Origin: Bryobacterales bacterium
GTDB lineage: Bacteria > Acidobacteriota > Terriglobia > Bryobacterales > UBA6623
Length of the DNA stretch: 64,000 bases
Reading direction: 5' to 3'
NCBI GenBank assembly: GCA_965206775.1
Contig: CBDBKU010000002.1
Location: 2,255,796-2,319,795 of the forward strand
Of this stretch, positions 1 through 64,000 are shown piece by piece (positions within the stretch are counted from its first letter, which is position 1; the number at the start of each line of letters is the position of its first letter). Below the pieces are notes generated by a model. The model searched no databases. It saw nothing but the letters and a program-made list of their open reading frames with translations, and was not told the origin of the DNA. The position numbers and the translations under genes are program-made.

Positions 1-1344
1 CACCCAGGCTTCAAATTCCCCTGTGACCTCACCCGAGAGATCGACAATGTCGTGTAGTCCCGCGCCGCCTGGACGTTCGAGGCGCAACTCCTGGCTTCCC
101 CCAGCGCCTGGCTGCAAGCGATCCGCAGCTGCGGCAAGCGTAATGGTCTCCGTCGTCCCGTCTGAGCTGTCCACTAGCAGTAGTTCGTTGGCCTGGCCAC
201 TCTCCAGCGTTTCCCCCGGGGCCACCAACGCGGCAAGCACTGGACTGTTGGTAGCCAGTTCAAATGGTCGGTAGAACCGCGCGGTATTGGTGGCATACGG
301 GAACGACGGAAGAATGCAATCGGAAATCGCAGTCGTCGTATCGCGCCTCAGGTCGAGCAACTGGATGCCGGAGTAGCAGCCTTCCGTTTCGTCGAGGCTC
401 CCACTAATCGCGACATAGTACGGGTTGATGTCCGTCATGTCGATCCGTTCCACCGAGGTGACCCCGTCAGGTATCGCTATGTACTTTGCCTCGGGTGTTT
501 CGACCGGACCGAGTACGCCGCCCGTCACGTTGCCGCCGGAGACCCAGTGGACAACCTCCGTGGACCCGGCAAGGTCCGGGATCTGGAATGTTGATTTGTA
601 GATCCCAACCAGTTCGGTCGAGACTTCGACCGACAGGTCCGAAACCGGAAGGCCCCCGGCATACGCTCTCTGGGTGGCGACTAAGGAGTAGCTTTCATCC
701 GCAGTTGCTGCAGCTCCAGCCGCAATCGCCGGTTCGGTTGCGCCGGCCCCCGCTGCGAAGATTGATATCGTGCTGCCAGCCGTAATGGCCGCTGCGGCAT
801 CCAGAACCTCGCCTGTCGCCGACGGGGCAACCCCAGGGCTTCCCAGTTCCAGAGTCAGCGAGCTTGCTGCCGGGGCCGCCGCCGGGTCCTCCGGTACCGG
901 AGTTCCTTGCGCGATGGGCGCGCTCGACCCGTCGTGTCGGATCAGATTCAGGTTGGTGTCGGATATTATCACCAGCATTGTCGCGCTATCTGTCTCACCG
1001 CGCCTGACCACGACTTCTGCCCACCCAGGTTCGATCTCCCATGGCACTTGCGCGTTGATCTGGGTGGGTGAAACAAAGAATAACGGTGCCGCGACATCGT
1101 TGATCAGCACCTGAACGGTAGGATCTTCTTCCAAGGACACCGGCAACGGCAATCCCTCCGCGACCGTGTGTGCACTTGCAAGCTGCTCCCCGGTGACTGC
1201 CAGAATGCCGCCACGAGCGACAGTCGCGGGCGCCGATTGGAACGAGACTCCATTTACCACGCTTCGGAGCGTGGTCTGGGGCTCGTTCTCAGCCGCTGCG
1301 TTTGCCGCCGTCAGTAACGCTAGACACACTAATACCAAGAACAT
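1..1344 (-). CDS. Secreted repeat protein, N-terminal 448 codons only (runs off the window start); TIGR03437-like (Solibacter-type IPT/TIG-like) domain candidate
   Basis: Own translation of the minus strand from the ATG at 1344-1342. It gives a signal-like MFLVLVCLALLTAANAAA, then LRSVVNGVSFQSAPATVARGGILAVTGEQLA...VLINDVAAPLFFVSPTQINAQVPWEIEPGWAEVVVRRGETDS. The frame stays open to position 1. It is absent from the ORF track because it has no stop in the window. The + strand ORFs listed at 23-1360 are its antisense shadows. Confidence 0.6.
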   Translation of the reverse strand, partial: MFLVLVCLALLTAANAAAENEPQTTLRSVVNGVSFQSAPATVARGGILAVTGEQLASAHTVAEGLPLPVSLEEDPTVQVLINDVAAPLFFVSPTQINAQVPWEIEPGWAEVVVRRGETDSATMLVIISDTNLNLIRHDGSSAPIAQGTPVPEDPAAAPAASSLTLELGSPGVAPSATGEVLDAAAAITAGSTISIFAAGAGATEPAIAAGAAATADESYSLVATQRAYAGGLPVSDLSVEVSTELVGIYKSTFQIPDLAGSTEVVHWVSGGNVTGGVLGPVETPEAKYIAIPDGVTSVERIDMTDINPYYVAISGSLDETEGCYSGIQLLDLRRDTTTAISDCILPSFPYATNTARFYRPFELATNSPVLAALVAPGETLESGQANELLLVDSSDGTTETITLAAAADRLQPGAGGSQELRLERPGGAGLHDIVDLSGEVTGEFEAWV

Positions 1345-2147
1345 TTTCCAGATTCCTTGACCCCAGTTAGCATAAGTCCCCGTCCACGCAAGTGCAAGTC
1401 CATGAATGTATCAGGGCTGTTTCTTAGTCCGAATCCGAGGCGGTGCGTGAACAAGGTACGGGTTGTGCTGGCGACTGGCAAGATCATCCACAATCATGTG
1501 ATGACGGCTGTTGGCTTGCGGCTCGGCCAGCGAATTTCCAGTGCGATTTGGGCTGGGTACCGCCGACGCAGTCGAGCGAATCGAGATTGACTGGCCCAGC
1601 GCTGCCCGGCAAGAGGCCCAGCCTCCAGAGATCGACCGCATCGTGACTATTTCAGAGCCGTCATAGGTGTCGGATTTTGTCGATGCAACGGCGTAGCGCG
1701 ACAACTTGTTTCCAGATGCTGATTCCGCGACCGGCTTGCGAGCAAGCCTCAGGAATCGCACTATGGCTTGTAAGGCGCAGGCACCGTGACCGGAGCAGCA
1801 CTGGCCGCTCGCCGGAAAACCGTTCAGTGGCTTTGACTGTCAATCGCTTGCCGAGTACAAACTGTTGATTGCAAGCAATATCTTCCGACTTGCGGTTCCA
1901 TCCGCTGTTTCGGCTCAGGTGCCTGTATCGACCGAACGCGCAATTCTGAAGTGGCGCGGTGATCAAGCTTTGGCAGTTTGGATATCGCAATGTGGCGGGG
2001 AATCGCAAGATGCCGGAGGCAGGATTTTTTGCGCGAAAATTTGGTTTCCGTAGATCTTGATATCGCATCATGCTATTTGTTTTCAATATTTTGCGGTGCA
2101 TGAAGTCCCCATGATTTTTTGCAGGAAAACTTGCCACAATAAGAGCG

Positions 2148-3368
2148 TTGCCACGAGCCGTTCAGTATGAGCTGCCAGATTCGTGGATCTCTTATGACAG
2201 GGAGGTGGTCGCCGATTGTCTGCTGAACGCGAAGGCCGCGATTCTGGCCCTTCGAGCAATCCCGTTTCAAAGGCGATGGGTGAAGGAGCTTCAGGCGATC
2301 CAACTCAAGATGGAGATTGCCGGAACATCCCGCATCGAGAACGCCGAGTTTGTAGGCGACGAACTGGATTTGGCGGTCCGAGCGGAGACGCGGGAAAAGC
2401 TTCGGACTCGATCCCAAAGGCAAGCGCACGCCGCGTTGCGGGCCTACGAATGGGTAGCCGGAATTCCGGATGACAAGCTAGTCTCAGTCAATCTGATCGA
2501 GAACCTGCATCGTTTGATTGTCTCTGGCTGTGACGACGATCACTGTGTGCCCGGTGTACTTCGAAAATCCGACCAGAACGTGACGTTCGGGTCTCCGACG
2601 CACGGTGGGGTATCGGGTGGCCAGGACTGCCAACATGCGCTCGAACGCCTAATCGACCAAATGGCATCGGAATTTCATCATCACGACCCTCTCGTCCAAG
2701 CCATGGCCGCCCACTACCATCTCGCAGCAATGCACCCATTCTTGGACGGGAATGGCCGCACCGCGCGGGCTCTCGAGGCCCTGATGCTGCAGCGAGCCGG
2801 CCTCAAGAACATGTTGTTCGTGCCGATGTCGAATTTCCACTACAACGAGAAGAGCGCCTATTTGGCGGCATTTGCAGATGTTCGGCAATCGGGTCACGAT
2901 CTCACCGCGTTCCTGAGATTCGCTTTGAAAGGGGTCGAGTCGGAGGTTCTCCGGTTGACAGGATTGATCAGAAACGCAGTATCGAAGGAGATCTACCGGG
3001 GCCTCATGAACGAGCTCTTCGTGAGGCTCGAGAGTTCCCGGAAGCGGGTTATCGTCAAGCGCCAGCTCCAATTGCTGAATCACCTCTTGGACAAGGATGG
3101 AGGCGTGGACTGGGCGACGCTGGTTTCGGAAGTGCAAGAGCACTATGAATCTCGAAAGCGTCCTGTCGAGGCGATCGTGCGCGATGTGACGAGGCTGGCC
3201 GATCTTGGAGCCGTCCGGATTACTCCTAGGCGGCGGGAGAACGCGAACTTCAGCATCCGTATTTCTGTGAATCTGGACTGGCCTAGCACGATTACAGAGA
3301 CGGAGTTCTTCGAGAAACTCAAGACGTTGCCCAAGTCCAAGAGCTACTCGTTCCTGACGCGGATGTAG
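2148..3368 (+). CDS. Fic/DOC family protein
   Basis: 406-aa ORF containing the Fic core motif HPFLDGNGRTAR (AAMHPFLDGNGRTARALEALML). The start at 2148 is TTG, so the exact start is uncertain. Confidence 0.85.
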   Translation: MPRAVQYELPDSWISYDREVVADCLLNAKAAILALRAIPFQRRWVKELQAIQLKMEIAGTSRIENAEFVGDELDLAVRAETREKLRTRSQRQAHAALRAYEWVAGIPDDKLVSVNLIENLHRLIVSGCDDDHCVPGVLRKSDQNVTFGSPTHGGVSGGQDCQHALERLIDQMASEFHHHDPLVQAMAAHYHLAAMHPFLDGNGRTARALEALMLQRAGLKNMLFVPMSNFHYNEKSAYLAAFADVRQSGHDLTAFLRFALKGVESEVLRLTGLIRNAVSKEIYRGLMNELFVRLESSRKRVIVKRQLQLLNHLLDKDGGVDWATLVSEVQEHYESRKRPVEAIVRDVTRLADLGAVRITPRRRENANFSIRISVNLDWPSTITETEFFEKLKTLPKSKSYSFLTRM

Positions 3369-3442
3369 CGCTCGTCAGCGCTCAGGTTGGGCGCGCCGTC
3401 AAGACGAACCAATACCGGTTCGTTTTGGGGACCATATAGGTG

Positions 3443-3468
3443 CCCACGGACGCCAACTTGACAGTACC
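3443..3468. repeat. Solo IS6-type terminal inverted-repeat remnant
   Basis: CCCACGGACGCCAACTTGACAGTACC equals the outer end of the IS6 copy at 5132-5156 apart from a 1-nt indel. It matches the reverse complement of 37130-37154 with 2 mismatches. No transposase body remains to its left. Confidence 0.55.
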
Positions 3469-3635
3469 TGCCGGAATCATGGAGATCGACAACCCGGTGC
3501 TCGCTGCCGCTGCCATGTCCGATACGCCCGATCTCGAGCGCTCCATCGCCTGGGCGTGGCCGACCGGAAGGCGTGCCCGATGCCAGTTCCCCGGACTGCG
3601 GCGCCCGCCGCCGCATCGGCCGCCGGGACGGGCGC

Positions 3636-4316
3636 TCAGCGCGACCGTCCCGAATCCATCTCGGGCGCCGGCCGCACCCGGACCGGGTAGTTCCTGCCGA
3701 GCCGCTCGTTGAGCACCCTGGCCACGCCAGCGGGCCAGACGCTATCGCCCGGGTCGACATCCCGCCGCGGGCCGAGATCCCGTTGCGGGTCGAGGCCGGC
3801 GACGTCCTCGATGCCGTACGGGCACTCGCGGGGCAGCGCGCGCGACCAGTCGCGAGCGAGCGCCCGCCGCTTCCCTCCGTCCCCGGAATCGTCGTACGAG
3901 GCCAGCTTCCGCGCGGCACCCCGACGGGCCTTGCGCCAGGCCCGCGCGAACAGCGCCCCGCAGCTGTGCTTGAGGCCGGGGTTTTCCCGGATGGAGTCAG
4001 CCATTTCGTCGCGGTGCTCCTGGATCTCCCGCACCCAGCCGCTCAGCGCCTGGTCCGTCGCCGCCTCGTAGTGCTCGATCGCCAGCAGGTGCTCGATCGC
4101 CTGCCGGCAATGCGAAACCCATCCGCGCTCTTCGCTCCTGCCCACGTCCTCGATCTCCTCGATCACGTTATCCCAGTCGATGGCATCGACGTCGCGCCGG
4201 CGCAGCGCGTCGGCCTGCTCCTGCGCCCAGGTCCAGCCGTCCTCGCGGTAGAGCCGCTGGGCGCGAGTCCCGCCGGAGGCCTCCGCGGCCAAGTCCCTGA
4301 GTGACGTGGCAGCCAT
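3636..4316 (-). CDS. DUF29 family protein
   Basis: 226-aa ORF. LYREDGWTWAQEQADALRRRDVDAIDWDNVIEEIEDVGRSEERGWVSHCRQAIEHLL matches the DUF29 pattern (LYE.DFY.W...QA..L....ID..N+IEEIE.LGRSE). The C-terminal extension is longer than usual. Confidence 0.75.
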   Translation of the reverse strand: MAATSLRDLAAEASGGTRAQRLYREDGWTWAQEQADALRRRDVDAIDWDNVIEEIEDVGRSEERGWVSHCRQAIEHLLAIEHYEAATDQALSGWVREIQEHRDEMADSIRENPGLKHSCGALFARAWRKARRGAARKLASYDDSGDGGKRRALARDWSRALPRECPYGIEDVAGLDPQRDLGPRRDVDPGDSVWPAGVARVLNERLGRNYPVRVRPAPEMDSGRSR

Positions 4317-4428
4317 GCTCGCATTGTAGGCGATCGGTCGGCCGCGAGGAACCCGCCGAGCGCCAGCATACAGGAATCGAGGTCTATCCGGCTCGACAAG
4401 TTAGTTCTCGAAACATAGAGTTCTAGAG

Positions 4429-4487
4429 ATGTACACACTCACGGTCATCGCCCAGAAGGGAGGCGCGGGGAAAACGACCCTCGCCAT
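4429..4487 (+). pseudogene. ParA-like ATPase, N-terminal stub cut by the IS6 insertion
   Basis: MYTLTVIAQKGGAGKTTLAMA carries the deviant Walker A KGGxGKT of ParA/MinD. The reading frame runs directly into the IS6 end at 4488 and loses similarity. Confidence 0.5.
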
Positions 4488-5156
4488 GGCATTGTCAAGC
4501 TGTTTCGACCAAGCGGTTCTGATCCGAATAGTCGGTGCGGGGATCTTCGCTCAGCGAACACCCGTCGCGGTGTTCCAAGTGGCGAAGGCCTGCTCCCGAA
4601 GGAGTCGATGATGGATCGCCTTGAGACGATGGCGTGCGAGCCTGAATGAGTTGTGAACGGCCGCATCGACCGCGAGAAAACCCTGCATCTGCGCTTCTGA
4701 CTTGAAACGACGCATCTGGCGTTCTCGCTCTCTTTCATGTGTGTTGGTGGGAAACCTCAGCCCGGTTGTTTTCGTACTGCCCGTTACGATGAGTAGCCGA
4801 TAGGCCGACTTCCCGACGGGCGGCCGCATAGCTCCGCAGCTTGCCGGTGACCGGCTGCAACGGCGATCGCCCTTTCCCCTTCAAGAGCTTGCGAAAAAAG
4901 CGCTTGGCTGCCCTTGCGTCCCGGCGGCGCAGGTTCTGAGCAAGGGCGGGACCGAATTTGCGACACCACAATCTGATCGCCTCCTAGGACACGATGACGC
5001 CGCGCTCGGCGAGTAGGTCTTCGACATCCCGGAAGCTGAGGGTGAACCGATAGTAGAGCCACACGGCGTGACTGATGATCGCGGGTGGGAAGCGGTGGCT
5101 TCGACACAAGGATCCCACCTATCTATTGTCCCCCACGGACCCAACTTGACAGTACC
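4488..5156 (-). mobile_element. IS6-family insertion sequence, degenerate copy (about 669 bp)
   Basis: The ends are GGCATTGTCAAGC (4488-4500) and, on the other strand, GGTACTGTCAAGTTGGGTCCGTGGG (5156-5132). These resemble the IS26-type GGCACTGTTGCAAA end. The interior is homologous to the 789-bp copy at 37130-37918 but about 115 bp shorter. Confidence 0.7.
4551..5107 (-). pseudogene. IS6-family transposase remnants (deletion, stop and frameshift)
   Basis: The pieces are split over three frames: ...WCRKFGPALAQNLRRRDARAAKRFFRKLLKGKGRSPLQPVTGKLRSYAAARREVGLSATHRNGQYENNRAEVSHQHT* and HERERERQMRRFKSEAQMQGFLAVDAAVHNSFRLARHRLKAIHHRLL. Relative to copy 2, the stretch HGRLGDVWHVDEVFVTIRGSRRYLWRAVDQDGDILDILVTRR, which holds the DDE aspartates, is missing. 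Confidence 0.7.
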
Positions 5157-6076
5157 TGTCTTGACCCTTGGCGAAATCGTCGACGTTTCGCACTCGCCTT
5201 CGTCCTGGCAATCGCGTCACCCTTGCCTCGTCGGCGCATTGCGGGCCCAGTATAGATATCTACTGCAGTCCTTGGGTCTTCCTCTCCTACCGTCACAGTC
5301 TGCGCGATTACGAAATCCACACCCTTGAGCGGACGCTCATCTGCCACTGACTCGAGATCGGCAACCTCCACTTGCAGTTGCAGGGTATACCTGCGCTGGC
5401 TGATTGCCGTCCTATGCGTGACCGACGGAGTCGTTTCCACCACTTGAAAACTTCGCATCGAATCGAGCAGTGGCTGGGGGATGCGACCCGAGGTTTTCGA
5501 TCATGCGCTAAGCGATGCCCTTCGGGTCGTTCGGTTCGTTCTCGAAGAGCAATGCGGGAATTCCGAGGTCAGTTTGCGTCCCACCTAGGGTCTAGCCAAG
5601 GTGCTTCGTCCGGTCGAAGAGCGATTGAACCTCCAACTCAGCACGACGGTCGTCGGTACCAGGGAGATCCGGGCTTACAGAGCGCGCGAGGTAGTGACTA
5701 TCAAGCCAGCTGTGCGTCGGCATTGGTTGGGCTCGCCGGCACGTGAGGACGCCGATACGGTAGTTGGGGAGAGCGTTTCCGGACGCCTGTCATCAGGATT
5801 CCTTCAGAAATGTCGGCAAGAACCGGAGCAGGATTCTTCGTTCTCGGAGAACGTATTGCCGTTCAAGTTCTTACCGTAGGCGAAGCCGTAGGGACTCTGG
5901 CGCCTTCCCGTCCAGATGTGCACGTGGAACGTCGCGGGACCGAAATCACGGAGCTACTTCGCGATAGCATCCGGCAAGCGCTCAGCGAGACAGAGTGCCC
6001 AGGGGCGCGAATTCTGATCGTCCTGCCCTGTTTCATCTGGCTTGACACGATCTGCCTAGTCTCCAATACTGGTCAT

Positions 6077-6316
6077 ATGGAATCCATCAACGCGTCCGAC
6101 TTCAAGGCCAGATGCTTGGCCATCCTCGATCGCGTGCAGACTACCGGAACGCGGGTCGTCATCCTCAAACGCGGTCGGCCTGTGGCGGAGCTACATCCCG
6201 CAAGCCGAACTCATGCCGAGTATCCACAGTGGGAGCTCAAGGGTACCGTCATCGTGGCCGGCGACATTGTTCAGCCCGCGGCCCCGGAAGAACACTGGGA
6301 AAGCCTCGAGTCATGA
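6077..6316 (+). CDS. Phd/YefM-type antitoxin
   Basis: MESINASDFKARCLAILDRVQTTGTRVVILKRGRPVAELHP is a typical Phd/YefM N-terminus. The ATG at 6077 lies inside the longer track ORF 5810-6316. Its stop overlaps the vapC ATG by 4 nt. Confidence 0.8.
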   Translation: MESINASDFKARCLAILDRVQTTGTRVVILKRGRPVAELHPASRTHAEYPQWELKGTVIVAGDIVQPAAPEEHWESLES

Positions 6317-6711
6317 CAGCGCTGCTCGACACGCACATATTGATCTGGTGGCTCAATGGCAGCAATCGGCTCTCGCCGGCCCAGCAGCAAGTCGTCGCTT
6401 CAGCCAGTGCAGAGGCACCCCTGCTGGTATCTGATATTTCGCTCTGGGAAGTGGCGACATTGCACAGCCTGGGTCGCATCCAGCTCACAATTCCCCTGCG
6501 GGCGTGGCTCGACAAGGCAGTGGCTCCGCCTCTGGTGCGCCGGCACGGCATCTCCCCGGCCATTGCGGCGGAGCTGTCCGCGCTGCCGGGCTCATTTCAA
6601 CGCGATCCAGCAGACCGAATCCTCGTGGCGACCGCCCGGATATTCGGCGCGACGCTGTTGACGCAGGATCGCAGAATCGTCGACGCCGCACTGGTCAAGA
6701 CGCTATCCTGA
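6313..6711 (+). CDS. vapC: PIN-domain toxin VapC
   Basis: MTALLDTHILIWWLNGSNRLSPAQQ...SDISLWEVATL...DPADRILVATARIFGATLLTQDRRI carries the PIN acidic residues in the usual VapC arrangement. The ATG is at 6313 inside track ORF 6112-6711. Confidence 0.85.
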   Translation: MTALLDTHILIWWLNGSNRLSPAQQQVVASASAEAPLLVSDISLWEVATLHSLGRIQLTIPLRAWLDKAVAPPLVRRHGISPAIAAELSALPGSFQRDPADRILVATARIFGATLLTQDRRIVDAALVKTLS

Positions 6712-7189
6712 CCGCATGCCGGACAGCGCGAGAGCCATGGTCCAGACCGGCCGGCCGCAGGTCCTCGCGTAGGCGGGCCGTGGTGAACATCCGGCGGTCG
6801 TGAACGACAAGAGCACGATGATCGAGATCGCGGACCACTCGTTCTCGATGGCAGACCTGCTGGGTTCGGGCATGGCCTCCGACATGGTCGGCAACTCCGT
6901 CGCCGAGGCGGTCTCCGAGATCGAGCAGGCCCCGGGGCGACGCAGCCGCGCTGCTCAACCTGTCCGATCCCCTGATCGGCCTGACCGGCCTTCTTGACAC
7001 CGAGTGGGAAAGGGTCTGGGCGGCGGCCATCCCTCTCTCCGGAACCTCTCGAACAAAAGGCGACAAAGTCGATCTCGGCAACACGCCGAACTAGGATGAC
7101 CTGCTCAACGACATAGACGACATCCTGCGGGCGCTCTCAAGCGCCGATTCGTTCGCCGCTGCGACGGGGGAGGACGGCGACGGCGGGTT

Positions 7190-7570
7190 CGAGGACGCCG
7201 AGCTGAGCGGGAGCGATGCGCTTCACGCTTCCGATGCGACGAAGACGCATGCGGCCAGTACCGTTGCGCGTACACGGACTTCGAGGCTGGCCAGGCGGCG
7301 CGCGAGGACACAGCGCGTGCGGTGAGGACGATCCTCGGTGAACTCGGATCCCGCGCCATTGAGATGTTGCAGGACGACTTCGTCGGCACCGCAATGTCGG
7401 AGCTGCTGGAAGAGTTCGGACCAGACGGTGCTTTCACCGAGGCCTTGGTGCGCTGGTCGGCGGTTGATCCCATGCCGTTGGTACTGCTGATCGACCAGAT
7501 TGACTCATTACTTGGTGAGACGCGCTGCCGATGGCAAGCAAGAACAGCTGTCGCTGACCACGCGTTCTGA
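7190..7570 (+). pseudogene. Fragment of an AAA-like ATPase domain protein
   Basis: ...TDFEAGQAAREDTARAVRTILGELGSRAIEMLQDDFVGTAMSELLEEFGPDGAFTEALVRWSAVDPMPLVLLIDQIDSLLGET resembles the middle of AAA-like (PF14516-type) proteins, with a Walker-B-like LVLLIDQID. There is no N-terminus, and the frame breaks after it. Confidence 0.35.
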
Positions 7571-7751
7571 TGATCCCGCCACTGGGTCGGAGCCTTTAGC
7601 GGGCAGCCGCATGCGAATCGTCTGTCAGCGTCGCTCCGCACCAAGCCTTCGACCCCGACCGGCCAACGGCTCGGTCAATTGCTAACTCGGGGACAAGGGC
7701 AGCTACCAGGCTGGTCTCAAAATGGTGACGCACATTTGTGTAAACAAAGAA

Positions 7752-7780
7752 TTGACAACCGTTGGCGCCGATGCTATTCT
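7752..7780 (+). promoter_or_regulatory. Sigma70-like promoter candidate
   Basis: TTGACA (7752-7757), a 17-nt spacer, then TATTCT (7775-7780), in a lower-GC stretch 74 nt upstream of the ORF at 7854. This is a pattern match only. Confidence 0.3.
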
Positions 7781-7853
7781 CCTTGCATGGGCTCAGTCGC
7801 AAGGTTACGCAGGTAGGTGCAGTCCGTAGCAGCCAGCAGCGCGACCCGAGCCT

Positions 7854-8153
7854 ATGCCTAGCGGCGAATTCGTCGAGCTTGGGCCTTGGGTCGTGTCTCG
7901 CCTGAGACAGAATCCTGTTCGAGGCGAGCCCCTTGCCCAGCGGTCCACGACGCGTCGCCTGTTGGCGCAGACGCTTTTGGCTAGGCCGAAGCGTAGTATG
8001 CGAATCGATTTGGACGCCTTGGCGCACCCGGTCGAGTTGCTGGACAAGCTAGCACCACTTAAATTGCGGAATCACGGAAATTCTTTGGATTCGGAATTGA
8101 TAGCGAGCCATTTGGCGTTCTTCGTGTGTAACGGCACCCAAGGCAATAGATAG
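7854..8153 (+). CDS. Hypothetical protein
   Basis: 99-aa ORF downstream of the promoter-like site, with no recognisable motif. Confidence 0.3.
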   Translation: MPSGEFVELGPWVVSRLRQNPVRGEPLAQRSTTRRLLAQTLLARPKRSMRIDLDALAHPVELLDKLAPLKLRNHGNSLDSELIASHLAFFVCNGTQGNR

Positions 8154-8196
8154 GAGCTGTCGGCGGAATTCTGCAGACATCGACGAGGACTAAATT

Positions 8197-8517
8197 GTGG
8201 AACAGCTCAGGGATTTCTTGCGACGGATCAGCAACCTCTTGACTAGCTACATGGAGTACACCGGCGCCGCTGTCGCTATGACCATCGTGCTGGTCTGTAC
8301 GGTCGTAGGGCTATTGAGTGGTTACTCGCTAGGAAGCGGCACGGCAACGACGTTAGCCGGTGTTGTCATCGGACTTGTGGTCGGGCCGGCAGTAGGAGTT
8401 GTCATAGCCCTTGCCTTGGTAGGGCTTGTGTCTGTCCTTCTTGATATTCGCAACCAGCAACAGATGATCCTCAGCGAGCTCCAGGCAATTTCGAGTCGCA
8501 TGAATGATAGAACCTGA
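8197..8517 (+). CDS. Small membrane protein, hypothetical
   Basis: 106-aa ORF with two or three hydrophobic Gly/Val-rich spans (AAVAMTIVLVCTVVGLLSG; LAGVVIGLVVGPAVGVVIALALVGLVSVLL) and an amphipathic C-terminus. Confidence 0.5.
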   Translation: MEQLRDFLRRISNLLTSYMEYTGAAVAMTIVLVCTVVGLLSGYSLGSGTATTLAGVVIGLVVGPAVGVVIALALVGLVSVLLDIRNQQQMILSELQAISSRMNDRT

Positions 8518-8599
8518 GGTGAGTGACGATTCGAACCGCCGGTGGCGTCAGTGCGATCACCAGTTACGCCTCGGAAGTTGGCGTGTCGTGACTGAATTG

Positions 8600-9270
8600 A
8601 GCCCGTCGCGGGAAATCCAGGTTCGAGGTGATTCTCGCCCAGCACCCGTACCGCTCCGCTAGGAGTCGGCACATCACTTCCATCCCGCCCTGGTCCTGCC
8701 GGACATCGCCAATGTCATCGAGGGGTGTGAAAGCCCGTGTTCATTGAGTGCGCGCGCGTATGTTGCAGGCGGCAGCCTCCAGGCCCGCGCCTCCAGCCAG
8801 CAGTGCGCCTCGAACACTTGGTCGGCCACGCGGCGGGGGCGCCTCGTGCCCGCCCCGACACACTGTGTTGACTGCGAGCATGCAGTTGGAAGGCAGTATT
8901 CGACGCTTCGCGGTGGGTTCGGACTACCTGATCAAGCCTTTCCAAGACATGAATCTGCGCGCTAGAATCAGGGCTGTCTTGCAGCGGACCCTGCCGTGAG
9001 CCGGTGAGGGGGCGTCCAACGACCATGCATTCGGAGATGTGGGCCTGGATGCCACTCACCCCACGGTCCCTCGTGCCCGCAAACGCCTGCGACTGTCGTC
9101 GAAGGAGTACGAGTTCTTGCACTGTCTTGTCATGCACCCGCTCGAAACACTGCCCGACGGCGTCTTGTCATGGAGGATCGGAAGTCGCGGCCTGCAAACC
9201 CGACACGAACCGGCGATGCGCAGGTTGGCTGGCTGCGCAGGAGTATCGGGGACGCCATTGAGAGCCATCG
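8600..9270 (+). pseudogene. OmpR-family response regulator, frameshifted and decayed
   Basis: The receiver C-terminal part is VLTASMQLEGSIRRFAVGSDYLIKPFQDMNLRARIRAVLQR (8748-8999 frame). The winged-helix pieces LRLSSKEYEFLHCLVMHPLETLPDGVLSW lie in another frame (9039-). The N-terminal phospho-acceptor region is unrecognisable. Confidence 0.55.
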
Positions 9271-9581
9271 TTGTATCGGCAGTGCTTGTGGCAAGGGCTG
9301 TGAGTTCGTGCCTGGCTAGTCCATTCCTTCCGCACTCGAGGCCACTACGCACTTGCCGGCCGATGGTGTCAAATGTCCTCGCTCTCCGCACGACTGCCTG
9401 CTAGTTCGCCCGTGCTTCGGTCGACGCGTTGGAACTGCACTCTCGAGCGCGGAGCGCACTGGACTCCGGATTCACGGCTCGCAAGTTCAAGGCTGCTTGG
9501 AATGTGCGGATTGCCGTCTTTGCGTTTACAATTCCGAGAAGACGTGTGGCAGTCCGCCGGAACCTGGCAAGCGATGATTAG

Positions 9582-11585
9582 ATGATTGGCATGCGCGGGC
9601 GCTTCAAATGGCTGCGGAACCGCGGCTACTCGCACGGTGGCATCCATGGATCGTCACGGGTATCGTACGAGCGACCGGTTGCACTCGCGATTGGCGCGTG
9701 CTGCGTGCTGCTGGCATTGCTGGGAACGTTGCAGTTCGTATGGATCGGTCGAGTTAGCGACTCGCAACGTACCGCGGAGGGAGCGTCGCTGCGCCGGGCG
9801 ACGAGACTTGTGATCATCCAGGTCCAGAAAGAACTGGAGCTCTTGCTGGCGACGTTCAAAGCGGATGCCGACTTTGAACGGTCCCGTCGCTTGGAAACCT
9901 ACAGGCAACGGCAAATCTCGTGGCACGAGGTGTCATTGCATGGGCCCGTGGTCAAGCGAATCTTCTTCTACGACATGCCGGCTCCGGGGTCCGGCGACCT
10001 TACCGAGCTAGTCACCGAGTCTGAAAGGATCAGGCCTGCCAAATGGGGCAGAAATCTTGCCCTCGTGCGCCAGCATATCCACGAGTTGGCATTCGCACCG
10101 GGTCGTCCGGTGGCCATGAGGTGGCTTGTGACATGGATGTTTCATCCCCAAGCGATGGCGATCTATCGACCGATCGTGAAGTTTGATTCGAGGTCCCGGA
10201 ACGCTTTCTACCGTGGCAGGGTGACGGGCTATCTGATCCTGCAATTGGACCGAGACTTCATCCGTGATCGCTTGATTCCTGACATGCTGAACGATCACTT
10301 CGGCAGTTGGAGCGAAAGCGCCCGATACGCTGTCACTCTCAAGCTGGACGGAAAGAGTCTCTATGTCTACGAACCTTCCGGAAATGGCTCGATTGTGCCA
10401 CCCGAAGTGGCAAGCGAGGCCAGTGGCTATTCGCTGAGTCCGTTGCAAGGCCAGGACGCGGCTGACTGGATTGAATCCCCCGATCAAAGCTCTCAAGCCA
10501 TGCTCATTTCAACCGGCGTGCCCAATCCTGTATCGCTGCGTGGCGGAATTCAACGGATTGGACTGCGGGGTCGGGCCGAGAGGTTGCGGCTAGCTGACCT
10601 GGAACTTGGTCCACTGAGCTTGACGCTGAACGCCAACTCGGATGACGCAACGCAGGGCCAGGAGCCTGCCTCGGTGCTTAGGCAGTCACTCGGACTGCCG
10701 AGGCTGTTCCTGGCAGCTGACACGCAGCACCGGCTAACCGTCGAGGTAAGGCGTCTCGGAGCCACGTTGGACGCGGTCGTGAACCGCAACTACAAGCGTT
10801 CCGTTGCAATAGGGATGGTCGTGCTTATGCTGCTCGTCGGGGCAACGGCGATTATTGCGGTTTTCGGGAGGAGCGCCGCGCGACTGGCGGAAGTGCGGAT
10901 GGAGGCTGTGGCGTCCCAGTCGCACCAATTGCGCAATCCGCTTGCAGCGATCTCCGTGCTCGCGGACAGTATGGTCCGAGGGCGACCCCAGTCCGGCGAG
11001 AAGGTAGTCGAGTACGGAGGAATGATTCGCGACTACGCAAAGCGCCTGAATGAAACCGTTGATCGTGCGATGCGCGTGGCCGCCATGGAATCGTTTGAAA
11101 CGCGCTACAACCTCACCATGCTCGATGTCTCCAAGGTTGCGGAAGATGCCTTGGAAGAAGCGCGGCCGCTCATCGAAAGTGCCGGATTCGCGGAGGAACA
11201 CACCCTTGCCGAAGGGCTGCCGATGGTGCGGGCGAACGCAGAGGCCCTTCGGCACAGCTTGGGCGACCTGCTGAGCAACGCAGTGAAGTACGGCCAGCCT
11301 GGCCGCTGGCTCAAGCTTGCGACCGCCGATGCTGCCGTGGGTCGCCGGCGAGAGGTGCTGATCCGCGTCCATGATCGAGGTCGGGGCATTGCTGCGCACG
11401 AGATGCGCAAGATCTTCGAGCCTTACTATCGAGGCGCTGGTGTCGCTAGTTCTTCGATTCCCGGTTCTGGCCTGGGCCTGACTCTGGTGCGCGGTACAGT
11501 CCAGCGCATGGGAGGCAAGCTGACGGTGGACAGCGAGGAGGGCCGGGGAACAGTGTTCACGATGCATTTCCCTGTGCGCGTTTGA
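9582..11585 (+). CDS. Sensor histidine kinase
   Basis: 667-aa ORF with an N-terminal TM segment (VALAIGACCVLLALLGTLQFVWI) and a second TM (VAIGMVVLMLLVGATAIIAV). The H-box is SHQLRNPLAAISVLADS. The HATPase_c part contains LLSNAVKYG and GSGLGLTLVRGTVQRMGGKLTVDSEEGRGTVFTMHFP. Confidence 0.85.
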   Translation: MIGMRGRFKWLRNRGYSHGGIHGSSRVSYERPVALAIGACCVLLALLGTLQFVWIGRVSDSQRTAEGASLRRATRLVIIQVQKELELLLATFKADADFERSRRLETYRQRQISWHEVSLHGPVVKRIFFYDMPAPGSGDLTELVTESERIRPAKWGRNLALVRQHIHELAFAPGRPVAMRWLVTWMFHPQAMAIYRPIVKFDSRSRNAFYRGRVTGYLILQLDRDFIRDRLIPDMLNDHFGSWSESARYAVTLKLDGKSLYVYEPSGNGSIVPPEVASEASGYSLSPLQGQDAADWIESPDQSSQAMLISTGVPNPVSLRGGIQRIGLRGRAERLRLADLELGPLSLTLNANSDDATQGQEPASVLRQSLGLPRLFLAADTQHRLTVEVRRLGATLDAVVNRNYKRSVAIGMVVLMLLVGATAIIAVFGRSAARLAEVRMEAVASQSHQLRNPLAAISVLADSMVRGRPQSGEKVVEYGGMIRDYAKRLNETVDRAMRVAAMESFETRYNLTMLDVSKVAEDALEEARPLIESAGFAEEHTLAEGLPMVRANAEALRHSLGDLLSNAVKYGQPGRWLKLATADAAVGRRREVLIRVHDRGRGIAAHEMRKIFEPYYRGAGVASSSIPGSGLGLTLVRGTVQRMGGKLTVDSEEGRGTVFTMHFPVRV

Positions 11586-11894
11586 GGAATTAGCCAATCA
11601 CCGGTTTCGATTCCGGAATCTCGGGTTGCATGCAATGCCGACCGGCTAGCAGTTTCTAGCCAACTCAGTTTCTAGTTCATCTTCGACATCGGGATTCTAG
11701 AAGTGCTTATGAAAGAATAGGTTGCGAGCGCGGAGCAAGCGTTTGGCACAACACTGCCTGGGTTTGCGGGCAGTGGGCGATCGCAGTTGCTGAGGCTTTC
11801 AGGAGGCTTGGCCCTCCGGGGGATCGGCAACCGCCCCTTGTTCGATGTTCGATAAAGGCCTCTCCGGGTGCGCCTTCGAGCGAGAGAAGAAGCG

Positions 11895-12251
11895 TCAGGA
11901 TTCTTGCGCCAGCAACTCCACTAGGTCCGACAGGCCGCCGAACATGGGAATAGGATTTGCCGCGTTGACTGTCCCATCGGGCAGCGGAACCTGCGTCTCC
12001 TCGTCGATCGCGAACCCCCACTTCTGCAACCAATCGCATATTTCGTCGTCGCTGAGAATCTTGTAGCCATTCCCCGGATTGGGAACCATCGGGTCCACGG
12101 ACACCGCCACGCATCGAGCGGAGTTCCCGCTCCTGACGAACGCAAGATCGACGCGGGCGACTACTCCTTGGGCCAGATACTCTCGACGACGCACGGATAC
12201 TCTCAAGACCTTGAACATGGCTTTCAATGCCTTGGTAGAGGAAGGATTCAT
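11895..12251 (-). CDS. Hypothetical protein
   Basis: Internal ATG of track ORF 11895-12410. MNPSSTKALKAMFKVLRVSVRRREYLAQGVVARVDLAFVR...KILSDDEICDWLQKWGFAIDEETQVPLPDG has protein-like composition. No family was recognised. Confidence 0.4.
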   Translation of the reverse strand: MNPSSTKALKAMFKVLRVSVRRREYLAQGVVARVDLAFVRSGNSARCVAVSVDPMVPNPGNGYKILSDDEICDWLQKWGFAIDEETQVPLPDGTVNAANPIPMFGGLSDLVELLAQES

Positions 12252-12530
12252 GGTGACGGTTCCTGTGCCTGCCCTCGGATTCGAGCAAATCCGGCAGAGT
12301 TTACACACTGCCAGCGCTCGAAGCAAGCGGCCTCCACCTGTGTCCGACGATCCACGATTTGGGCCCGGATCCCGGAATTGTTCAGAGCGAGGAAGCCCGC
12401 AGAGCAGCATCCGGGGGACAGGACTGGCCTAACGTACCCCGGGATCCATCGGCACTCCCGAATAGACCGGAGCTGCCGGCAGAACGCTGGCGGTTTCTGC
12501 CTCGTAGTGACATGCGATACACTTATTCCA

Positions 12531-12812
12531 GTGGCGATACGGAATGTCCGGCACAGCGGTTTGCGCCGGCTTTTCGAGCGCGGCGACGGGAGCAAGCTGC
12601 ATCCGGCACACGTGAACCGAATCCGGAATATTCTGCTGGCCCTGGACGGTGCAGACGCTCTGAGCGAACTGTCCGAACCCTTCTACCGGCTCCATCCGCT
12701 GAAGGGGGATCGCAAGGGGCAGTGGGCCGTGACGGTGTCGCGCATGTGGCGGATCGTGTTCCGCGTCGAAGGCGACGACGTGCTGGACGTTGACCTGGCG
12801 GACTACCACTAG
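12531..12812 (+). CDS. higB: HigB-type (RelE/ParE superfamily) toxin
   Basis: VAIRNVRHSGLRRLFERGDGSKLHPAHVNRIRNILLALDGA...LHPLKGDRKGQWAVTVSRMWRIVFRVEGDDVLDVDLADYH is the classic plasmid-maintenance killer HigB pattern. A GTG start at 12531 is proposed inside track ORF 12168-12812. Confidence 0.8.
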   Translation: MAIRNVRHSGLRRLFERGDGSKLHPAHVNRIRNILLALDGADALSELSEPFYRLHPLKGDRKGQWAVTVSRMWRIVFRVEGDDVLDVDLADYH

Positions 12813-12821
12813 GAGGGCATC

Positions 12822-13184
12822 ATGAGCGAGAGCAAGGGCGGCGTAGCGTACGACGCCTGGCTGCGGCGGCACCCGTCGCATCCGGGACGTCACATCTACC
12901 ACGGCTGCATGGAGGACCCGCTGGGAGAATGCAGCCTGACGGTCAGCGAGGCGGCGCACAGGATTGGCGTTTCGCGTGTCACGCTATCGCGCGTGCTCAA
13001 CGGGCGGGCGGGCATCTCAGTGTCGCTGGCCCTGAAGCTGGAAGCCGCAGGCTGGGGCACGGCCGATGCCTGGCTGCGGCGGCAAGCCCAGTACGACCTG
13101 GCGCGGGAGCGGAACCGCCTCAGGCAATGGCCCGGCGGGGCGAGCGACCCGGAGGATGCCAGGATCGCGGCCGAGGCCGCCTGA
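12822..13184 (+). CDS. higA: HigA-type HTH antitoxin
   Basis: HPGRHIYHGCMEDPLGECSLTVSEAAHRIGVSRVTLSRVLNGRAGISVSLALKLEAAGWGTADAWLRRQAQYDL is a HigA/XRE HTH. It starts 10 nt after higB. Confidence 0.85.
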   Translation: MSESKGGVAYDAWLRRHPSHPGRHIYHGCMEDPLGECSLTVSEAAHRIGVSRVTLSRVLNGRAGISVSLALKLEAAGWGTADAWLRRQAQYDLARERNRLRQWPGGASDPEDARIAAEAA

Positions 13185-13218
13185 GGGAATTCCACACTTC
13201 GCTTCCGAGGAGACCGAC

Positions 13219-14113
13219 ATGGCGATTCCGGACGCACAGTCCATCATGCTTCCCCTGCTTGAGCTGGCGGTGGACAACACTATCCATCGGCTTTGCGATG
13301 CGGTCGATCTTCTGGCCGACCGCCTTCGTCTCACGGACGACGAGAGGCGCGATCGCACCTCCGATGGTCAGTCTCCGCGGTTTTAGCACCGTGTCTCTCT
13401 TGCGCGCGAGTACCTAACGAAAGCCGGCCTGGTGGAGAACCCCGGGCGCGGGCAGTTCCGCATCACGGAGCCAGGCCGGCGCGTTCTCGGGAGCCGGCCC
13501 CCGCAAGTCGACCTCAGGTTGCTTCGGCAGCTCGCGGAGTCGAACGGCCCCGCCGCTGACGGGGGGGCGCCGCCGCCTGGCGAGGAGCCGCCGAACACGG
13601 CCTTCACGCCTGAGGAGGCCTGCAGGACGCCTACGAGACCTTGCGGAACAGTCTTGCCGAGGAGCTTCTTGGCCAGGTCCTGCAGTCGTCTCCCGCGTTC
13701 TTCGAGCTCCTGGTTGTGGATGTGCTGGTGCGCATGGGGTACGGCGGTTCGAGGAAAGACGCCGGAGAGGCCATCGGGCAGGCCGGGGACGAGGGCATCG
13801 ACGGGATTATCAAGGAAGATCGCCTCGGGCTGGACATCATCTATATCCAGGCCAAGCGGTGGGCGAGCACGGTGGGCCGGAGGTCCAGAAATTCGTCGGG
13901 GCCCTGCATGGAAAGCGCACGCGGAAGGGCGTCTTCATCACGACGTCCTCGTTCACCTCGGCGGCCGCGGAGCTCGCCGGCAGTATCGAGGCCAAGGTGA
14001 TTCTGATCGACGGAAAGCAGCTCGCGGAGCTCATGATCGACCATGGCGTCGGGGTGAGGACCGATGCCACCTACGAGTTGAAGCGCATTGATGCGGACTA
14101 CTTCCCCGAATGA
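13219..14113 (+). pseudogene. mrr: Mrr-type restriction endonuclease with at least 3 frameshifts
   Basis: The Mrr_N part is MAIPDAQSIMLPLLELAVDNTIHRLCDAVDLLADRLRLTDDERRDRTSDGQSPRF (frame of 13066-13386). GRGQFRITEPGRRVLGSRP follows in the 13432 frame. The Mrr_cat part AFFELLVVDVLVRMGYGGSRKDAGEAIGQAGDEGIDGIIKEDRLGLDIIYIQAKRW is in the 13641 frame. PEVQKFVGALHGKRTRKGVFITTSSFTSAAAELAGSIEAKVILIDGKQLAELMIDHGVGV is in the 13859 frame. Confidence 0.8.
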
Positions 14114-14289
14114 GAGGCGTTCCCGGGCGGCGGTGTCGTGCCGATCGGGACGGCCAAGCACGCGAAACCATAGCGGAGGCTCCCACCAGAGCCCCTCGTA
14201 TTGAGCCGGAAACGGCCCGTCATTGCGTCCGCAGGCCATCCATGTCCACCCCCTTGGTGAGATACTGCGGTTAGCCGGCTCCCGAGGCA

Positions 14290-14915
14290 AACGCTTGCAA
14301 TCGCTGTTCCGCCTGCTCTTGCGGCAGAGCGGGAGCCAACTGGAGCTGAATCGGTTGGCGACGCTCTGCGAATTGAGTCGGCCAGCCGTCAGGTCGCATG
14401 TCGAGGCCACGGAGATTACGTATGGGCAGCTTCTGGTCCGGCCCTTCCACGGCGTAGGGAAGCGGGACATCGTCGAGCGACCCAAGTGCTACGCCATCGA
14501 TACCGGATTCGCCTGCTTCGAGAATGGCTGGACAAGTCTTCGACCGGACGACCGAGGCGTGCCTTGGGGGCACTTGGTCCTGGACACCTTGCGAGGGCTG
14601 TTAAGCGACACGAGCCTGTTCTACTCGCAGGACAAGTCGCGTCCGGAAGCGGATTTCGTGATCCACAGGGACCGGTAACGCGTGGACAGCGTCGAGTGCA
14701 AAATCAATCCGGATCAGGTCAACGCATCGGCGATCGTGGCATTTCGGGGTCTGTATCCGCAAGTACGCAACCTTTTCCTGGCCCCGAACGTCAAGACACA
14801 CTGCAGGAGCCGTTTCTAGGGCCACGCCTCCACAGTCTGCGACACACGGGACTTGTCGAACCCGCTGGAGGCCTCGAAACTCGCGGATGCACCTACCGAT
14901 GCTCTTAGAATCAAT
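14290..14915 (+). pseudogene. 3' fragment of a DUF4143-type ATPase gene (paralog of 23602-24786)
   Basis: LFRLLLRQSGSQLELNRLATLCELSRPAVRSHVEA...RPKCYAIDTGFACFENGWTSLRPDDRGVPWGHLVLDTLRGLL is collinear with the C-terminal half of the 23602 gene at the nucleotide level. There is a frameshift near 14680, and the Walker A half is absent. Confidence 0.7.
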
Positions 14916-15239
14916 AGGGAAACTAGCGGCTCGCGAGCAAAATCAGGTAGACTCGCCAAGGTCGTTGGAGTCAGAGCGTAGGATGGGGAAAGTGCGGAAC
15001 CGGCTCTTCTCGCTGCTCGGTTGGCTTCTAGCCGCGTCCCTGGGTCTTTCCGTTAGGGACAGTTCCATCTCGGCGACCTCCAAGAGGAAACAGCGGAAGA
15101 AGCTCGACAGATTGCGGAACTGGAACGGGACCGCGAGCTTCAGAGCATTCTGGACGCGCGGCGCGAGAGCGCGCACGCGCGCCTGGAAAGCGCCGCCAGC
15201 ACGATTCAGGCTCAGGCGCTGTGCCCGGCTTTCGTCGGC

Positions 15240-18209
15240 TTGAGTCCGGAGCCGCGCTCGTTTCGCAAGAGAATCTCGAGCCCGTTTGTCGCTCGTTCCG
15301 CGCCGCGGCCGGTTCGTCTGCCCTGGAGAGGCGTTGCACCGGAGGGCGAGTCGCCGAGCGGGCTGTTCAACGACTACATCTCCACCCCTGTCGTGCAGTC
15401 CAGGTGCATCTACTGCCATGTCGAGGGAGGCGCGTCTGGGCACACCCGCCTCGTGCTCACCCCTTCCGACGTGGACGGTCACGAGGCTACGAACCTGGCG
15501 GTGTTCGAGAACTTCCTCACGGACGTCGAGGACGGAGCCGACCTGATCCTCAACAAGATCCAGGGCGCCGAAAGCCATGGCGGGGGCGTCCAGGTGGTGG
15601 CCGGATCGACCGACTTCGCCAACATGGAGCGGTTCCTGAGATCTCTCGGAGGCGAGACCACCTCGGGGGCTTTGTCCCCCGAAACGCTGTTCGACGGCGT
15701 CACCATGGCTTCGCCGGGCAGGACCCTGCGTCGGGCGGCGATGCTGTTTGCGGGCAGGCTCCCCACTCAAGCCGAGCTCAGTTCGGTTAGCGACGGTGAG
15801 GAATCCAGCCTGCGCCAGGCGATCAGGGGCTTGATGACAGGCCAGGGATTCCACGATTTCCTGATCCGGACGGCCAATGACCGGTTGCTGACGGACCGGG
15901 ACCGGTCAAACGTAGTCGGCGTTGCCGAAGTGAGATTCGTCGATCTGACGAACAAGCGCTGGGAATTGGCTCAGGAGGGCGTTCAGAACGGGTACGCAGA
16001 GTACCCGCGCCGATATCCGGCCTATCGGAAGCACGAGCGAGCCGTGCAGTACGGCATTGCCCGCGCTCCGCTAGAACTTATCGCGCATGTCGTCGAGAGC
16101 GACTTGCCGTACACGGAAATTCTGACGGCGGACTACATCATGGCCAATCCGATGGCCGCGAATGCGTACGGCGCGGAGACGGAGTTCGACGATCCCAACG
16201 ATGTGACAGAATTCAAGCCTTCGGAGATCGCGAGGTACTTCCGAAGGGACCCATCGATGATCGTGGAGGAGGATCCCCCGAACATCTGGAGGGTCGTCAA
16301 TGAAGGCAATCTCTCCACCGACTACCCTCACGCCGGAGTCCTCAGCTCGACCGTCTTCTTGCGCCGCTATCCGACGACTGCGACGAATCGCAATCGGGCT
16401 CGGTCGCGCTGGACCTACTACCACTTCCTGGGTTTCGACATCGAGAAGTCCGCGGCGCGAACGGCGGACCCGGACGCTCTGACCGATACCAACAACCCCA
16501 CGATGAACAACCCGGCCTGCACGGTCTGCCACATCCCGATGGATCCGGTTGCAGGCACCTACCAGAACTACGGGAACATGGGGCTCTTCCGCGACAAGAA
16601 TCGCGGCCGGGACTCTCTGCCGGGACTGTATAGGTCTCCTAGGGACGGAACCGTCTCGCCCTACCAGCAAGGCGACACTTGGTTCCGCGATATGCGCGAC
16701 CCGGGCTTCGGCGACTCCAATGCGCCCAGCGCGGACAATAGTCTGCAATGGCTGGCCGAGCAGTTCGTTGCGGACGATAGGTTCGCGACGGCGGCCGTCA
16801 GGTTCTGGTGGCCGGCGATCATGGGCGTGGAACTCACCGATCCTCCCTCCGACAGCTCCGATGCGGATTTCGACGAGTTGCTCGTGGCGTCGGCTTCGCA
16901 GGCCTTGGAGGTCGAAGCGCTTGCGGAGGCTTTCCGAGAAGGATTCGACGGCGGCGATCCGTACAATGCCAAGGATCTGCTGACCGAGATCGCGCTCTCG
17001 CCTTGGTTCCGGGCCGAGTCGGTCACGGTCGACGACGAGACTCGCTTGGCCGCGCTCCGCGACGCAGGCGTCGCGCGACTGCTGACTCCCGAAGAAGTCG
17101 TTTCGAAGACCGACGCTATCACCGGATATGTCTGGGGCAGGCGGTTCCAGCAGCCCTTCGAGCGCGGCGAGCCGAGGAGCAGGCTGCACGATCCCCAGGG
17201 ATTTAGCGGCTACCAGCTTCTCTATGGGGGCATTGACTCGGACGGCATCATCGAGCGCACCGGCGAGATGACGCCATTGATGGCCGCGGTTGCCCAGAGC
17301 CACGCCGCAGAGGTGAGCTGCCCCATCGTGCGGCGCGAATTCTACTACTGGCCCGATGAAAGCCGCCTGCTCTTCGACGGAATCACCAAGTTCGACTCGC
17401 CGTTTTCCGAGACGAGCGGCGCGTTCGACGTCATCGGCGAGTTGTGGGAGACACGGCAGACGTTCACCTTGCAGGTTCCGCTGAACGTGGGGTCAAAGAC
17501 CGTTCGCATGGCATTCACGAATAACACTACGAGCGGGCAGGTGGACAGTGACGGAAACCCGCTCGACCGCAACTTGAAACTGGATAGCCTGGTGGTCCGT
17601 GACAGTAGCGGCTCGAACGTATACTCGCTCGAGCTCGAGACTCTCGGCAGGCAGGGCTGCGGCCTGCCGCAAGAGCGGTTCTACTGGATGAGAGGCAACT
17701 GCTCGGTGACAGTCCCGATTGAGATTGCTTCCGCAGGTGACTACAGCGTGGAAGTCGTTGCGTATCAGGACCGGGCCGGCGACGAACCCGCCCGCTTGGC
17801 GGTCAGCGTGGAAGCGGAGGACGGCAGCTCGCAAGGCGAGATCGCGATTCGCCGCAAGCTGGCCGACTTGCACCAGAAGCTCTTCGGCGTGGCTGTGGCT
17901 GTGGATTCTCCAGATGTCAACGAGGCCTACGACCTGTTCCTCGAAGTCTGGAACCGCAAGCGCACTTCGGAAGGCCGCACCTTCGGCAATTCACAGTTCA
18001 GTTGTACTGACTCCGGCGACCATCTCTACTTCGACGGCCTTGTGGCCGACGGCATGCAGTATGGCGACGCCGGCGGCTCCAGATTGAACCTCGCGTCCGT
18101 ACGCACCTTCAGTCAAAGCATTGAGACCACCGATCCGCACCACGCTGTCCGGACGTGGGTTGTCACCCTTGCCTACCTTCTGACCGACTATCGGTACCTG
18201 TATTTCTAA
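15240..18209 (+). CDS. DUF1588/DUF1585-like protein with two CxxCH haem-binding motifs (Planctomycete-type cytochrome-domain family)
   Basis: 989-aa ORF starting at TTG. The motifs are CIYCH near the N-terminus, LELIAHVVESDLPYTEILTADYIMANPMAANAYG (DUF1588-like), and NPACTVCHIPMDPVAGTYQNYG (DUF1585-like CxxCH...DP). Coding signal continues upstream to the stop at 15054. A signal peptide lies in another frame from 14983 (see findings). Confidence 0.7.
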   Translation: MSPEPRSFRKRISSPFVARSAPRPVRLPWRGVAPEGESPSGLFNDYISTPVVQSRCIYCHVEGGASGHTRLVLTPSDVDGHEATNLAVFENFLTDVEDGADLILNKIQGAESHGGGVQVVAGSTDFANMERFLRSLGGETTSGALSPETLFDGVTMASPGRTLRRAAMLFAGRLPTQAELSSVSDGEESSLRQAIRGLMTGQGFHDFLIRTANDRLLTDRDRSNVVGVAEVRFVDLTNKRWELAQEGVQNGYAEYPRRYPAYRKHERAVQYGIARAPLELIAHVVESDLPYTEILTADYIMANPMAANAYGAETEFDDPNDVTEFKPSEIARYFRRDPSMIVEEDPPNIWRVVNEGNLSTDYPHAGVLSSTVFLRRYPTTATNRNRARSRWTYYHFLGFDIEKSAARTADPDALTDTNNPTMNNPACTVCHIPMDPVAGTYQNYGNMGLFRDKNRGRDSLPGLYRSPRDGTVSPYQQGDTWFRDMRDPGFGDSNAPSADNSLQWLAEQFVADDRFATAAVRFWWPAIMGVELTDPPSDSSDADFDELLVASASQALEVEALAEAFREGFDGGDPYNAKDLLTEIALSPWFRAESVTVDDETRLAALRDAGVARLLTPEEVVSKTDAITGYVWGRRFQQPFERGEPRSRLHDPQGFSGYQLLYGGIDSDGIIERTGEMTPLMAAVAQSHAAEVSCPIVRREFYYWPDESRLLFDGITKFDSPFSETSGAFDVIGELWETRQTFTLQVPLNVGSKTVRMAFTNNTTSGQVDSDGNPLDRNLKLDSLVVRDSSGSNVYSLELETLGRQGCGLPQERFYWMRGNCSVTVPIEIASAGDYSVEVVAYQDRAGDEPARLAVSVEAEDGSSQGEIAIRRKLADLHQKLFGVAVAVDSPDVNEAYDLFLEVWNRKRTSEGRTFGNSQFSCTDSGDHLYFDGLVADGMQYGDAGGSRLNLASVRTFSQSIETTDPHHAVRTWVVTLAYLLTDYRYLYF

Positions 18210-18219
18210 GGAGGATGCG

Positions 18220-19506
18220 ATGAATCGTCGTAGCTTCATGATCAGCGTGCTGGGCCTCGGCGCGGCCTCGGGGTTTCGCGTTCCCTTGGCGAACGCCGCC
18301 GACTACACCGGCAAGCTGTTCGTGTTCGTTCAGGCCGCCGGCGGTTGGGATCCCACGAGCTTCTGCGACCCCAAGACGAACGTCACGGGCGAGCCTACCA
18401 TCAACACCTGGGCGACAAACGGCGAGGCCCAGCAGGCGGGCAATATCCACTACGCCCCGTTCGCGAATAACAAGGCGTTCTTCGACAAGTACTACCAGCG
18501 CATCCTCGTGGTGAACGGAGTCGATGCCCAGACAAATTCGCACTCGGCGGGTATCGTCCATAACTGGAGCGGTCGGATTTCGGAAGGCTACCCGACGATG
18601 ACGGCGCTGCTCGCCGCCCACAACGGCGCCGGCCTCTCGATGCCGTACCTGAGTTTCGGAGGGTTTTCCAACACCGCTGGGGTCGCTGTGTTCACGCGGC
18701 TGAACAACCCGACCGAGGTCCGGAACATCGCCAAGCCCGAACTGGTCGGCGGGGATCCGGCCAAGAGGCCGTTCTTCAAGTCGGAAGACTGGGAATCGAT
18801 CACCGGAAGTCGCGACACGCGCATAGCGCGACTAGCGGCGGCACCGAATCTCATGCCGCGAGATGCCCGCAACCGGGAACTTTACGCTGCGGCCTTGGAG
18901 CAGGACGCGGCTGAGGGACTCCGGTCATTCGCCGACACGATTCCCGCCACCAGTGAATTGCAGCCGATCGAGGAATTCAATTTGTTCCGCAGCAATCTCA
19001 AGCGGCAGGTGCAGCTGACAGTGCTGGCATTCAAGGCGGGTGTCGCGGTCAGCGCGGACTTGCGCCTGGGCGGCTTCGACACCCACGACTATCACGACAG
19101 GGACGCGGGCTGGCTGCTAGGAAACCTGACAGCTTCAGTCGACTACCTCTGGGACTACGCCGAACTCCAGGGACTGGCGGACCGCTTGGTGGTCGTGATG
19201 GGGTCGGACTTCGGGCGCACCAACAAGTACAACGCCGAAATGGGGAAGGACCACTGGCCGATTGGCAGCTTTATCGTGATGGAGAAGAACCAGAGCTGGA
19301 CCAACCGGGTGGTCGGGGAGACGAATGAACTGCACTTTGCGCGCAAGGTCAATTCGTCGACCCTGGCGCGGGACGACACGGCGGGGACTTTGATTCACCC
19401 CAAACACATCCACAAGGCGCTGCGCAAGTACCTCGGGGTGTCGGATACCGAGGACAGCCAGCGTTTTCCGTTCAACAACACGGTGGAATTGCCGATCTTC
19501 TCCTGA
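18220..19506 (+). CDS. DUF1501 family protein (Tat-signal, sulfatase-like fold family)
   Basis: 428-aa ORF. It has an N-terminal MNRRSFMISVLGLGAASG (twin-Arg-like), plus LRLGGFDTHDYHD, VVVMGSDFGRTNKYN and GKDHWP, which match the DUF1501 hallmarks (GG.DTH, EFGRT, GRDHW). It starts 11 nt after the upstream gene. Confidence 0.75.
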   Translation: MNRRSFMISVLGLGAASGFRVPLANAADYTGKLFVFVQAAGGWDPTSFCDPKTNVTGEPTINTWATNGEAQQAGNIHYAPFANNKAFFDKYYQRILVVNGVDAQTNSHSAGIVHNWSGRISEGYPTMTALLAAHNGAGLSMPYLSFGGFSNTAGVAVFTRLNNPTEVRNIAKPELVGGDPAKRPFFKSEDWESITGSRDTRIARLAAAPNLMPRDARNRELYAAALEQDAAEGLRSFADTIPATSELQPIEEFNLFRSNLKRQVQLTVLAFKAGVAVSADLRLGGFDTHDYHDRDAGWLLGNLTASVDYLWDYAELQGLADRLVVVMGSDFGRTNKYNAEMGKDHWPIGSFIVMEKNQSWTNRVVGETNELHFARKVNSSTLARDDTAGTLIHPKHIHKALRKYLGVSDTEDSQRFPFNNTVELPIFS

Positions 19507-19650
19507 GCACCGCGAATCGCGCGAGACTCGACGCTCCCTCGCCAAGCATTGCCTGGTGCAGGGTATAGTCTCCTTCCCAGCTCGTCCAATCCGCCGCCTG
19601 GGCCCTCGCAATACAGGAGAGAGTCTGCGCGGGATGCTATCGGCGCCCGC

Positions 19651-21015
19651 TCAATTTCGCTGCAGGCCCTGCGACTCTCCGAGCAGCGTAAAGGACCCGA
19701 TGCGGCTCAGCAGGTTGCCCCTGCTCTGGGACAACGTTCCGAGTTCGGAGCCTGGTGACAGGCTGGTAATCACGGACCTCCCGATGACGTGCCGGCCGGG
19801 ATTCGAACCGTTCGCGGATTCCGTCCTCAATCCCCAGATCGTGTGGAACGCAACCGGCGTGCCCTCGAACGTCCCCAGGTAGAGCATGACGTGGCCGGGA
19901 ATGTTCAGCATCGTGAGGAACGGGGCGGCCCCGGCCAGGATGCGGGCCTGTTTCTCGGCGGGCGTCAACTGCTCAATGTCCACGTTCTTGCCGGCGTCGG
20001 CCTGTTGCCGGGAATTGCGAGGGAGAGGCAGGCCAACGGGCAGGAAGAGATCCAGGAGCGTCGACGAACAGTCTCGATAGCCGCCCAATCCGCCCCACCC
20101 GTACGGCTGTCCCAGGATCTCGTTGATTAGCTCTGCGAGCGTTTCGCCGGAGAATGACAGCGGCACTGCGGCAGCGTCCCCTCTCGAAACCGAAACTTGC
20201 GCTAGCGACGCGCGCCGGTTCTTGTCCGCTACCGGAACCAGCAGCCTAATCTCGGAATCACCGGCCGCCTCCGACGGCAACAGCATCCCGATCCGCCCTT
20301 CGAACAGGAATCCGGCCTGGCCGCTCGCGATCGGAATCTGGTCCCTGCGGATCGCGGCTAGGCCCAGGGAACGATACCGAGCTATGAAGTCGTCGTCAAC
20401 GTAAGCGATGTCGCGCGAGTCGATCCAGCCGCAAGTGTAGGGCGATTCGGCGGCAACGAACCGACCGTCCCCCGAGACATGCGTGAGAAAGAGCGGAGTG
20501 CCGGCCCACACTGCCGAATTCTGGTTGTAGTCGAATGGATATCCCTCGCCGGCGCGGCGGAAATCATGAAAGAAGGGGTCGATCGATGGCAGCGCGCGTA
20601 GCGAAGCATTTCGCACGGTAATCGCCCGGACGGCGCGGCTGGGGTACTGGTCGAGTTGCGCGTTTGCAATGACAGTCTCGAGGGCCGAAGCGGGGACCTC
20701 AAGCAGGTTCGGGCCGAAGGCCGGCTGCTTGGGGAACGATTCTGCAGCCCAGGCGAATTCCGCCGGCGTGCAAGCCTCCGGCTGGCTTCGCTCCCACGGG
20801 CCGTACCAGTACTCAAGAAGGTGAGCGAGCCGCTGCTCGTCGGATTCGACCATCGGAATGCCCGCCGTCGGCACGAATTCCGCGGCATCTTGCGGGATGC
20901 GCTCCAAGTCGTGAAGCGGCCCCGTCGACAGCAAGGGGTTCTGATCACGCCCGCAGCTGAAGACCAATAACAGGACGGTCAGAATAGCGGCGCTAGGCAA
21001 GGGCGGCGATCGCAT
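19651..21015 (-). CDS. NlpC/P60 (C40) peptidase with N-terminal SH3-like region
   Basis: 454-aa ORF with a signal-like MRSPPLPSAAILTVLLLVFSC. The C-terminal ILGQPYGWGGLGGYRDCSSTLLDLFLPVGLPLPRNSRQQ...PGHVMLYLG...FHTIWG holds the catalytic Cys and His context of NlpC/P60. Confidence 0.8.
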   Translation of the reverse strand: MRSPPLPSAAILTVLLLVFSCGRDQNPLLSTGPLHDLERIPQDAAEFVPTAGIPMVESDEQRLAHLLEYWYGPWERSQPEACTPAEFAWAAESFPKQPAFGPNLLEVPASALETVIANAQLDQYPSRAVRAITVRNASLRALPSIDPFFHDFRRAGEGYPFDYNQNSAVWAGTPLFLTHVSGDGRFVAAESPYTCGWIDSRDIAYVDDDFIARYRSLGLAAIRRDQIPIASGQAGFLFEGRIGMLLPSEAAGDSEIRLLVPVADKNRRASLAQVSVSRGDAAAVPLSFSGETLAELINEILGQPYGWGGLGGYRDCSSTLLDLFLPVGLPLPRNSRQQADAGKNVDIEQLTPAEKQARILAGAAPFLTMLNIPGHVMLYLGTFEGTPVAFHTIWGLRTESANGSNPGRHVIGRSVITSLSPGSELGTLSQSRGNLLSRIGSFTLLGESQGLQRN

Positions 21016-21535
21016 GCTTTGCCAATTCTACCGAGGCGGAACGGTCGGAATTCGACAGGCGGTGGGTGTTGTGTGTCGAAGCGATCGAAGCACCGATAGA
21101 GCAAGGAGTTGCATGGTCGGCCTATGCCAACTGGCCCCTGAACCGTGATCGGTTGAGCCGTGAGGTGGCTGCGTCCGGAGAGGGCGACGCTATCAGACAA
21201 GAGTGCTGGGAACGGCTGGACAGGGAATGAGTGCCTGTCCATGCGGTCGCATCCATTCAGCCTGCGACGAATGCGCTCAGGAACAGGCGAGCTACGATCG
21301 AGCGTTGCCTGGCAGGAGGCCTTCGTCCCGTCCCTCGCGGCTAACTTCGCGAGCCTGTCGGCTAGTTCGCGGGGCGAGTGCTCCGGTGCGCTCTTGGAAC
21401 GGGCGAGATTCGACAAGACTGGCCTTCCACACGGAAATTCTGACAGGCCCCGAGTTTGAGGAAATCGTAGGGGGAGCGGCCAGGAACCTAGACTGCCGAT
21501 TCCGGCGAATATGCAGTTGGGACGGGTTTTGCTCC

Positions 21536-22117
21536 TTAACCGCCAACCGCGGCCCGCTCAAACGGATGCTCGCGCCTTGCCTGAACCACCGCTCGCACTT
21601 GCTTCATCCCGAGGAACATGCGCGCCGGATCGCTGGCGAATGCCTTGAAGCCAAAGCTCTCGTACCACGCTTTGCGACGCGCAAACGCTTCTTCGCCCCC
21701 ATCCGAGATCACATCGAGAATGATCGCATGGCACCCAGCCATGTTGGAAACCGCGCACGCCTTCTCGAAGACATGGTGTATGAGTATGCCACCAAGACCT
21801 CTACCTTGCGCCGCGTTGTCCACTGCGACCTGCCCTAAGAACAGGACCGGAATTTCCCCATGATCCGGTGCCCCACGCGGTCGGCGGCTGAGCTCGTCCA
21901 CGTTCATCCGGCCCAAGTTCATTGCATGGTAGCCAAGGATGCGCGTGCTCCCCTCTTCGACGACAACATATATGCGCGTCATGTCATCCTTCTGCTGCTT
22001 CTTGCCAGTCAGCTTGAGGAATTTATTCAGCCGATCGACACCACAGTCAAATTCAGCGCGGTCATGGCGCGACGACTCGAATTGCTCGATTCTGAGGGCC
22101 CGTGGTTCAATCGGCAT
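21536..22117 (-). CDS. GNAT acetyltransferase toxin (TacT/KacT-like)
   Basis: MPIEPRALRIEQFESSRHDRAEFDCGVDRLNKFLKLTGKKQQKDDMTRIYVVVEEGSTRILGYHAM...LGQVAVDNAAQGRGLGGILIHHVFEKA...ESFGFKAF has the GNAT Q/RxxGxG/A motif and the DUF1778-partner architecture. The internal ATG at 22117 overlaps the antitoxin end. Confidence 0.8.
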   Translation of the reverse strand: MPIEPRALRIEQFESSRHDRAEFDCGVDRLNKFLKLTGKKQQKDDMTRIYVVVEEGSTRILGYHAMNLGRMNVDELSRRPRGAPDHGEIPVLFLGQVAVDNAAQGRGLGGILIHHVFEKACAVSNMAGCHAIILDVISDGGEEAFARRKAWYESFGFKAFASDPARMFLGMKQVRAVVQARREHPFERAAVGG

Positions 22118-22415
22118 GAACCACTCGCGCGCGATAGTTCCGGGCAGCCTCCAAGGCACGCGGGGTTGGAGCGGGAGGGGCATCGAGGGCGGCAGTGAAC
22201 AGCTCGGCGTCCTCGGGCGTCAAAACATGCACGGACTGCGCTTCAAGCACACGCATGGCCTCGCGCTCAATCGCTGCGCGCAGGAATACCGATTTATCGA
22301 TTGCCAGCGACTGTGCAGCACGCTCGATCAGGAGGGCTAGTCGATCATCGTGGCGCACCTGCGTGGTCCTGGTCCGCTTCGCCGAGGTAGGTGATGTGGT
22401 GTCGAAGTTCAACAT
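22107..22415 (-). CDS. DUF1778 (TacA-like) antitoxin
   Basis: RTTQVRHDDRLALLIERAAQSLAIDKSVFLRAAIEREAMRVLEAQSVHVLTPEDAELFTAALDAPPAPTPRALEAA is the typical DUF1778 RHH-like pattern. The start is taken at the ATG at 22415. Confidence 0.8.
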   Translation of the reverse strand: MLNFDTTSPTSAKRTRTTQVRHDDRLALLIERAAQSLAIDKSVFLRAAIEREAMRVLEAQSVHVLTPEDAELFTAALDAPPAPTPRALEAARNYRARVVHAD

Positions 22416-22620
22416 GGCCGGTCCTTTTGCGTAGGTCCATTGTAGTGCATTCTGCACTACATATCAAGGGCTAAGCCGGAGGTTCGGAGATGGATCGAGT
22501 CGCCGGCTCTCTCACCCGGCTGCAGTGTAACGGCACACCCTCGGCCGCTCCGGATCCGGCACCAAGACCGCTGGATCCACTCCGGCTGGCCAGCGACAAT
22601 GTCGGCCATAGTAGTCGCCA

Positions 22621-22867
22621 GTCAACCTGCCGTCTCCTGCCCGGCATTAGGCGGCCTGCGATGACGAACGGGGACCGTTCTGTCTCTAAACACTTCGCCT
22701 TGACCGAGTCCCTCGGCCTCCAAGTCCGGGGCGAGTTCTTCAATTTCACCGACACACCGGTCTTCGCTAGTCCGAACACAGCGGTGAGCAACAGGAACTT
22801 CGGGCGTATCTCGAGCCAATCCAATGTGCCGCGACAGATCCACGTCGGCCTCAAGCTGCTCTGGTAG
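22621..22867 (+). pseudogene. TonB-dependent receptor, last ~60 codons only (repeat copy A)
   Basis: ...[57 protein letters not shown] has the same C-terminal beta-strand and terminal aromatic pattern as the intact TBDRs here (…QFRAEAFNASNTPAFRRPNTQFGNRNFSLIGSAGRPRNLQFGLKVIF*). No upstream barrel is present. Confidence 0.65.
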
Positions 22868-22948
22868 GGTTGAGATTCCGCGTTTCCGGATCCCCGTCGC
22901 ACCGAGCCTCTGAGCGCGGCGCATCCATCGGGGGAGGGGAGCCTGGAA

Positions 22949-23090
22949 ATGTCGTCCATCACACGCCGCTCGTTCGTCCAGGCCGGTGCCGCCGGAGCTG
23001 CCGCCCATGTGCCGGCCGGATCTGCTCCGAACGTGCTGTTCATCATGCTTAACCAGTGGCGATTTGATTGCCTTGGCGACAACGACATCC
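22949..23090 (+). pseudogene. Sulfatase 5' fragment with Tat-like signal (repeat copy A)
   Basis: MSSITRRSFVQAGAAGAAAHVPAGSAPNVLFIMLNQWRFDCLG is followed by loss of similarity after about 23088. It is nearly identical to 25222-25352. Confidence 0.6.
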
Positions 23091-23601
23091 AGATCCGGCG
23101 CACGCTCACCCGCACCACGGCCGCCTCCTTCAGCAGCAAGGCCCGGATCGTCCCGAAGTGCGCCCGCGCCACTCCGTCCCCGCAAGCCCGCGCTGCCGCA
23201 GCACCTCCAGCAGCGCCGCTGTCTTAGGTTCGGCTCCCCTATCGGGCTCCGCAGACGCAGTGCACGAGTTTCCGCGTTAGCGACCGGTCGTCATGAGAGT
23301 CGTCGCCGACCCGGCAGGGACGTGCCCGCGGCGGAAATAGCGCGCCGGAACGAATCGCTGGCTGATCCCGTCGGTTGCGGAACAGCGGCCGCCTGTGGGT
23401 CAGTCCGGCCCAACCGCGCAGACCGGGCTCTGCAGCGCCTGAACCGTTCCAGCGCAAGGAGAACCGGAACTCCTGCTCTCCCGTGCCACGCAGCGGGACG
23501 CCGTGCGACCGTTCGAGTCAAGACACAAGGGAGGCAAGAGATTCTCGAATCTGAGCGAAATCAGAAACAATATTTTTCATTTAGACGTCTATTTAATAAA
23601 T

Positions 23602-24786
23602 ATGACTGCAATGACTTCTCGCGATCTGTGGTTGGTACGCGTGAATCAGGCTTGGTCGGATCGACCGATCGTTTGGCTGTCCGGCGTTCGAAGGGTCGGC
23701 AAGACGACGCTTGCCCGAATGCTTCCCCCTGCCGTTTACCTGAACTGCGACCTGCCCTCTACCGGCCGGGTGCTTCGCGATCCGGAGTTGTTTCTCGACA
23801 GCCAGTCATCTGGCACCGTATTGGTCTTTGACGAAGTGCATCGCTTGGAGGACCCCAGTCGGCTGCTCAAGATCGTGGCTGACGAGTACCCGGCACTTCG
23901 AGTGCTGGCGACCGGCTCCTCGACACTGTCCGCAACTCGCAAGTTCCGGGATTCCCTTACGGGGCGCAAGAGTTCGGTCCACCTGCAGCCAGTGCTCTGG
24001 GAGGAGTGCATCAACTGGCTAGGCACTTCCGACATCGACCGGCGACTGTTGCACGGCGGCCTGCCGGAAGCCCTGCTGGCAGAGAGAGTGTCCTCCGACT
24101 TCTTCAATGAGTGGATCGACAGCTTCTATGCGCGGGACATCCAGGAGCTGTTCCATGTCCGCAACCGCCGCGGCTTCCAAGCACTGTTCCGCCTGCTCTT
24201 GCGGCAGAGCGGGGGCCAGCTCGAGCTGAACCGGTTGGCGACGCTCTGCGAGTTGAGTCGGCCAACCGTCAGTTCGTATGTCGAGGCCATGGAGGTCACG
24301 CATGCGCTGCACTTGCTCCGGCCCTTTCACGGCGGCGGGAAGAGAGAGATCGTGGCGCGACCCAAGTGCTACTGCTTCGATACCGGATTCGCCTGTTTCG
24401 AGAAGGGCTGGACCAGCCTTCGACCAGACGACCGGGGAGTGCTGTGGGAGCACTTGGTACTGGACACCTTGCGGGGGCTGGTCAGCGACGGGAGCCTGTT
24501 CTACTGGCAGGACAAGTCGCGTCGGGAAGTGGATTTCGTAATCCGCAGGGATCGGAACCGCCTCGACACCGTCGAGTGCAAGATCAATCCGGATCAGGTC
24601 AACGCATCGGCGATTGAGGCATTTCGGGTTCTGTATCCGCAAGGACGCAACTTTGTCGTGTCCCCGAATGTCAAGAGGCACTACAGGATCCGTCGTCAGG
24701 ACCACGTCTTCGCGGTCTGTGACACAAGGGACTTGTCGAACCTGCTAGGTGCATCGGGGCACGTGGACGAGAGTTCCCATGCTTAG
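23602..24786 (+). CDS. AAA ATPase with DUF4143-type C-terminal domain
   Basis: The ATG at 23602 follows an AT-rich stretch. MTAMTSRDLWLVRVNQAWSDRPIVWLSGVRRVGKTTLARML is the Walker A, VLVFDEVHRL the Walker B. The C-terminal part is RPKCYCFDTGFACFEKGW...WQDKSRREVDFVIRRDRNRLDTVECKINP (DUF4143/PD-DExK-like tail). Confidence 0.85.
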   Translation: MTAMTSRDLWLVRVNQAWSDRPIVWLSGVRRVGKTTLARMLPPAVYLNCDLPSTGRVLRDPELFLDSQSSGTVLVFDEVHRLEDPSRLLKIVADEYPALRVLATGSSTLSATRKFRDSLTGRKSSVHLQPVLWEECINWLGTSDIDRRLLHGGLPEALLAERVSSDFFNEWIDSFYARDIQELFHVRNRRGFQALFRLLLRQSGGQLELNRLATLCELSRPTVSSYVEAMEVTHALHLLRPFHGGGKREIVARPKCYCFDTGFACFEKGWTSLRPDDRGVLWEHLVLDTLRGLVSDGSLFYWQDKSRREVDFVIRRDRNRLDTVECKINPDQVNASAIEAFRVLYPQGRNFVVSPNVKRHYRIRRQDHVFAVCDTRDLSNLLGASGHVDESSHA

Positions 24787-24894
24787 AGGATCAGTAGAGA
24801 GTTCGAGCGCATGTGAACTGGATGGACTGGATTGACTCCGATGAGTGGGGTCTGTGTGCGGGTTGGCCAACATGCAAATTCTTCGCTTGCGGCC

Positions 24895-25139
24895 GCCAAC
24901 CGGCCGTCTGCTGCCCGGCACTAGGCGGCCTGCGGTGACGAGCTGGGACTTTTCTGTCTTGCGAAACTTCGTCTTGAGCGAGTCCTCGGGGCCTCCAAGT
25001 CCGGGGCAATTCCAACTTCACCGACACGCCGGTCTTCGCGAGTCCGAACACAGCGGTGAGCAACAGGAACTTCGGGCGTGTCTCGAGCCAATCGAATGCG
25101 CCGCGACAGATCCAAATCGGCCTCAAGCTGCTCTGGTAG
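24895..25139 (+). pseudogene. TonB-dependent receptor 3' fragment (repeat copy B, frameshifted)
   Basis: It is the nucleotide homolog of 22621-22867 and ends with the same ...GLKLLW* (stop 25137-25139). Small indels break the frame, so the ...QVRGEFFNFTD stretch of copy A is out of frame here (its nucleotide counterpart reads [10 protein letters not shown] in the 24845 track frame). Confidence 0.55.
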
Positions 25140-25221
25140 GGTTGAGATTCCGCGTTTCCGGATCGCTGTCGCACCCAGCCTCCGAGCGTGTGGCGCATCC
25201 GTCGGGGAGGGGCGCCTGGAA

Positions 25222-26717
25222 CTGTCGTCATTCACACGCCGCTCGTTCGTGCAGGCCGGTGCCGCCGGAGCTGCCGCCCAGGTGCCGGCCGGATCTGCTC
25301 CGAACGTGCTGTTCATCATGCTTGACCAGTGGCGCTTTGATTGCCTTGGCGCCAACGGCAACACGATCCTCCAGACGCCTCACCTCGACCGGCTGGCCTC
25401 GCGATCTGCGAATTTCACGCAAGCGTGAGTGCAGGCGCCTGTCTGCGTCCCGTCTCGCGTCAGCTTCTTCACGGGCCGCTATCCTCATTCCCACAAGAAC
25501 CGCGTCAACTACACGCCGTACCAGCAGCCTGAGCCCATGATGCAACGGTTGCTGCGCGACGCCGGCTACCGGACCGGTTCCGTCGGCAAGCTGCACTTTC
25601 ATCCTCCGACGGCCGAGCATGCACGCGAGACAGGATTGGATCAGGTGCAGCTCGACGACGGCCTTCGTCGCACGGACCGCTACTCCGACTACGTCAAGTG
25701 GAGGGGCGCCAGCGATCCCAACTTCGGCATCCATTACCAGACGACTGTCGCTGGAGTTCCATCTGGCCGCAATCCTTTTCGCGCGGTCATTGACAAGGAA
25801 TACACTCCGACCGAATGGACCGGTCGTGAGATACGAAACACTTTGCGTGGCTTGGCATCTTCAGGACGACCGTTTTTCCTGTTCTCGTCCTACTTCAAGC
25901 CGCATTCGCCCCACACCATCCCTGAGCCGTACGACGCCCTCTACAACGACGCGGACATTCCGTTGCCTAGGCACCTGGATCTGCATTACATCCAGCGGCT
26001 TCCGCTTCCTGTTCAAAAGATGATCCTTCGCGGAACGCCGAGGTTCGGCATGGACCGCCAGCGGCTGCTTTGGATGTACCGAAGCTACTACGGGGACATA
26101 ACGTGGCTTGACGATGAAGTGGGTGCGACGCTCGCGGAACTCGATAGTAGCGGCCAGTCGGACAACACGATCATCATCGTGACGACCGACCACGGAGACC
26201 AGATGCTGGAGCACGGCCTGCTTGGCAAGAACGTGTTATTCGAGGACTCCGTGCGGATCCCGCTGTTGGTGAGCTGGCCAGGGCGCATCCGACCGGGGAT
26301 TTACTCCGAACTCATTGAATCGGTGGATGTGCTGCCCAGCGTGCTGGAGCTATGCGGGGTGCCCGTCCCGGAGCATGTCCAAGGGCGGAGCTTCGCTTCG
26401 CTGGTGGCGGGCGAGCGGGGCACGTTCGAGCCGCGCCGGGCCCAGTTCGCCGAGAACATCATGCCGGAAGTCATTGCGAACGGCGACGAGGGTTGTTTCT
26501 TCACGCCCGGATGGTGCGCACCAACCGATGGAAACTGAACTACTACGTGGGGCATGGAGGGGAGTTGCACGACCTCGAAGACGATCCCGGCAAGTGGGTC
26601 AATCTATACGACGATCCGACTTATCAGGGGATTGTCCGTGACTTGAAAGGCCAGTTGCTCGATTGGATGATCGCCGCCGACGAGAATGGCCAAATCGCCC
26701 GCAGGTGGCTCGTCTAG
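25222..26717 (+). pseudogene. Sulfatase with lost ATG, in-frame TGA and a 3' frameshift
   Basis: CTG sits at 25222 where copy A has ATG. The sequence reads ...LDQWRFDCLGANGNTILQTPHLDRLASRSANFTQA-TGA(25426-25428)-VQAPVCVPSRVSFFTGRYPHSH, with the CxPxR formylglycine motif just after the stop. There is a frameshift near 26500 (...GCFFTPGW / ...RMVRTNRWKLNYYVGHGGELHDLEDDPGKWVNLYDDP). Confidence 0.8.
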
Positions 26718-26980
26718 ACTCGCCTCGAGTTCCGCGTACGGAGCTGGTCAACCTAGTCGATGCACAGCACCGGTTGGCCGAGGTCGCTGCTACTGACGAT
26801 CACGCACGGCGCCTCGGGGAAGCTGCGGGGAGCCGGAGGGGGAAGGGTCGATGCATGGTGGTGTATGTCGAGCGAGTAGGGACTATCGAGGCGGCTTTCG
26901 TTGCAAGGGCGTGGACCTGCAGCCCATGGGCTCGCGAAATGATCAGCGGGTGAGGTTCCGCCCAATCGTCTACGTCTAAG

Positions 26981-28438
26981 CTAGGCGTCGATTCGTTTCA
27001 TGAGCCTCTTGGTTTCGATGTAGAGCAGTAGTTCGTCGTCGTGGGTGATCGGCCTTGCGTGCATGGTGTCTAGACGGATTGGATGCAGGCGCTGGAATGA
27101 TTCGCGTACGTTCTCCGTGCGGTCGAAGAACGTGCTGAACACTTGGCGCCAGTTGTCACGCCTGCAGATGATGAGCACATAGTCGGTGAAGTCGGCGTAG
27201 GCGATGAGGGGACGCGCAGGGGCGCCGGAGCGGTCGGCGGCTTCTTGCTTCTCTTTCCACTCGTCGTACTTGTTGTTGGGCAGTTGGTGTCTCGGCCAGT
27301 CCGACCCGAAGGCATGGGTCATCGCGTCGTCGATGAAGCGGCGGAGTTGCGTCTCGAGACGCTGGAGCCTTTCGTGGGCCTCGTTTGTGCGGGCGAGGGC
27401 CTCCTCTTCCTCGAGGTCGCGCGCCAGCGGCACTGGCTGGCCGTAGGCCTCGACCAAGCAAGGAGGCTCGGACCGGATGCGGGCAATGGCGGAGGCCTCA
27501 CGAAAGGCCTGAGCAGGCAAGTCGGTAAGATTTGCGTCGAACCCGAGGTCGACGTAAAACTCCGCCCGGGCGCCCAAGTCGGACCAAATCTGCCGCGGCC
27601 ACGAGATCGTGTCGCGCCAGTCACCGAGGCTGGCACGGAGACTCTCGGCGGCTGTCCGTTCGAATGAAGATGTGCGTGAGACGAGCTCGCCGATCGCCTG
27701 CAGGTCGAAGAGGCGTTGGATGGAGCCGAGCTTGTTTTCCATGTCGAGCCACGGTGACCGCATCGACGCGATGCTGCGTTGGAACGAGGCGGCAGAGCGG
27801 GCTAGGTTAGAGGCGGTCCCGAACTCGTCGACGAGGCGAGAGAGTTCCCGAGATTGGGGGATCTGGAAGCGACGCTCGTAATCAACGAGCCACCGGCTCG
27901 TGTGGGCTAGGTTGTTGCGCAAGGCTGTGTTGAATACCCCCGCAGATCGTAGTTCGGCGAGGGTGCCCTCGAGTGCGCGCAACATTTGGAGGTTGGTGTC
28001 GACGATACGAAACGATCGCTCGACGGCGTGGAGTTGATCGCGGAGTGCGTGATTGCACTCGATGGCCTTGATCGCCGAGGCTTTCGTGTCCGCGACAGTC
28101 ATTGCCGCTCTCGCCGCATGGGCAGCGTTGCGCAACGCCTCGGTTTCCCGAGGGACGATCTGCTCTAGAATGCGCGTACGGGCATCCGTCTCGGCTTGGC
28201 GAATCTGCCACGCCTGTTGGAGATTCAGCCAGAACTGCATTGTGGTGTCGAAGTAGCGGCCGAGTCGAAGTGCAGTGTCGGCGGTGATGCCGCGATCACC
28301 ATTGAGGATCGCGGTGACGCGATTGGCAGGAACGTGGATGGCCTTGGCGAGCGCGTTTGCTGACAGCCCGATTTCGTCGAGTTCGTCGCGCAACACCTCG
28401 CCCGGATGCACCGGAGCCATCCCGCTCTTGGTGGTCAT
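26981..28438 (-). CDS. HigA-type HTH antitoxin fused to a long helical region and a C-terminal Swt1-like HEPN domain
   Basis: 485-aa ORF. The N-terminus is PVHPGEVLRDELDEIGLSANALAKAIHVPANRVTAILNGDRGITADTALRLGRYFDTTMQFWLNLQQAWQIRQAE (HigA/XRE). The C-terminus is FGSDWPRHQLPNNKYDEWKEKQEAA...LIAYADFTDYVLIICRRDNWRQVFSTFFDRTENVRESFQRLHPIRLDTMHARPIT, with an Rx4H motif at R455-H460. Confidence 0.7.
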   Translation of the reverse strand: MTTKSGMAPVHPGEVLRDELDEIGLSANALAKAIHVPANRVTAILNGDRGITADTALRLGRYFDTTMQFWLNLQQAWQIRQAETDARTRILEQIVPRETEALRNAAHAARAAMTVADTKASAIKAIECNHALRDQLHAVERSFRIVDTNLQMLRALEGTLAELRSAGVFNTALRNNLAHTSRWLVDYERRFQIPQSRELSRLVDEFGTASNLARSAASFQRSIASMRSPWLDMENKLGSIQRLFDLQAIGELVSRTSSFERTAAESLRASLGDWRDTISWPRQIWSDLGARAEFYVDLGFDANLTDLPAQAFREASAIARIRSEPPCLVEAYGQPVPLARDLEEEEALARTNEAHERLQRLETQLRRFIDDAMTHAFGSDWPRHQLPNNKYDEWKEKQEAADRSGAPARPLIAYADFTDYVLIICRRDNWRQVFSTFFDRTENVRESFQRLHPIRLDTMHARPITHDDELLLYIETKRLMKRIDA

Positions 28439-28453
28439 GTCACAGATCCTCGC

Positions 28454-28732
28454 TCAATGGTAGTCCACGATTTCCACGTCGCAGGGCCCCTCGTCTGTCC
28501 AGCGGAAACAGATACGCCATTGATCGTTGATCCGGATGCTGTGCTGGCCGGCGCGATTTCCGCGCAGAGCCTTGAGCCGGTTGCTGCGCAGACCAGCAAG
28601 ATCGCGCAAGGCATCGGCACTCTGCAAGACGGTAAGGCGGCGCGTGGCCTGGCTGGCGACTCGCTGAAAACGGGCGACCCGAGCGCCCTCGAAGAACCGC
28701 CTCGTGTCCCTGTCCTTGAAGGTTTGGATCAT
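28454..28732 (-). CDS. higB: HigB-type toxin
   Basis: MIQTFKDRDTRRFFEGARVARFQRVASQATRRLTVLQSADALRDLAGLRSNRLKALRGNRAGQHSIRINDQWRICFRWTDEGPCDVEIVDYH. The internal ATG at 28732 belongs to track ORF 28454-28777. The gene ends 16 nt before the HTH gene start. Confidence 0.8.
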   Translation of the reverse strand: MIQTFKDRDTRRFFEGARVARFQRVASQATRRLTVLQSADALRDLAGLRSNRLKALRGNRAGQHSIRINDQWRICFRWTDEGPCDVEIVDYH

Positions 28733-29000
28733 GCAATGGCGTGAACCGTAGCCGAAATTACGAACTACGTAAAGCATAACACAAAGCGAGCGTCGATCCC
28801 TCGTCCGACGATGTCTCAGATCCTACAGCGCTATCTCATGCTCGACGCTCGCCAATTACTGGGGATGGTGCCGACCAGCATGCGGATGTGCCACTGCTTT
28901 CGAGACGTTTGACGCCCACGAGTTGTCCAAGCAGAAGATCGTAGAGCCGAAAATGGACGAGGTCGAAAGAGTGGAGATCTCCGGTGCCGATGACCAGCGG

Positions 29001-29675
29001 CTACGGCGGGAAGCCAGTATATGGTCTGAATTCGCCGAGGTCGATGAAGTTACGGCGGTACCATCCGAACGACGGGTCCATGTAGGGAACGAATATCTCG
29101 GACAAGTGCCCTTGGTACATCACCGATCGGTCTGGACCGCCGGGTTTCTCTTGGTAGCTCACCAATGAGAGGACCGCAACGAGGCGCTGGTCGGGCCGCA
29201 GGTGGAACCGCCAGTTCTGCCCACGTACCCGGTACCCGTCGAATTCGAATCCAGGACCGAGAGGCTGGCGCGTGTCGAGCGGGCCGGGAACCTCGCGGGG
29301 GTGTTCGAGTGTCGTGCGGTCGAAGTCACCGTTGGTTCCGGTGATCGGTACGGGACCGTCGTCCACGACCCGCAAGATCTCTTCCGAGTCGAGATCGACC
29401 ACCGCCGTCAGGCCCTCGACTTGCCGGGTCCAGGCGTTCCGGACTCCGCGGGGCTCGGAGCACCGGACGTTGCCAAGGCGCCGCCCGCGTTCTTCCTCGG
29501 TTCCGAAGTAGCCCGGCGGTCCCGTGCTACATGCGAGGAAGGTGGTGTCGTTGATTCCGCGAGCCTCGTGAATGTGATGCCGATGTCTCGGGCGTCCCGG
29601 TGTGTCGAGTTGGCGTGCCGACCGATTGACCCTATGCCTGCAGCAGGCGTCGCTGCAGCAACGTCTGCATCTCAC
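29001..29675 (-). pseudogene. Copper amine oxidase fragment (N3 domain and start of the catalytic domain)
   Basis: ...PLGPGFEFDGYRVRGQNWRFHLRPDQRLVAVLSLVSYQEKPGGPDRSVMYQGHLSEIFVPYMDPSFGWYRRNFIDLGEFR matches the conserved copper amine oxidase stretch (GF...G..V.W.NW.F......R.G..L..V.Y.D....R.V.Y..S..EM.VPYGDP). The TPQ-containing catalytic part is absent. Confidence 0.6.
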
Positions 29676-29958
29676 GCCGCCCGTCAGCGATGACGAGCAC
29701 GTAGACCGTATCCTCGGTCACCCGGTAGATGATGGGGTGGGGCTTGAAGAAGACCTCCCGGAATTCCCGAATCCCGATGTCGAGCAGTATCCTCGGATAG
29801 CTCCCGCGCTGGGGATGCTCGGACAGGCCCTGGCACGCCCTTTCGATTTGTTCCAGCACGTAATCCGCCCGGGCCGGCGAATCGTGTCGGTCGATGTAGT
29901 CGCAGATCTCTTCCAGGTCGCGGGCCGCGTCATCGGTCAACTGAACCTGACAGGCCAT
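29632..29958 (-). CDS. parE: ParE/RelE-family toxin
   Basis: MACQVQLTDDAARDLEEICDYIDRHDSPARADYVLEQIERACQGLSEHPQRGSYPRILLDIGIREFREVFFKPHPIIYRVTEDTVYVLVIADGRREM is the ParE pattern. Its ATG overlaps the antitoxin stop. Confidence 0.8.
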   Translation of the reverse strand: MACQVQLTDDAARDLEEICDYIDRHDSPARADYVLEQIERACQGLSEHPQRGSYPRILLDIGIREFREVFFKPHPIIYRVTEDTVYVLVIADGRREMQTLLQRRLLQA

Positions 29959-30233
29959 CAGCGCTCCCGTTGCCGCTCCCGGAGCCGGGCGATCACGTCT
30001 ACAGTGGGTTCCACCTGACCGGCTTCGATCTGCCGGTTGCCCAGCGCGAGAATCTTGAGCAGCGCCATCGTCTCCTGCGTCTTCTCGAAGCTGTCGATGT
30101 CCTGCAGGACCACCTTGGCTTCGCCGTTCTGAGTGATGATCAGCGGCTCTCCCTGCTCACCGAGCGTGCGCACGATCTCCGAGGCGTGGGCCTTGAGGTG
30201 ACTGATCGGCTTGATCTGGCGGGACAGTTTCAT
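29958..30233 (-). CDS. Phd/YefM-type antitoxin
   Basis: MKLSRQIKPISHLKAHASEIVRTLGEQGEPLIITQNGEAKVVLQDIDSFEKTQETMALLKILA. The internal ATG at 30233 belongs to track ORF 29958-30284. Confidence 0.8.
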   Translation of the reverse strand: MKLSRQIKPISHLKAHASEIVRTLGEQGEPLIITQNGEAKVVLQDIDSFEKTQETMALLKILALGNRQIEAGQVEPTVDVIARLRERQRER

Positions 30234-30409
30234 GGGCACTTCCTTCCCAGTCCAAATATAGTCCATAAACAGGTCCGTGGACAAGGGCGGACTTCGCCGG
30301 TCGGCAACTGCTAGCGAAGACCGCCGGCACCCTGTCGCCGAGCGGACCCTCTAGCCAAGTCTTTCACCAACCCACCCTCAAGGACTATCCTGACACCAAC
30401 CAGCTTCCT

Positions 30410-31078
30410 ATGACCGGGCCCTGCGGGTCCTCGAGAACCCTGCGATGGAAGGTGCCTGCGCCTATCAGTTCCGGCGCGGGACGGGCCGGCCCTGCTGCAG
30501 GGCTTGGCCGTGTACGGCCCATTGCGCATACGGGATGCGGGTGCGCTACAGCGCGAAGGGATGGGGCTTGTGAGGTGGCCGTGCGGGCCGAATACTGGCC
30601 CTACCGCGCCGCGAGCGCCCCGCCGGCAGATCCTCCGGATGCCGCTGCCAGGGCCTACGTCGGGACCGTGCGCCAGGCCTTCCTCGGCCCCGCCTGCGTG
30701 CAGGCGGCCTTCGGCCCCGCCGACGAGCGTCTCGCCGCTGCCTGGCACGCCGCCGGCGTGCCCTTGGCCACCGTCCGGCGCGCCATCCTGCTCGGCTGCG
30801 TGCGCAAGTCGATGTCGCTGATCGACCGGCCCGCCGCGCAGCCCGTGCGCAGCCTCCGCTTCTTCGAAGCGTTGCTGCGCGAAGTTGAGCGCGAGCGATT
30901 CCCCGACTCCTACTGGCAGCACCTGGAGTTCAATCTCGGACGCTGCGAGGACTACTGGCGGCACAAGCCCGACACCGCGCCGGGTCGTGCCCGACCGAAT
31001 TTGGAACAGGCAAGCTCCCGGCCCAAGGCCGAGGCTTCCTCCCACGACCCTCTGCACACGAAAGGAAAGACGAGATGA
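30410..31078 (+). CDS. Hypothetical protein (very GC-rich; start uncertain, the conserved-looking part begins about 30650)
   Basis: AYVGTVRQAFLGPACVQAAFGPADERLAAAWHAAGVPLATVRRAILLGCVRKSMSLIDRPAAQPVRSLRFFEALLREVERERFPDSYWQHLEFNL reads like a real helical protein. The opposite-strand ORF 30311-31114 looks like a shadow. Confidence 0.4.
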   Translation: MTGPCGSSRTLRWKVPAPISSGAGRAGPAAGLGRVRPIAHTGCGCATARRDGACEVAVRAEYWPYRAASAPPADPPDAAARAYVGTVRQAFLGPACVQAAFGPADERLAAAWHAAGVPLATVRRAILLGCVRKSMSLIDRPAAQPVRSLRFFEALLREVERERFPDSYWQHLEFNLGRCEDYWRHKPDTAPGRARPNLEQASSRPKAEASSHDPLHTKGKTR

Positions 31079-31172
31079 TGATGACCATCCCTCCCCGGCC
31101 ATCCGGGGATCCACTTGACGGAGGCGCTACCGGTACGGCATCCTGAGTCCGCCAGCGTCGCTTCGCTCCGAA

Positions 31173-31264
31173 GTGTTCACGTTCCTTCGGAACAGGTGTT
31201 CACGATGGATCGGAATGAGCGTTCACGTTCCTTCGGAATGAGCGTTCACATTCGCCGGAATACG
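31173..31264. repeat. Four tandem 23-bp repeats
   Basis: The units are GTGTTCACGTTCCTTCGGAACAG / GTGTTCACGATGGATCGGAATGA / GCGTTCACGTTCCTTCGGAATGA / GCGTTCACATTCGCCGGAATACG, head to tail. They sit at the broken end of the IS5-like transposase fragment. Confidence 0.75.
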
Positions 31265-31728
31265 CACCGCATCGTGGCGTCCACCGCCACCGTCCGCCCC
31301 TGGGTGGGCCAAACCCGCCTCGCGCAGTTGCCCCAGCACCCACCCGAAGACCTGCTCATGGACCTCCAGGCTGATCCGCCGCCGGGTCCGCGAGATCGTC
31401 GAGTGGTCCGGCGGGCTCTGCTGCAGCTCGTAGCCGAGGAAGGCCCGCAGCCCGAGCGAGTCGCTCACGTTCAGGGCTCGGAGTCGATGCCCAGCAGATA
31501 GCCCAGCAGCAGCCGGAAGTACACGCCGGGAACCAGCGAGGGGCGCCCCAGGCGTGCGGCATAGAACGGCCGGCACAGCTGCTCGACATAGGCGTCAAAG
31601 CCCATCTGGTCGAGCAGTTCGTTGAGCTTGACAAAGCAGGGAGCGGTCGGGGCCTGAGGCAGCTGGTCCTGCGTCAGGAACATCGCGATCTGCTCGGGCT
31701 TGCGGGAACCCATCGCCATGCCATCCAT
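31223..31728 (-). pseudogene. IS5-superfamily transposase, N-terminal (DUF772-like) fragment, frameshifted
   Basis: MFLTQDQLPQAPTAPCFVKLNELLDQMGFDAYVEQLCRPFYAARLGRPSLVPGVYFRLLLGYLLGIDSE is followed in a second frame by RALNVSDSLGLRAFLGYELQQSPPDHSTISRTRRRISLEVHEQVFGWVLGQLREAGL. No DDE domain follows. Confidence 0.65.
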
Positions 31729-31750
31729 TTTAGCGATATCTGATCGATAA

Positions 31751-33953
31751 TTGTTGGACTTCCAATCGAGTGAGTTTTACCACGGGCTGCTAGACCGCAA
31801 CGCCGGCATTGAGTACTTCGATTCACCGCGAGACAACGAAGCCATCTACGACACCTATGTGATCGACTGCGTGCCTGAGCGAGAGGATCTTGGCTGCATG
31901 CAGTTGATCACTTCGACCAGCAATCTTGAGGAAATGCACTCATTGCTTGACAGATCTCTCGACCGGATAGGCCTTAGCCAGAGCACCCTGACCGCAGAGT
32001 TTCTCCTGGACCACCTAAAGGCACTCAGCGGTCGGCTGGCTATCCGTCTAACCGGGCAGGACATTCCGAGCGCTGAGCTCGTAGCGCTTGCGGCCAGCCG
32101 TGCCCTTTGCCTCCAAGAGCGGGCGTCAGATAGGGGAGAGTGCTGGACATCTCTCGATGACGGCTTTCTGGTTCCAGCGGACGACGTCCACGAACTGCTG
32201 CCGCCGTTGGATACGACGAAACGCAAGACCGGCCTACTTTCTGGCCTGATCCACGTCTCGGTGACGCCACCCCGTGGCAAATTGCGCTTCCGATTCATCG
32301 AGGTGAAGCACCGTCGCCATCTCCGAGCTGGGCGAGACCCCACAGTGCTTCGTGATGTGCGTGAGCAGGTCGAGACTTTGCGAAAGAGTTGGAACAAGTG
32401 GTATTCCACGAGGAATCCCCGGTCCTTCCGGGCCCTCCGGCGGGCGAAGTTGGCTCGGGTCCTGAGGTTCTACGCCGACAAGGCGCGTCGGCACCATTTG
32501 TCGGAGGAACGGCACCGGGTCATCACGAGCGAGATTGATCGCATGCTTGCCGAGGGTAGTAGCTACGACTTCCGGGAAGCCGAGCGAGACGACCGGTGTT
32601 GGATCTTCTGTCCCGAATACGCCGGCACCCGGCCTACCGAGATCTCTCCTGCCGACTGGAAAGTGCGAATCTTCCTGTTTGGCCCGGATCTGCTGCCCGA
32701 CCCGAGCGGACAACTCCCGGCGGTCGAACAGACGCCGGAAAGGGTCGTGAACGGGTCGGCGGAACTTGTGCAAGCTCCTCCACCTGCACCCACGGATGAG
32801 AGCGAGCCCTCGCCGTCTCTGGATGGTGGAGTCCGCTCTCCCGGTACCGAGAATATGGCTCCGAACTTGCTCCTAGGCCATGCAGGTTCGACCGGCGCGG
32901 AAGCGCGCTGGCCGTTGACCGTCAAGGGCAACCCTCACCTGCTCGTGGCCGGTCTGCCTGGTATGGAAGACCACCTTGCTATTGAACCTCTGCCAGCAAA
33001 TGGTCGAGGCCGACGTTCGGCCGATCGTGTTCTCTTACCATCAGGATATTGACGAGAAACTCGCGGAGTCGGCCAGAGATGTTCGATTCATCGATTTCGA
33101 CGGATTGGGTTTCAACCCGCTACACGTTCCTGACCGGGGTTCGCCGACGGCGTATCTCGATGTTGGTGGTGCGCTTCGGGACATCTTCACGGCAACCTAT
33201 CCAGACCTTGGGGACCTTCAAGGGGAACGCATCCGGAAAGCTATCAGGGACAGCTTCACCGAGGCGGGATGGGGCGGCCAGAATGTGACGGCGGATCTGG
33301 AGGCTCCTCCTTTCAGGCGCTTTGTGGAGATCTTGCAAAGCGAGCCGAGGCCGGACCGGGGTCTGCAATCACTGCTTGCGCGTCTGTCGGAACTGGATGA
33401 CTACCGCTTCTTCGAGCCCGGGGAACTTCATGGTAGTCTCTGGGAAAGCGATCGGCTGACCATTGTCCGCATCCACAAGACCCGGAGTGACAACCTGCAG
33501 AGAGCATTCGCCCACCTGATCTTCTACGGTCTCTATAAGGACATGTTCCGTCGCGGTGTTCAGGATCGGATCACCCACGCCCTGATATTTGACGAGGCCC
33601 ATCGAGCCGCGGGATTGAAGCTGATTCCCACGATGGCCAAGGAATGCCGCAAGTACGGCATATCTCTCACGCTCGCTTCGCAAGGAGCGAGGGACTTCGA
33701 TTCCTCCTTGTTTTCGGCCATTGCCAACTACCTCGTGATGAAGCTGACCGAGGCGGACGCGAAGGCGTTAGTCAGGAATGTCTCCGACTCGCAACAGGAG
33801 CGAAGATTGGTCGACGCGGTAAAGCAAATGGAGAAGTTCAAGGCGCTGTACTTCCGCGAAGGGACGAGAGCGCCTTCGCACGTGAACCTCCTCGGGCCGA
33901 GGTGTTCGGTCCCGACGGAAGTGCACGAAGAGCCAATGCCGAAAATCATGTGA
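31751..33953 (+). pseudogene. HerA/FtsK-type (DUF87-like) P-loop ATPase with a PD-(D/E)xK-like upstream domain; N-terminally truncated and frameshifted inside the Walker A
   Basis: Two track ORFs (31751-33052 and 32976-33953) join if 2 nt are restored in CTGCCTGGTATGGAAGACCACC. The join reads ...NPHLLVAGLPGM(GK)TTLLLNLCQQM. Downstream are HALIFDEAHRAAG (Walker B) and MAKECRKYGISLTLASQGARDFD. The upstream part contains GLIHVSVTPPRGKLRFRFIEVKHRR. The ORF opens right at the IS5-like remnant. Confidence 0.65.
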
Positions 33954-34213
33954 ATCAACAGGTCAGCGCATACCTTAGGTCCGAGCAGTACAATCCGATC
34001 ACAGTTGTATTTCCGGAATACAGCCACTGCGAATCCGGTCCCGCACTGCTATGCTAAGGACGTGCATACGAGTGCAGTTGCTCCTCCGTGGAGCATACAG
34101 ACGACGAAGAGTGCCATTCAGAGGCCTTTCGTAGCATGCGATGCATGTGTTGAGTTCCATGCCGCAGGCAGTGGAATCTGTCGAGGCTTCGAGCGCTGAG
34201 CCAGCGTAGCGAA

Positions 34214-34693
34214 TCAGCGCTTACCTCCCCTACTTTCTCTTCTTCTCCCCTCTAGTTCGAGGACGGCGAGGTCTCTGTCCCAGGGAATGGACGTGTTGAT
34301 TTTCTTGCGCGTTTCGCGATCTGCCGGGAAACAGGTGAGGAACTCCGCCTTGAGTGCTCCCCGTCTGCCCATCGTGAGCTGCAGGACCACGGCGAATCCT
34401 TCGTAGAACGCGACTCGCCGGTCGAGTCGGTCCGAGCCGTCTTTCCACCCGAAGAACTGTTTGGATTCCGGGCTGACCAGCGCGGGGACGATCCAATCGA
34501 TCCGCTTGGCGCGTTCCCGGGAGAAGCGCTGATCGTCTTCCTCGAAGAACGCGTGCCGAAAGCGTCCCGGGGAGAAGTGCACCCGGATCCCATCTGACGT
34601 GTAGATCTCCTTGCTGCAGTACTCGCGCCAATAGTGATCCCGGTACCTGTCCGGACACTGGTAGCTAACGAACCTAGGCCGTCCCCCTGCCAT
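34214..34693 (-). CDS. Hypothetical protein
   Basis: 159-aa ORF with protein-like composition (DGIRVHFSPGRFRHAFFEEDDQRFSRERAKRIDWIVPALVSPESKQFFGWKDGSDRLDRRVAFYEGFAVVLQL). No family could be named with confidence. Confidence 0.5.
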   Translation of the reverse strand: MAGGRPRFVSYQCPDRYRDHYWREYCSKEIYTSDGIRVHFSPGRFRHAFFEEDDQRFSRERAKRIDWIVPALVSPESKQFFGWKDGSDRLDRRVAFYEGFAVVLQLTMGRRGALKAEFLTCFPADRETRKKINTSIPWDRDLAVLELEGRRRESRGGKR

Positions 34694-35699
34694 TCAACGC
34701 ATCCCAGGCCTTCTTTAGGATTCCTTCCGGTCAGCAGTGACCACACCTCACCCCTTCTCCTGGTCGCGGCGAGCTCGGCAACCTTGATCCTGTCCTGAGA
34801 TTGTATCCCCCTACTCGCCGCAATAGGATTTCCAATCCGCCATGGACGCCGACACGATCCGCGTCACCGAATTCGCTCCCGACGGTCCGCTTCTGTCCGA
34901 GGGAGTAGACGATTTCGCTGCCGTGTACCTCCATGTGAACGAGTCGGCTTGCGGCGATCCGGACAGTAGTACACTCGGCGCCTCGAGGGTCGCAGGAACC
35001 GTCCGACTGATCCAGCCGTGCGAATTCGACTGCGGCCGATAGGAGCCTCCAGTGTGGTGCCTGTTCAGACTGCCAAACTACTCCTGAAGAGTTGGGTCTC
35101 TATCGGATCGTCGTTTCGCTTGGGATCCGTTGCAAACCTAAAAGCACCGTTGCAGGAGGTGCCGGTGAACAGTGCCACTATCCTTCCTCGTGAGACGAGT
35201 ATCTGATCAGAACATGCGATAAGAGCGACTGCACAGCCTACCATATCAATTGAAGCCTACTCCGTTGGAAGCAAACATAACGCCCTTATTCTGGACAGGA
35301 GTGAATCTACGTGCGCGAGTCGGAAGACCGCCAAAGCGTCAGTCCCGCAAGCAATCCGAAACCGATCTAATCCGACAGATTCTCGCGCTGTTTCATCGAA
35401 ATAAACAGAAATTCAACAACGCGGGCGGCAATGGCAGCGAGGGAGCGGGAGCGGGAGGGAGAGCGATGCAGGACGCGCGGGAGACGGAGCTGGAGACAGA
35501 GGCCGAAGATGGCGGCGACATGGCCGCGGAGGAGGGTGCGGATGCCGTGGACGGTATGCAAATTCTGGACGATTGTGAACGGACGTTCCGATTTGACACT
35601 GTTCACTTTCCACCGGAATCTGCACTTGAGGGAGCAGTGTCTGGACAGGCGCCACCGCTCGAGCCGTATCGTGCTCCTCGCCCCAATCGCTGAGGACTT

Positions 35700-36170
35700 G
35701 GTCGATCCGAACCTGCTACCCTCACTTCCCTTTGGTGTCCACGAAGACTTAGGCACTCTAACTGCGACGTCCCGGTGCGCGAACGCCTCTTCGAGCTGCG
35801 CGAGGAGCACCTCCTGTGGCGCGTCGGCTCCGCCAGCGACAGCGACAGCAAGCTCAACCCCGCGCTGGGTCGTCCCGGCATGGAGCTGTGGAGCATCCTC
35901 GTGCTGGCCCTACTCAAGCAGGGCATAAATTGCGATTCGACCGCTCGGCGGAGCTGGCGAACAAGCACCTCGACGTGCGCCGCATGCCGGGCCTCTTTCG
36001 GACACGTTCTGCGACTGGCAGGTCTTCTACCGCACCTTCATGCGCAGTGTCAGCCTGCTCACGCTGGACTTGCTGGCGGCGGTGAATCAGCTCGGGGTGC
36101 TTTCCGAATCGGTAACGCTCGTCAGAGTGATCCACCCGTGCCGCGACCGAATCCTCGGATCCGCTTAGCC
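35700..36170 (+). pseudogene. Transposase N-terminal fragment (IS5/ISNCY-like, DUF772-like), in three frames
   Basis: LNPALGRPGMELWSILVLALLKQGINCD, then FDRSAELANKHLDVRRMPGLF, then DWQVFYRTFMRSVSLLTLDLLAAVNQLGV in shifted frames. No catalytic domain follows. Confidence 0.45.
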
Positions 36171-36311
36171 CACCGAGGCCAATGCGCTGCCAATCGCAGA
36201 CTCACACTTCCAACAACCCTTCTTGGTGCCCATTCTCTACACTGAAACCGATAATTGAACTTGCCTGGCAGTGGGCTTGGCCGCCTGTATCAATACGCAT
36301 ATAATTCGTTT

Positions 36312-36530
36312 GTGAGCCGAGCCTTTGACACAGCGATAGAGAAGATGTCGGCGCTCCCGCCCGAGGAACAGGACCGAATTGCGCAGTGGCTTCTCGGCGA
36401 GCTTCAGGATGAGGAACGCTGGACTCAAGCGTTTTCAAGTTCCCAACATGCCCTGAGCAGGCTCGCCGATGAGGCCCGAGCTGATATTAAAGCTGGCAGA
36501 GCGACGCAACTCGATCCTGACAAACTGTGA
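36312..36530 (+). CDS. Small antitoxin-like protein
   Basis: VSRAFDTAIEKMSALPPEEQDRIAQWLLGELQDEERWTQAFSSSQHALSRLADEARADIKAGRATQLDPDKL. The GTG at 36312 lies inside track ORF 36255-36530. Its stop overlaps the GTG of the downstream toxin-like ORF (GTGA). Confidence 0.65.
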   Translation: MSRAFDTAIEKMSALPPEEQDRIAQWLLGELQDEERWTQAFSSSQHALSRLADEARADIKAGRATQLDPDKL

Positions 36531-36796
36531 AATCGAGTGCAACGCCCAGTTTCTGGGCTGCCTACCGCAAATGGCCAACGGATATTCAGGGGCTCGCAAG
36601 ATAAGCGTACCGTCTCTTCGCAAGCAATCCCCGGCACCAAAGCCTCCGCTTCAAGAAGGTTCACGGCCACGAGCCGATCTACTCAGTTCGCGTCGCCCTC
36701 GGATACCGTGCGGTTGGTCTGCTCGAGGGTGATGACATTACATGGTTTTGGATCGGAGCCCATGCCGACTACGACCGACTCCTCGCAAGACTCTGA
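36527..36796 (+). pseudogene. RelE/ParE-superfamily toxin-like gene with an in-frame TAA
   Basis: VKSSATPSFWAAYRKWPTDIQGLAR-TAA(36602-36604)-AYRLFASNPRHQSLRFKKVHGHEPIYSVRVALGYRAVGLLEGDDITWFWIGAHADYDRLLARL* lies in a single frame. Only the nonsense codon interrupts it. Confidence 0.7.
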
Positions 36797-37129
36797 CTAA
36801 GCTCCAAGGCAGCCCAACGGGCCGGTAATTGGTTGCAGGCCGGGCGATCGGAGCTATCTGCTGACGGTTGGCCGACGCAACTCTCACGCCAGACACGGAA
36901 CCCGCTTCACGGGGTCAGTCATGCGAGTTGCTTCTGTCGGCGTGGCCCGTAATCGGCTCGGAGGCGAGGACTCAGTTTGGGGGACCGCCGCGGCCGCGGT
37001 AGTCGCGCCCATCCACGCAGGCTACTCACCCTCGTCAACGCCATGCTCTGCGAAAACCGACCTGGCAGCCGGAGTCTCTCCGTCGAGGCACTCGCATGAA
37101 CCGCCCGCGCCCTTGGAAACCTCTCCGGG

Positions 37130-37918
37130 GGTACTGTCAAGGTGGCGTCTGTGGAGAGACACTGGATCGGTGAAATCCTTGAATCGAGGGCACCGCTTCC
37201 CACCCGAGATCATCAGCCACGCCGTGTGGCTCTGTCATCGGTTCACCCTCAGCTTCCGGGATGTCGAAGACCTGCTCGCCTTGCGCGGCGTCACCGTGTC
37301 CTACGAGGCGATCCGATCGTGGCGTCGCAAATTCGGTCCCACCTTTGCTCGGAACCTGCGCCGTCGGCATGGCCGGCTGGGCGATGTCTGGCATGTGGAT
37401 GAGGTCTTCGTCACGATCCGCGGGTCACGCCGCTATCTCTGGAGGGCGGTGGACCAGGACGGCGACATCCTGGATATTCTGGTCACGCGCCGCCGGGACG
37501 CGGGAGCCGCTAAGCGCTTTTTCCGCAAGCTCATGAAGGGGCAAGGGGGATCGCCATGGCAGATGGTCACCGACAGGCTGCGTAGCTATGTGGCCGCCTG
37601 CCGGGAACTTGGCCTGTGGGCTACTCATCGAACCGGGCAGTCCGAGAACAACAGGGCTGAGGTGTCCCACCCGCACACCAGGGAGCAAGAACACCAAACG
37701 CGTCGTATCAAGCGCAGGCCCAGCGTTTTCTCGCGGTCCATGCGGCCACCCACAACTCATTCAGGCTCGCACGCCACCGTCTCAAGGCGATCCATCATCG
37801 ACTCCTTCGGGAGCGGGCCTTCACCACTTGGAAGACCGCGACGGGTATTCACTGAGCGAAGCACCACGCACCGATGTGCGGATCAGAACCGCTTCGGCGA
37901 AAATAACTTGACAATTTC
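37130..37918 (+). mobile_element. IS6-family insertion sequence, full length (789 bp), no recognisable 8-bp TSD
   Basis: The left end is GGTACTGTCAAGGTGGCGTCTGTGG (37130-). The right end is ...AACTTGACAATTTC (to 37918). The flanks TCTCCGGG and GGCATGGC differ. Confidence 0.75.
37170..37855 (+). pseudogene. IS6-family transposase with a 1-nt frameshift near 37710
   Basis: VKSLNRGHRFPPEIISHAVWLCHRFTLSFRDVEDLLALRGVTVSYEAIRSWRRKFGP...DVWHVDEVFVTIRGSRRYLWRAVDQDGDILDILV...NNRAEVSHPHTREQEHQTRRIK continues in the next frame as QAQAQRFLAVHAATHNSFRLARHRLKAIHHRLLRERAFTTWKTATGIH* (stop 37853-37855). Confidence 0.75.
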
Positions 37919-37998
37919 GGCATGGCTAATCACAGGCAAGAAACTCCGGAAACGCAAATCAGACCGCGCATGCTGATGTCTGAGAGTAAGGCTGACCC

Positions 37999-38642
37999 AT
38001 GAAATCCACACCAGAGAATCCTTCCTCAAATCGACTCACACCCGGCGTCAGTGACGAAGCCTTGCAGGCCGCCATCCAGGCGTCTGGCTATCCGCTTCAG
38101 ACTCAGGTGGCCCAGAACCTCTCCGAGAAGTTCTACATTCAAGAATAATGGAGCTATATCGACCGCCAGACGCAAGGTACTAAGGACGATCGATCTGGTC
38201 GCCTCGCGAATGCTCTCGGAATGGGAAAAATCTCAGCCTCGGGTTCGCCCTGAACTCAATCTAGTCATCAAATGTAAGAAGTCGGAGCTCCCATACGTCT
38301 TCTTCTTATCCGACCGCTACACTCGGCTACCCGACTTCCCGACCATCTCCGGGCTGAAGGCAAAGAACGTGGTCATTACTTCCGACGATGATCCCTCCAG
38401 TTGGCACATGCCGCTGTTGAGCGGATTGGGGCTCGATCAGCACTCCTTCCAGTCGGATTCCGTTCTGTGTAACCTTCAGCAAGTCCGTGAGGAACGGCAA
38501 GAAACTCGCTCTCTCGGGAAACGACCCCTACCAGAGCTTGATGCTACCGATATTGAAGGCAGTCGATCATTTCGACCAGACTCACATCCCTCCGCCGACG
38601 GCGCACTATTTCGACGGTCACCTCGTCGTTGGAGTCGGTGTC
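37999..38642 (+). pseudogene. Hypothetical PD-(D/E)xK-like gene with at least 3 frameshifts, 3' end cut by the IS1634-type element
   Basis: The pieces are MKSTPENPSSNRLTPGVSDEALQAAIQASGYPLQTQVAQNLSEKFYIQE*, then WSYIDRQTQGT, then RTIDLVASRMLSEWEKSQPRVRPELNLVIKCKKSELPYVFFLSD..., then SKSVRNGKKLALSGNDPYQSLMLPILKAVDHFDQTHIPPPTAHYFDGHLVVGVGV, in shifting frames. The D...(E/K)xK arrangement is IDLVAS...LVIKCKK. Confidence 0.45.
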
Positions 38643-40812
38643 CTAGCCCATGTTTAACATCGCTCGACCTGCTCGTCGTCGGCCAACACCCCAATTGGCC
38701 CCTGAATTCCAGCATTTCGTGCGGAAAGCTCGCAGAATCGCGTGTTTTGTGGTTGGTGCCCCCCCCTAGCCTCTGCTTGGTTCATTGGCTTGCCAATCCG
38801 TGTATTTGTAGTGGTCGAAATTGTAGTGGTCGAATCATCGTTAACTTCCGGGTTTCGCTGGATTGTTCGCCCCCACTCCTGCTAGCCTGAACCTCGTGTT
38901 CATCCGCCGCTCGCTCTACCGTCGCGCTCCCGGTGGGACCTCCTATGCCAACTTTCGCTTGGTCCGCTCCACCCGTGTCGGCGGCCGCGTCAAACAGATC
39001 ACCCTCGCCAACCTCGGCTCCGGCTTCGACCTGCCCCAGCAAGACTGGCCCACCCTCTGCCAGCTCGTCGAAGCCCTGGCCGCCGGCCAGCCCTTGCCGC
39101 CGCGCGCCGCTGCGGCCTCCCTGGTCCGACGCGCCCGCTCCATCGCCCGCCAAATCGTCGACTTCCACGGCCTGGAATCCGCCACCGACTCCCCCGTGTT
39201 GCTGGCGGTCGATACCGATTCGCTCCAGAACCTGCGGCCGCGCTCGGTCGGCGTCGAACACGCCCCCCTGTGGGCCCTCAACCAACTTGGGCTGCCCGCT
39301 TTGCTGCAAGCCCTCGGCCTCTCCAGGCAACTCCAGGCCTGCGCTGTCGGCTCCATCGTCGGGCGCCTCGCCGGCCGCTGCTCCGAACGCTCCACCAATC
39401 ATTGGCTGCGTTCCGACAGCGCCCTGGGCGAACTGCTTGGCACACCCTTCGAAGCGATCTGCGCCAGGCAGCTCTATCGCGCCTCCGACGCCCTCGTGCA
39501 GAACCGCCCCAGCATCGAGAAACACCTTTTCCAAGAGGCGCTTTCGCTCTTTGACCTGCGTCCGAGCGTGACCCTGTACGACCTCACCAACACGTATTTC
39601 GAGGGCCAGGCCAAAGCCCAGCCCGACGCCCGGCGCGGCCATTCCAAGGAGCGCCGTTCGGACTGTCCCCTGCTCACTCTCGCGCTCGTGCTCGACGCCA
39701 GCGGTTTCGTGCGCCGCTCGCAGGTGTTCGCCGGCAACGTGGGCGAAGCCAAGACCCTGCAGACGGTGCTCGAGGGCCTCGCGGTGCCGCGGGGCGCGCA
39801 CGTGGTTCTGGACCGCGGCATCGCCACCGAGCAGAACCTGACCTGGCTGCGCGAGCAGGGCTACTGCTACTTGGCGGTCAGCCGCGAGGCCAAGCGCCAG
39901 TTCGACCCAGCCGAGGCAGCGGCTCTGCAAACAGCCTCCGGTGACCCAGTCCTGGTGCACAAGGTGATCAGCGAGGACGGCCAGGAGGCGCGCCTGTACT
40001 GCTATTCGCAGCAGCGCCAGAAGAAGGAGCAGGCGATTGAGGACCGTCGTGCGCAGAGCTTGGAGCAAGCGCTGGAGCAGCTGCACGCGGGGCTGTCGCG
40101 GCCGCGCGCACGGCGCAAGCTGGAGGCTGTGCACAAGCGCGTGGGCCGGATGGTCGAGCGCAGCAAGGGCGCCTCACAGCACTACAAGATCTCGGTCGAG
40201 GCCGATACGGCAGGCGAGAAGGCCGTCGCGGTGCGCTGGCAGCGCCAACCGAAGGCAGGCTCGCGGGCGACCCATCCGGGCGTGTACTGCCTGCGCAGCA
40301 ACGACACCAGCTGGCAGGCCGAAGCGATGTGGCGGGCCTACATCGGCCTCACTGATGTCGAAGCCGTGTTCCGCTGCCTCAAGTCCGAACTGGGCCTGCG
40401 GCCGGTCTACCACAGCAAGCCGGAGCGCTCCGAGGGACACCTGTTCCTCACGGTGCTGGCCTACCAAGCGGTGCAGCTGATCCGGCGCAAGCTCAAACAG
40501 CACGGCGAGCACTCGAGCTGGACCACCCTGCGCACGATCCTAGCCACCCAACGCCGGGTGACCACCACGATCCAGTGCGCCAACGGCCAGACGCTGCACT
40601 TGCGCCGGACCACCCCGCCGGAAGAGCAACTGCAAGCACTGTATCAGTCTCTCGGCATCGCGGAACTGCCCGGCAAGACCAGCAAAATCGTGCTCTGATT
40701 CCGGCCCGATCCACTTTAGCGCGCACTTTGTAGTGCAACCACGCTTCCATTTCTCCTCTTAAGGTATTTATTGTCAGTAGTTTACTGAAATCGCATGTTA
40801 AACATGGGCTAG
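38643..40812 (+). mobile_element. IS1634-family (IS4 superfamily) insertion sequence, 2170 bp
   Basis: It has perfect 18-bp terminal inverted repeats, CTAGCCCATGTTTAACAT (38643-38660) and ATGTTAAACATGGGCTAG (40795-40812). A subterminal TTGTAGTGGTCGAA repeat occurs twice at 38804-38834. A single long transposase ORF lies inside. Confidence 0.85.
38896..40698 (+). CDS. IS1634-family DDE transposase
   Basis: VFIRRSLYRRAPGGTSYANFRLVRSTRVGGRVKQITLANLG... is followed by YDLTNTYFEGQAKAQPDARRGHSKERRSDCPLLTLALVLDASGFVRRSQVFAGNVGEAKTL and VVLDRGIATEQNLTWLREQGYCYLAV. A GTG start at 38896 is proposed inside track ORF 38863-40698. Confidence 0.85.
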   Translation: MFIRRSLYRRAPGGTSYANFRLVRSTRVGGRVKQITLANLGSGFDLPQQDWPTLCQLVEALAAGQPLPPRAAAASLVRRARSIARQIVDFHGLESATDSPVLLAVDTDSLQNLRPRSVGVEHAPLWALNQLGLPALLQALGLSRQLQACAVGSIVGRLAGRCSERSTNHWLRSDSALGELLGTPFEAICARQLYRASDALVQNRPSIEKHLFQEALSLFDLRPSVTLYDLTNTYFEGQAKAQPDARRGHSKERRSDCPLLTLALVLDASGFVRRSQVFAGNVGEAKTLQTVLEGLAVPRGAHVVLDRGIATEQNLTWLREQGYCYLAVSREAKRQFDPAEAAALQTASGDPVLVHKVISEDGQEARLYCYSQQRQKKEQAIEDRRAQSLEQALEQLHAGLSRPRARRKLEAVHKRVGRMVERSKGASQHYKISVEADTAGEKAVAVRWQRQPKAGSRATHPGVYCLRSNDTSWQAEAMWRAYIGLTDVEAVFRCLKSELGLRPVYHSKPERSEGHLFLTVLAYQAVQLIRRKLKQHGEHSSWTTLRTILATQRRVTTTIQCANGQTLHLRRTTPPEEQLQALYQSLGIAELPGKTSKIVL

Positions 40813-41021
40813 ACGCGCCGATGCTTGGGGTTCGCCTGACTGACTCCGGAACAAGAGCGCAGCTCCTTCCGTGGGTCAGAGTTGTACGGCACTCGTTTCA
40901 AGCTCGGGACTAGCGACACACGATACTGGTTCATCGTTGCCTTGGCCGTCGCACAATCACATTGACGCTTCCGATCTTCCGCAATTCCTCCTCAACCCCC
41001 ATGCCCACCTGGACAGAGACC

Positions 41022-41699
41022 CTATCCTACGTGGCCTGCGATACGGCACGGCATCCACTGCCGAGTCCAGTGCCTGTCTGTCTGCACATGACCGACGCGA
41101 ACGCTCTTGCAGACGTTGTCCGAAAACTCTTCTGACGGAAATCCTCGCGCCAAACGTAACACGACACCCTCCCGCAGGCCACCAAGCAGGGATGGCTCGC
41201 GGTGGGCATGCTCAACGAACGCGCGTACCTCCGCGACGGAGCCGAAGCAGCCCTTGTACAGCACAGGAACGATCGGGATTTCCCTGGACTTCGCATATGA
41301 CTCGACGCGGGTGAAATCTGCAAACCGGCCATTGCCGTCCCGTAGCGCAAAGGCATAGAAGGTTTCCTGCTCCTTCACGGGGTCGTACGTGATGCTGTGA
41401 ACTCCGTAGATGTCCTCGCCATAGAGAGAAACCTCGGGCTCGGTCACCTTCCAGGCGTGATGCTTCTTAACCATCGCCATCCATTTGGCGCCGGAAGGTG
41501 CTGATACGCTACGCCCATAAGTCTTCCCTGCGTGCAGGAGTGTGTTGCTTCCGTCGAGCTTCTCAGTCACAACGACCGCGTCCCCTACGAATCGCTCCGC
41601 ATTGGCATGCACATGGTCACCCCGACCGATCGCTGGAGACCAAGGCCAGTACGGCGTGGCTGGATACTTGGCACGCAAAGAAAGACTCTCCATTTTCAT
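41022..41699 (-). CDS. RNA ligase family protein (PF09414/DRB0094-like nucleotidyltransferase)
   Basis: MKMESLSLRAKYPATPYWPWSPAIGRGD... is followed by VVVTEKLDGSN (KxDGxN adenylylation motif, K47), SLYGEDIYG, FYAFAL, and REGVVLRL...KSVR. The ATG at 41699 overlaps the upstream stop by 4 nt. Confidence 0.75.
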   Translation of the reverse strand: MKMESLSLRAKYPATPYWPWSPAIGRGDHVHANAERFVGDAVVVTEKLDGSNTLLHAGKTYGRSVSAPSGAKWMAMVKKHHAWKVTEPEVSLYGEDIYGVHSITYDPVKEQETFYAFALRDGNGRFADFTRVESYAKSREIPIVPVLYKGCFGSVAEVRAFVEHAHREPSLLGGLREGVVLRLARGFPSEEFSDNVCKSVRVGHVQTDRHWTRQWMPCRIAGHVG

Positions 41700-42187
41700 C
41701 GCCGGGGTCGCGCGGCCTTGGAGGCGTGTTGGGGACAGAGTTGATCCACCTTCACCCCGAGCGTCTCGGTCAGTGCCTTTTGCTCTTCCCAATCGCTGTC
41801 TGTAGCGTTCAGGAGAATGGCATTCGCCACGACTGCAACTGCCAAGAACTTCCGGTCCGACCGGTCCAACGTATTGTCCGGCAACTCATCGAAGCCTCGC
41901 CCATCGTCCGCCGACTTCGTGATGGCAACTCTTCGGACTCGATCGTTCCACCACTGATGGTCGATCAGGTACTTGAAGAACATGTGGCCCGCACCCGGCA
42001 TTCCGGAGAACCTTAGGCTTTTCCCGTACTCCTCGAGGATCTCGCCCGCTTCATCGATGGCGACGACCTCGTGCTTTGTTATGGAATTGATTCTCTGTAC
42101 ACATAGAAGTTGACATTCCAAGTCGAAACGAGTCGCTGCCAGATTGGCGAGAATCGCAACATTAGTGTCGACGACGAATGCTGTCAT
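41696..42187 (-). CDS. PIN-like domain protein
   Basis: 163-aa ORF. It has MTAFVVDTNVAILAN (D7), AIDEAGEILEEY, DRSDRKFLAVAVVANA and LLNATDSDW, four acidic positions spaced as in PIN nucleases. It has 4-nt overlaps with both neighbours. Confidence 0.6.
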   Translation of the reverse strand: MTAFVVDTNVAILANLAATRFDLECQLLCVQRINSITKHEVVAIDEAGEILEEYGKSLRFSGMPGAGHMFFKYLIDHQWWNDRVRRVAITKSADDGRGFDELPDNTLDRSDRKFLAVAVVANAILLNATDSDWEEQKALTETLGVKVDQLCPQHASKAARPRR

Positions 42188-43545
42188 GCGGAATGCTCAA
42201 TCCTTCTCTTCAAGGAAGCTTCACTGATTGCGGCGATCTCGCCCATTTCGTCGCCGAAGAAGTTTTCCGGCCAGTTCTCGATCAATCCCCATTCATTCAA
42301 CCGCAGATCAGAAACGCTTGATGCCCCTCGCTGCGAAGTGACGAAATAGAGTTTCACGTCGTCAGAGGATACCCTCCCTTCAGCTACGCGACGCTGCAGA
42401 CGCCGCATCAGGTGCTCGCTGTGACTCTCGACAATGACCTGCACATTTCGCTCTGAGGCCACACTCAGCATTACGTCGGCAAGTCCGCTTTGTACGGCCG
42501 GATGCAAATGGATCTCCGGCTGTTCCATCAGCACCGCCGAGCCTTCCGGGACATAGTAGAGCAGAACCAATACAGGAAGAATTTGGGAGACTCCGAATCC
42601 GACGTCCACCAGTGACGTCCACGGCCCCTTTGGGGATGTTCTCACCATCGCGCGATACAAGTTGGTTCCCTTGGCGATTTCGTTGAGACGGAAGTCCTCG
42701 ATCAAACCAAGCTCTTTCAGCCAATGGGCGATCATTTCCTGGAATGTTTTTCGCCACATTCGGTATCCGAGACTCCTCGTCTCGTCGTCACGAGTCGCGG
42801 CAAGTATTGCGTCTACCGTGCGCTCGCCCCGGAGGCCGACGTCCTTAGGGCTCGACCCGGCCCAGCGATACTCGCGCCTAGGGTACTCGCGTAATGGTCC
42901 GAGATAGTAGACCGAGTCCATTCGGTTCTCGTACTCCAACTCGAAATCAGCGAGAAAATCCGAGTTCTGGACGTAGTTCCTCACTTGGTTCGGAAACAGG
43001 TGCGTCTTGACCGGGCGTGGCAGGGGCCAGGCTCGGCCCTGAGTGCGTACGAATCGGAATTCCTGGTCACCTGCGTCCAGCTCGAAGTCCTCTTCCGAGT
43101 CGGCCTGTGATTGCAACCTGAACTCTGTCTCGGCGAACCGGTATGCCAAACGGTAAGGCCAGGGACGCGCCCGCCTCAATCCGACTTCGCACTCCGTGCT
43201 GAGGCGGTCACCCCTGAACAACGGTCCCTTCGTAGGTCTCATGGGGTCCACAATCTTCAGCGTCTTGGGGAGCGTCCACTCCAATAGCCACCGGATCCGC
43301 GCTTCGTCGTCATGACCATGAGCGACTTCCGTGAAAGTCCCTAGGTTCACCATGTCCGCCGGACCGCCAAAATCGAGCACAATGCCACGGTCGGTGGCGT
43401 TTCTGGTCTGCTTTAGCAACAGGAGGAACTGCAGTAGGCTGCTCTTACCCGCGCTGTTGCTACCGAAGAAACCAGTTACCTTGCCAAGGTTCAAATCGGC
43501 TTCTCGCCAAGCCTTGAAATTCTCCAGCTTCATGCGGCTCAACAT
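42184..43545 (-). CDS. ABC/AAA_15-type ATPase with DUF3696-like C-terminus
   Basis: 453-aa ORF. MKLENFKAWREADLNLGKVTGFFGSNSAGKSSLLQFLLLL is the Walker A. VDVGFGVSQILPV is signature-like. GSAVLMEQPEIHLHPAVQ is the Walker B/D-loop. VIVESHSEHL is the H-loop. The C-terminus reads LNEWGLIENWPENFFGDE. Confidence 0.8.
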   Translation of the reverse strand: MLSRMKLENFKAWREADLNLGKVTGFFGSNSAGKSSLLQFLLLLKQTRNATDRGIVLDFGGPADMVNLGTFTEVAHGHDDEARIRWLLEWTLPKTLKIVDPMRPTKGPLFRGDRLSTECEVGLRRARPWPYRLAYRFAETEFRLQSQADSEEDFELDAGDQEFRFVRTQGRAWPLPRPVKTHLFPNQVRNYVQNSDFLADFELEYENRMDSVYYLGPLREYPRREYRWAGSSPKDVGLRGERTVDAILAATRDDETRSLGYRMWRKTFQEMIAHWLKELGLIEDFRLNEIAKGTNLYRAMVRTSPKGPWTSLVDVGFGVSQILPVLVLLYYVPEGSAVLMEQPEIHLHPAVQSGLADVMLSVASERNVQVIVESHSEHLMRRLQRRVAEGRVSSDDVKLYFVTSQRGASSVSDLRLNEWGLIENWPENFFGDEMGEIAAISEASLKRRIEHSA

Positions 43546-44259
43546 CTTTGTTACCCCTGCAAAGCATTGTAGATCCTAGGGCACGAATCGCACCCGGCCG
43601 TCTAGCGCCCAATCACAGTTGAGACGGGGACTGCTCTCGATGTAGAGCGGGAGCAGTGCGGGTAGGGCTCCGCATATTGAAGCCGGAGACGGTGAGGTGG
43701 CTGCCACGGGAGTTGCGGTGGGGAGCTGTCGCAGGCGGCTCTGGGGCGCGGGCTGTGCGAGCGGGACGGGTGGCGCAATCCGCGCGGGCGGCTGTACGCG
43801 GCCTCGGCGCGCAAGGCCATGCCGCGACTGGCGGTCCAGCTGGGGCTGGAGTTGCCCGCGGCGCAGCCGGACCCGCCGCGCTGGCGTTCCCGGCAGCGCG
43901 GGAGCGAGTCGCCCTTGGCGGAGACCGTGTGCGAGGGCAGCCCGCTGGAACTAATCTACCTGCAGCAGAGAGGGACAGCGCCGCCGCGTCTCTTGGCTGT
44001 CCCCGGCCGCAACGTCCCTAAAGCGACCGGAATGCCGCACCGCAGCCTGCCGGCGAAACCTCCTGCGCGGCTGGCGGGACCGCCTCTCCCTCCCGGCGTT
44101 TTCCGACGGCCCTTCCGGAATCGAGAAAGGGCGTGAAGGTTTCTACTTATCGGCAAGAATAGGCTGAGCCAGTCCTTGTATCGTGCACCGTGGGGGCTTA
44201 CGATACACGTGCCGGGAAGTCCCACAAGGGGAAGCCTGGCTGACACAGGAGGATTGGTC

Positions 44260-47200
44260 ATGCGCTTAGGATATCGGCGTGCTTTGCTGCTAGCGACGCT
44301 TCTGCTTATCTTCGGCTCACTGGGTTGGGCTCAGACGACTGCCGAACTCGGCGGCACGGTAACCGACGCCACCGGAGCCGTCATTCCTGACGTGTCGGTC
44401 ACTGTTACTCACCTCAGTACCGGCGTGGCGCGGACGACCACGTCCAACGAACAGGGGTATTTTGTCGTCCCCTTCCTCCAACCGGGAGACTACAGCGCCA
44501 ACATCAGGAAGGAAGGATTTCGGCCAATCACCCAAACCGGAATTGTCTTGTACGTAGGCGAGCCGGCCCGCATCAATTTCGCCATGGATATCGGCTCGTT
44601 GACCGAAGAAGTGACAGTCACGGCCGCAGCTCCGCTCCTGGAGACGGCGACCCCGGCCCAAGGCCAAGTGATCGACAACCAGAAGATTGTGGACCTGCCG
44701 CTCAACGGCCGCGACTACATTCAGTTGGCACTGCTTTCTGCGGGTGCTGGTTCCGTGCCGTCCGGACGCTTCAATACGTTCAGCGCTAGTGGCATGCGCG
44801 CCAACCAGAACAACTTCATGCTGGACGGCGTGGACAACAACAGCATGCAGAGAGCCGGTCAGGCTCGGCGCGCAGAAGTCATCAAGCCTTCGATCGACGC
44901 GATTCAGGAGTTCAAGCTCTCGACGAACTCGTACTCGGCAGAATTTGGCCGAGGCGGAGGGGCCGTCGTCAATGTAAGCCTGAAATCAGGCACGAACGGG
45001 GTTCACGGGACCGTCTTCGAGTTTCTTCGCAATGAAACGCTGGACGCGAAGAATTTCTTTGATCCGCCCAACCGGCCCAGACCGCCCTTTAAGCGGAATC
45101 AGTTCGGCTTCGCGGTCGGCGGGCCGATTGTAAGGGACAAGACGTTTTTCTTTGGCGACTATGAAGGCTCGCGAATCCGCGAGTCCCGCACCGTCAACAA
45201 CACCATTCCGACTCCTCTGCAACTTCAGGGCGACTTCAGCGAGTTGCTTCCCGGTACGAGTATCTACGATCCCGCCACCTACGACCCAGCGACAAAGCAG
45301 CGCCAGGTTTTTCCAAATAACCAGATGCCCTCGTCCAGATTCGATCCGATCGGGGCTCAAGTGCTTTCTTTCTATCCAACTCCGAACAAGCCAGGGCTTA
45401 CCCGGAATTTCCTGTTCAACCCGCCGCGACCGGAAGATTTGGATCGTTGGGACGTTAAGGTTGACCACAACTTGAGCGAAAACGACCGCTTGTTCGTTCG
45501 CTACAGCGTCTCGGATAACCTCGTCGGGTCGACACCAAACCTGCCGGATCCTGCGTGGGGCGGAGGGCAGCTGGCCACACCATTTGATCACTGGGGAAAG
45601 AATCTACTTGTGAACTACAATCGAGTTTTTTCACCCTCATTCATCATGGAGATGAAAGCCGCGTGGAACAGGATCTTCACACTGCGCTCGTCTCCGATTG
45701 ACGTGAATGTCAATCAGCAGATAGGCCTGCAAGGAGTCGAGGTTGGCGATCCGGGCATGGCCCAGTTCACGGTTCAAGGTCATCAGACCGTCGGATTGGG
45801 TTCCTGGATTCCCAACAAGTCAGGAAGTCAGAATCGGCAGCTGATCGCCAATTTCACATGGATTCGTGGAAACCATACCGTCAAGTTCGGGATGAATTTC
45901 AACTGGCTGCAACACTTTCTCAACAATTCGTCGAACGCCCATGGCGTGTTCACTTACGACGGCGGATACACGCGAAACTCCGACACGCTCAGAGAAGGCA
46001 GTTCCGCCGCCGACCTGTTGCTCGGCACGACGACTCAGGCCCGGGTGTCCACTTGGGTTTGGGAGGACATGAGGCGGCCCTACTACGACAGCTACGTGCA
46101 GGATGAATGGCGGATCTCTTCGCGGCTGACGTTGAACCTTGGGCTGCGGTACGAACTGCATCCGCCTTGGGTGGATCGGAAGAATAACGGCGCGAATTTG
46201 GATTTCTCTAACCGCGCCGATCCGCGCATTGTGCTCATGAAAGACGGCTCGCGATTCGACCGGGCACTGGTCAGTACCGACACGAACAACTTTGCACCCC
46301 GAGTCGGGATCGTCTATCGCCTGACGGACAGTACGGTCGTGCGGTCAGGGTATGGATTCTTCTATGGCAACACAAACTGGAAGAACGTCTTGGCGACCGT
46401 CCCTCCTCATTACTATGCCGCTACAGTGCAAACGGACCGCGTGAATCCAACTCTGCTGTTGAAAGAAGGGCTGCCCCATGACTTGATCAGCCCGCAGAAC
46501 GCGCGCAACATCGGCTTTGGGCCGATCGACATGGACTTGCCCATGCCTTACACCCAGCAATGGAACTTCTCGATCCAGCACCAATTGCCGGGCCAAACGT
46601 TAGTTGAGATCGGGTACGTCGGCTCGGCGTCGAATCGACTCTCGAGAAACTACGACATCAATGTGCCGCTCCCGGGACCCGGTCCAGTGAACACGAGGCG
46701 CCCGATCCGCTCGCTGGAGGTGCCTCCGGATGGCACTACGATCGGACCGATTGCCGCCTTGGGCTACTTCGAGCGAACCGCGAACGCGAACTACAATTCC
46801 TTGCAGACGCGTCTGGAGAAGCGCTTGACGCACGGCTTGAGCGCGCTGGCAAGTTACACCTGGTCGAAGAATCTCAGCGACGGGCGCGGAGCTGGAGGCG
46901 TCGGCGCGACATCTGGTCTGCGGCCGCAAAATCCTCACAATCTCAGTGCCGAGCGGGCCCTGAGCGACGAGCACTTCGCCCATCGTTTCGTTGCAAGTCC
47001 GATCTACCAACTGCCGTTCGGGCGCGGCAAGACCTACCTGAACAATTCCCCCTCAGCGGTAAATGCTCTGCTGGGCGGCTGGACAGTGGCAAGCATCGTC
47101 ACTTTTTCGAGCGGTGGACGCGCAAACCTCAGTGTGCGAGGCAACCCTGCCAACACAGGCACGCCCAACCGGCCCAACGTCGTCGGGGACTGGCGACTGG

Positions 47201-47511
47201 ATTCTGGTACGCGATCCCTCGATGGCTGGTTTGATACTGCCGCCTTCGAGCGGAACCCGGCCTTCACGTACGGCAATGCTGCCCGAAATCTGATCGAGGC
47301 TCCGGGGCTGGTGAACGTAGACTTGGCCATTTACAAGGCCTTCTCAGTCACAGAGGATCTTACAGTGCAGTTTCGAGCCGAAGCGTTCAACGCATCGAAC
47401 ACTCCGGCCTTCAGGCGGCCGAACACACAATTCGGCAACCGGAACTTCAGTCTCATTGGAAGCGCTGGCAGGCCCCGGAATCTGCAGTTCGGGTTGAAAG
47501 TGATCTTCTGA
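44260..47511 (+). CDS. TonB-dependent receptor with CarboxypepD_reg-like N-terminal domain
   Basis: The ATG at 44260 follows AGGAGG (44248-44253). MRLGYRRALLLATLLLIFGSLGWAQ is the signal, followed by TTAELGGTVTDATGAVIPDVSVTVTHLSTGVARTTTSNEQGYFVVPFLQPGDYSANIRKEGF. The plug region is IVDLPLNGRDYIQLALL. The C-terminus is NLQFGLKVIF*. Confidence 0.9.
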   Translation: MRLGYRRALLLATLLLIFGSLGWAQTTAELGGTVTDATGAVIPDVSVTVTHLSTGVARTTTSNEQGYFVVPFLQPGDYSANIRKEGFRPITQTGIVLYVGEPARINFAMDIGSLTEEVTVTAAAPLLETATPAQGQVIDNQKIVDLPLNGRDYIQLALLSAGAGSVPSGRFNTFSASGMRANQNNFMLDGVDNNSMQRAGQARRAEVIKPSIDAIQEFKLSTNSYSAEFGRGGGAVVNVSLKSGTNGVHGTVFEFLRNETLDAKNFFDPPNRPRPPFKRNQFGFAVGGPIVRDKTFFFGDYEGSRIRESRTVNNTIPTPLQLQGDFSELLPGTSIYDPATYDPATKQRQVFPNNQMPSSRFDPIGAQVLSFYPTPNKPGLTRNFLFNPPRPEDLDRWDVKVDHNLSENDRLFVRYSVSDNLVGSTPNLPDPAWGGGQLATPFDHWGKNLLVNYNRVFSPSFIMEMKAAWNRIFTLRSSPIDVNVNQQIGLQGVEVGDPGMAQFTVQGHQTVGLGSWIPNKSGSQNRQLIANFTWIRGNHTVKFGMNFNWLQHFLNNSSNAHGVFTYDGGYTRNSDTLREGSSAADLLLGTTTQARVSTWVWEDMRRPYYDSYVQDEWRISSRLTLNLGLRYELHPPWVDRKNNGANLDFSNRADPRIVLMKDGSRFDRALVSTDTNNFAPRVGIVYRLTDSTVVRSGYGFFYGNTNWKNVLATVPPHYYAATVQTDRVNPTLLLKEGLPHDLISPQNARNIGFGPIDMDLPMPYTQQWNFSIQHQLPGQTLVEIGYVGSASNRLSRNYDINVPLPGPGPVNTRRPIRSLEVPPDGTTIGPIAALGYFERTANANYNSLQTRLEKRLTHGLSALASYTWSKNLSDGRGAGGVGATSGLRPQNPHNLSAERALSDEHFAHRFVASPIYQLPFGRGKTYLNNSPSAVNALLGGWTVASIVTFSSGGRANLSVRGNPANTGTPNRPNVVGDWRLDSGTRSLDGWFDTAAFERNPAFTYGNAARNLIEAPGLVNVDLAIYKAFSVTEDLTVQFRAEAFNASNTPAFRRPNTQFGNRNFSLIGSAGRPRNLQFGLKVIF

Positions 47512-47778
47512 GGTGACGGCCCGGGTTCCCTTTTCCGCATAAGCAGGGGCGTTGGCCGCTAGCCCTGGAGCGCATGGTGGCAAACGACGCTGACGGACAA
47601 TTGGCACGTTGTGCGTCCGCGGGGCTCCGGTCCAGTGTGTCAGCCCGATGCTCGCTTTGTGGGGCATCGGTTCGAGCTCGCCGCCTGCAATGACTGCGGG
47701 CACCGCGGCCGCGCCTGCCTCTGCAGTTGCTTCGGGAACTGTAGTTGCGGCGGGGTTGGAAACTGGCTATATCCGGCA

Positions 47779-48945
47779 TCAAGACACTTCGGCCCCTTCG
47801 TTGAGGATGGAGAGATACTGGTCGTAAACGAAAAGTCGGTTGCGGCTTCTTCCGGTGATCTCCCGCGCCACTTCGTGCGTGACCAGCAGTTCCATGGCCG
47901 AGGCGACTGTCGGAAAGGAGAGCCCGGTATCGAGACTTGCCGCCGGCAGCGATAAGATCGCTCGCTTCTTGAGCACGTTGTGTACGCGGAGCACCGACCC
48001 GACCCTCCGACCACCAGCAGCTTGGATGCCGTTTTGGTCCTGCCGAAACATTGTGGAGAGACGTTCGGCGGTGGAAACCGCACCCTCGGCTGTCTGCTTC
48101 ACTCCTTCAAGAAAGAAGACGAGCCATCTCTCCCAGTCTCCGGTGCGACGCACATGATTCAAGAGGTCGTAGTAATCACTGCGGTGTTGCTTGAAATACA
48201 GGCTCAGATACAGAAGCGGCTCGCGCAGCATCCCGGCGCGGCACAGCAGCAGAGTTATCAGCAGCCGACCAACGCGGCCGTTGCCGTCGAGGAAGGGGTG
48301 AATGGTCTCGAACTGCACGTGCGCGAGGCCCGCCCGCAACAGTACGGATAACCCGTCGTCCTCGGCATGGAGAAATCGCTCAAACTCCGTCATGCAGTCG
48401 GGTACGGCGGTGTGCGGTGGCGGCACGAAGCCAGCATTACCCGGTCGGGTCCCGCCAATCCAGTTTTGCGAGCGGCGGAATTCACCGGGCGTTTTGGCCT
48501 GGCCCCGGCCACTCGACAACAGCACGCCGTGGGTTTCGCGGATTAGGCGATTCGACAGGGGAAAACCATCCCGCAGGCGGCGCAAGCCGTGTTCAATCGC
48601 CGCCACGTAGTTCGAGACTTCGTGCGCGTCGTTTAGCGGCACCCTGGGCGCTCTCTCGACTTCGAATCGTAGTAGGTCCGACAGCGACGACTGCGTGCCC
48701 TCGATCTGAGACGAAAGCACCGCTTCCTTGCGTAGGTACGTATACAGAAAAAAGGCCTCGTTCGGAAGGAGAGTCGAGATGCCGTCGAGGCGGCCCAGGG
48801 CCAGCACCGCCGACTCCAGCAACTGTTGCAGGCCGCCAGCCAGAACTAGGGGCGGTTGCGGCGGCAGCGGCAGCGGTACAAAGGCTCGAACCGACTCAGA
48901 GCCGACGCTCGTCACGTCATAGTCCCCGATTTCTCCGCGTTGCAT
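47779..48945 (-). CDS. Fic family protein (Fic_N + Fic + C-terminal wHTH-like)
   Basis: 388-aa ORF. It has EAVLSSQIEGTQSSLSDLL (Fic_N) and IHPFLDGNGRVGRLLITLLL (Fic motif). Confidence 0.85.
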   Translation of the reverse strand: MQRGEIGDYDVTSVGSESVRAFVPLPLPPQPPLVLAGGLQQLLESAVLALGRLDGISTLLPNEAFFLYTYLRKEAVLSSQIEGTQSSLSDLLRFEVERAPRVPLNDAHEVSNYVAAIEHGLRRLRDGFPLSNRLIRETHGVLLSSGRGQAKTPGEFRRSQNWIGGTRPGNAGFVPPPHTAVPDCMTEFERFLHAEDDGLSVLLRAGLAHVQFETIHPFLDGNGRVGRLLITLLLCRAGMLREPLLYLSLYFKQHRSDYYDLLNHVRRTGDWERWLVFFLEGVKQTAEGAVSTAERLSTMFRQDQNGIQAAGGRRVGSVLRVHNVLKKRAILSLPAASLDTGLSFPTVASAMELLVTHEVAREITGRSRNRLFVYDQYLSILNEGAEVS

Positions 48946-49269
48946 GATAGACAGTTCTTATTCAAATTTTCGCAGCATGCTAGCAAGCTATTTAAATATT
49001 CGCTTCAAATTATAATAACTATGGCGTTGGCATCAGTGCAATCGCTTCAGCTTGAGCTTTTGGGGTTTCGAGCACCTACTCGGCGAGCGTGGCGTGAACG
49101 TTTCCTGTGACGTGATCCGACTTTGGTTCGCAATCGAGGCTCGTATACGCCAGGATTCTGCGCTAGCTAGTGCATGCCTGAAAACCCTCGTATTGGAGAG
49201 GCGCCCATTTTCGGTAGCGTGATTGGGGGTCTTTGTTCGGACTGAGGCTGCTTCTCGCGATGAGGCGAG

Positions 49270-49760
49270 TGGTGCCGGGGACCGGCTCGTCGACTCTGGC
49301 CGTCAATCGCAAGTTCCGGGATCCCTTGACGGGGCGCAAGAACTCGGTCCACCTGCAGCCAGTGCTTTGGGAGGAGTGCATCAACTGGCTTGGCACTCCC
49401 GACCTCGACCGGCGTCTGTTGCACGGCGGCCTGCCTGAGGCCCTGCTGGCAGAGAGACCGTCCTCCGACTTCTTCAATGAGTGGATCGAGAGCTTCTATG
49501 CGCGGGACATCCAGGAGCTGTTCCATGTCCGCAACCGCCGCGGCTTCCAAGCACTGTTCCGCCTGCTCTTGCGGCAGATCGGGGGCCAGCTCGAGCTGAA
49601 CCGGTTGGCGACGCTCTGCGAGTTGAGTCGGCCAACCGTCAGTTTGCATGTCGAGGCCATGGCGATCGCGCATGCGCTCCACCTGCTCCGGCCGTTTCAC
49701 GGCGGCGGGAAGAGAGAGATCGTGGCGCGACCCAAGAGCTACTGGTTCGATACCGGATTC
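49270..49760 (+). pseudogene. Internal fragment of the DUF4143-type ATPase gene (third copy)
   Basis: GTGSSTLAVNRKFRDPLTGRKNSVHLQPVLWEECINWLGTPDLDRRLLHGGLPEALLAE...RPKSYWFDTGFAC is collinear with 23900-24390. It lacks both the Walker A region and the 3' end. Confidence 0.65.
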
Positions 49761-50061
49761 GCCTGTGGTTGGCGACAACTACTCTGGCCGGTCGCGACTA
49801 CTAGAATGGCCGCCCCTGCCTCGGGGTTGACGGTGATGGGAGGGGGGCTGGCTCGCCATAGACAGTTGTCGCGCCGAGCAGGCTAATGAGAATCCAGCCT
49901 ACCGCGCAGAATTGGTGCATTCTTCTCCTCATTCATTATCCGGCCGCAGTTTCACTCCGAACTGTATTGCTCGAGCGCTCCCATCCACCCTCGGTAAGCC
50001 GAACCTGCGGCGGCGGCTCCAAGCGCAGCGAGCCCGGTTGCTCGGACGAAATCCCGACGAT

Positions 50062-51228
50062 TCATCTGACTTGGGTCTCGGCCAGCTTTCGAATTCGCGG
50101 GTCTGTCACCTTCAGGACACCGAGGCTGTTGTCGTTCTGTGCGGTGACGTAGATGTAGCCGTCGCGGTAGACAAGATCATGGCCGTTGTCATAGTGCGGC
50201 GTTCCGCTGACATGTTGGTCGTAGCGGCGGGTGGGGAACAGCCGCCCACCGCGGTACTGCGCAACGGAAACCGGTCGCGAAGGGTCGGTGACGTCAATTG
50301 CCTCCACGCACTCGCCGCCGCTGACGAGCAGCATGGAGCCGTAAATGGCCATGCCTGTCGCGTCGATGTCGCAGACCGGCATGTTGGCTAGCTGCCGTGG
50401 CCGCGTGGGATTGGAGACGTCGATGATGCCGACACGGTCCGGCTCGAATGCGCCGACGCCAGCATACCGGCCGCCCCACGTCACTACCCGATTGGCCCCT
50501 TGCAGGTCGCCCTCGTTGTCACCGTTGGAGACCCTGCCCACAATGGTCCACTTCGCGGCTGGCAGCGGCTTGCTTGCGCCCGATTCGGCGATTCGGTATA
50601 TGAAGACGCTGGACGGCCTGTGCTGCAGGGTGTCGACGATGATGGCGTGGTTGCCCCAGACCGCGATATCGTGCGGCTGCTTCGGGCCGCCGGTTTCGGC
50701 CGAATGGAGGGCCTCGACGTACTTCGGGTCCTTCGGATTGCTGATGTCGAACACACCGATGTAGCCGGACTTGTTCGCCGTCAAGAGATGGTTGTTGAAG
50801 CGCACCATGCCGTTGATGCGATCAATCCGTGGTCGGTCCGAGATCTTCTTGAGCACCCTCGGATTTGCAGGGTCGCTAATGTCGATGGACAGCAGGTCGG
50901 ACGTCCCGAGGAGCAGCACATCGCCCATCGGCAGGACCGTTTCAGCCTCCTCGTATTCGACGGAATCGACCAGGGAAGAAATCAGCCTGGGAGCGGTGGG
51001 ATCGCTGATGTCGATGATCGCCAGCGATCCACCCTTGCCGGGAACGAACGCGAGGTCGCCCTGCAACTCCACATCGTGCGCACGGTTCAGCGCACGGTCG
51101 TCGCGGAGCAACCCCACCAGTTCGAGCGCCCCCGGTGGCCGGACCACCTCAGTGGAGGCGGACGGCTGGCCGAAGATAAGTGTCGTAGGGAGCAGGCTGA
51201 CGAGAACGAGAAAGGCGCGACAATTCAT
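50062..51228 (-). CDS. LVIVD-repeat beta-propeller protein, secreted
   Basis: 388-aa ORF with signal MNCRAFLVLVSLLPTTLIFGQ. It has repeated LAIIDISDPTAPRLI, LLSIDISDPANPRVL, IGVFDISNPKDPKYV, VGIIDVSNPTRPRQL and VEAIDVTDPSRPVSV units. Confidence 0.75.
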   Translation of the reverse strand: MNCRAFLVLVSLLPTTLIFGQPSASTEVVRPPGALELVGLLRDDRALNRAHDVELQGDLAFVPGKGGSLAIIDISDPTAPRLISSLVDSVEYEEAETVLPMGDVLLLGTSDLLSIDISDPANPRVLKKISDRPRIDRINGMVRFNNHLLTANKSGYIGVFDISNPKDPKYVEALHSAETGGPKQPHDIAVWGNHAIIVDTLQHRPSSVFIYRIAESGASKPLPAAKWTIVGRVSNGDNEGDLQGANRVVTWGGRYAGVGAFEPDRVGIIDVSNPTRPRQLANMPVCDIDATGMAIYGSMLLVSGGECVEAIDVTDPSRPVSVAQYRGGRLFPTRRYDQHVSGTPHYDNGHDLVYRDGYIYVTAQNDNSLGVLKVTDPRIRKLAETQVR

Positions 51229-51229
51229 C

Positions 51230-52774
51230 CTACAGCCTGCGGCCTTGCGGCAGGTAACGCTGCGCGAGAAAACGGGGGTTGCCTGGATCGGTCGCGTTCT
51301 CCCCGAATGGGTCGCGGAAGCGGTTCATCAATTCGTACAGGCGGGCCCTCATGTCTCCGACTTCGGCTGACGTCGACTTTTCATAGGCGATATTGCGCAG
51401 CTCGTACGGATCTGCCAGCAGGTCGTAGCACTCGTCGTAGTCGTAGCCGTTGAAAACGTATTTGTATTGGCCGGTGATGACCATGCGGTGGATGAGCGGG
51501 AAGTTTTGCCCATACCACGGCGCGAAGATCATGTCGCGCCATTCCTCGCGATTGGGATTCTCGAACAGCGGTGCCAGTGAGACTCCATGGCGGTGGGGCA
51601 GCGGGTCGAGACCAAGAACGTCGACGAAGGTGTGCCCAAGGTCATGAAGCTGCACAAGACTGTCGCATTCCGCGCCGGGTGGGGTGTGGCCCGGCCAGCG
51701 CACGACCATCGGGATGCGATAGAGCTCCTCGTAAGGCGCGAAGTTAGGGGTCCACATGTGGTGAGATCCGTAAGGAGCGCCGTGATCGGCGGTGAAGATG
51801 ACCAGCGTGTTGTGGGCTTCGCCGCTCTCGTCCAAGGTGTCGAGCACACGTCCGACCTGAGCGTCTAATTGCTCGAATGAGGCGTAGTAGTGGGCGCGGC
51901 CCTGCTGGTAGTCTGCCTCGGACATGTCCCCGTACGTCTCCGCGTCGCGTTTTTGCAGACCGGGCTTGCCGTCGAAGGTGTCGTGAAAGTTGGGCGACAC
52001 CGCAATGTCGCGGGGATCGTACCGCTCAAGGTAGCTGCGCAAGGGCCAGCCCCGGGACCTTTCCGGGAAATGGACCTCGATCATCCAGGGGCTGGAACTA
52101 GGGCTGAGTCGCCGGATCATGTCGGAGCCCGCATCGGCAGTCTCGGCCCACAGGGTTTCCTCCTCCTCGCACTCGGTATATCCCCATAATCCGAAGGGCT
52201 CGCTGCCCGGCCAGGAGATCGTCTTGACAGGCACGCGGACCTCAGCCTCGCCGGGTCTCTTCAGTCCGAGCTTGTCGGGTAGATTGGCAAGGTCGCGGCG
52301 ATAGCGATCGGGAGCGCCGATCTCGTGGTAGCCAAAATCAAGCGGCGAGCGCTTGGTCGAGGTGTGCCACTTACCGTTATAACCCAGCCGATAACCTGCC
52401 GCGCTCAAGCGCTGCGCGTAGGTAACGATATCGGGAAACGGGTCAGTGGAGATCGCCGAGGAATTATCCGGCTGATTGTAGGTGCCGAAGCCCCAATTGA
52501 AAGCGCCCGTGAGCAAGGCGTTGCGCGCAGGGCTGCAGACGGCGGCGGTCGTGTAAGAACGGTTGAACAGCAGCCCTTCCGAAGCCAGCCGATTGATATT
52601 GGGGGTTCGGCACTCCGAGCGATTCGCAATGGTCCCCCACTGCATGTTGTCACCGACAATCAGAAGGATGTTGGGTCGCTTGCCGGGATCATCAGGTCGG
52701 GGCTTCGCCGCGGAAGTTGCGACCGACGCGAGACCCGTTGTCTGGAGAAAACGCCTGCGATTGAACCTTGCCAT
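51230..52774 (-). CDS. Sulfatase (formylglycine-dependent), Tat-signal
   Basis: MARFNRRRFLQTTGLASVATSAA comes first, then PNILLIVGDNMQW and the CxPxR motif in TTAAVCSPARNALLTGAF. It also has VIFTADHGAPYG. Only 1 nt separates it from the LVIVD gene. Confidence 0.9.
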   Translation of the reverse strand: MARFNRRRFLQTTGLASVATSAAKPRPDDPGKRPNILLIVGDNMQWGTIANRSECRTPNINRLASEGLLFNRSYTTAAVCSPARNALLTGAFNWGFGTYNQPDNSSAISTDPFPDIVTYAQRLSAAGYRLGYNGKWHTSTKRSPLDFGYHEIGAPDRYRRDLANLPDKLGLKRPGEAEVRVPVKTISWPGSEPFGLWGYTECEEEETLWAETADAGSDMIRRLSPSSSPWMIEVHFPERSRGWPLRSYLERYDPRDIAVSPNFHDTFDGKPGLQKRDAETYGDMSEADYQQGRAHYYASFEQLDAQVGRVLDTLDESGEAHNTLVIFTADHGAPYGSHHMWTPNFAPYEELYRIPMVVRWPGHTPPGAECDSLVQLHDLGHTFVDVLGLDPLPHRHGVSLAPLFENPNREEWRDMIFAPWYGQNFPLIHRMVITGQYKYVFNGYDYDECYDLLADPYELRNIAYEKSTSAEVGDMRARLYELMNRFRDPFGENATDPGNPRFLAQRYLPQGRRL

Positions 52775-52782
52775 GTAGGACC

Positions 52783-55700
52783 TCAGAACAAGAACTTGAG
52801 TGCGAACTGAATTACCCTTGCTTGTCCCGCGCGGGTGATCCTCCCCATGCGACTTCCAGCATTGATTGCCGCGTTCGGGTTGCCCAGGTTGACGTTGTTG
52901 AGGGCGTTGAAGAATTCGCTGCGGAGCTGCAGCCTCATCCCCTCCCGGCCTGGAACCATGAAGGTTTTGAACAGGCCGAAATTCGCACCGAACGCACCCG
53001 GACCGATTAGAGCATTGCGACCGACATCACCAAAGGTCCCCTTCGTTGGGTGGGCGAAGGCCGAACGATCGAACCACGCCAGGATCTTATCGCCGCGCGA
53101 GCGGCCGTCAGAAAGACTGTGGTCGCCGATCACGTTGGGCCTCTGGTTGCGTGTGCCGATCAAGGCGTTGTCTATACCGGTAATCGTATCGAACGGGTTG
53201 CCCGTGTGGGCCGTGATCAGGCCGTTGAACTGCCAGCCGCCGACTATAGTCCGGAGTGCGGCAGACTGGTCGGACAGTCGCGGCAGTTCCCAGATCCACG
53301 ACGCCGAGTAGGTGTGTTTGGCGAAGAACTCGGAGAGGCCGAACTGTGAGCGGATGTTAAACGGGTTCGGCGGCGATCGGTTGATGCTGGTGGTGATGCC
53401 CGAATCCATGTCGATCGAGCGGGCCCACGTGTAGGCCATCTGGAATGAGAAGCCCTTGCTGAAGCGCTTGTTGACCTCGACCTGCAGCGCGTTGTAGCTA
53501 GAGTTGGCCTGAGCGGAAATCTCCCGGTTGTTACCGAAGCCTTGGTGAATTCGCCTGGCGTTGATATTGCGCAGTGTTGCCCCCTCCTGATAAGGGGCCG
53601 GGTTGCCCGCTACCACCAGAAAGCCCTTGCGAGACAGCCTGCCCACATAGCCGGCCTGAACCATGAGATCCGGGACAATCTCCCGTTGCACGCTCAAACC
53701 GAACTGCTGTACGTATGGTGAGCGCATCGTTGGTTCAAGGAATGAGAGCTGCTGGCGCCCGACGAATTCGGGGTCGACCGTGTTGATCGTGAGTGGGATT
53801 TCCGGTTGGCCGCGCAGCGGATCGGTGAGACTATGCGGGCGGTTAAAGGTAAACGTATACCGATAAGGCTGGCCATCGTTCTGGATCATGTCCGCATTGA
53901 GAGTCTCATAAAAGATCCCGTAGGAACCGCGCACCGAGGTGCGCCCGTTGCCGAACGGATCCCATGCAAAGCCGAAGCGAGGAGCGAAGTCGTTCTTGTC
54001 CATCGGCACGGTGCCCCGCGGAATGCCGTTGTCGCCGGGAAAGACGATGCCTTCCGGTGCGTTGGGAATGACCTGCGATTGCTGCCCAGGGCGGAAGGTT
54101 TGCCACCAATCGTTCTCGTGGAACCAGGGAACACGCCCCTCGTATCGCAGCCCGAGGTTCAGCGTCAGGCGCGGGTGGACGCGCCAGTCGTCCTGGATGA
54201 AGAAGTAGTGGGCGTACTGGATACCACCCTGTTCGGATATTGGAGTGCGCAAGTCCATGCGGGCAGGCCGCCCGAGCAGGAAGTCGGCGGCCGGGTCGCC
54301 ACTGAGTTGGCCCGTGAGCCGAAACGAACCGTTCGCCCTGGAGCTTGCTCGGTTGAGATACCTCATGCGCATGAATTCATAACCAGCCTTGACGCTGTGG
54401 TCTCCACTGATCCAGTTAACACTGTCGGCGATCTGCAACGACTCGTTTACCAGCGGCTCGACCGGCCCGCCGTCGTTCCCCAGCGTGACCCGGCCGGAGA
54501 TTCGGAAGGAGGGTGGATACTTCGGCCCGTAGACCGGCATAATGCCGCCGAGATCGGTGAGGTGAACCTTGTTCTCGGTCGAAGCGGTTTGGAATTTGCG
54601 GTAGACGCTGATGCGAAACATATTCAGCAGGTTCGGCCGTATCGTGTACGTGTCGCCCACCGTGGCCGAGTGCATGTCCACATTCGTGTCGCGGGAGTAG
54701 TAGGTGGGAATCTGGCCCCGACCCTCCGTGGAAAAAGCAGAGTTGAAGTTGTAGCGCACGTGCGTGGTGTGGTTGCCGCTGTGATGGTCGACTCGCGCCA
54801 GGAGCTGATCGCTGTCAACCGGCGTCGGGAAAGTCTCTAGATACCGGCCATTCGGGGCGTTGGGCAACGGCATTAGGCCCCTGCTCAAGACGTTGTCCGC
54901 TACCGTGTCGAAGCGGCTGGCAGGAATCTGGTTATTCGGGATGACGTCCCCTGTATCGGGATCCACGATTGATTTTCCGAGGTGCGAGAAATCGCCCCTG
55001 TGCTCGGCCTCGGTGAGAGTGAAAGCGCTCGCGGATAGCGCGTCCGGCCGGATTCTCAGTCCCTCGTAGGAGCCGAAGAAGAACAGTCGGTCCCGGATGA
55101 TCGGACCTCCAACGGCCGCACCGAACTGGTTCTGAATCAGCTTCGGGATATCGGACCCGGCAAAGAAGTTGCGGGCATTGAGTTTGTGGTTGCGAAGAAA
55201 CTCCCACAGGGAGCCATGGTAGTTGTTTGTCCCGGAACGAGTGACCATATTGAAGATCGCGCCGGCGTTGCGCCCATACTCAGCACTGAAGGCATTCGTC
55301 AGAACCTTAACTTCCTGTAGCGCGTCAGGCGGAGGATTGTACAGGCCCGTGTTTCGAAACAGCGCGTTGTTGTGCGCGCCGTCGAGCAGAAATAGGTTCT
55401 GATTGGTGCGAGCGCCCGATACCGAGAGGGTGGGGCCGCTGCGGTCACCGGTGAAAGTCTGCGGGGCTCTCACGTTGGAGACGCCGGGCAGCAGAACTGC
55501 CAAGTTCACGATGTTACGGCCGTTGATCGGAAGTTCAACAACCCGGCGGTCGTCGATTAGCGTGCCTACCTGGGACGAACGGCTGTCAACCTGCGGCCCT
55601 TCAGCCGTCACGGTAATCTCCTCGGTGACACTGCCGATTTCGAGTTTGGCGTCAACCCGCACGTTCTCACTCGCGGTCAGCGTGATATCGTCACGAACGA

Positions 55701-55974
55701 AGGACTTGAAGCCGTCTCCCTCCACGCGGACGCTGTAGCCGCCAATCGGCAGCAACGGCAGCACGAAGTCGCCCTGAACATTGGTTTCGGCAGTTCGGGA
55801 CAGGCCGCGCTCGACCAGAGTCGCTTCCACCGCGACGCCCGGTATCGCCGCTCCACTTGGATCGGAGACCGTGCCGTGAATCGTGCCGACTCCTTGAGCC
55901 GGCAGGGAAGACGCCGCGAGCAGAACGAAAGTTCCGCCCACGAGCCAACGAGCGAACATCTTGAAACCGTACAT
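52783..55974 (-). CDS. TonB-dependent receptor with CarboxypepD_reg-like N-terminal domain
   Basis: The ATG at 55974 follows AAGAGGA. MYGFKMFARWLVGGTFVLLAASSLPAQ is followed by GVGTIHGTVSDPSGAAIPGVAVEATLVERGLSRTAETNVQGDFVLPLLPIGGYSVRVEGDGF. The plug region is VVELPINGRNIVNLAVL. The C-terminus is VIQFALKFLF*. Confidence 0.9.
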   Translation of the reverse strand: MYGFKMFARWLVGGTFVLLAASSLPAQGVGTIHGTVSDPSGAAIPGVAVEATLVERGLSRTAETNVQGDFVLPLLPIGGYSVRVEGDGFKSFVRDDITLTASENVRVDAKLEIGSVTEEITVTAEGPQVDSRSSQVGTLIDDRRVVELPINGRNIVNLAVLLPGVSNVRAPQTFTGDRSGPTLSVSGARTNQNLFLLDGAHNNALFRNTGLYNPPPDALQEVKVLTNAFSAEYGRNAGAIFNMVTRSGTNNYHGSLWEFLRNHKLNARNFFAGSDIPKLIQNQFGAAVGGPIIRDRLFFFGSYEGLRIRPDALSASAFTLTEAEHRGDFSHLGKSIVDPDTGDVIPNNQIPASRFDTVADNVLSRGLMPLPNAPNGRYLETFPTPVDSDQLLARVDHHSGNHTTHVRYNFNSAFSTEGRGQIPTYYSRDTNVDMHSATVGDTYTIRPNLLNMFRISVYRKFQTASTENKVHLTDLGGIMPVYGPKYPPSFRISGRVTLGNDGGPVEPLVNESLQIADSVNWISGDHSVKAGYEFMRMRYLNRASSRANGSFRLTGQLSGDPAADFLLGRPARMDLRTPISEQGGIQYAHYFFIQDDWRVHPRLTLNLGLRYEGRVPWFHENDWWQTFRPGQQSQVIPNAPEGIVFPGDNGIPRGTVPMDKNDFAPRFGFAWDPFGNGRTSVRGSYGIFYETLNADMIQNDGQPYRYTFTFNRPHSLTDPLRGQPEIPLTINTVDPEFVGRQQLSFLEPTMRSPYVQQFGLSVQREIVPDLMVQAGYVGRLSRKGFLVVAGNPAPYQEGATLRNINARRIHQGFGNNREISAQANSSYNALQVEVNKRFSKGFSFQMAYTWARSIDMDSGITTSINRSPPNPFNIRSQFGLSEFFAKHTYSASWIWELPRLSDQSAALRTIVGGWQFNGLITAHTGNPFDTITGIDNALIGTRNQRPNVIGDHSLSDGRSRGDKILAWFDRSAFAHPTKGTFGDVGRNALIGPGAFGANFGLFKTFMVPGREGMRLQLRSEFFNALNNVNLGNPNAAINAGSRMGRITRAGQARVIQFALKFLF

Positions 55975-56411
55975 TTGGTTTAATCCTCTTGTATGACGCT
56001 GCGCGTGGAGAATTGCCATTTGCAGACTGAGGCTGTGTTCACTACCCCTCTGCTGATCGTCGATCTGGACGACCGGCTGGCAACACCACCAGGTTTCGGC
56101 ACCCATGCATCGTGCTCAATGCCGAACGCGGACCTTGGATCGGCGACGACCCTTCGGTACAGCACGACTTGACACAGCGTGACTTGATGACTCATATTTG
56201 TCAATCTTTTTCTGCCTTTATTTCGTGGGATCGTCGGGTTTTTGGACCGGATTATCTCGTTACGGAATGGGCGGGAAAGCAGAATAGTCTGGGATAGGCA
56301 AGCGTGCGATCGCTTGAGTGCACGTACTGGAAGCCTCGACAAATCCTGCACTTGTCCGCGAATGCGACTCGCTACGTCCATTCGCCGCTCTCTGCGGGAG
56401 CGAATCTACTT

Positions 56412-58887
56412 GAGACTCAGACTTCCTTACATCGACAATTTGGCGAGATCGAGTGAATCGGTATAAGCCGTTCTAGCGCACGGGGTTACGTTTTTCTCGC
56501 AATTGGTGTCGCGGGCTTGACATGGCCGGTTCGGTTTTTTTAATATGTCCACATGAAAGGCGGCCCCGCGCACCCCGAACCCTCCCCTCTCCCCGCTTCG
56601 CTCGGCCTGCGGCCCGGTGAGGCGATCCCCGTCAACGCTCGCCTGAGCATGCTGCTGGACGCCGACCGCTGGGTCTGTTTCCTGAACACCGACCCGATCG
56701 ACAGCTGCGGGGTCGACGACCGGCCAGGCCGCGCGCGCTGCCTCGGCCGCTTCGCGCTGCTCGGACTGGCCACGCATGCCGAACTGGCCCGGGCGCACGG
56801 GATCAGCGCGCGCACGGTGGCCCGGGCGCGGCGACAGATGGAAGCGCGCGGCGAGCAGGACTTCGACAAGCCGCGCAAGCGGCGGCGCCTGCATGGGATC
56901 GAGGATGCGGAGCTGCTGAGGCGGGCGGGGGAGAAGCTGGCGCAGGGAGCGAGCTTGCGCGGGACGGCGCGGGAGCTGGGGCTGTGCTATTCGACGCTGC
57001 GGGCGTACCTGCGCAAAGGCCTGCTGGCGGGGGTCGCGGGCCAGCAGGGAGCGGCGGCGGAGGCGGCGGCCGGGCCGGCAGCGGAGGGAGCGCCGTCCGG
57101 GAGCGACCTGGCGGAAGCGGGCGGGGTGGCACCGCCCGACAAGGAGCGGGAGCCGCGTTTCGCCGCGGCCTCGGCGGTCAGCGGGGGCGGGGTGCTGACG
57201 GCAGTTCCGGCCTTGGTGCAGGCCGGCCTGCTGCGCCACGAGGGCCTGCTGCGCCTGCCCAAGGGCTTCTACGGGGTGCGCTCGATCCTGCTGCTGCTGG
57301 CGTTCCTGCTGCTGGCGCGCGTGCGCAATCCGGAGCGGCTGCGCTACGAGCAGCCCGGGGAATGGGGTGCCTTGCTGGGCCTGGACCGCTCCCCCTGCGA
57401 TCGCACGCTGCGGCGCAGGACACGCCAGCTGGTGGCGGATGCGGCCGCGCTGGAGGCCTGGCGCGGCGCCTTGGCGCGGGACTGGGCCGGCGCCGATCCG
57501 GAGGCCGTCGCGACGCTGTTCGTGGACGGGCACGTCCAGGTCTACAGCGGCCAGGGCCGCCTGCCGAAGCACTTCGTGCCGCGGCAGAAGCTGTGCCTGC
57601 CGGCCGCGGCCAGCTACTGGGTGGGGGCGCTCGGGGGGGCGCCGTTGCTGTGCGTGCACAAGCAGGTCGATCCCGCGCTGGTGGCGGAGTTGCGGGACGG
57701 GCTGCTGCCGCAGCTGGAGGAGCTGGGCCTGCTGCCGGCCGCGCAGGAGCCGTCGCGGCCGCGCCTGACGCTGGTGTTCGACCGGGAAGGCTGGAGTCCG
57801 GCGCTGTTCGCGCAACTGGCGGAGCGGGGGATCGCGGTGATCACTTGGCGCAAGGGGCCGCAGGCGGAGCGCTGGCCGGACAGCGAGTTCGTCCCGGCCC
57901 GCTTGGCGGTGCATGCGCCCGGCGGCGAGCAAGCGCTGGAGGGCCGCATCGCCGAGCGCAAGGCGGCTCTGGGGAACGCCTGCGCGGCGCGCGAGATCCG
58001 CTTCTGGATCGACCGGCGCCTGCGCCGGCCGGGCAAGAGCGGCCAGCCGCGCAAGCCGCTGGAGCTGGCGGGCCAGCCGGCGATCCTCACCACGCATCCC
58101 ACGCTGCCCGCGGAGCGGGTTGCGGGCCTGCTGCGCTCGCGCTGGACGCAGGAGAACTTCTTCAAGTACATGCGTGCGGAATTCGGTCTCGACACGCTGG
58201 CCGAGCACGCGCTCGTGGAGGTGGATGCCGACGAGCGGGTGGTCAACCCGCTCTGGCGCTGGCTCGAGCGCGCCTTGCGGAGGCTGCGCGGCAAGGCCGG
58301 GCACCTGCATCGCAAGCTGGCGGCCGAGCGCGGCGCGCGTTCGGAGAAGGCCCTCCAGCTCCAGGCGGAGGTCGCCGCGATCGAGCGGCGCATCACGGGC
58401 CTGGAACTGGCGAGAAGCGACGTCCAGGAGCATGTCCGGGCCGGCGACCTGTCGCCCGAAGAGCGGCTGCAGGCCCTGCCTGCCCCGCTGCGGAACCTGC
58501 TCGACACCCTGCGCATGATCGCCTACCGCGCCGAGACCGCCATGGCCGGCGCGGTCGCGCCGGAACTGAGCAGGCCCGAGACTGTGCGCCCCCTGCTGAA
58601 GGCGCTGTTCCGCAGCGACGCCAGCCTTCTTCCCGACCCTGCGGCCGGGACTCTGACCGTCCGGCTGCTGCACCAAGCCAGCCGCGGCAGGACGCCGCCC
58701 TCGCTGCACTGCTCAAGGAACTGAACGAAACTGCGACGCCGTTTCCCGGAACCGACCTGCGCCTGGTCTACGAAATCCTCCCCGACAACCCCCTCACGTC
58801 AACCGTTGCCCCAACCCACCCAGAACCGGCATCTCCTCCCACAATCATGCCAACGTAAAACAACCGATGTAAGGAAATCTGAGACTT
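56412..58887 (+). mobile_element. Unclassified insertion-sequence-like element, about 2.48 kb, very GC-rich
   Basis: It has imperfect terminal inverted repeats: GAGACTCAGACTTCCTTACATCG (56412-56434) versus CGATGTAAGGAAATCTGAGACTT (58865-58887), giving 21/23 complementary positions by eye. It encloses one 723-aa ORF whose GC content is visibly above the flanks. Confidence 0.55.
56553..58724 (+). CDS. Putative DDE-type transposase with two N-terminal HTH motifs (family not recognised)
   Basis: LARAHGISARTVARARRQM and SLRGTARELGLCYSTLRAYLRKG are HTH-like. The candidate catalytic triad context is LFVDGHVQVYSG, LTLVFDREGWSPALFAQL and LLRSRWTQENFFKYMRAEFGLD. Confidence 0.5.
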   Translation: MKGGPAHPEPSPLPASLGLRPGEAIPVNARLSMLLDADRWVCFLNTDPIDSCGVDDRPGRARCLGRFALLGLATHAELARAHGISARTVARARRQMEARGEQDFDKPRKRRRLHGIEDAELLRRAGEKLAQGASLRGTARELGLCYSTLRAYLRKGLLAGVAGQQGAAAEAAAGPAAEGAPSGSDLAEAGGVAPPDKEREPRFAAASAVSGGGVLTAVPALVQAGLLRHEGLLRLPKGFYGVRSILLLLAFLLLARVRNPERLRYEQPGEWGALLGLDRSPCDRTLRRRTRQLVADAAALEAWRGALARDWAGADPEAVATLFVDGHVQVYSGQGRLPKHFVPRQKLCLPAAASYWVGALGGAPLLCVHKQVDPALVAELRDGLLPQLEELGLLPAAQEPSRPRLTLVFDREGWSPALFAQLAERGIAVITWRKGPQAERWPDSEFVPARLAVHAPGGEQALEGRIAERKAALGNACAAREIRFWIDRRLRRPGKSGQPRKPLELAGQPAILTTHPTLPAERVAGLLRSRWTQENFFKYMRAEFGLDTLAEHALVEVDADERVVNPLWRWLERALRRLRGKAGHLHRKLAAERGARSEKALQLQAEVAAIERRITGLELARSDVQEHVRAGDLSPEERLQALPAPLRNLLDTLRMIAYRAETAMAGAVAPELSRPETVRPLLKALFRSDASLLPDPAAGTLTVRLLHQASRGRTPPSLHCSRN

Positions 58888-58956
58888 GCGGCGCTCTCCT
58901 GCAGGATTAACCTGGGATTCGCCTAGTGAATTAGTGTTGGATACAACACTGTCCAC

Positions 58957-60771
58957 CACTAGTGTCGCGTTAAGCTCGCGAGTTTGACCTATAAGCCACG
59001 ATTCGTCAATCACTTGCGAGAGATTTCGGGTGTCCGAGACTTGAATTCTCCGGGGCGTGATCGAACGACTCCGGAAACGCCACAGTTCTCCGGGTTCTCA
59101 CTTGCATGCTTTGGGTATGTACCGCGGCCAGACCCTCTTCTCTCAGGTCATGCAGTTCCCCCCCTGGAAGGCCTTCTCGCGGATCGTGGCCAGCTACGAT
59201 GGCGATCGCCGCGTGCGGAGCTTGAACTGCGCCCAGCAGTTCCGCACCATGGCCTTTGCCCAGCTGACCCGGCGCAAGAGCTTGCGGGCCCTGACCGCTT
59301 GCTTGGGGGCCGTTCCGGCCAAGCCGTACCATGCCGGCTTCACCGCTCCGATCCATGTCTCGACGCTGGCTCGCGCCAACGAGCGCCGCTCCTGGCAGAT
59401 GCATGCCGATCTGGCTCAGCGCTTGATCGCCCGCGCCCGGGCTCTCTACGCCGACGAAGACCTCGGGCTCGAGTTGGACGCGACCGTGTACGCCCTCGAC
59501 TCGTCCACGGTCGACCTGTGCCTGGCCGTGTTCCCCTGGGCCATTTTCCGAACCACGAAGGCAGCGGTGAAACTGCGCACTTTGTTGGACTTACGTGGGT
59601 CCGTCCACTCCTTCATTCACGTCTCTGACGGCAAGTTGCACGACGTCAACGTGCTCGATCTGCTCGTACCCGAACCGGGTGCCATCTACGTCATGGACCG
59701 GGCCTACGTGGATTTTGGGCGCCTCTACAGCCTTCACCCGGCAGGAGCGTCCTTCGTCACGCGAGCGAAGAACAGCCTCAACTACCATCGCGTCTACTCC
59801 GCTCCCAAGGACCGCGCGCGCGGCATCCTGGCCGACCAGACGATCGCCCTCGACGGGCAGCGCACGAAGCAGGGCTATCCCCTGCACTTGCGACGCGTCC
59901 GCTTCCGGGATCCCGAGTCCGGCAAGCAACTCGTCTTCCCCACCATCCGCACCGATCTCGACGCGGCCACGGTGGGCGCTCTGTACAAGAGTCGCTGGAA
60001 GGTCGAACTCTTTTTTCGCTGGGTCAAGGGTCATCTTCAGATCCAACGCTTTTTCGGCACTTCCGAGAACGCCGTCAAGTCGCAAATCTGGATCGCCGTC
60101 TCGGTCTATGCCTTAGTCGCGATTATTCGCAAGGAGCTTGCAATCCGTCTGTCGTTGCACACCATGCTGGAGATCCTCTCGGTCATGCCGTTCCAGCAAG
60201 TGCCTCTATATGAGGCCTTTGCGAGTTCCGAATACCTTCCTCAACCGGTATCCTCCGCGCAGCAACTGCATCTGTTCGACGTCTGATTCCACTCGCGCGC
60301 CATGCGAACAGCGAGTGTTCGCAATCGTTCCGATCCGGCGTCCGATCCAGTGCTTGCACGCGTCGGAGTGAGGCAAATCGGGCACGACTCCTCAGAGGTC
60401 GGCGACGGAACTCGGCTGGAGACCTGCTGTTGCCTGTCCGCCAGGCAGGTCCGGAGGCGCACGAGGGTACTGCGTAGGGCTTCTACGAGGTCGCGTCGGA
60501 TCCTCCAAGTGCGGGAAGCAAGGATGCCGATTCCGCCTTCGGAGCAACCGGCGTCTGCACGATGAGGCGAAACATTCGGTCGTAATTGACATGAACCAGC
60601 CGCCCAGGAGCTCCGTCCGAGCTCTGGATTCTACACTTTCTGAGCCTTGCCGCAGCCTGTCCCGCGAGACCAAGTTGTTGACTATAGGCCACTTATGATC
60701 CGGGCCTACAGAAAAAAATACCCGGACTCTTAAGTCCTTTGTTATCAGCGACTTTTAACGCGACACTAGTG
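58957..60771 (+). mobile_element. IS4-family insertion sequence, 1815 bp, with perfect 17-bp IRs and a 9-bp target-site duplication
   Basis: IRL is CACTAGTGTCGCGTTAA (58957-58973). IRR is TTAACGCGACACTAGTG (60755-60771). The direct repeat ACTGTCCAC lies immediately outside both ends (58948-58956 and 60772-60780). Confidence 0.9.
59117..60286 (+). CDS. IS4-family transposase (DUF4372 + DDE_Tnp_1)
   Basis: MYRGQTLFSQVMQFPPWKAFSRIVASYDGDRRVRSLNCAQQFRTMAFAQLT... is followed by VYALDSSTVDLC, IYVMDRAYVDFGRL and LYKSRWKVELFFRWVKGHLQIQRFFGTSENAVKSQIW. The ATG at 59117 lies inside track ORF 59057-60286. Confidence 0.9.
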   Translation: MYRGQTLFSQVMQFPPWKAFSRIVASYDGDRRVRSLNCAQQFRTMAFAQLTRRKSLRALTACLGAVPAKPYHAGFTAPIHVSTLARANERRSWQMHADLAQRLIARARALYADEDLGLELDATVYALDSSTVDLCLAVFPWAIFRTTKAAVKLRTLLDLRGSVHSFIHVSDGKLHDVNVLDLLVPEPGAIYVMDRAYVDFGRLYSLHPAGASFVTRAKNSLNYHRVYSAPKDRARGILADQTIALDGQRTKQGYPLHLRRVRFRDPESGKQLVFPTIRTDLDAATVGALYKSRWKVELFFRWVKGHLQIQRFFGTSENAVKSQIWIAVSVYALVAIIRKELAIRLSLHTMLEILSVMPFQQVPLYEAFASSEYLPQPVSSAQQLHLFDV

Positions 60772-60781
60772 ACTGTCCACC

Positions 60782-60904
60782 TACATGGGACACGCCAGCC
60801 TCGCCTCGACGCAGGTCTATCTGACCATGACCCCGGAACTGCTGCGTGCGGCCTCGCAGCGCTTCGAGGCCTATGCGGTCTCTCCCGGAGGCAGCGATGC
60901 CTGA
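60782..60904 (+). pseudogene. Tyrosine recombinase, last ~40 codons (upstream part displaced by the IS4 insertion)
   Basis: YMGHASLASTQVYLTMTPELLRAASQRFEAYAVSPGGSDA* is the typical integrase C-terminus containing the catalytic Tyr context (T.VYL). It starts exactly at the IS4 TSD. Its stop overlaps the next integrase ATG (ATGCCTGA). Confidence 0.65.
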
Positions 60905-61661
60905 CACCAGCAATCTCGGCCCTTGGCTACGGCGTTTCCTCGTCGAACATCTCGTGAGCGAGCGCAACCTGGCCCGCAACACGCAACTGGGCTATCGCGA
61001 CACACTCGCCCTGCTCGTGCCCTTCGTCGCCGAACGCACCCGCAAGCCGGTCGAGCGCCTCGCCGTGCTCGACCTCAGCGTCGACCGCGTGCTCGACTTC
61101 CTTGCCCATCTCAGGCACGACCGTGGCTGCTCGCCGCAGACCTGCAACCAGCGCCTCACCGCCATTCGAGCCTTCGCTCGCTTCGTCGGCTGCCGCAGTC
61201 CCCAGCATCTTGAATGGTGCGGTCAGGTCCGCGCGATTCCACTCAAGAAGGCCGCCCCACCCCCGGTCACCTATCTCGAAAAGCCCGAGATCGACGCGCT
61301 GCTCGCGGTGCCGAACCGCGATACCCCTCAGGGACACCGTGAGCAGGCAGTGCTCTTGTTCCTCTACAACTCGGGAGCCCGGGTGTCCGAGGCGACGAGG
61401 CTGACCGTCCGGGACCTGCAACTGGCCGACAGACCGCAGGCCCATTCCCTCGCGACCCTGCGAGGCAAGGGGGGCAAGATCCGACAGTGCCCGCTTTGGC
61501 CGCGCACGTCACGGCTGCTGTCGGAACTGGTTGCCGATCGCGCCCCCGACGCACACGTCTTCCTAAGCCGACACGGCCGTCCGTTCACACGCTTCGGAAT
61601 TCGCGCGCTCGTCCAACGCTGCGCCGACATAGTGGCGACACGCGTGCCATCGCTGGCCGCT

Positions 61662-61843
61662 TTCTGCTCCATGTCCTGCCCCCCACCGAACCCGACCCCG
61701 ATGCACCGGACTACCGCGACCGCTTCGAGCAGCTCACCGGCCGCTCGCTACGCGACTGCCCGGCTTGCGGCACCGGCCAGATGCTCGTCGCCGGAAGCTT
61801 CGAACCCGGTCACGATCCGCCCGCGCTGGAGGACACTTCGTGA
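61662..61843 (+). pseudogene. C-terminal end of an IS91-family-like transposase (tentative)
   Basis: ...LPPTEPDPDAPDYRDRFEQLTGRSLRDCPACGTGQMLVAGSFEPGHDPPALEDTS* has a CPxCG-containing tail, as I recall for IS91/ISCR transposase C-termini. Only about 60 codons are present. Confidence 0.4.
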
Positions 61844-62208
61844 CCGCCCCCGCCCCTGCCGCCGACAGTCCCTGCCCCACAGCAGTTCCCCCGCGGGCCG
61901 CCTGGCAAAGCTGCATCCGCGTACGCTCACCCAGCCCGGCCGGGGACCGAAACCCCCATCGACACCCCGCTCCGGACCCCGTTCCAACCGCTCCCGCACC
62001 GGCCTCATCCGAGCCACGACGCCCCTTCAATCACCGCTCAACTCCCGACAGCCGCTCCCTGCTGCCTGCCAAAGCCATCCAATGCCCATAGCGAAGCCAT
62101 CAGCCAGCGGCTCAGTTCAATACGTTTTATAGCCACCGGCGCGGCCCACACACTCTTCTCCCATTCGGACACCCTCCGGCCGCACCGCCGGCCAAGAAAC
62201 GCTCTTCA

Positions 62209-62228
62209 GTATTCCGAGTTCGGAATAC
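62209..62228. repeat. Perfect 9-bp inverted repeat (palindrome) at the right junction of the integrase insert
   Basis: GTATTCCGA-GT-TCGGAATAC. The centre contains GTTC. It lies at the point where integrase similarity resumes. Confidence 0.7.
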
Positions 62229-62519
62229 TCGCCACTCGACTGCAACCCACCTGCTGCGCGCCGGAGTGGACCTCAATACAATCCGCGCCTGGCTCGGCCA
62301 CGTCAGCCTCGACACGACGAACATCTATGCCGAGATCGACCTCGAGACGAAGGCGAAGGCGATCGCCTGCTGCGACCCGACCGAGTCGAAGCGGTCCGGA
62401 CCATGGAGGGAGGACAAAGGCCTGATGGAGTTCCTGCGGGCAATTTGAAAAGCATATCGTTATGTGGCGTAGCAGCAAGCCCGACCGTTGCGCAATAAGG
62501 GCTTGCGGCTCCTGCGTCA

Positions 62520-62958
62520 CATAACGGCGAAGTTCACGTCTATCGAAAACGAGGGATTCAACTGCCTGGCGCGCCACGGTTACAACATCAAGCGCAATTT
62601 CGGGCACGGCCGCGACGGTCTCGCCAACCTGCTCGCGACGCTGAACCTGTTCGCCTTCGCGCTGCATGCGGTCCAGGACTGCGTCTCCGACCTGTGGCGG
62701 CAAGGCCGGGCGCGGGCCGGCACCCGGCGCAACTTCTTCGCGACCCTGGGCTTCCTGACGCAGTGGTTCTGCTTCCGCAGCTGGACCGCCCTGTTCGAAA
62801 CCCTGTTAATAAAGCGCCCGCCACTGCCGGTGCCGTGCAGCCCGCCCCCCCCCCCGGCCTGCGTTCCCAGCCGCCCTGATCACCCCGCAACTGCCTCTCT
62901 ACGGCACGCACGAACGCTCGCCGATTCCACCCCACACGAGCCAGCCCCCCTATCCTGA
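62520..62958 (+). pseudogene. DDE transposase C-terminal fragment (IS4-superfamily-like)
   Basis: AKFTSIENEGFNCLARHGYNIKRNFGHGRDGLANLLATLNLFAFALHAVQD matches the (RW.)IENE.FN.LK..GY...HNFGHG motif around the catalytic Glu. Nothing upstream of it is present. A nested hairpin lies at 62460-62526. Confidence 0.55.
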
Positions 62959-63078
62959 GAATTGCTGCGAGCAGGTACGCCTCCTGCCACATCTGCTCCA
63001 GATCTGCATCAACGGCAAATACGCAGGCAATACCAAATTCAAAGTGGCCGTGTGTCAGTCCAACGTGGACTGACGGCG

Positions 63079-64000
63079 TTATTGCACGGGCGGAGATTCC
63101 GGCGCGTCGGTTTTGGGCAGCCAGCGGGCGAGTTCGATCTTCTTCCCTTCGTGTTGCGGCTCGCCGGCCAGGTTAATCCATTCGTGCGGGTCGTTTTCGT
63201 GGTCGTAGAGTTCCTCGGTACCGTCGCGGTAGCGGATATAGCGCCACTTCTCGTTCCGGATCGAGTGGTTGCCTAAACCATGGGTGGTGAGCGCCGGACG
63301 TTCGCGTTCGAGCGCGGGGTTTTCGAGAAGCGGCCTGAGGCTGGTCCCCTCCAGTTCGTTACGTGGCGCGAGGCCGCAGATATCCACCAGCGTGGGGTAG
63401 ATGTCCATCAAGTCCACCGCCTGATCACATCGCGACCCGGGTTTGGTCAGACCCGGCGAGTTGATCATCATGACGTTGTGGGTGGCCTCTTCCCACAGAG
63501 CAAACTTGCGCCAGTGGAGCTTCTCGCCGAGGTGCCAGCCGTGGTCGCTCCAGAGGATGACGGTGGTGTTGTCCTTGTGAGCGCTGGCGTCGAACGCGTC
63601 GAGCACCTTGCCGAGCGCGGCGTCGGCGAAGCTGATGGAAGCGAGGTAGCCCTGGACGGCCTGCCGCCACTGGTCGTGCTCGATCACATTGCGGTGGTCG
63701 CGTTGTGGGTTGGCCATCTTCACGCCCATCGGTGGGACGTCATCAAGGTCGTCCTCTTTGATGGTGGGCAACGTGATCTGGTCCAGCGGGTACATGTCGA
63801 AATACTTCTCCGGCGCGTACCAGGGAAGGTGGGGCTTCCAGATCCCGCAGGCAAGGAAGAGCGGGTCGTCCTGTTTCCTCGATAGCTCGTCCGACGCCCA
63901 TTCGGCGACCTGCATATCTCCCATGTCGGCATCGGAGTCCAACAGCGGGCCCCAGTCAAAGTTGGAGGTTGAGGGAATTCCGTTGACCGGCCTTTCCGGC
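63079..64000 (-). CDS. Sulfatase, C-terminal part (5' end lies beyond the window)
   Basis: The frame is open from 64000 down to the stop at 63079. It contains QAVQGYLASISFADAALGKVLDAFDASAHKDNTTVILWSDHGWHLGEKLHWRKFALWEEATHNVMMINSPG and DLMDIYPTLVDICGL. The track ORF start at 63942 is only an internal TTG. Confidence 0.85.
   Translation of the reverse strand, partial: PERPVNGIPSTSNFDWGPLLDSDADMGDMQVAEWASDELSRKQDDPLFLACGIWKPHLPWYAPEKYFDMYPLDQITLPTIKEDDLDDVPPMGVKMANPQRDHRNVIEHDQWRQAVQGYLASISFADAALGKVLDAFDASAHKDNTTVILWSDHGWHLGEKLHWRKFALWEEATHNVMMINSPGLTKPGSRCDQAVDLMDIYPTLVDICGLAPRNELEGTSLRPLLENPALERERPALTTHGLGNHSIRNEKWRYIRYRDGTEELYDHENDPHEWINLAGEPQHEGKKIELARWLPKTDAPESPPVQ

Follow-up and report, generated by a model that had tools for sequence, protein, structure and literature searches.

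The window, i.e., the whole stretch of 64,000 nt that was analysed, holds on its minus strand a two-gene locus of the toxin-antitoxin (TA) type, in which a small toxin gene (higB) lies upstream of an antitoxin gene encoding 485 amino acids, or ~5 times the usual size of an antitoxin (ORF list, stop codon included in the coordinates; Table 1). The two genes are separated by a short spacer with a GAGG: the initial annotation was right to place higB just upstream of the long gene, while its distance of 16 nt is corrected here to 15 nt. This order is kept in related loci, where the spacers measure 14-16 nt (L035, L038, and L001-L005). The long gene is bordered by higB on one side and by a frameshifted sulfatase gene on the other, and its product was modeled by AF2 over the full 485 residues with a pLDDT of 89.4 and a pTM of 0.82.

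Table 1. Features of the HigB and HigA-HEPN locus (window coordinates; aa, residues of the long protein).
Feature	Position	Strand	Basis
Whole HigA-HEPN fusion gene	26981..28438	-	ORF list; ~70 full-length homologue clusters
Swt1-family HEPN domain, aa 346-485	26984..27403	-	PF18731; PADLOC PDC-M34B; AF2 helices
R455-x4-H460 motif (IRLDTMHARPI), predicted RNase active site	27059..27076	-	Conservation; helix position
Conserved helical domain (m2), aa 215-345	27404..27796	-	Found in 265/266 relatives
Variable helical region (m1), aa 96-214	27797..28153	-	Near start of stand-alone relatives; profile in 189/266 relatives
Complete HigA/GraA-type XRE-HTH antitoxin domain, aa 1-95	28154..28438	-	TIGR02607; PDB profile search; Foldseek
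15-nt spacer with GAGG, higB stop codon to long-gene start	28439..28453	-	Read from sequence
higB, GraT/HigB-type RelE-fold toxin, 92 aa	28454..28732	-	Pfam PF05015; GraT 6f8s_B alignment
Putative HigA operator, 22-bp palindrome TTATGCTTTACGTAGTTCGTAA	28758..28779	-	Conservation; predicted HigA binding

The toxin matches Pfam PF05015 at 49.2 bits (cut-off 27). Among solved structures, GraT (6f8s_B, E-value 1e-26) is closest to it, and the alignment with GraT covers the entire toxin and retains the C-terminal DYH. An alternative reading of 107 residues from an ATG at 28777 also exists; because this ATG lies inside the conserved operator (see below), and because HigB homologues begin at MIRSFKDRDT, we preferred the start that yields 92 residues. 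By family, HigB is a full-length GraT-like toxin of the RelE fold, and is predicted to be toxic. In its partner, residues 7-84 match TIGR02607 (antidote_HigA, an equivalog model) at 92.2 bits, against a cut-off of 47.7, as expected from the textbook HigA helix-turn-helix originally noted in the first ~85 residues, and the domain as a whole spans residues 1-95. A PDB profile search retrieved 3trb, 7csv, 6jpi, and GraA (6f8h/6f8s) at E-values of 1e-22 to 1e-28, and Foldseek aligned it to solved HigA and GraA structures with TM-scores of 0.81-0.88 (target-normalised) and 46-54% identity. These first 95 residues are thus, by family, a complete HigA antitoxin/repressor domain. Profile matches and solved-structure relatives on both sides confirm the HigB/HigA pairing first proposed.

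Upstream of higB, the 22-bp palindrome, which ends 25 nt before the ATG, is the sole conserved block in otherwise unconserved DNA (six loci compared). The corresponding pattern, TTAYGnTTTACGTAAnnCRTAA, occurs once in the 64,000-nt window (0.02 occurrences expected) and once in each of 14 related loci, always 20-30 nt upstream of higB. The palindrome is therefore a candidate operator, at which the HigA domain would bind.

Beyond the HigA domain, residues 96-345 are helical and fold at a pLDDT of 92 (AF2), with no match in Pfam, NCBIfam, or PADLOC. The second half of this region, m2, has invariant residues that include W230, R268, LGDWR (271-275), W280, and R291, and is always found together with the HEPN domain. 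A HEPN domain does occupy the C-terminal ~130 residues, as originally delimited, and the conserved unit is larger than that, covering residues ~215-485. We considered m2 and the middle region as a degenerate second HEPN domain (compare Swt1 and Cas13), and rejected this on hhalign probabilities below 1%.

The Swt1-like identity proposed for the C-terminus, for which the initial annotation had named a Pfam search as a check, was recovered above the gathering threshold: residues 358-484 match PF18731 (HEPN_Swt1) at 35.7 bits (threshold 27.5, E-value 1.2e-8) over positions 3-115 of the 115-position profile. Most homologues carry a precomputed HEPN_Swt1 match, and distant members match too. The same region yielded a partial match to the PADLOC model PDC-M34B (29 bits, E-value 1.7e-7, positions 60-175 of 192), and no Abi_2 match was seen in Pfam for the long protein at E-values up to 1. 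This does not amount to membership in PDC-M34, as the match to the B protein is only partial and no partner A was found, HigB matching no PADLOC model. In the AF2 model, the domain consists of four helices (residues 349-377, 390-403, 441-459, and 466-484), of which the second and third are separated by an insert, and the Rx4H motif lies where helix 441-459 ends and the loop after it begins. This layout fits the published description of the HEPN superfamily, where the motif is located at the end of helix 3 (PMC3710099). Foldseek searches of residues 95-485 against PDB and BFVD returned no similar solved or viral structure, HEPN structures included, and PDB profile searches, run both for the family as a whole and for just its HEPN region, returned no relative beyond HigA; the fold assignment thus rests on the Pfam profile and the helix topology.

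The codons of the two motif residues (27074-27076 for R455, 27059-27061 for H460) agree with the positions originally given for R455-x4-H460. Conservation of this motif, which had been set as a check, is high: R455 is present in 258 of 261 relatives, H460 in 257, and R462 in 258, or 98-99% in each case. The residue that follows the catalytic Arg is Leu in the window copy, L, I, or V in 219 of the 261 relatives, N in 22, and H in eight. A polar N, D, or H at this place is typical of HEPN domains, but not obligatory (PMC3710099). The Leu was correctly reported to stand in place of the usual polar residue; a hydrophobic residue here is family-wide, and so does not mark the window copy as decayed. 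The HEPN module is conserved and probably RNA-cutting.

Residues 96-485 align end to end with stand-alone proteins of ~400 residues, at 45-50% identity and with the motif IRxDTMHxRPI in both. These proteins, named "Swt1 family HEPN domain-containing protein" by PGAP, form 1535 clusters at 50% identity, with 19 plasmid records and 0 phage records, and their neighbors include restriction-modification, CBASS, TIR, DUF499-HEPN, conjugation, and Lit-like Peptidase_U49 genes. The stand-alone family is widespread, on plasmids and in defence islands. Longer relatives (567-666 residues) have no recognisable N-terminal domain, only repetitive helical sequence. In the alignment, stand-alone proteins begin at residue ~85-95 of the window protein, and the fusion junction falls where a ~100-residue HigA naturally ends and where the stand-alone proteins naturally begin.

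An identical full-length architecture was found in ~70 clusters (90% identity) from ENA, JGI, NCBI, and Logan assemblies, including complete MAG chromosomes. The initial annotation had suggested a survey for such fusions and had listed two genes joined by an assembly error as an alternative, which this recurrence in many independent assemblies rules out. In the main fused group, the m2-HEPN module is joined to a GraA-type HigA; this group reaches down to ~43% identity across several phyla, and 93% of its members keep the whole 390-aa module and the motif. Most fused loci have an intact HigB and the same spacing, with the upstream palindrome conserved. (At the P0043 loci, a gene call of 32 residues gave the impression of a decaying HigB, and an ORF scan recovered the intact 92-aa gene.) Across the loci compared, the genes on either side of the pair vary and none is conserved as a third gene after it, so that HigB and the fusion protein move as a unit. 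Overall, the domain architecture of the pair is solid.

The main fused group is not the only case in which the HEPN module has met a TA pair. In P0073, it is fused to a HigA of a different subfamily (HTH 32% identical) and its core nests among the stand-alone proteins, and in P0096 its fusion partner is the antitoxin that belongs to a Gp49 toxin. Unfused arrangements consist of Gp49, antitoxin, and HEPN genes in a row (L100), and of MqsR, MqsA, and HEPN genes in a row on a Sulfitobacter plasmid. On at least four separate occasions, the module has therefore joined RelE-type TA pairs (HigA of two subfamilies, Gp49, and MqsRA); in these it always lies directly 3' of, or on, the antitoxin or DNA-binding component, and in no case on the toxin. 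Such repeated joining speaks for a functional partnership and against an accident, and suggests an undescribed two-nuclease TA or defence design. A literature search on HigA with HEPN, Swt1-like HEPN, PF18731, and PDC-M34 yielded only the 2013 HEPN survey, in which this architecture does not appear (PMC3710099). It is tempting to generalise further and to view m2-HEPN as a dedicated third component of RelE-superfamily TA pairs, forming an undescribed dual-RNase, antitoxin-tethered class in which the antitoxin would physically couple a ribosome-dependent mRNase to a latent HEPN RNase, the state of one controlling the other; we consider this broader view less likely than not.

The same observations bear on another scenario, in which an ordinary HigBA pair and a neighboring HEPN gene were fused through the loss of a stop codon, the HEPN part being kept by addiction with no interplay between the two halves. 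Such an origin would account for a junction at which two complete proteins meet at their natural termini, for the existence of unfused three-gene arrangements, and for the loss of catalytic residues in fused lineages only (R455 or H460 lost in 5 of 72 fused vs. 0 of 188 stand-alone proteins, Fisher p-value 0.0015, uncorrected for phylogeny). However, the module was linked independently to four different RelE-type TA pairs, each time just 3' of the antitoxin, which is hard to reconcile with an accident. The main fused group, moreover, is old, spans several phyla, and has retained the module and motif. We thus consider that the HEPN part is quite unlikely to be a mere passenger.

Three fused proteins (P0018, P0023, and P0044) have lost the motif next to an intact HigB, which indicates that the fusion protein can persist as an antitoxin without HEPN catalysis. 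L007 and L009 combine a pseudogenised HigB with a change of His460 to Ile, and P0071, a relative of these two, has Met at position 460 and no HigB gene called upstream. These three hint at a joint loss, as would be expected if the HEPN domain were the main toxin and HigB or HigA chiefly its regulator, in a tripartite system where the binding of HigB to the HigA domain controls HEPN. Yet all joint-loss cases come from one small subclade, the motif is kept in L006, where HigB is lost, HigB is kept by the three proteins without the motif, and most stand-alone HEPN proteins lack any HigB, so that we regard this scheme as very improbable. We also asked whether HigB loss and HEPN-motif loss replace each other; the pattern is mixed, and no conclusion was drawn from it.

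Some fused members lack R or H although their HigB is intact and their reading frame open. This would also be expected if the HEPN domain were a sensor or regulator that, on binding an RNA, a phage product, or a small ligand, signals to the HigA domain so that HigB is freed or the operon derepressed. HigB would then be the sole effector, and R and H would serve in binding or in limited self-regulatory cleavage. Compatible with this are the hydrophobic residue after the Arg and the place of the module, which is on or beside the component that binds DNA or acts as antitoxin and in no case on the toxin, and non-catalytic HEPN folds are known to act as regulators (MtlR) or RNA sensors (eukaryotic Swt1; PMC3710099). 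On the other hand, R455, H460, and R462 are found in all 188 stand-alone and 93% of fused proteins, a typical active-site pattern, most stand-alone loci have no toxin to regulate, and the bacterial members of the Swt1 family are predicted to be catalytically active (PMC3710099). A pure sensor role hence seems rather unlikely to us.

Taken with the above, the reading we favour, with a probability of roughly 55%, is that of a mobile, autoregulated two-gene module of the GraTA/HigBA type, whose antitoxin continues, end to end, into an entire stand-alone HEPN protein of the Swt1 family acting as a latent second RNase; for the latter, we infer both the RNase activity and a role in defence. The HigA domain would dimerise, neutralise HigB, and repress the operon at the palindrome, while the HEPN part would be a metal-independent RNase held off by its own m1-m2 helices, as in the stand-alone proteins. 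The fusion would tie the dose and expression of HEPN to the TA switch, and a HigA dimer would bring two HEPN domains together. Upon a trigger such as phage infection or lost repression, two RNases may then act, HigB on ribosome-bound mRNA alongside HEPN, leading to growth arrest or abortive infection.

The two-nuclease or abortive-infection hybrid proposed in the initial annotation gains weight as an inference from the finding that the part following the HTH is a self-standing, widespread HEPN protein repeatedly recruited to RelE-type TA pairs. Type II antitoxins are commonly seen as small, labile neutralisers, and a folded antitoxin of 485 residues fits poorly with this picture. Other observations also count against the favoured reading, namely the hydrophobic residue after the catalytic Arg where N, D, or H is usual, the lack of any similar solved or viral structure for residues 95-485 in the Foldseek searches, and the five fused members without R455 or H460, three of which have an intact HigB. 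If the HEPN domain is an active effector, one repressor would control both nucleases of this TA system, and the locus would be a compact abortive-infection candidate; should the domain be a sensor, it would provide a new way to trigger HigB. Either way, the locus would offer a first functional entry point to the Swt1 family HEPN proteins, a large family (>1500 clusters at 50% identity) that is uncharacterised.

Among characterized systems, the closest are GraTA and HigBA (GraT-GraA of P. putida, 6f8s; HigA of P. aeruginosa, 7csv and 6jpi, and of Coxiella, 3trb), which share the toxin-first order and short spacer, a 92-aa HigB ending in DYH, a HigA domain 46-54% identical, and a palindrome upstream of the toxin gene. 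Their HigA is however a single domain of ~100 residues, whereas the window protein has 390 more, including the HEPN domain. Stand-alone Swt1 HEPN proteins share m2, HEPN, and IRxDTMHxRPI with the fusion, but lack an HTH, and a toxin seldom lies next to them. HEPN-MNT systems likewise are TA-like modules of two genes that include an Rx4H-bearing HEPN domain, but there HEPN serves as toxin and the nucleotidyltransferase as antitoxin, whereas here a HEPN of another family is part of the antitoxin polypeptide, and no MNT gene was found beside the locus (ORF list and Pfam). The stand-alone proteins represent, within the Abi2/Swt1 clade, the branch that is bacterial and predicted to be active (Anantharaman et al., 2013, PMC3710099); for this clade, the partners surveyed are AAA+, helicase, transmembrane, and PIN domains, with no fusion to HigA, RelE, or an antitoxin (PMC3710099). 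AbiD/AbiF/Abi2, the sister family in this clade (PMC3710099), resemble the stand-alone relatives as all-helical single proteins of 350-400 residues in defence contexts. They differ in their N-terminal domains, and the long protein has no Abi_2 match in Pfam. In TAC systems, HigBA or MqsRA is accompanied by a third gene whose product, a SecB-like chaperone, stabilises the antitoxin. Like these, the unfused MqsR-MqsA-HEPN and Gp49-antitoxin-HEPN rows have a third component right after the antitoxin, but this component is a HEPN protein instead of a chaperone, and is often fused to the antitoxin.

The initial annotation had described a HigB toxin paired with a HigA-type HTH protein ending in a Swt1-like HEPN domain; this observation is confirmed, and its proposal that the antitoxin may carry a second effector or sensing module is supported. 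The small protein scores 49.2 bits against Pfam HigB-like_toxin (cut-off 27) and can be aligned from end to end with P. putida GraT (PDB 6f8s_B, E 1e-26), with the C-terminal DYH retained. Within the long protein, the NCBIfam equivalog TIGR02607 antidote_HigA hits aa 7-84 (92.2 bits, cut-off 47.7), and aa 358-484 cover almost the entire PF18731 HEPN_Swt1 profile (35.7 vs. 27.5 bits, E 1.2e-8), a region that also partially matches the candidate defence protein PDC-M34B in PADLOC. No profile match was obtained for aa 96-345. The codons of R455 and H460 lie where previously placed, and the spacer between the two genes is 15 nt rather than 16 nt (Table). Compared with known systems, the pair shares every sequence-level character of HigBA/GraTA except antitoxin size, and the long protein has both the profile and the motif of HEPN proteins. 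A HEPN-MNT system (there is no MNT gene), membership of the Abi_2 family and a PDC-M34 system were each ruled out.

Table. Coordinates of features in the window and in related loci from other genomes (L numbers).
Feature	Locus	Coordinates	Strand	Remark
higB, 92 aa	window	28454-28732	minus	ORF
Spacer, 15 nt	window	28439-28453	minus	sequence; holds GAGG
HigA-HEPN gene, 485 aa	window	26981-28438	minus	ORF
R455 codon	window	27074-27076	minus	
H460 codon	window	27059-27061	minus	
22-bp palindrome TTATGCTTTACGTAGTTCGTAA	window	28758-28779		ends 25 nt before higB ATG; conserved between loci
TacT (GNAT toxin)/TacA pair	window	21536-22457		
Direct repeat, ~490 bp	window	22616-23105 and 24890-25378		copies 81-93% identical
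AAA_14/DUF4143 ATPase	window	23503-24786		near HigA-HEPN
AAA_14/DUF4143	L009	5855-7117		near HigA-HEPN
AAA_14/DUF4143	L113	3361-4425		near HigA-HEPN
AAA_14/DUF4143	L114	3744-4458		near HigA-HEPN
Sulfatase	window	25429-26717		looks frameshifted near 3' end
Copper amine oxidase	window	29001-29675		truncated; between HigB and ParE
ParE with Phd/YefM pair	window	29632-30284		
ORFs resembling transposase (IS) fragments	window	31223-31728		translations judged by eye only
Two ORFs with overlapping ends, 433 and 325 aa	window	31751-33953		beside IS-like fragments; no convincing Pfam match, just a weak TraG-D_C match
MqsR, MqsA, Swt1-family HEPN	L044	3002-5020		consecutive
Fic (411 aa), 89-aa protein, stand-alone HEPN relative	L049	1502-4205		overlapping genes; no Pfam match for the 89-aa protein
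116-aa protein gene	L010	3551-3901		just upstream of stand-alone HEPN
116-aa protein gene	L015	3523-3873		just upstream of stand-alone HEPN
116-aa protein gene	L054	1880-2227		just upstream of stand-alone HEPN

Among the 942 matches obtained when 5.8 billion proteins were searched, ~70 clusters (90% identity) were full-length proteins of 472-512 aa with HTH and HEPN_Swt1 arranged as in the window. Scanning species-representative genomes revealed the fusion in Acidobacteriota (Candidatus Multivorans, 70% identity), Gammaproteobacteria (Azotimanducaceae, Pseudomonadales) and one deltaproteobacterial MAG, with closed MAG chromosomes among the carriers. The fusion thus recurs on closed chromosomes and across ENA, JGI, NCBI and Logan assemblies, which rules out an assembly artefact.

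AlphaFold2 predicts a protein that is helical throughout (pLDDT 89.4, pTM 0.82), with higher values for aa 95-485 alone (92.1 and 0.92). Residues 1-95 are a complete HigA, matching Coxiella HigA (3trb), P. aeruginosa HigA (7csv/6jpi) and P. putida GraA (6f8h/6f8s) by profile search and Foldseek (46-54% identity, TM 0.81-0.88 normalised to those ~95-aa targets). Two parts make up the middle of the protein: m1 (aa 96-214), which varies, and m2 (aa 215-345; invariant W230, R268, LGDWR271-275, W280 and R291), which is strongly conserved and occurs together with the HEPN domain in 265/266 relatives. No relative of m2 was detected among solved or viral structures, and a hidden second HEPN was ruled out by hhalign. 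The C-terminal domain comprises helices 349-377 and 390-403, a short-helix insert, and helices 441-459 and 466-484; R455-H460 straddles the junction between the third long helix and the loop that follows, the same site at which a HEPN survey places the Rx4-6H motif (PMC3710099). Structure searches yielded no fold match for the HEPN region. Among 261 relatives, R455, H460 and R462 are conserved in 258, 257 and 258, respectively. The Leu after the catalytic Arg, earlier taken as a reason to doubt catalysis, does depart from the polar residue typical of HEPN proteins, but L, I or V occupies this position in 219/261 relatives (Asn in 22/261), so that it is a family trait and no sign against the window copy alone.

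Upstream of higB, the DNA is not conserved between loci save for the 22-bp palindrome. The window contains a single match to its pattern, TTAYGnTTTACGTAAnnCRTAA (0.02 expected), and so does each of 14 related loci, where it invariably lies 20-30 nt ahead of higB. A HigA operator would be expected to look like this, and HigA would presumably bind it.

We favor, at a probability of roughly 0.55, a HigBA pair whose antitoxin tethers a latent second RNase. The HigA domain would dimerise, neutralise HigB and repress the operon, and the HEPN module would be a metal-independent RNase held back by its own m1-m2, as in the stand-alone relatives (~400-aa m2-HEPN proteins without HTH). HEPN RNases are active in dimeric form, their active site being built from both subunits. 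Fusion would impose a one-to-one dosage of HEPN and antitoxin, the HigA dimer would draw two HEPN domains together, and a trigger could then release two RNases.

Many relatives are such ~400-aa proteins, starting where HigA stops (window aa ~85-95), from which it follows that two complete genes are joined end to end in the window gene. Neighbour-joining on the core region separates most HigA-fused proteins from the stand-alone proteins, and two N-terminally extended proteins, P0073 and P0096, nest within the stand-alone clade. The HigA of P0073 belongs to another subfamily (TIGR02607 79.8 bits, only 32% identity to the window HTH) and is preceded by a HigB-like remnant of a type differing from the window HigB. 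The N-terminus of P0096, named “DNA-binding phage protein” by JGI and matching no Pfam or NCBIfam model, presumably resembles COG3636-type antitoxins, partners of Gp49 toxins; a Gp49 (PF05973) toxin gene lies directly upstream, and locus L100 holds the unfused order Gp49, its antitoxin, HEPN. On the conjugative plasmid pSpoCB-3 of Sulfitobacter sp. CB2047 (L044), MqsR and MqsA genes overlap by 8 nt, the HEPN gene follows after 12 nt, and the three adjoin mCpol and DncV-like CBASS genes. In all TA-linked cases the toxin is RelE-fold, its gene comes first, and the HEPN module lies immediately 3' of the HTH antitoxin. With four independent associations, chance is unlikely, and set beside this recurrence a passenger fusion, whose halves have no interplay, seems quite improbable. 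That a single HEPN module should have been recruited repeatedly to RelE-type TA pairs is unexpected, and the idea can easily be tested. Among known systems, tripartite TA systems come closest; their third gene, placed after the antitoxin gene, encodes a chaperone. The 2013 HEPN survey reports many partners for the Abi2/Swt1 clade and no antitoxin or RelE link (PMC3710099), and we found no later paper on such a link for Swt1-clade HEPN.

HigB is intact in the window, L001-L005, L035-L041, L052, L053 and L114-L116; in L006 a deletion has merged it, in frame, with a truncated HigA. In L007 and L009, both marine gammaproteobacterial MAGs, HigB is pseudogenised and His460 is replaced by Ile, and still the ~505-aa ORF remains open. 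HEPN as the main toxin, controlled through HigB, appears very unlikely. Substitutions of R455/H460 occur only in fused proteins (5/72 vs. 0/188 stand-alone; Fisher p 0.0015, relatives counted without phylogenetic correction). Members that have lost the HEPN Arg or His, or are linked to such a loss, are P0018, P0023, P0044, P0071, P0174 and L007/L009, with HigB kept in the first three. Such losses may reflect domestication as a plain regulator; for the HEPN module in general, a sensor or regulator role is a fairly unlikely alternative alongside the conservation of its motif. Returning to the tethered RNase, we read these patterns to suggest that stand-alone proteins exist for predicted HEPN catalysis, that the antitoxin role of fused proteins can hold the frame open once that predicted catalysis is gone, and that the large majority of fused members, window included, probably keep both activities.

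The surroundings of the window pair are variable and hold many TA genes and gene fragments, with the TacT/TacA and ParE-Phd/YefM pairs flanking the locus (Table). Elsewhere, the pair lies between unrelated housekeeping genes, and the two genes therefore move as a unit. The ~490-bp repeat flanks the AAA_14/DUF4143 gene, each copy bearing a sulfatase TAT-signal N-terminus. Four unrelated contigs each have an AAA_14/DUF4143 gene no more than a few kb from HigA-HEPN.

Exhaustive HMMER searching with aa 95-485 as the query gave 1535 clusters at 50% identity (473 with E below 1e-30), sharing a core equivalent to window aa ~215-485 with differing N-termini. The stand-alone family, named “Swt1 family HEPN domain-containing protein” by PGAP, includes 19 plasmid and 0 phage records, and its neighbourhoods are of the kind usual in defence islands and mobile elements, with a type II R-M system, a conjugation gene cluster, Fic, TIR and a DUF499-HEPN protein, along with CBASS genes beside a Swt1-family HEPN gene. 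A recurring cassette (L014, L024, L050, L051, L057) of a small SeqA_N/RAMA-like protein (~140 aa), stand-alone HEPN and Lit-like Peptidase_U49 looks like another undescribed multi-effector module; the peptidase also adjoins stand-alone HEPN in L011, L025 and L033. Near the Fic/HEPN group of L049 are genes for TIR and DUF499-HEPN_Swt1 proteins. The conserved 116-aa protein encoded upstream of three stand-alone HEPN genes has, by eye, hydrophobic segments followed by CxxC...CxxC, which suggests a zinc-ribbon membrane protein.

What the first reader, a model, noticed from the sequence alone, without database searches (positions are those of the whole stretch)
41022..43545. Translationally coupled ATPase (DUF3696-like) / PIN-like / RNA-ligase operon: candidate undescribed RNA-targeting defence or RNA damage-and-repair module
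Three minus-strand ORFs are packed with 4-nt stop/start overlaps (42184-42187 and 41696-41699), so they are almost certainly one operon. Gene 1 is an ABC/AAA_15-type ATPase. It has Walker A GSNSAGKS (aa 28-35), LMEQPEIHLHP, ESHSEHL and a DUF3696-like tail NWPENFFGDE. Gene 2 has PIN-like spacing of acidic residues (VVDTNV, AIDEAGE, DRKFLAVA, NATDSDW). Gene 3 has the RNA-ligase-family hallmarks KYPATPYWPWSP and the adenylylation motif EKLDGSN (K47). ATPase-plus-nuclease pairs are the standard architecture of several known defence systems (Septu, Gabija, PARIS, OLD-family). I cannot name a described system in which such a pair is fused operonically to an RNA ligase. One plausible logic is an ATPase sensor that licenses a PIN RNase, with the ligase reversing or limiting self-damage. 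This would parallel anticodon-nuclease versus phage Rnl/Pnk conflicts, but with the repair arm host-encoded. The operon sits in a mobile, TA-rich and IS-rich island. It is visibly less GC-rich than its flanks and is convergent with a decayed PD-(D/E)xK-like gene.
Basis: partly seen in the sequence, partly recalled or inferred. Interest (0 to 1): 0.85.

Follow-up and report, generated by a model that had tools for sequence, protein, structure and literature searches.

The report
HEC-03 phage defence with built-in RNA ligase
This three-gene operon is a known anti-phage system (HEC-03: a sensor ATPase plus an RNA-cutting PIN nuclease) carrying a conserved but experimentally untested third gene, an RNA ligase that most likely re-seals or limits the nuclease's own RNA damage.

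Summary
Three minus-strand genes (ATPase 42184-43545, PIN 41696-42187, RNA ligase 41022-41699) are joined by ATGA overlaps, and the reported motifs are at the stated positions.

The system is not undescribed. Genes 1 and 2 match PADLOC's HEC-03B and HEC-03A models full-length (E 2.9e-202 and 1.2e-60). HEC-03 is a two-gene ABC-ATPase/PIN system with demonstrated anti-phage activity (Payne et al., bioRxiv 2024).

The ligase is the interesting part.
- It follows the PIN gene in 72 of 80 related loci from at least 8 phyla.
- It co-evolves with both partners (Mantel r 0.73-0.79) and is the most conserved of the three genes.
- No fourth gene is conserved.
- Distant plasmid-borne HEC-03 cassettes (Aeromonas, Azotobacter, Rhodococcus, Tistrella) also carry a ligase in the same slot, but from a different PF09414 subfamily. 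This suggests independent recruitment.
- The validated Pseudomonas HEC-03 has no ligase. Neither PADLOC nor the HEC-03 paper includes one.
- A 2016 in-silico survey, known to me only through a secondary citation, apparently predicted a PIN/ATPase/HNH/RNA-ligase conflict system.

Most likely mechanism: the ATPase senses infection and releases the PIN RNase, and the ligase reverses or buffers self-inflicted RNA nicks. This is inference, and the PIN end chemistry is unresolved.

Verdict: a new variant of a known kind, of moderate interest.

The parts
42184..43545 (-). Gene 1: ABC-type ATPase (453 aa) with a C-terminal DUF3696 helix. It is the HEC-03 ATPase and a homologue of Menshen NsnB. Presumed sensor/regulator.
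   Evidence: PADLOC HEC-03B E 2.9e-202 over 1-451 of 453 aa; NsnB E 7.8e-62. Pfam AAA_15 7.6e-24, AAA_21 5.8e-20, DUF3696 4.4e-9. Walker A G28-S35 read directly from the sequence.
41696..42187 (-). Gene 2: stand-alone PIN-domain nuclease (163 aa). It is the HEC-03 PIN effector.
   Evidence: PADLOC HEC-03A E 1.2e-60, full length. AF2 model pLDDT 88.5. Foldseek PDB top hits are VapC2 (3zvk, E 2.8e-4), SSO1118 PIN, HARP RNase P, M. tuberculosis VapC and SMG6. Acidic residues D7, D45, E53, D111 and D132 are invariant and D130 is >=90% conserved in 36 homologues. Sub-threshold PIN_3 or PIN Pfam hits occur in 21 and 18 of 36 members.
41022..41699 (-). Gene 3: minimal ATP-dependent RNA ligase (225 aa), a nucleotidyltransferase domain only. 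It is a conserved accessory gene of this HEC-03 subtype.
   Evidence: Pfam PF09414 E 2e-19, 70.8 bits against a cut-off of 27, covering 2-170 of 171 profile positions. Invariant motifs: I TEK47LDG, Ia R63-S64, III LYGE95D, IIIa F114/F117, IV RE177GVVLR, V CK198SVR. No PADLOC model matches. Present directly downstream of PIN in 72 of 80 related loci.
42184..42187 (-). ATGA stop/start overlap between the ATPase and PIN genes (translational coupling).
   Evidence: Sequence read. The same 4-nt overlap occurs in 52 of the 73 cassettes analysed (72 related loci plus the window), and a 1-nt overlap in 14.
41696..41699 (-). ATGA stop/start overlap between the PIN and ligase genes (translational coupling).
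   Evidence: Sequence read. A 4-nt overlap occurs in 23 of the same 73 cassettes and a 1-nt overlap in 5; roughly thirty others fall within about +-65 nt, and about a dozen large negative values plus six uncalled starts are artefacts of the crude start/stop calling.

Best explanation
This is a HEC-03-type anti-phage or abortive-infection cassette of a three-gene subtype.

**Proposed mechanism**
- The ABC ATPase is homologous to NsnB and has a DUF3696 tail. It holds and regulates the PIN nuclease and acts as the infection sensor.
- On activation, the PIN domain cleaves RNA. The target is most likely tRNA or another component of the translation apparatus, as with VapC-like PINs.
- The co-translated RNA ligase re-seals these nicks. 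It would act as an enzymatic antitoxin or safety catch that buffers leaky PIN activity in uninfected cells, and/or lets the cell recover once the threat has passed.

**Shown here**
- Family membership of all three proteins.
- The operon structure.
- Conserved, co-evolving synteny.
- Intact catalytic motifs.

**Taken from the literature**
- HEC-03 defends against phages, both genes are needed, and over-expression is toxic.

**Inferred**
- The sensor role of the ATPase.
- The RNA target.
- That the ligase acts on the PIN's products.
For: **HEC-03 identity**
- PADLOC matches are full-length for genes 1 and 2.
- The two-gene HEC-03 protects E. coli, needs both genes, and could not be IPTG-induced because of toxicity.

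**Linkage of the ligase**
- 72 of 80 loci from Acidobacteriota, Alpha- and Gammaproteobacteria, Latescibacterota, Gemmatimonadota, Spirochaetia, Binatia, Rhodothermales and Thermodesulfobacteriota show ATPase->PIN->ligase on one strand.
- The modal junction is a 4-nt overlap.
- No fourth conserved gene exists, and no kinase, phosphatase or 2H gene is present.
- Pairwise-identity matrices of the three proteins correlate, with Mantel r 0.73-0.79 and p = 0.001.
- The ligase is the most conserved gene: mean pairwise identity 71.6%, against 66.5% for the ATPase and 62.2% for the PIN. This fits an enzyme acting on a conserved host substrate rather than on a fast-evolving phage trigger.

**Apparent independent recruitment**
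- Plasmid-borne HEC-03 cassettes have PINs only 31-34% identical to ours, yet also carry a PF09414 ligase in the same slot.
- That ligase belongs to another subfamily. It scores 32 bits against ours, whereas 150 other cluster representatives score at least 111 bits.

**RNA-repair affinity of the ligase family**
- Its multi-domain relatives are 'Swiss Army Knife' proteins combining 2H phosphoesterase, RNA ligase, DSP phosphatase and a P-loop kinase.

**Active sites and analogy**
- The ligase and PIN catalytic residues are invariant.
- In Menshen, NsnB's DUF3696 tail is predicted to dock a PIN-like domain.
- A prior in-silico proposal held that the ligase neutralises the nuclease.
Against: - The validated Pseudomonas HEC-03 works with no ligase. 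Eight of 80 close relatives lack an intact ligase: seven give no ligase hit, and L044 keeps only a frameshifted remnant. The ligase is therefore dispensable for defence itself.
- End chemistry is unresolved. PF09414 ligases need 3'-OH and 5'-P ends. One line of literature states that VapC products carry 5'-OH (PMC6459853), and VapC expression induces the 2',3'-cyclic-phosphate-responsive rtcBA operon (PMC7790460). If this PIN leaves such ends, a lone ligase could not repair them.
- The ligase structure could not be modelled (pLDDT 35), and no solved-structure relative was found by sequence.
- There is no direct evidence of a PIN-ligase or ATPase-ligase contact.
- No experiment exists on any three-gene version.
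Confidence: 0.5

Rival explanations
1. Cut-and-reseal effector. The PIN and ligase act together offensively. The PIN excises one or more nucleotides from a tRNA or rRNA loop, or cuts twice. The ligase then rejoins the ends, producing a shortened, circularised or scrambled RNA that phage repair enzymes cannot restore. This would be functionally analogous to RloC's wobble-nucleotide excision.
For: The ligase is tightly coupled and co-evolves with the PIN. A ligase was recruited to the same slot apparently twice. RloC is a precedent for frustrating phage RNA repair (title and abstract of PMC2610378, listed). Jumbo phages encode homologous ligases that could otherwise undo simple nicks.
Against: Two-gene HEC-03 already defends without a ligase. 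Nothing suggests the PIN cuts twice. The family's fusion partners are repair enzymes, not toxins.
Confidence: 0.1
2. Addiction or stabilisation module of mobile elements rather than dedicated phage defence. The ATPase-PIN pair acts as the toxin and the ligase as an enzymatic (type-IV-like) antitoxin, so that loss of the cassette kills or arrests the cell.
For: The cassettes sit on conjugative or mobilizable plasmids next to Hok/Gef and AbiEii genes. In this window the cassette is beside IS elements. Flanks are variable and GC is low. HEC-03 is toxic on induction.
Against: Two-gene HEC-03 has measured anti-phage activity. For addiction, the antitoxin must be less stable than the toxin, and nothing here addresses that. 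The two roles are not mutually exclusive.
Confidence: 0.15
3. Passenger or generalist repair gene. The ligase is a general RNA-repair enzyme riding on the same mobile cassette. It might, for example, counter RNA damage from other toxins or phages, with no specific functional link to the PIN.
For: The ligase family is broad and mostly stand-alone: 1376 clusters at E<=1e-3. The ligase is dispensable in some HEC-03 loci.
Against: Junctions overlap by 4 nt. Position and order are fixed in 72 of 80 loci across at least 8 phyla. The three genes co-evolve. A different ligase subfamily occupies the identical slot in a distant HEC-03 clade.
Confidence: 0.1
4. DNA-level system. The PIN-like nuclease nicks DNA or RNA:DNA hybrids, as FEN-like PIN relatives do, and the ligase seals nicks that have an RNA or DNA 3'-OH.
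For: The PIN-like superfamily includes DNA nucleases (general knowledge; Matelska 2017). An HNH DNase occupies the third slot in Acinetobacter plasmids.
Against: The best structural matches are the VapC, HARP and SMG6 RNases. The third gene is of the PF09414 RNA-ligase family, whose fused relatives are RNA-repair proteins.
Confidence: 0.05

Closest known systems
HEC-03 (Hma-embedded candidate 03; Payne et al., bioRxiv 10.1101/2024.01.29.577857; PADLOC-DB models PDLC04147 and PDLC04148)
   Same: Both core proteins match full-length (E 2.9e-202 and 1.2e-60). They are 56% (ATPase) and 51% (PIN) identical to the tested P. cichorii proteins. Gene order is the same, and the ATPase and PIN genes overlap in both.
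   Different: The tested and modelled system has two genes and natively no ligase. This cassette adds a translationally coupled RNA ligase that is conserved in most of its clade.
Menshen (NsnABC)
   Same: The ATPase is an NsnB homologue with the same ABC-ATPase + DUF3696 architecture (NsnB E 7.8e-62). In Menshen, the DUF3696 tail is predicted to dock a PIN-like domain of NsnC.
   Different: There is no NsnA (ParB-DUF262) gene. The PIN here stands alone and keeps its catalytic acidic residues, whereas NsnC has an inactive PIN fused to a separate toxin domain. Menshen has no ligase.
PIN / ATPase / HNH / 'ATP-grasp' RNA-ligase conflict system predicted by Burroughs & Aravind 2016 (NAR 44:8525), as summarised in Matelska et al. 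2017 (PMC5499597)
   Same: [quoted passage not shown] The PIN family here gives weak PIN_3 hits. An HNH-bearing variant exists on Acinetobacter plasmids.
   Different: I could not read the primary paper. It is therefore unverified that its ATPase is the DUF3696/HEC-03 type or that its loci overlap these. It was a prediction only and was never linked to HEC-03.
PrrC / RloC anticodon nucleases versus phage T4 Pnk + Rnl1 repair
   Same: An ABC-ATPase-regulated RNase damages translation RNA, and an ATP-dependent RNA ligase repairs it (general knowledge; cites Amitsur 1987).
   Different: In that case the nuclease is a HEPN domain leaving 2',3'-cyclic-P and 5'-OH ends, so Pnk is required. The repair arm is phage-encoded and works as counter-defence. 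Here the ligase is host-encoded, sits in the same operon, and has no end-healing enzyme.
VapBC type II toxin-antitoxin systems
   Same: A VapC-like PIN fold with the four-acidic-residue pocket.
   Different: There is no VapB antitoxin. The upstream partner is a 453-aa ABC ATPase, and the downstream partner is an enzyme rather than a binding antitoxin.
Bacterial RNA-repair cassettes (Pnkp-Hen1, Pnkp1-Rnl-Hen1, RtcAB, Swiss-Army-Knife proteins)
   Same: An ATP-dependent RNA ligase of the same superfamily. SAK proteins contain domains of both ligase subfamilies found with HEC-03.
   Different: Those systems combine the ligase with kinase, phosphatase, 2H or methyltransferase end-healing modules and encode no nuclease. 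This cassette has a nuclease and no healing enzymes.

Membership tests
HEC-03 (PADLOC / Payne 2024) | ABC ATPase matching the HEC-03 ATPase model | tested here: met
   PDLC04148 HEC-03B E 2.9e-202, residues 1-451 aligned to profile positions 1-455 of 458.
HEC-03 (PADLOC / Payne 2024) | Adjacent small PIN-domain protein matching the HEC-03 PIN model | tested here: met
   PDLC04147 HEC-03A E 1.2e-60, residues 4-157 aligned to 3-157 of 159. The genes overlap by 4 nt.
HEC-03 (PADLOC / Payne 2024) | Two-gene composition | tested here: not met
   A third, translationally coupled gene (the ligase) is present and conserved in 72 of 80 relatives. The validated Pseudomonas loci have none. This makes the cassette a variant rather than excluding it from the family.
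HEC-03 (PADLOC / Payne 2024) | Anti-phage activity that requires both genes | not testable with these tools
   Shown only for the P. cichorii system expressed in E. coli.
PIN-domain nucleases (VapC-like) | PIN fold | tested here: met
   AF2 pLDDT 88.5, pTM 0.86. Apart from one PIN-containing archaeal helicase entry, the 30 best Foldseek PDB hits are PIN proteins, with TM about 0.45-0.57.
PIN-domain nucleases (VapC-like) | Conserved acidic quartet (D-E-D-D) | tested here: met
   D7, E53 (and D45), D111 and D132 are invariant and D130 is >=90% conserved in 36 homologues. Their positions within the model's pocket were not measured.
PIN-domain nucleases (VapC-like) | Pfam PIN-clan model above the gathering threshold | tested here: not met
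   The window protein has no Pfam hit. Family members give only sub-threshold PIN_3 or PIN hits, with best E-values of 0.0024 and 7.5e-4.
ATP-dependent RNA ligases (PF09414; covalent nucleotidyltransferases) | Family model above the threshold | tested here: met
   PF09414 at 70.8 bits against a cut-off of 27, E 2e-19, covering profile positions 2-170 of 171.
ATP-dependent RNA ligases (PF09414; covalent nucleotidyltransferases) | Motif I KxDG lysine plus motifs III, IV and V | tested here: met
   K47 (TEKLDG), E95 (LYGED), E177-G178 (REGVV) and K198 (CKSVR) are invariant in 35 sequences. Motif assignment is by inspection.
ATP-dependent RNA ligases (PF09414; covalent nucleotidyltransferases) | Nucleotidyltransferase fold | tested here: inconclusive
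   The AF2 model failed (pLDDT 34.9). PDB sequence and profile searches gave no significant hit.
Menshen (NsnABC) | NsnB-type ABC ATPase with DUF3696 | tested here: met
   NsnB E 7.8e-62. DUF3696 E 4.4e-9.
Menshen (NsnABC) | NsnA (ParB-DUF262 sensor) and NsnC (inactive PIN plus C-terminal toxin domain) | tested here: not met
   No further conserved gene flanks the cassette. The PIN is 163 aa, stands alone and keeps its catalytic residues. Definitions are taken from PMC12065111.
VapBC type II TA | Cognate small VapB antitoxin gene immediately upstream | tested here: not met
   The upstream gene is the 453-aa ATPase, overlapping by 4 nt.
RNA-repair cassettes (Pnkp/Hen1, Rtc, SAK) | Ligase accompanied by end-healing or end-modifying enzymes (kinase, phosphatase, 2H, cyclase, methyltransferase) | tested here: not met
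   None is present in the operon, and none is conserved in the flanks of 80 loci.
Burroughs & Aravind 2016 PIN/ATPase/HNH/RNA-ligase conflict system | PIN_3-group PIN with an ATPase and an ATP-grasp-type RNA ligase (with or without HNH) in one operon | tested here: inconclusive
   The components are present, but PIN_3 hits are only sub-threshold. HNH is absent here and present in an Acinetobacter variant. The primary paper is not held, so its definitions and loci could not be compared.

The most novel reading that the evidence does not exclude
The ligase is not a repair arm but half of a two-enzyme RNA-editing weapon. After ATPase activation, the PIN excises nucleotides from a tRNA or rRNA loop and the ligase re-seals the gap. 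The result is covalently intact but non-functional RNA that phage-encoded ligases, such as the homologues in jumbo phages, cannot repair. A milder and more probable novel reading (about 0.35-0.4) is a self-healing immune system, in which a host-encoded ligase makes PIN-mediated translational arrest reversible.
Probability: 0.1. Interest if true: 0.85.

Novelty: new variant of a known kind. Interest (0 to 1): 0.5.

Why it matters
Abortive-infection and toxin-type defences are usually pictured as one-way damage, with any repair supplied by the phage (T4 Pnk and Rnl1 against PrrC).

Here a validated defence core (HEC-03) carries its own RNA ligase in most of one large clade. A paralogous ligase fills the same slot in a distant clade. 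That recurrence implies strong selection for pairing this PIN RNase with re-ligation.

If the ligase reverses the PIN's cuts, several things would follow.
- It would be an enzymatic antitoxin and a mechanism for reversible, non-suicidal immunity.
- It would predict the PIN's end chemistry (5'-P and 3'-OH).
- It might explain the toxicity seen when the two-gene system is over-expressed.
- It would suggest that jumbo-phage homologues of this ligase act as counter-defence.

On the practical side, annotation tools (PADLOC, DefenseFinder) currently miss the third gene. Cultivable hosts with plasmid-borne triads (Aeromonas, Azotobacter, Rhodococcus, Tistrella) make the hypothesis directly testable.

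Tried and rejected
- **Ligase structure.** The AlphaFold2 model was unusable (pLDDT 34.9). The 35-sequence alignment was at least 70% identical throughout, so no fold search was run on it.
- **Ligase and PIN against the PDB.** phmmer and profile searches of PDB sequences gave only chance-level hits.
- **Promoter and terminator scan of 40650-44250.** No matches, fewer than in shuffled sequence. Transcription signals are undefined, and the organism probably does not use E. coli-like consensus sequences.
- **tRNA and Rfam scans of the whole window.** Nothing found. No linked ncRNA or tRNA integration site is evident.
- **A fourth conserved gene or a replacement for the ligase.** None was found. 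Ligase-less loci simply lack a third gene.
- **'Decayed PD-(D/E)xK gene'.** No support.
- **Primary literature.** Attempts to read Krishnan et al. 2020 and Burroughs & Aravind 2016 failed because they are not held. Prior art therefore rests on a secondary citation.
- **Direct ligatability of PIN products.** I first assumed this from general two-metal nuclease chemistry. I withdrew it as a firm claim after finding reports of 5'-OH VapC products and of Rtc induction by VapC.
- **Start and stop calling.** My calls were crude. The large negative PIN-ligase distances for some loci are artefacts of HSP-end extension and should be ignored. Only the modal values are used.


Full report
**1. Observation**

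ORF listing confirms three minus-strand genes:
- 42184-43545, 453 aa;
- 41696-42187, 163 aa;
- 41022-41699, 225 aa from the ATG. The open frame continues upstream to a TTG at 41792.

Both junctions are ATGA stop/start overlaps, read directly.

- ATPase: Walker A G28-S35, LMEQPEIHLHP and ESHSEHL.
- PIN: VVDTNV with D7.
- Ligase: KYPATPYWPWSP and TEK47LDG.

The operon's GC is 0.570 against 0.615 for the window, in the lowest 1.6% of 2.5-kb windows. The adjacent TonB-receptor gene is similarly low, at 0.578.

Neighbouring genes:
- an IS6/IS240-type DDE gene (36921-37976);
- an IS4-type DDE_Tnp_1 transposase (38863-40698, convergent with the ligase);
- a CarboxypepD_reg/TonB-type outer-membrane receptor (44176-47511);
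- a Fic protein (47779-48945).

The 'decayed PD-(D/E)xK gene' is not supported.

**2. What the genes are**

*Gene 1.* Pfam finds AAA_15, AAA_21 and DUF3696. PADLOC's HEC-03B model matches end to end (E 2.9e-202), followed by Menshen NsnB (7.8e-62) and PDC-M55A.

*Gene 2.*
- It has no Pfam hit but matches PADLOC HEC-03A end to end (E 1.2e-60).
- An AlphaFold2 model built on 36 homologues is confident (pLDDT 88.5).
- Its best PDB matches are PIN domains: VapC2, SSO1118, HARP RNase P, M. tuberculosis VapCs and SMG6.
- D7, D45, E53, D111 and D132 are invariant, and D130 is >=90% conserved.
- Family members give recurrent sub-threshold PIN_3 and PIN hits.

*Gene 3.*
- It matches PF09414 RNA_ligase well above threshold.
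- Nucleotidyltransferase motifs I, Ia, III, IIIa, IV and V are invariant across 35 homologues.
- It matches no PADLOC model.
- Its structure could not be modelled, and no PDB relative was detectable by sequence.

**3. The pair is a named, validated system**

Payne et al. (bioRxiv 10.1101/2024.01.29.577857) define HEC-03 as an ABC ATPase plus a VapC-like PIN protein. They found it embedded in Hma systems.

They report that it reduces plaquing of phages in E. coli, that both genes are required, and that the strain was not IPTG-induced because of toxicity. The paper swaps the A/B labels relative to PADLOC.

The tested system is from P. cichorii ATCC 10857 and has two genes. Neither the main text nor the supplements mention an RNA ligase.

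I looked up the identical PIN protein in Pseudomonas genomes. The native locus is ATPase-PIN followed by a convergent unrelated gene, with no ligase. A P. aeruginosa-type relative is likewise two-gene.

**4. The ligase is a genuine, conserved third component**

I scanned one genome per species (GTDB) with the PIN alignment. This gave 172 confirmed loci, of which the best 80 were returned.

*Synteny in those 80 loci*
- tblastn shows ATPase->PIN->ligase on one strand in 72 of them.
- They span Acidobacteriota, Alpha- and Gammaproteobacteria, Latescibacterota, Gemmatimonadota, Spirochaetia, Binatia, Rhodothermales and Thermodesulfobacteriota.
- The modal junctions are 4-nt overlaps. Of the 73 cassettes analysed (72 loci plus the window), 52 show this for ATPase/PIN and 23 for PIN/ligase.
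- No other flanking gene family recurs in more than 9 loci. The cassette is therefore exactly three genes set in variable surroundings.
- Ligase-less loci have nothing in its place. L044 keeps a frameshifted ligase remnant.

*Co-evolution (53 loci with all three genes intact)*
- Pairwise-identity matrices of the three proteins correlate, with Mantel r 0.73-0.79 and p = 0.001.
- The ligase is the most conserved gene: 71.6%, against 66.5% (ATPase) and 62.2% (PIN).

**5. A second, distant triad clade with a different ligase**

tblastn of the PIN against PLSDB found 12 plasmids. I inspected six.

| Plasmid host | Third gene |
|---|---|
| Azotobacter chroococcum pAcX50e | RNA ligase family protein |
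| Aeromonas veronii | RNA ligase family protein |
| Aeromonas salmonicida | RNA ligase family protein |
| Rhodococcus aetherivorans | RNA ligase family protein |
| Tistrella mobilis pTM2 | RNA ligase family protein |
| Acinetobacter soli | HNH_2 endonuclease |

- The five ligase-bearing plasmids show 'DUF3696 protein / hypothetical / RNA ligase family protein'. The genes lie in the same order, within a few nucleotides of one another in all but Rhodococcus (71 nt).
- In the three of these that were scanned (Azotobacter, Rhodococcus, Tistrella), the ATPases and PINs match the HEC-03 models (E 1e-61 to 1e-132, and about 1e-24 to 1e-28).
- All five ligases match PF09414 (about 1e-31 to 1e-33) but no PADLOC model.
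- These PINs are 31-34% identical to ours and the ATPases 38-44%, but the ligases only about 26%.
- On a common phmmer scale, our ligase scores 32 bits against the Azotobacter type, and at least 111 bits against each of 150 other cluster representatives. The Azotobacter type scores 160-200 bits against Swiss-Army-Knife repair proteins.
- Those SAK proteins contain two ligase domains plus 2H, DSP-phosphatase and P-loop kinase domains.

The two HEC-03 clades therefore use paralogous ligases. The most economical reading is that a ligase was recruited or replaced independently in the same slot. That is strong evidence of a functional need for RNA ligation next to this PIN. The wider family's association with RNA-repair architectures supports an RNA-sealing activity.

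**6. Mechanism**

*From homology and the literature*
- HEC-03 is an ABC-ATPase-regulated PIN nuclease system with anti-phage activity.
- In the related Menshen system, NsnB's DUF3696 tail is predicted to dock a PIN-like domain. That is a plausible model for ATPase-PIN association here.

*Inferred*
- The PIN cuts translation-related RNA.
- The ligase re-seals those cuts, acting as a safety catch or recovery device.

*Consistent observations*
- The ligase is the slowest-evolving gene, which fits a conserved host substrate.
- End-healing enzymes are completely absent.
- The two-gene form is toxic on induction.

*Main uncertainty*
- PF09414-type ligases need 3'-OH and 5'-P ends.
- Two-metal nucleases such as Toprim AriB do leave such ends.
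- However, PMC6459853 states that VapC products carry 5'-OH, and VapC induces the cyclic-phosphate-sensing rtcBA operon.
- The repair model therefore makes a sharp and testable prediction about this PIN's products.

Rival explanations are listed separately with their evidence: an offensive cut-and-reseal mechanism, a plasmid or mobile-element addiction module, a passenger repair gene, and DNA-level action.

**7. Comparison with known systems, and novelty**

The cassette is a member of HEC-03 by its two defining proteins, with an extra gene. It fails membership tests for:
- Menshen, because there is no NsnA and no NsnC-type toxin;
- VapBC, because there is no VapB;
- classical RNA-repair cassettes, because there are no healing enzymes.

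No held paper mentions DUF3696 together with RNA ligase.

Matelska et al. [quoted passage not shown] In that laboratory's usage, 'ATP-grasp RNA ligases' are the ATP-dependent Rnl-type enzymes. I could not read the primary paper.

The architecture was therefore probably foreseen in silico. To my knowledge from the searchable literature, it has never been connected to HEC-03 or tested.

I rate the finding a new variant of a known kind, with interest 0.5. The conserved and twice-recruited ligase is nonetheless a real, experimentally open question.

Noticed in passing
window 38863-40698 (+); also L083 2047-3882: An IS4-type DDE_Tnp_1 transposase (611 aa, GC 0.678 against 0.570 for the operon) lies convergent to the ligase. 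The same 611-aa transposase follows the identical triad on an independent metagenome contig, and two other contigs show the same TonB-receptor neighbour. The arrangement is therefore real in the population and not an assembly artefact.
   Followed up: partly
window 36921-37976 (+): A 351-aa ORF has an IS240/IS6-type DDE domain only at residues 156-269 and a long, low-complexity N-terminal extension. It is probably a decayed or mis-started IS copy.
   Followed up: no
window 38051-38890 (+) and 36255-36530 (+): A 279-aa ORF and a 91-aa ORF have no Pfam hits. The latter has an antitoxin-like look (charged and helical) but was not examined.
   Followed up: partly
window 47779-48945 (-): A Fic/DOC family protein (Fic_N + Fic) lies two genes from the cassette. 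Its possible role in a defence or toxin island was not examined.
   Followed up: no
L087 4538-5296 (Acinetobacter soli plasmid pAS843-2): A distant HEC-03-like pair carries an HNH_2 endonuclease in the slot where other clades have the RNA ligase, just downstream of an N-6 DNA methylase. The ATPase there is annotated as split into two CDSs.
   Followed up: partly
L044 6487-6901: A frameshifted remnant of the ligase ('MLKYPKTPYWPYSP...' in one frame and '...NVCKSVRAGHV' in another) lies downstream of an intact ATPase-PIN pair in a Spirochaetia MAG. This looks like ligase loss in progress.
   Followed up: partly
phage records H1-H15 (e.g. LR756502.1 485612-486241; Xanthomonas phage XacN1 150657-151244; Agrobacterium phage Atu_ph07 66531-67148): Full-length homologues of this minimal ligase, 31-40% identical, occur almost only in jumbo and mega-phages of over 300 kb. 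One is mis-annotated as '2'-5' RNA ligase'. They are candidate counter-defence genes against RNA-nicking systems such as HEC-03.
   Followed up: no
P0309, P0314, P0327, P0340, P0357 (1083-1390 aa): 'Swiss Army Knife' RNA-repair proteins carry two tandem PF09414 domains. One is close to the window's ligase and one to the plasmid-type HEC-03 ligase. They also carry 2H, DSP-phosphatase and P-loop kinase domains.
   Followed up: partly
L098-L102 (Pseudomonas, 3628-5483): The two-gene HEC-03 of the P. aeruginosa type sits beside genes with a filamentous-phage coat-protein signature (Phage_Coat_B, weak hit) and a HigB-like toxin pair. This suggests carriage on a Pf-like prophage.
   Followed up: no
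L001-L080 record titles: All of the triad-bearing genomes in L001-L080 are uncultured MAGs, many from a few long-read MAG projects and several with names typical of host-associated consortia (for example Candidatus Palauibacter). 60-78% protein identity across phyla implies recent horizontal spread within a shared habitat. The habitat itself was not checked.
   Followed up: no
window 43546-44175: The 630-bp region between the divergent ATPase and TonB-receptor genes is GC-rich (0.684) and has no sigma-70-like promoter match. Metagenome gene callers place a 105-aa ORF without Pfam hits here (L081 2564-2881).
   Followed up: no
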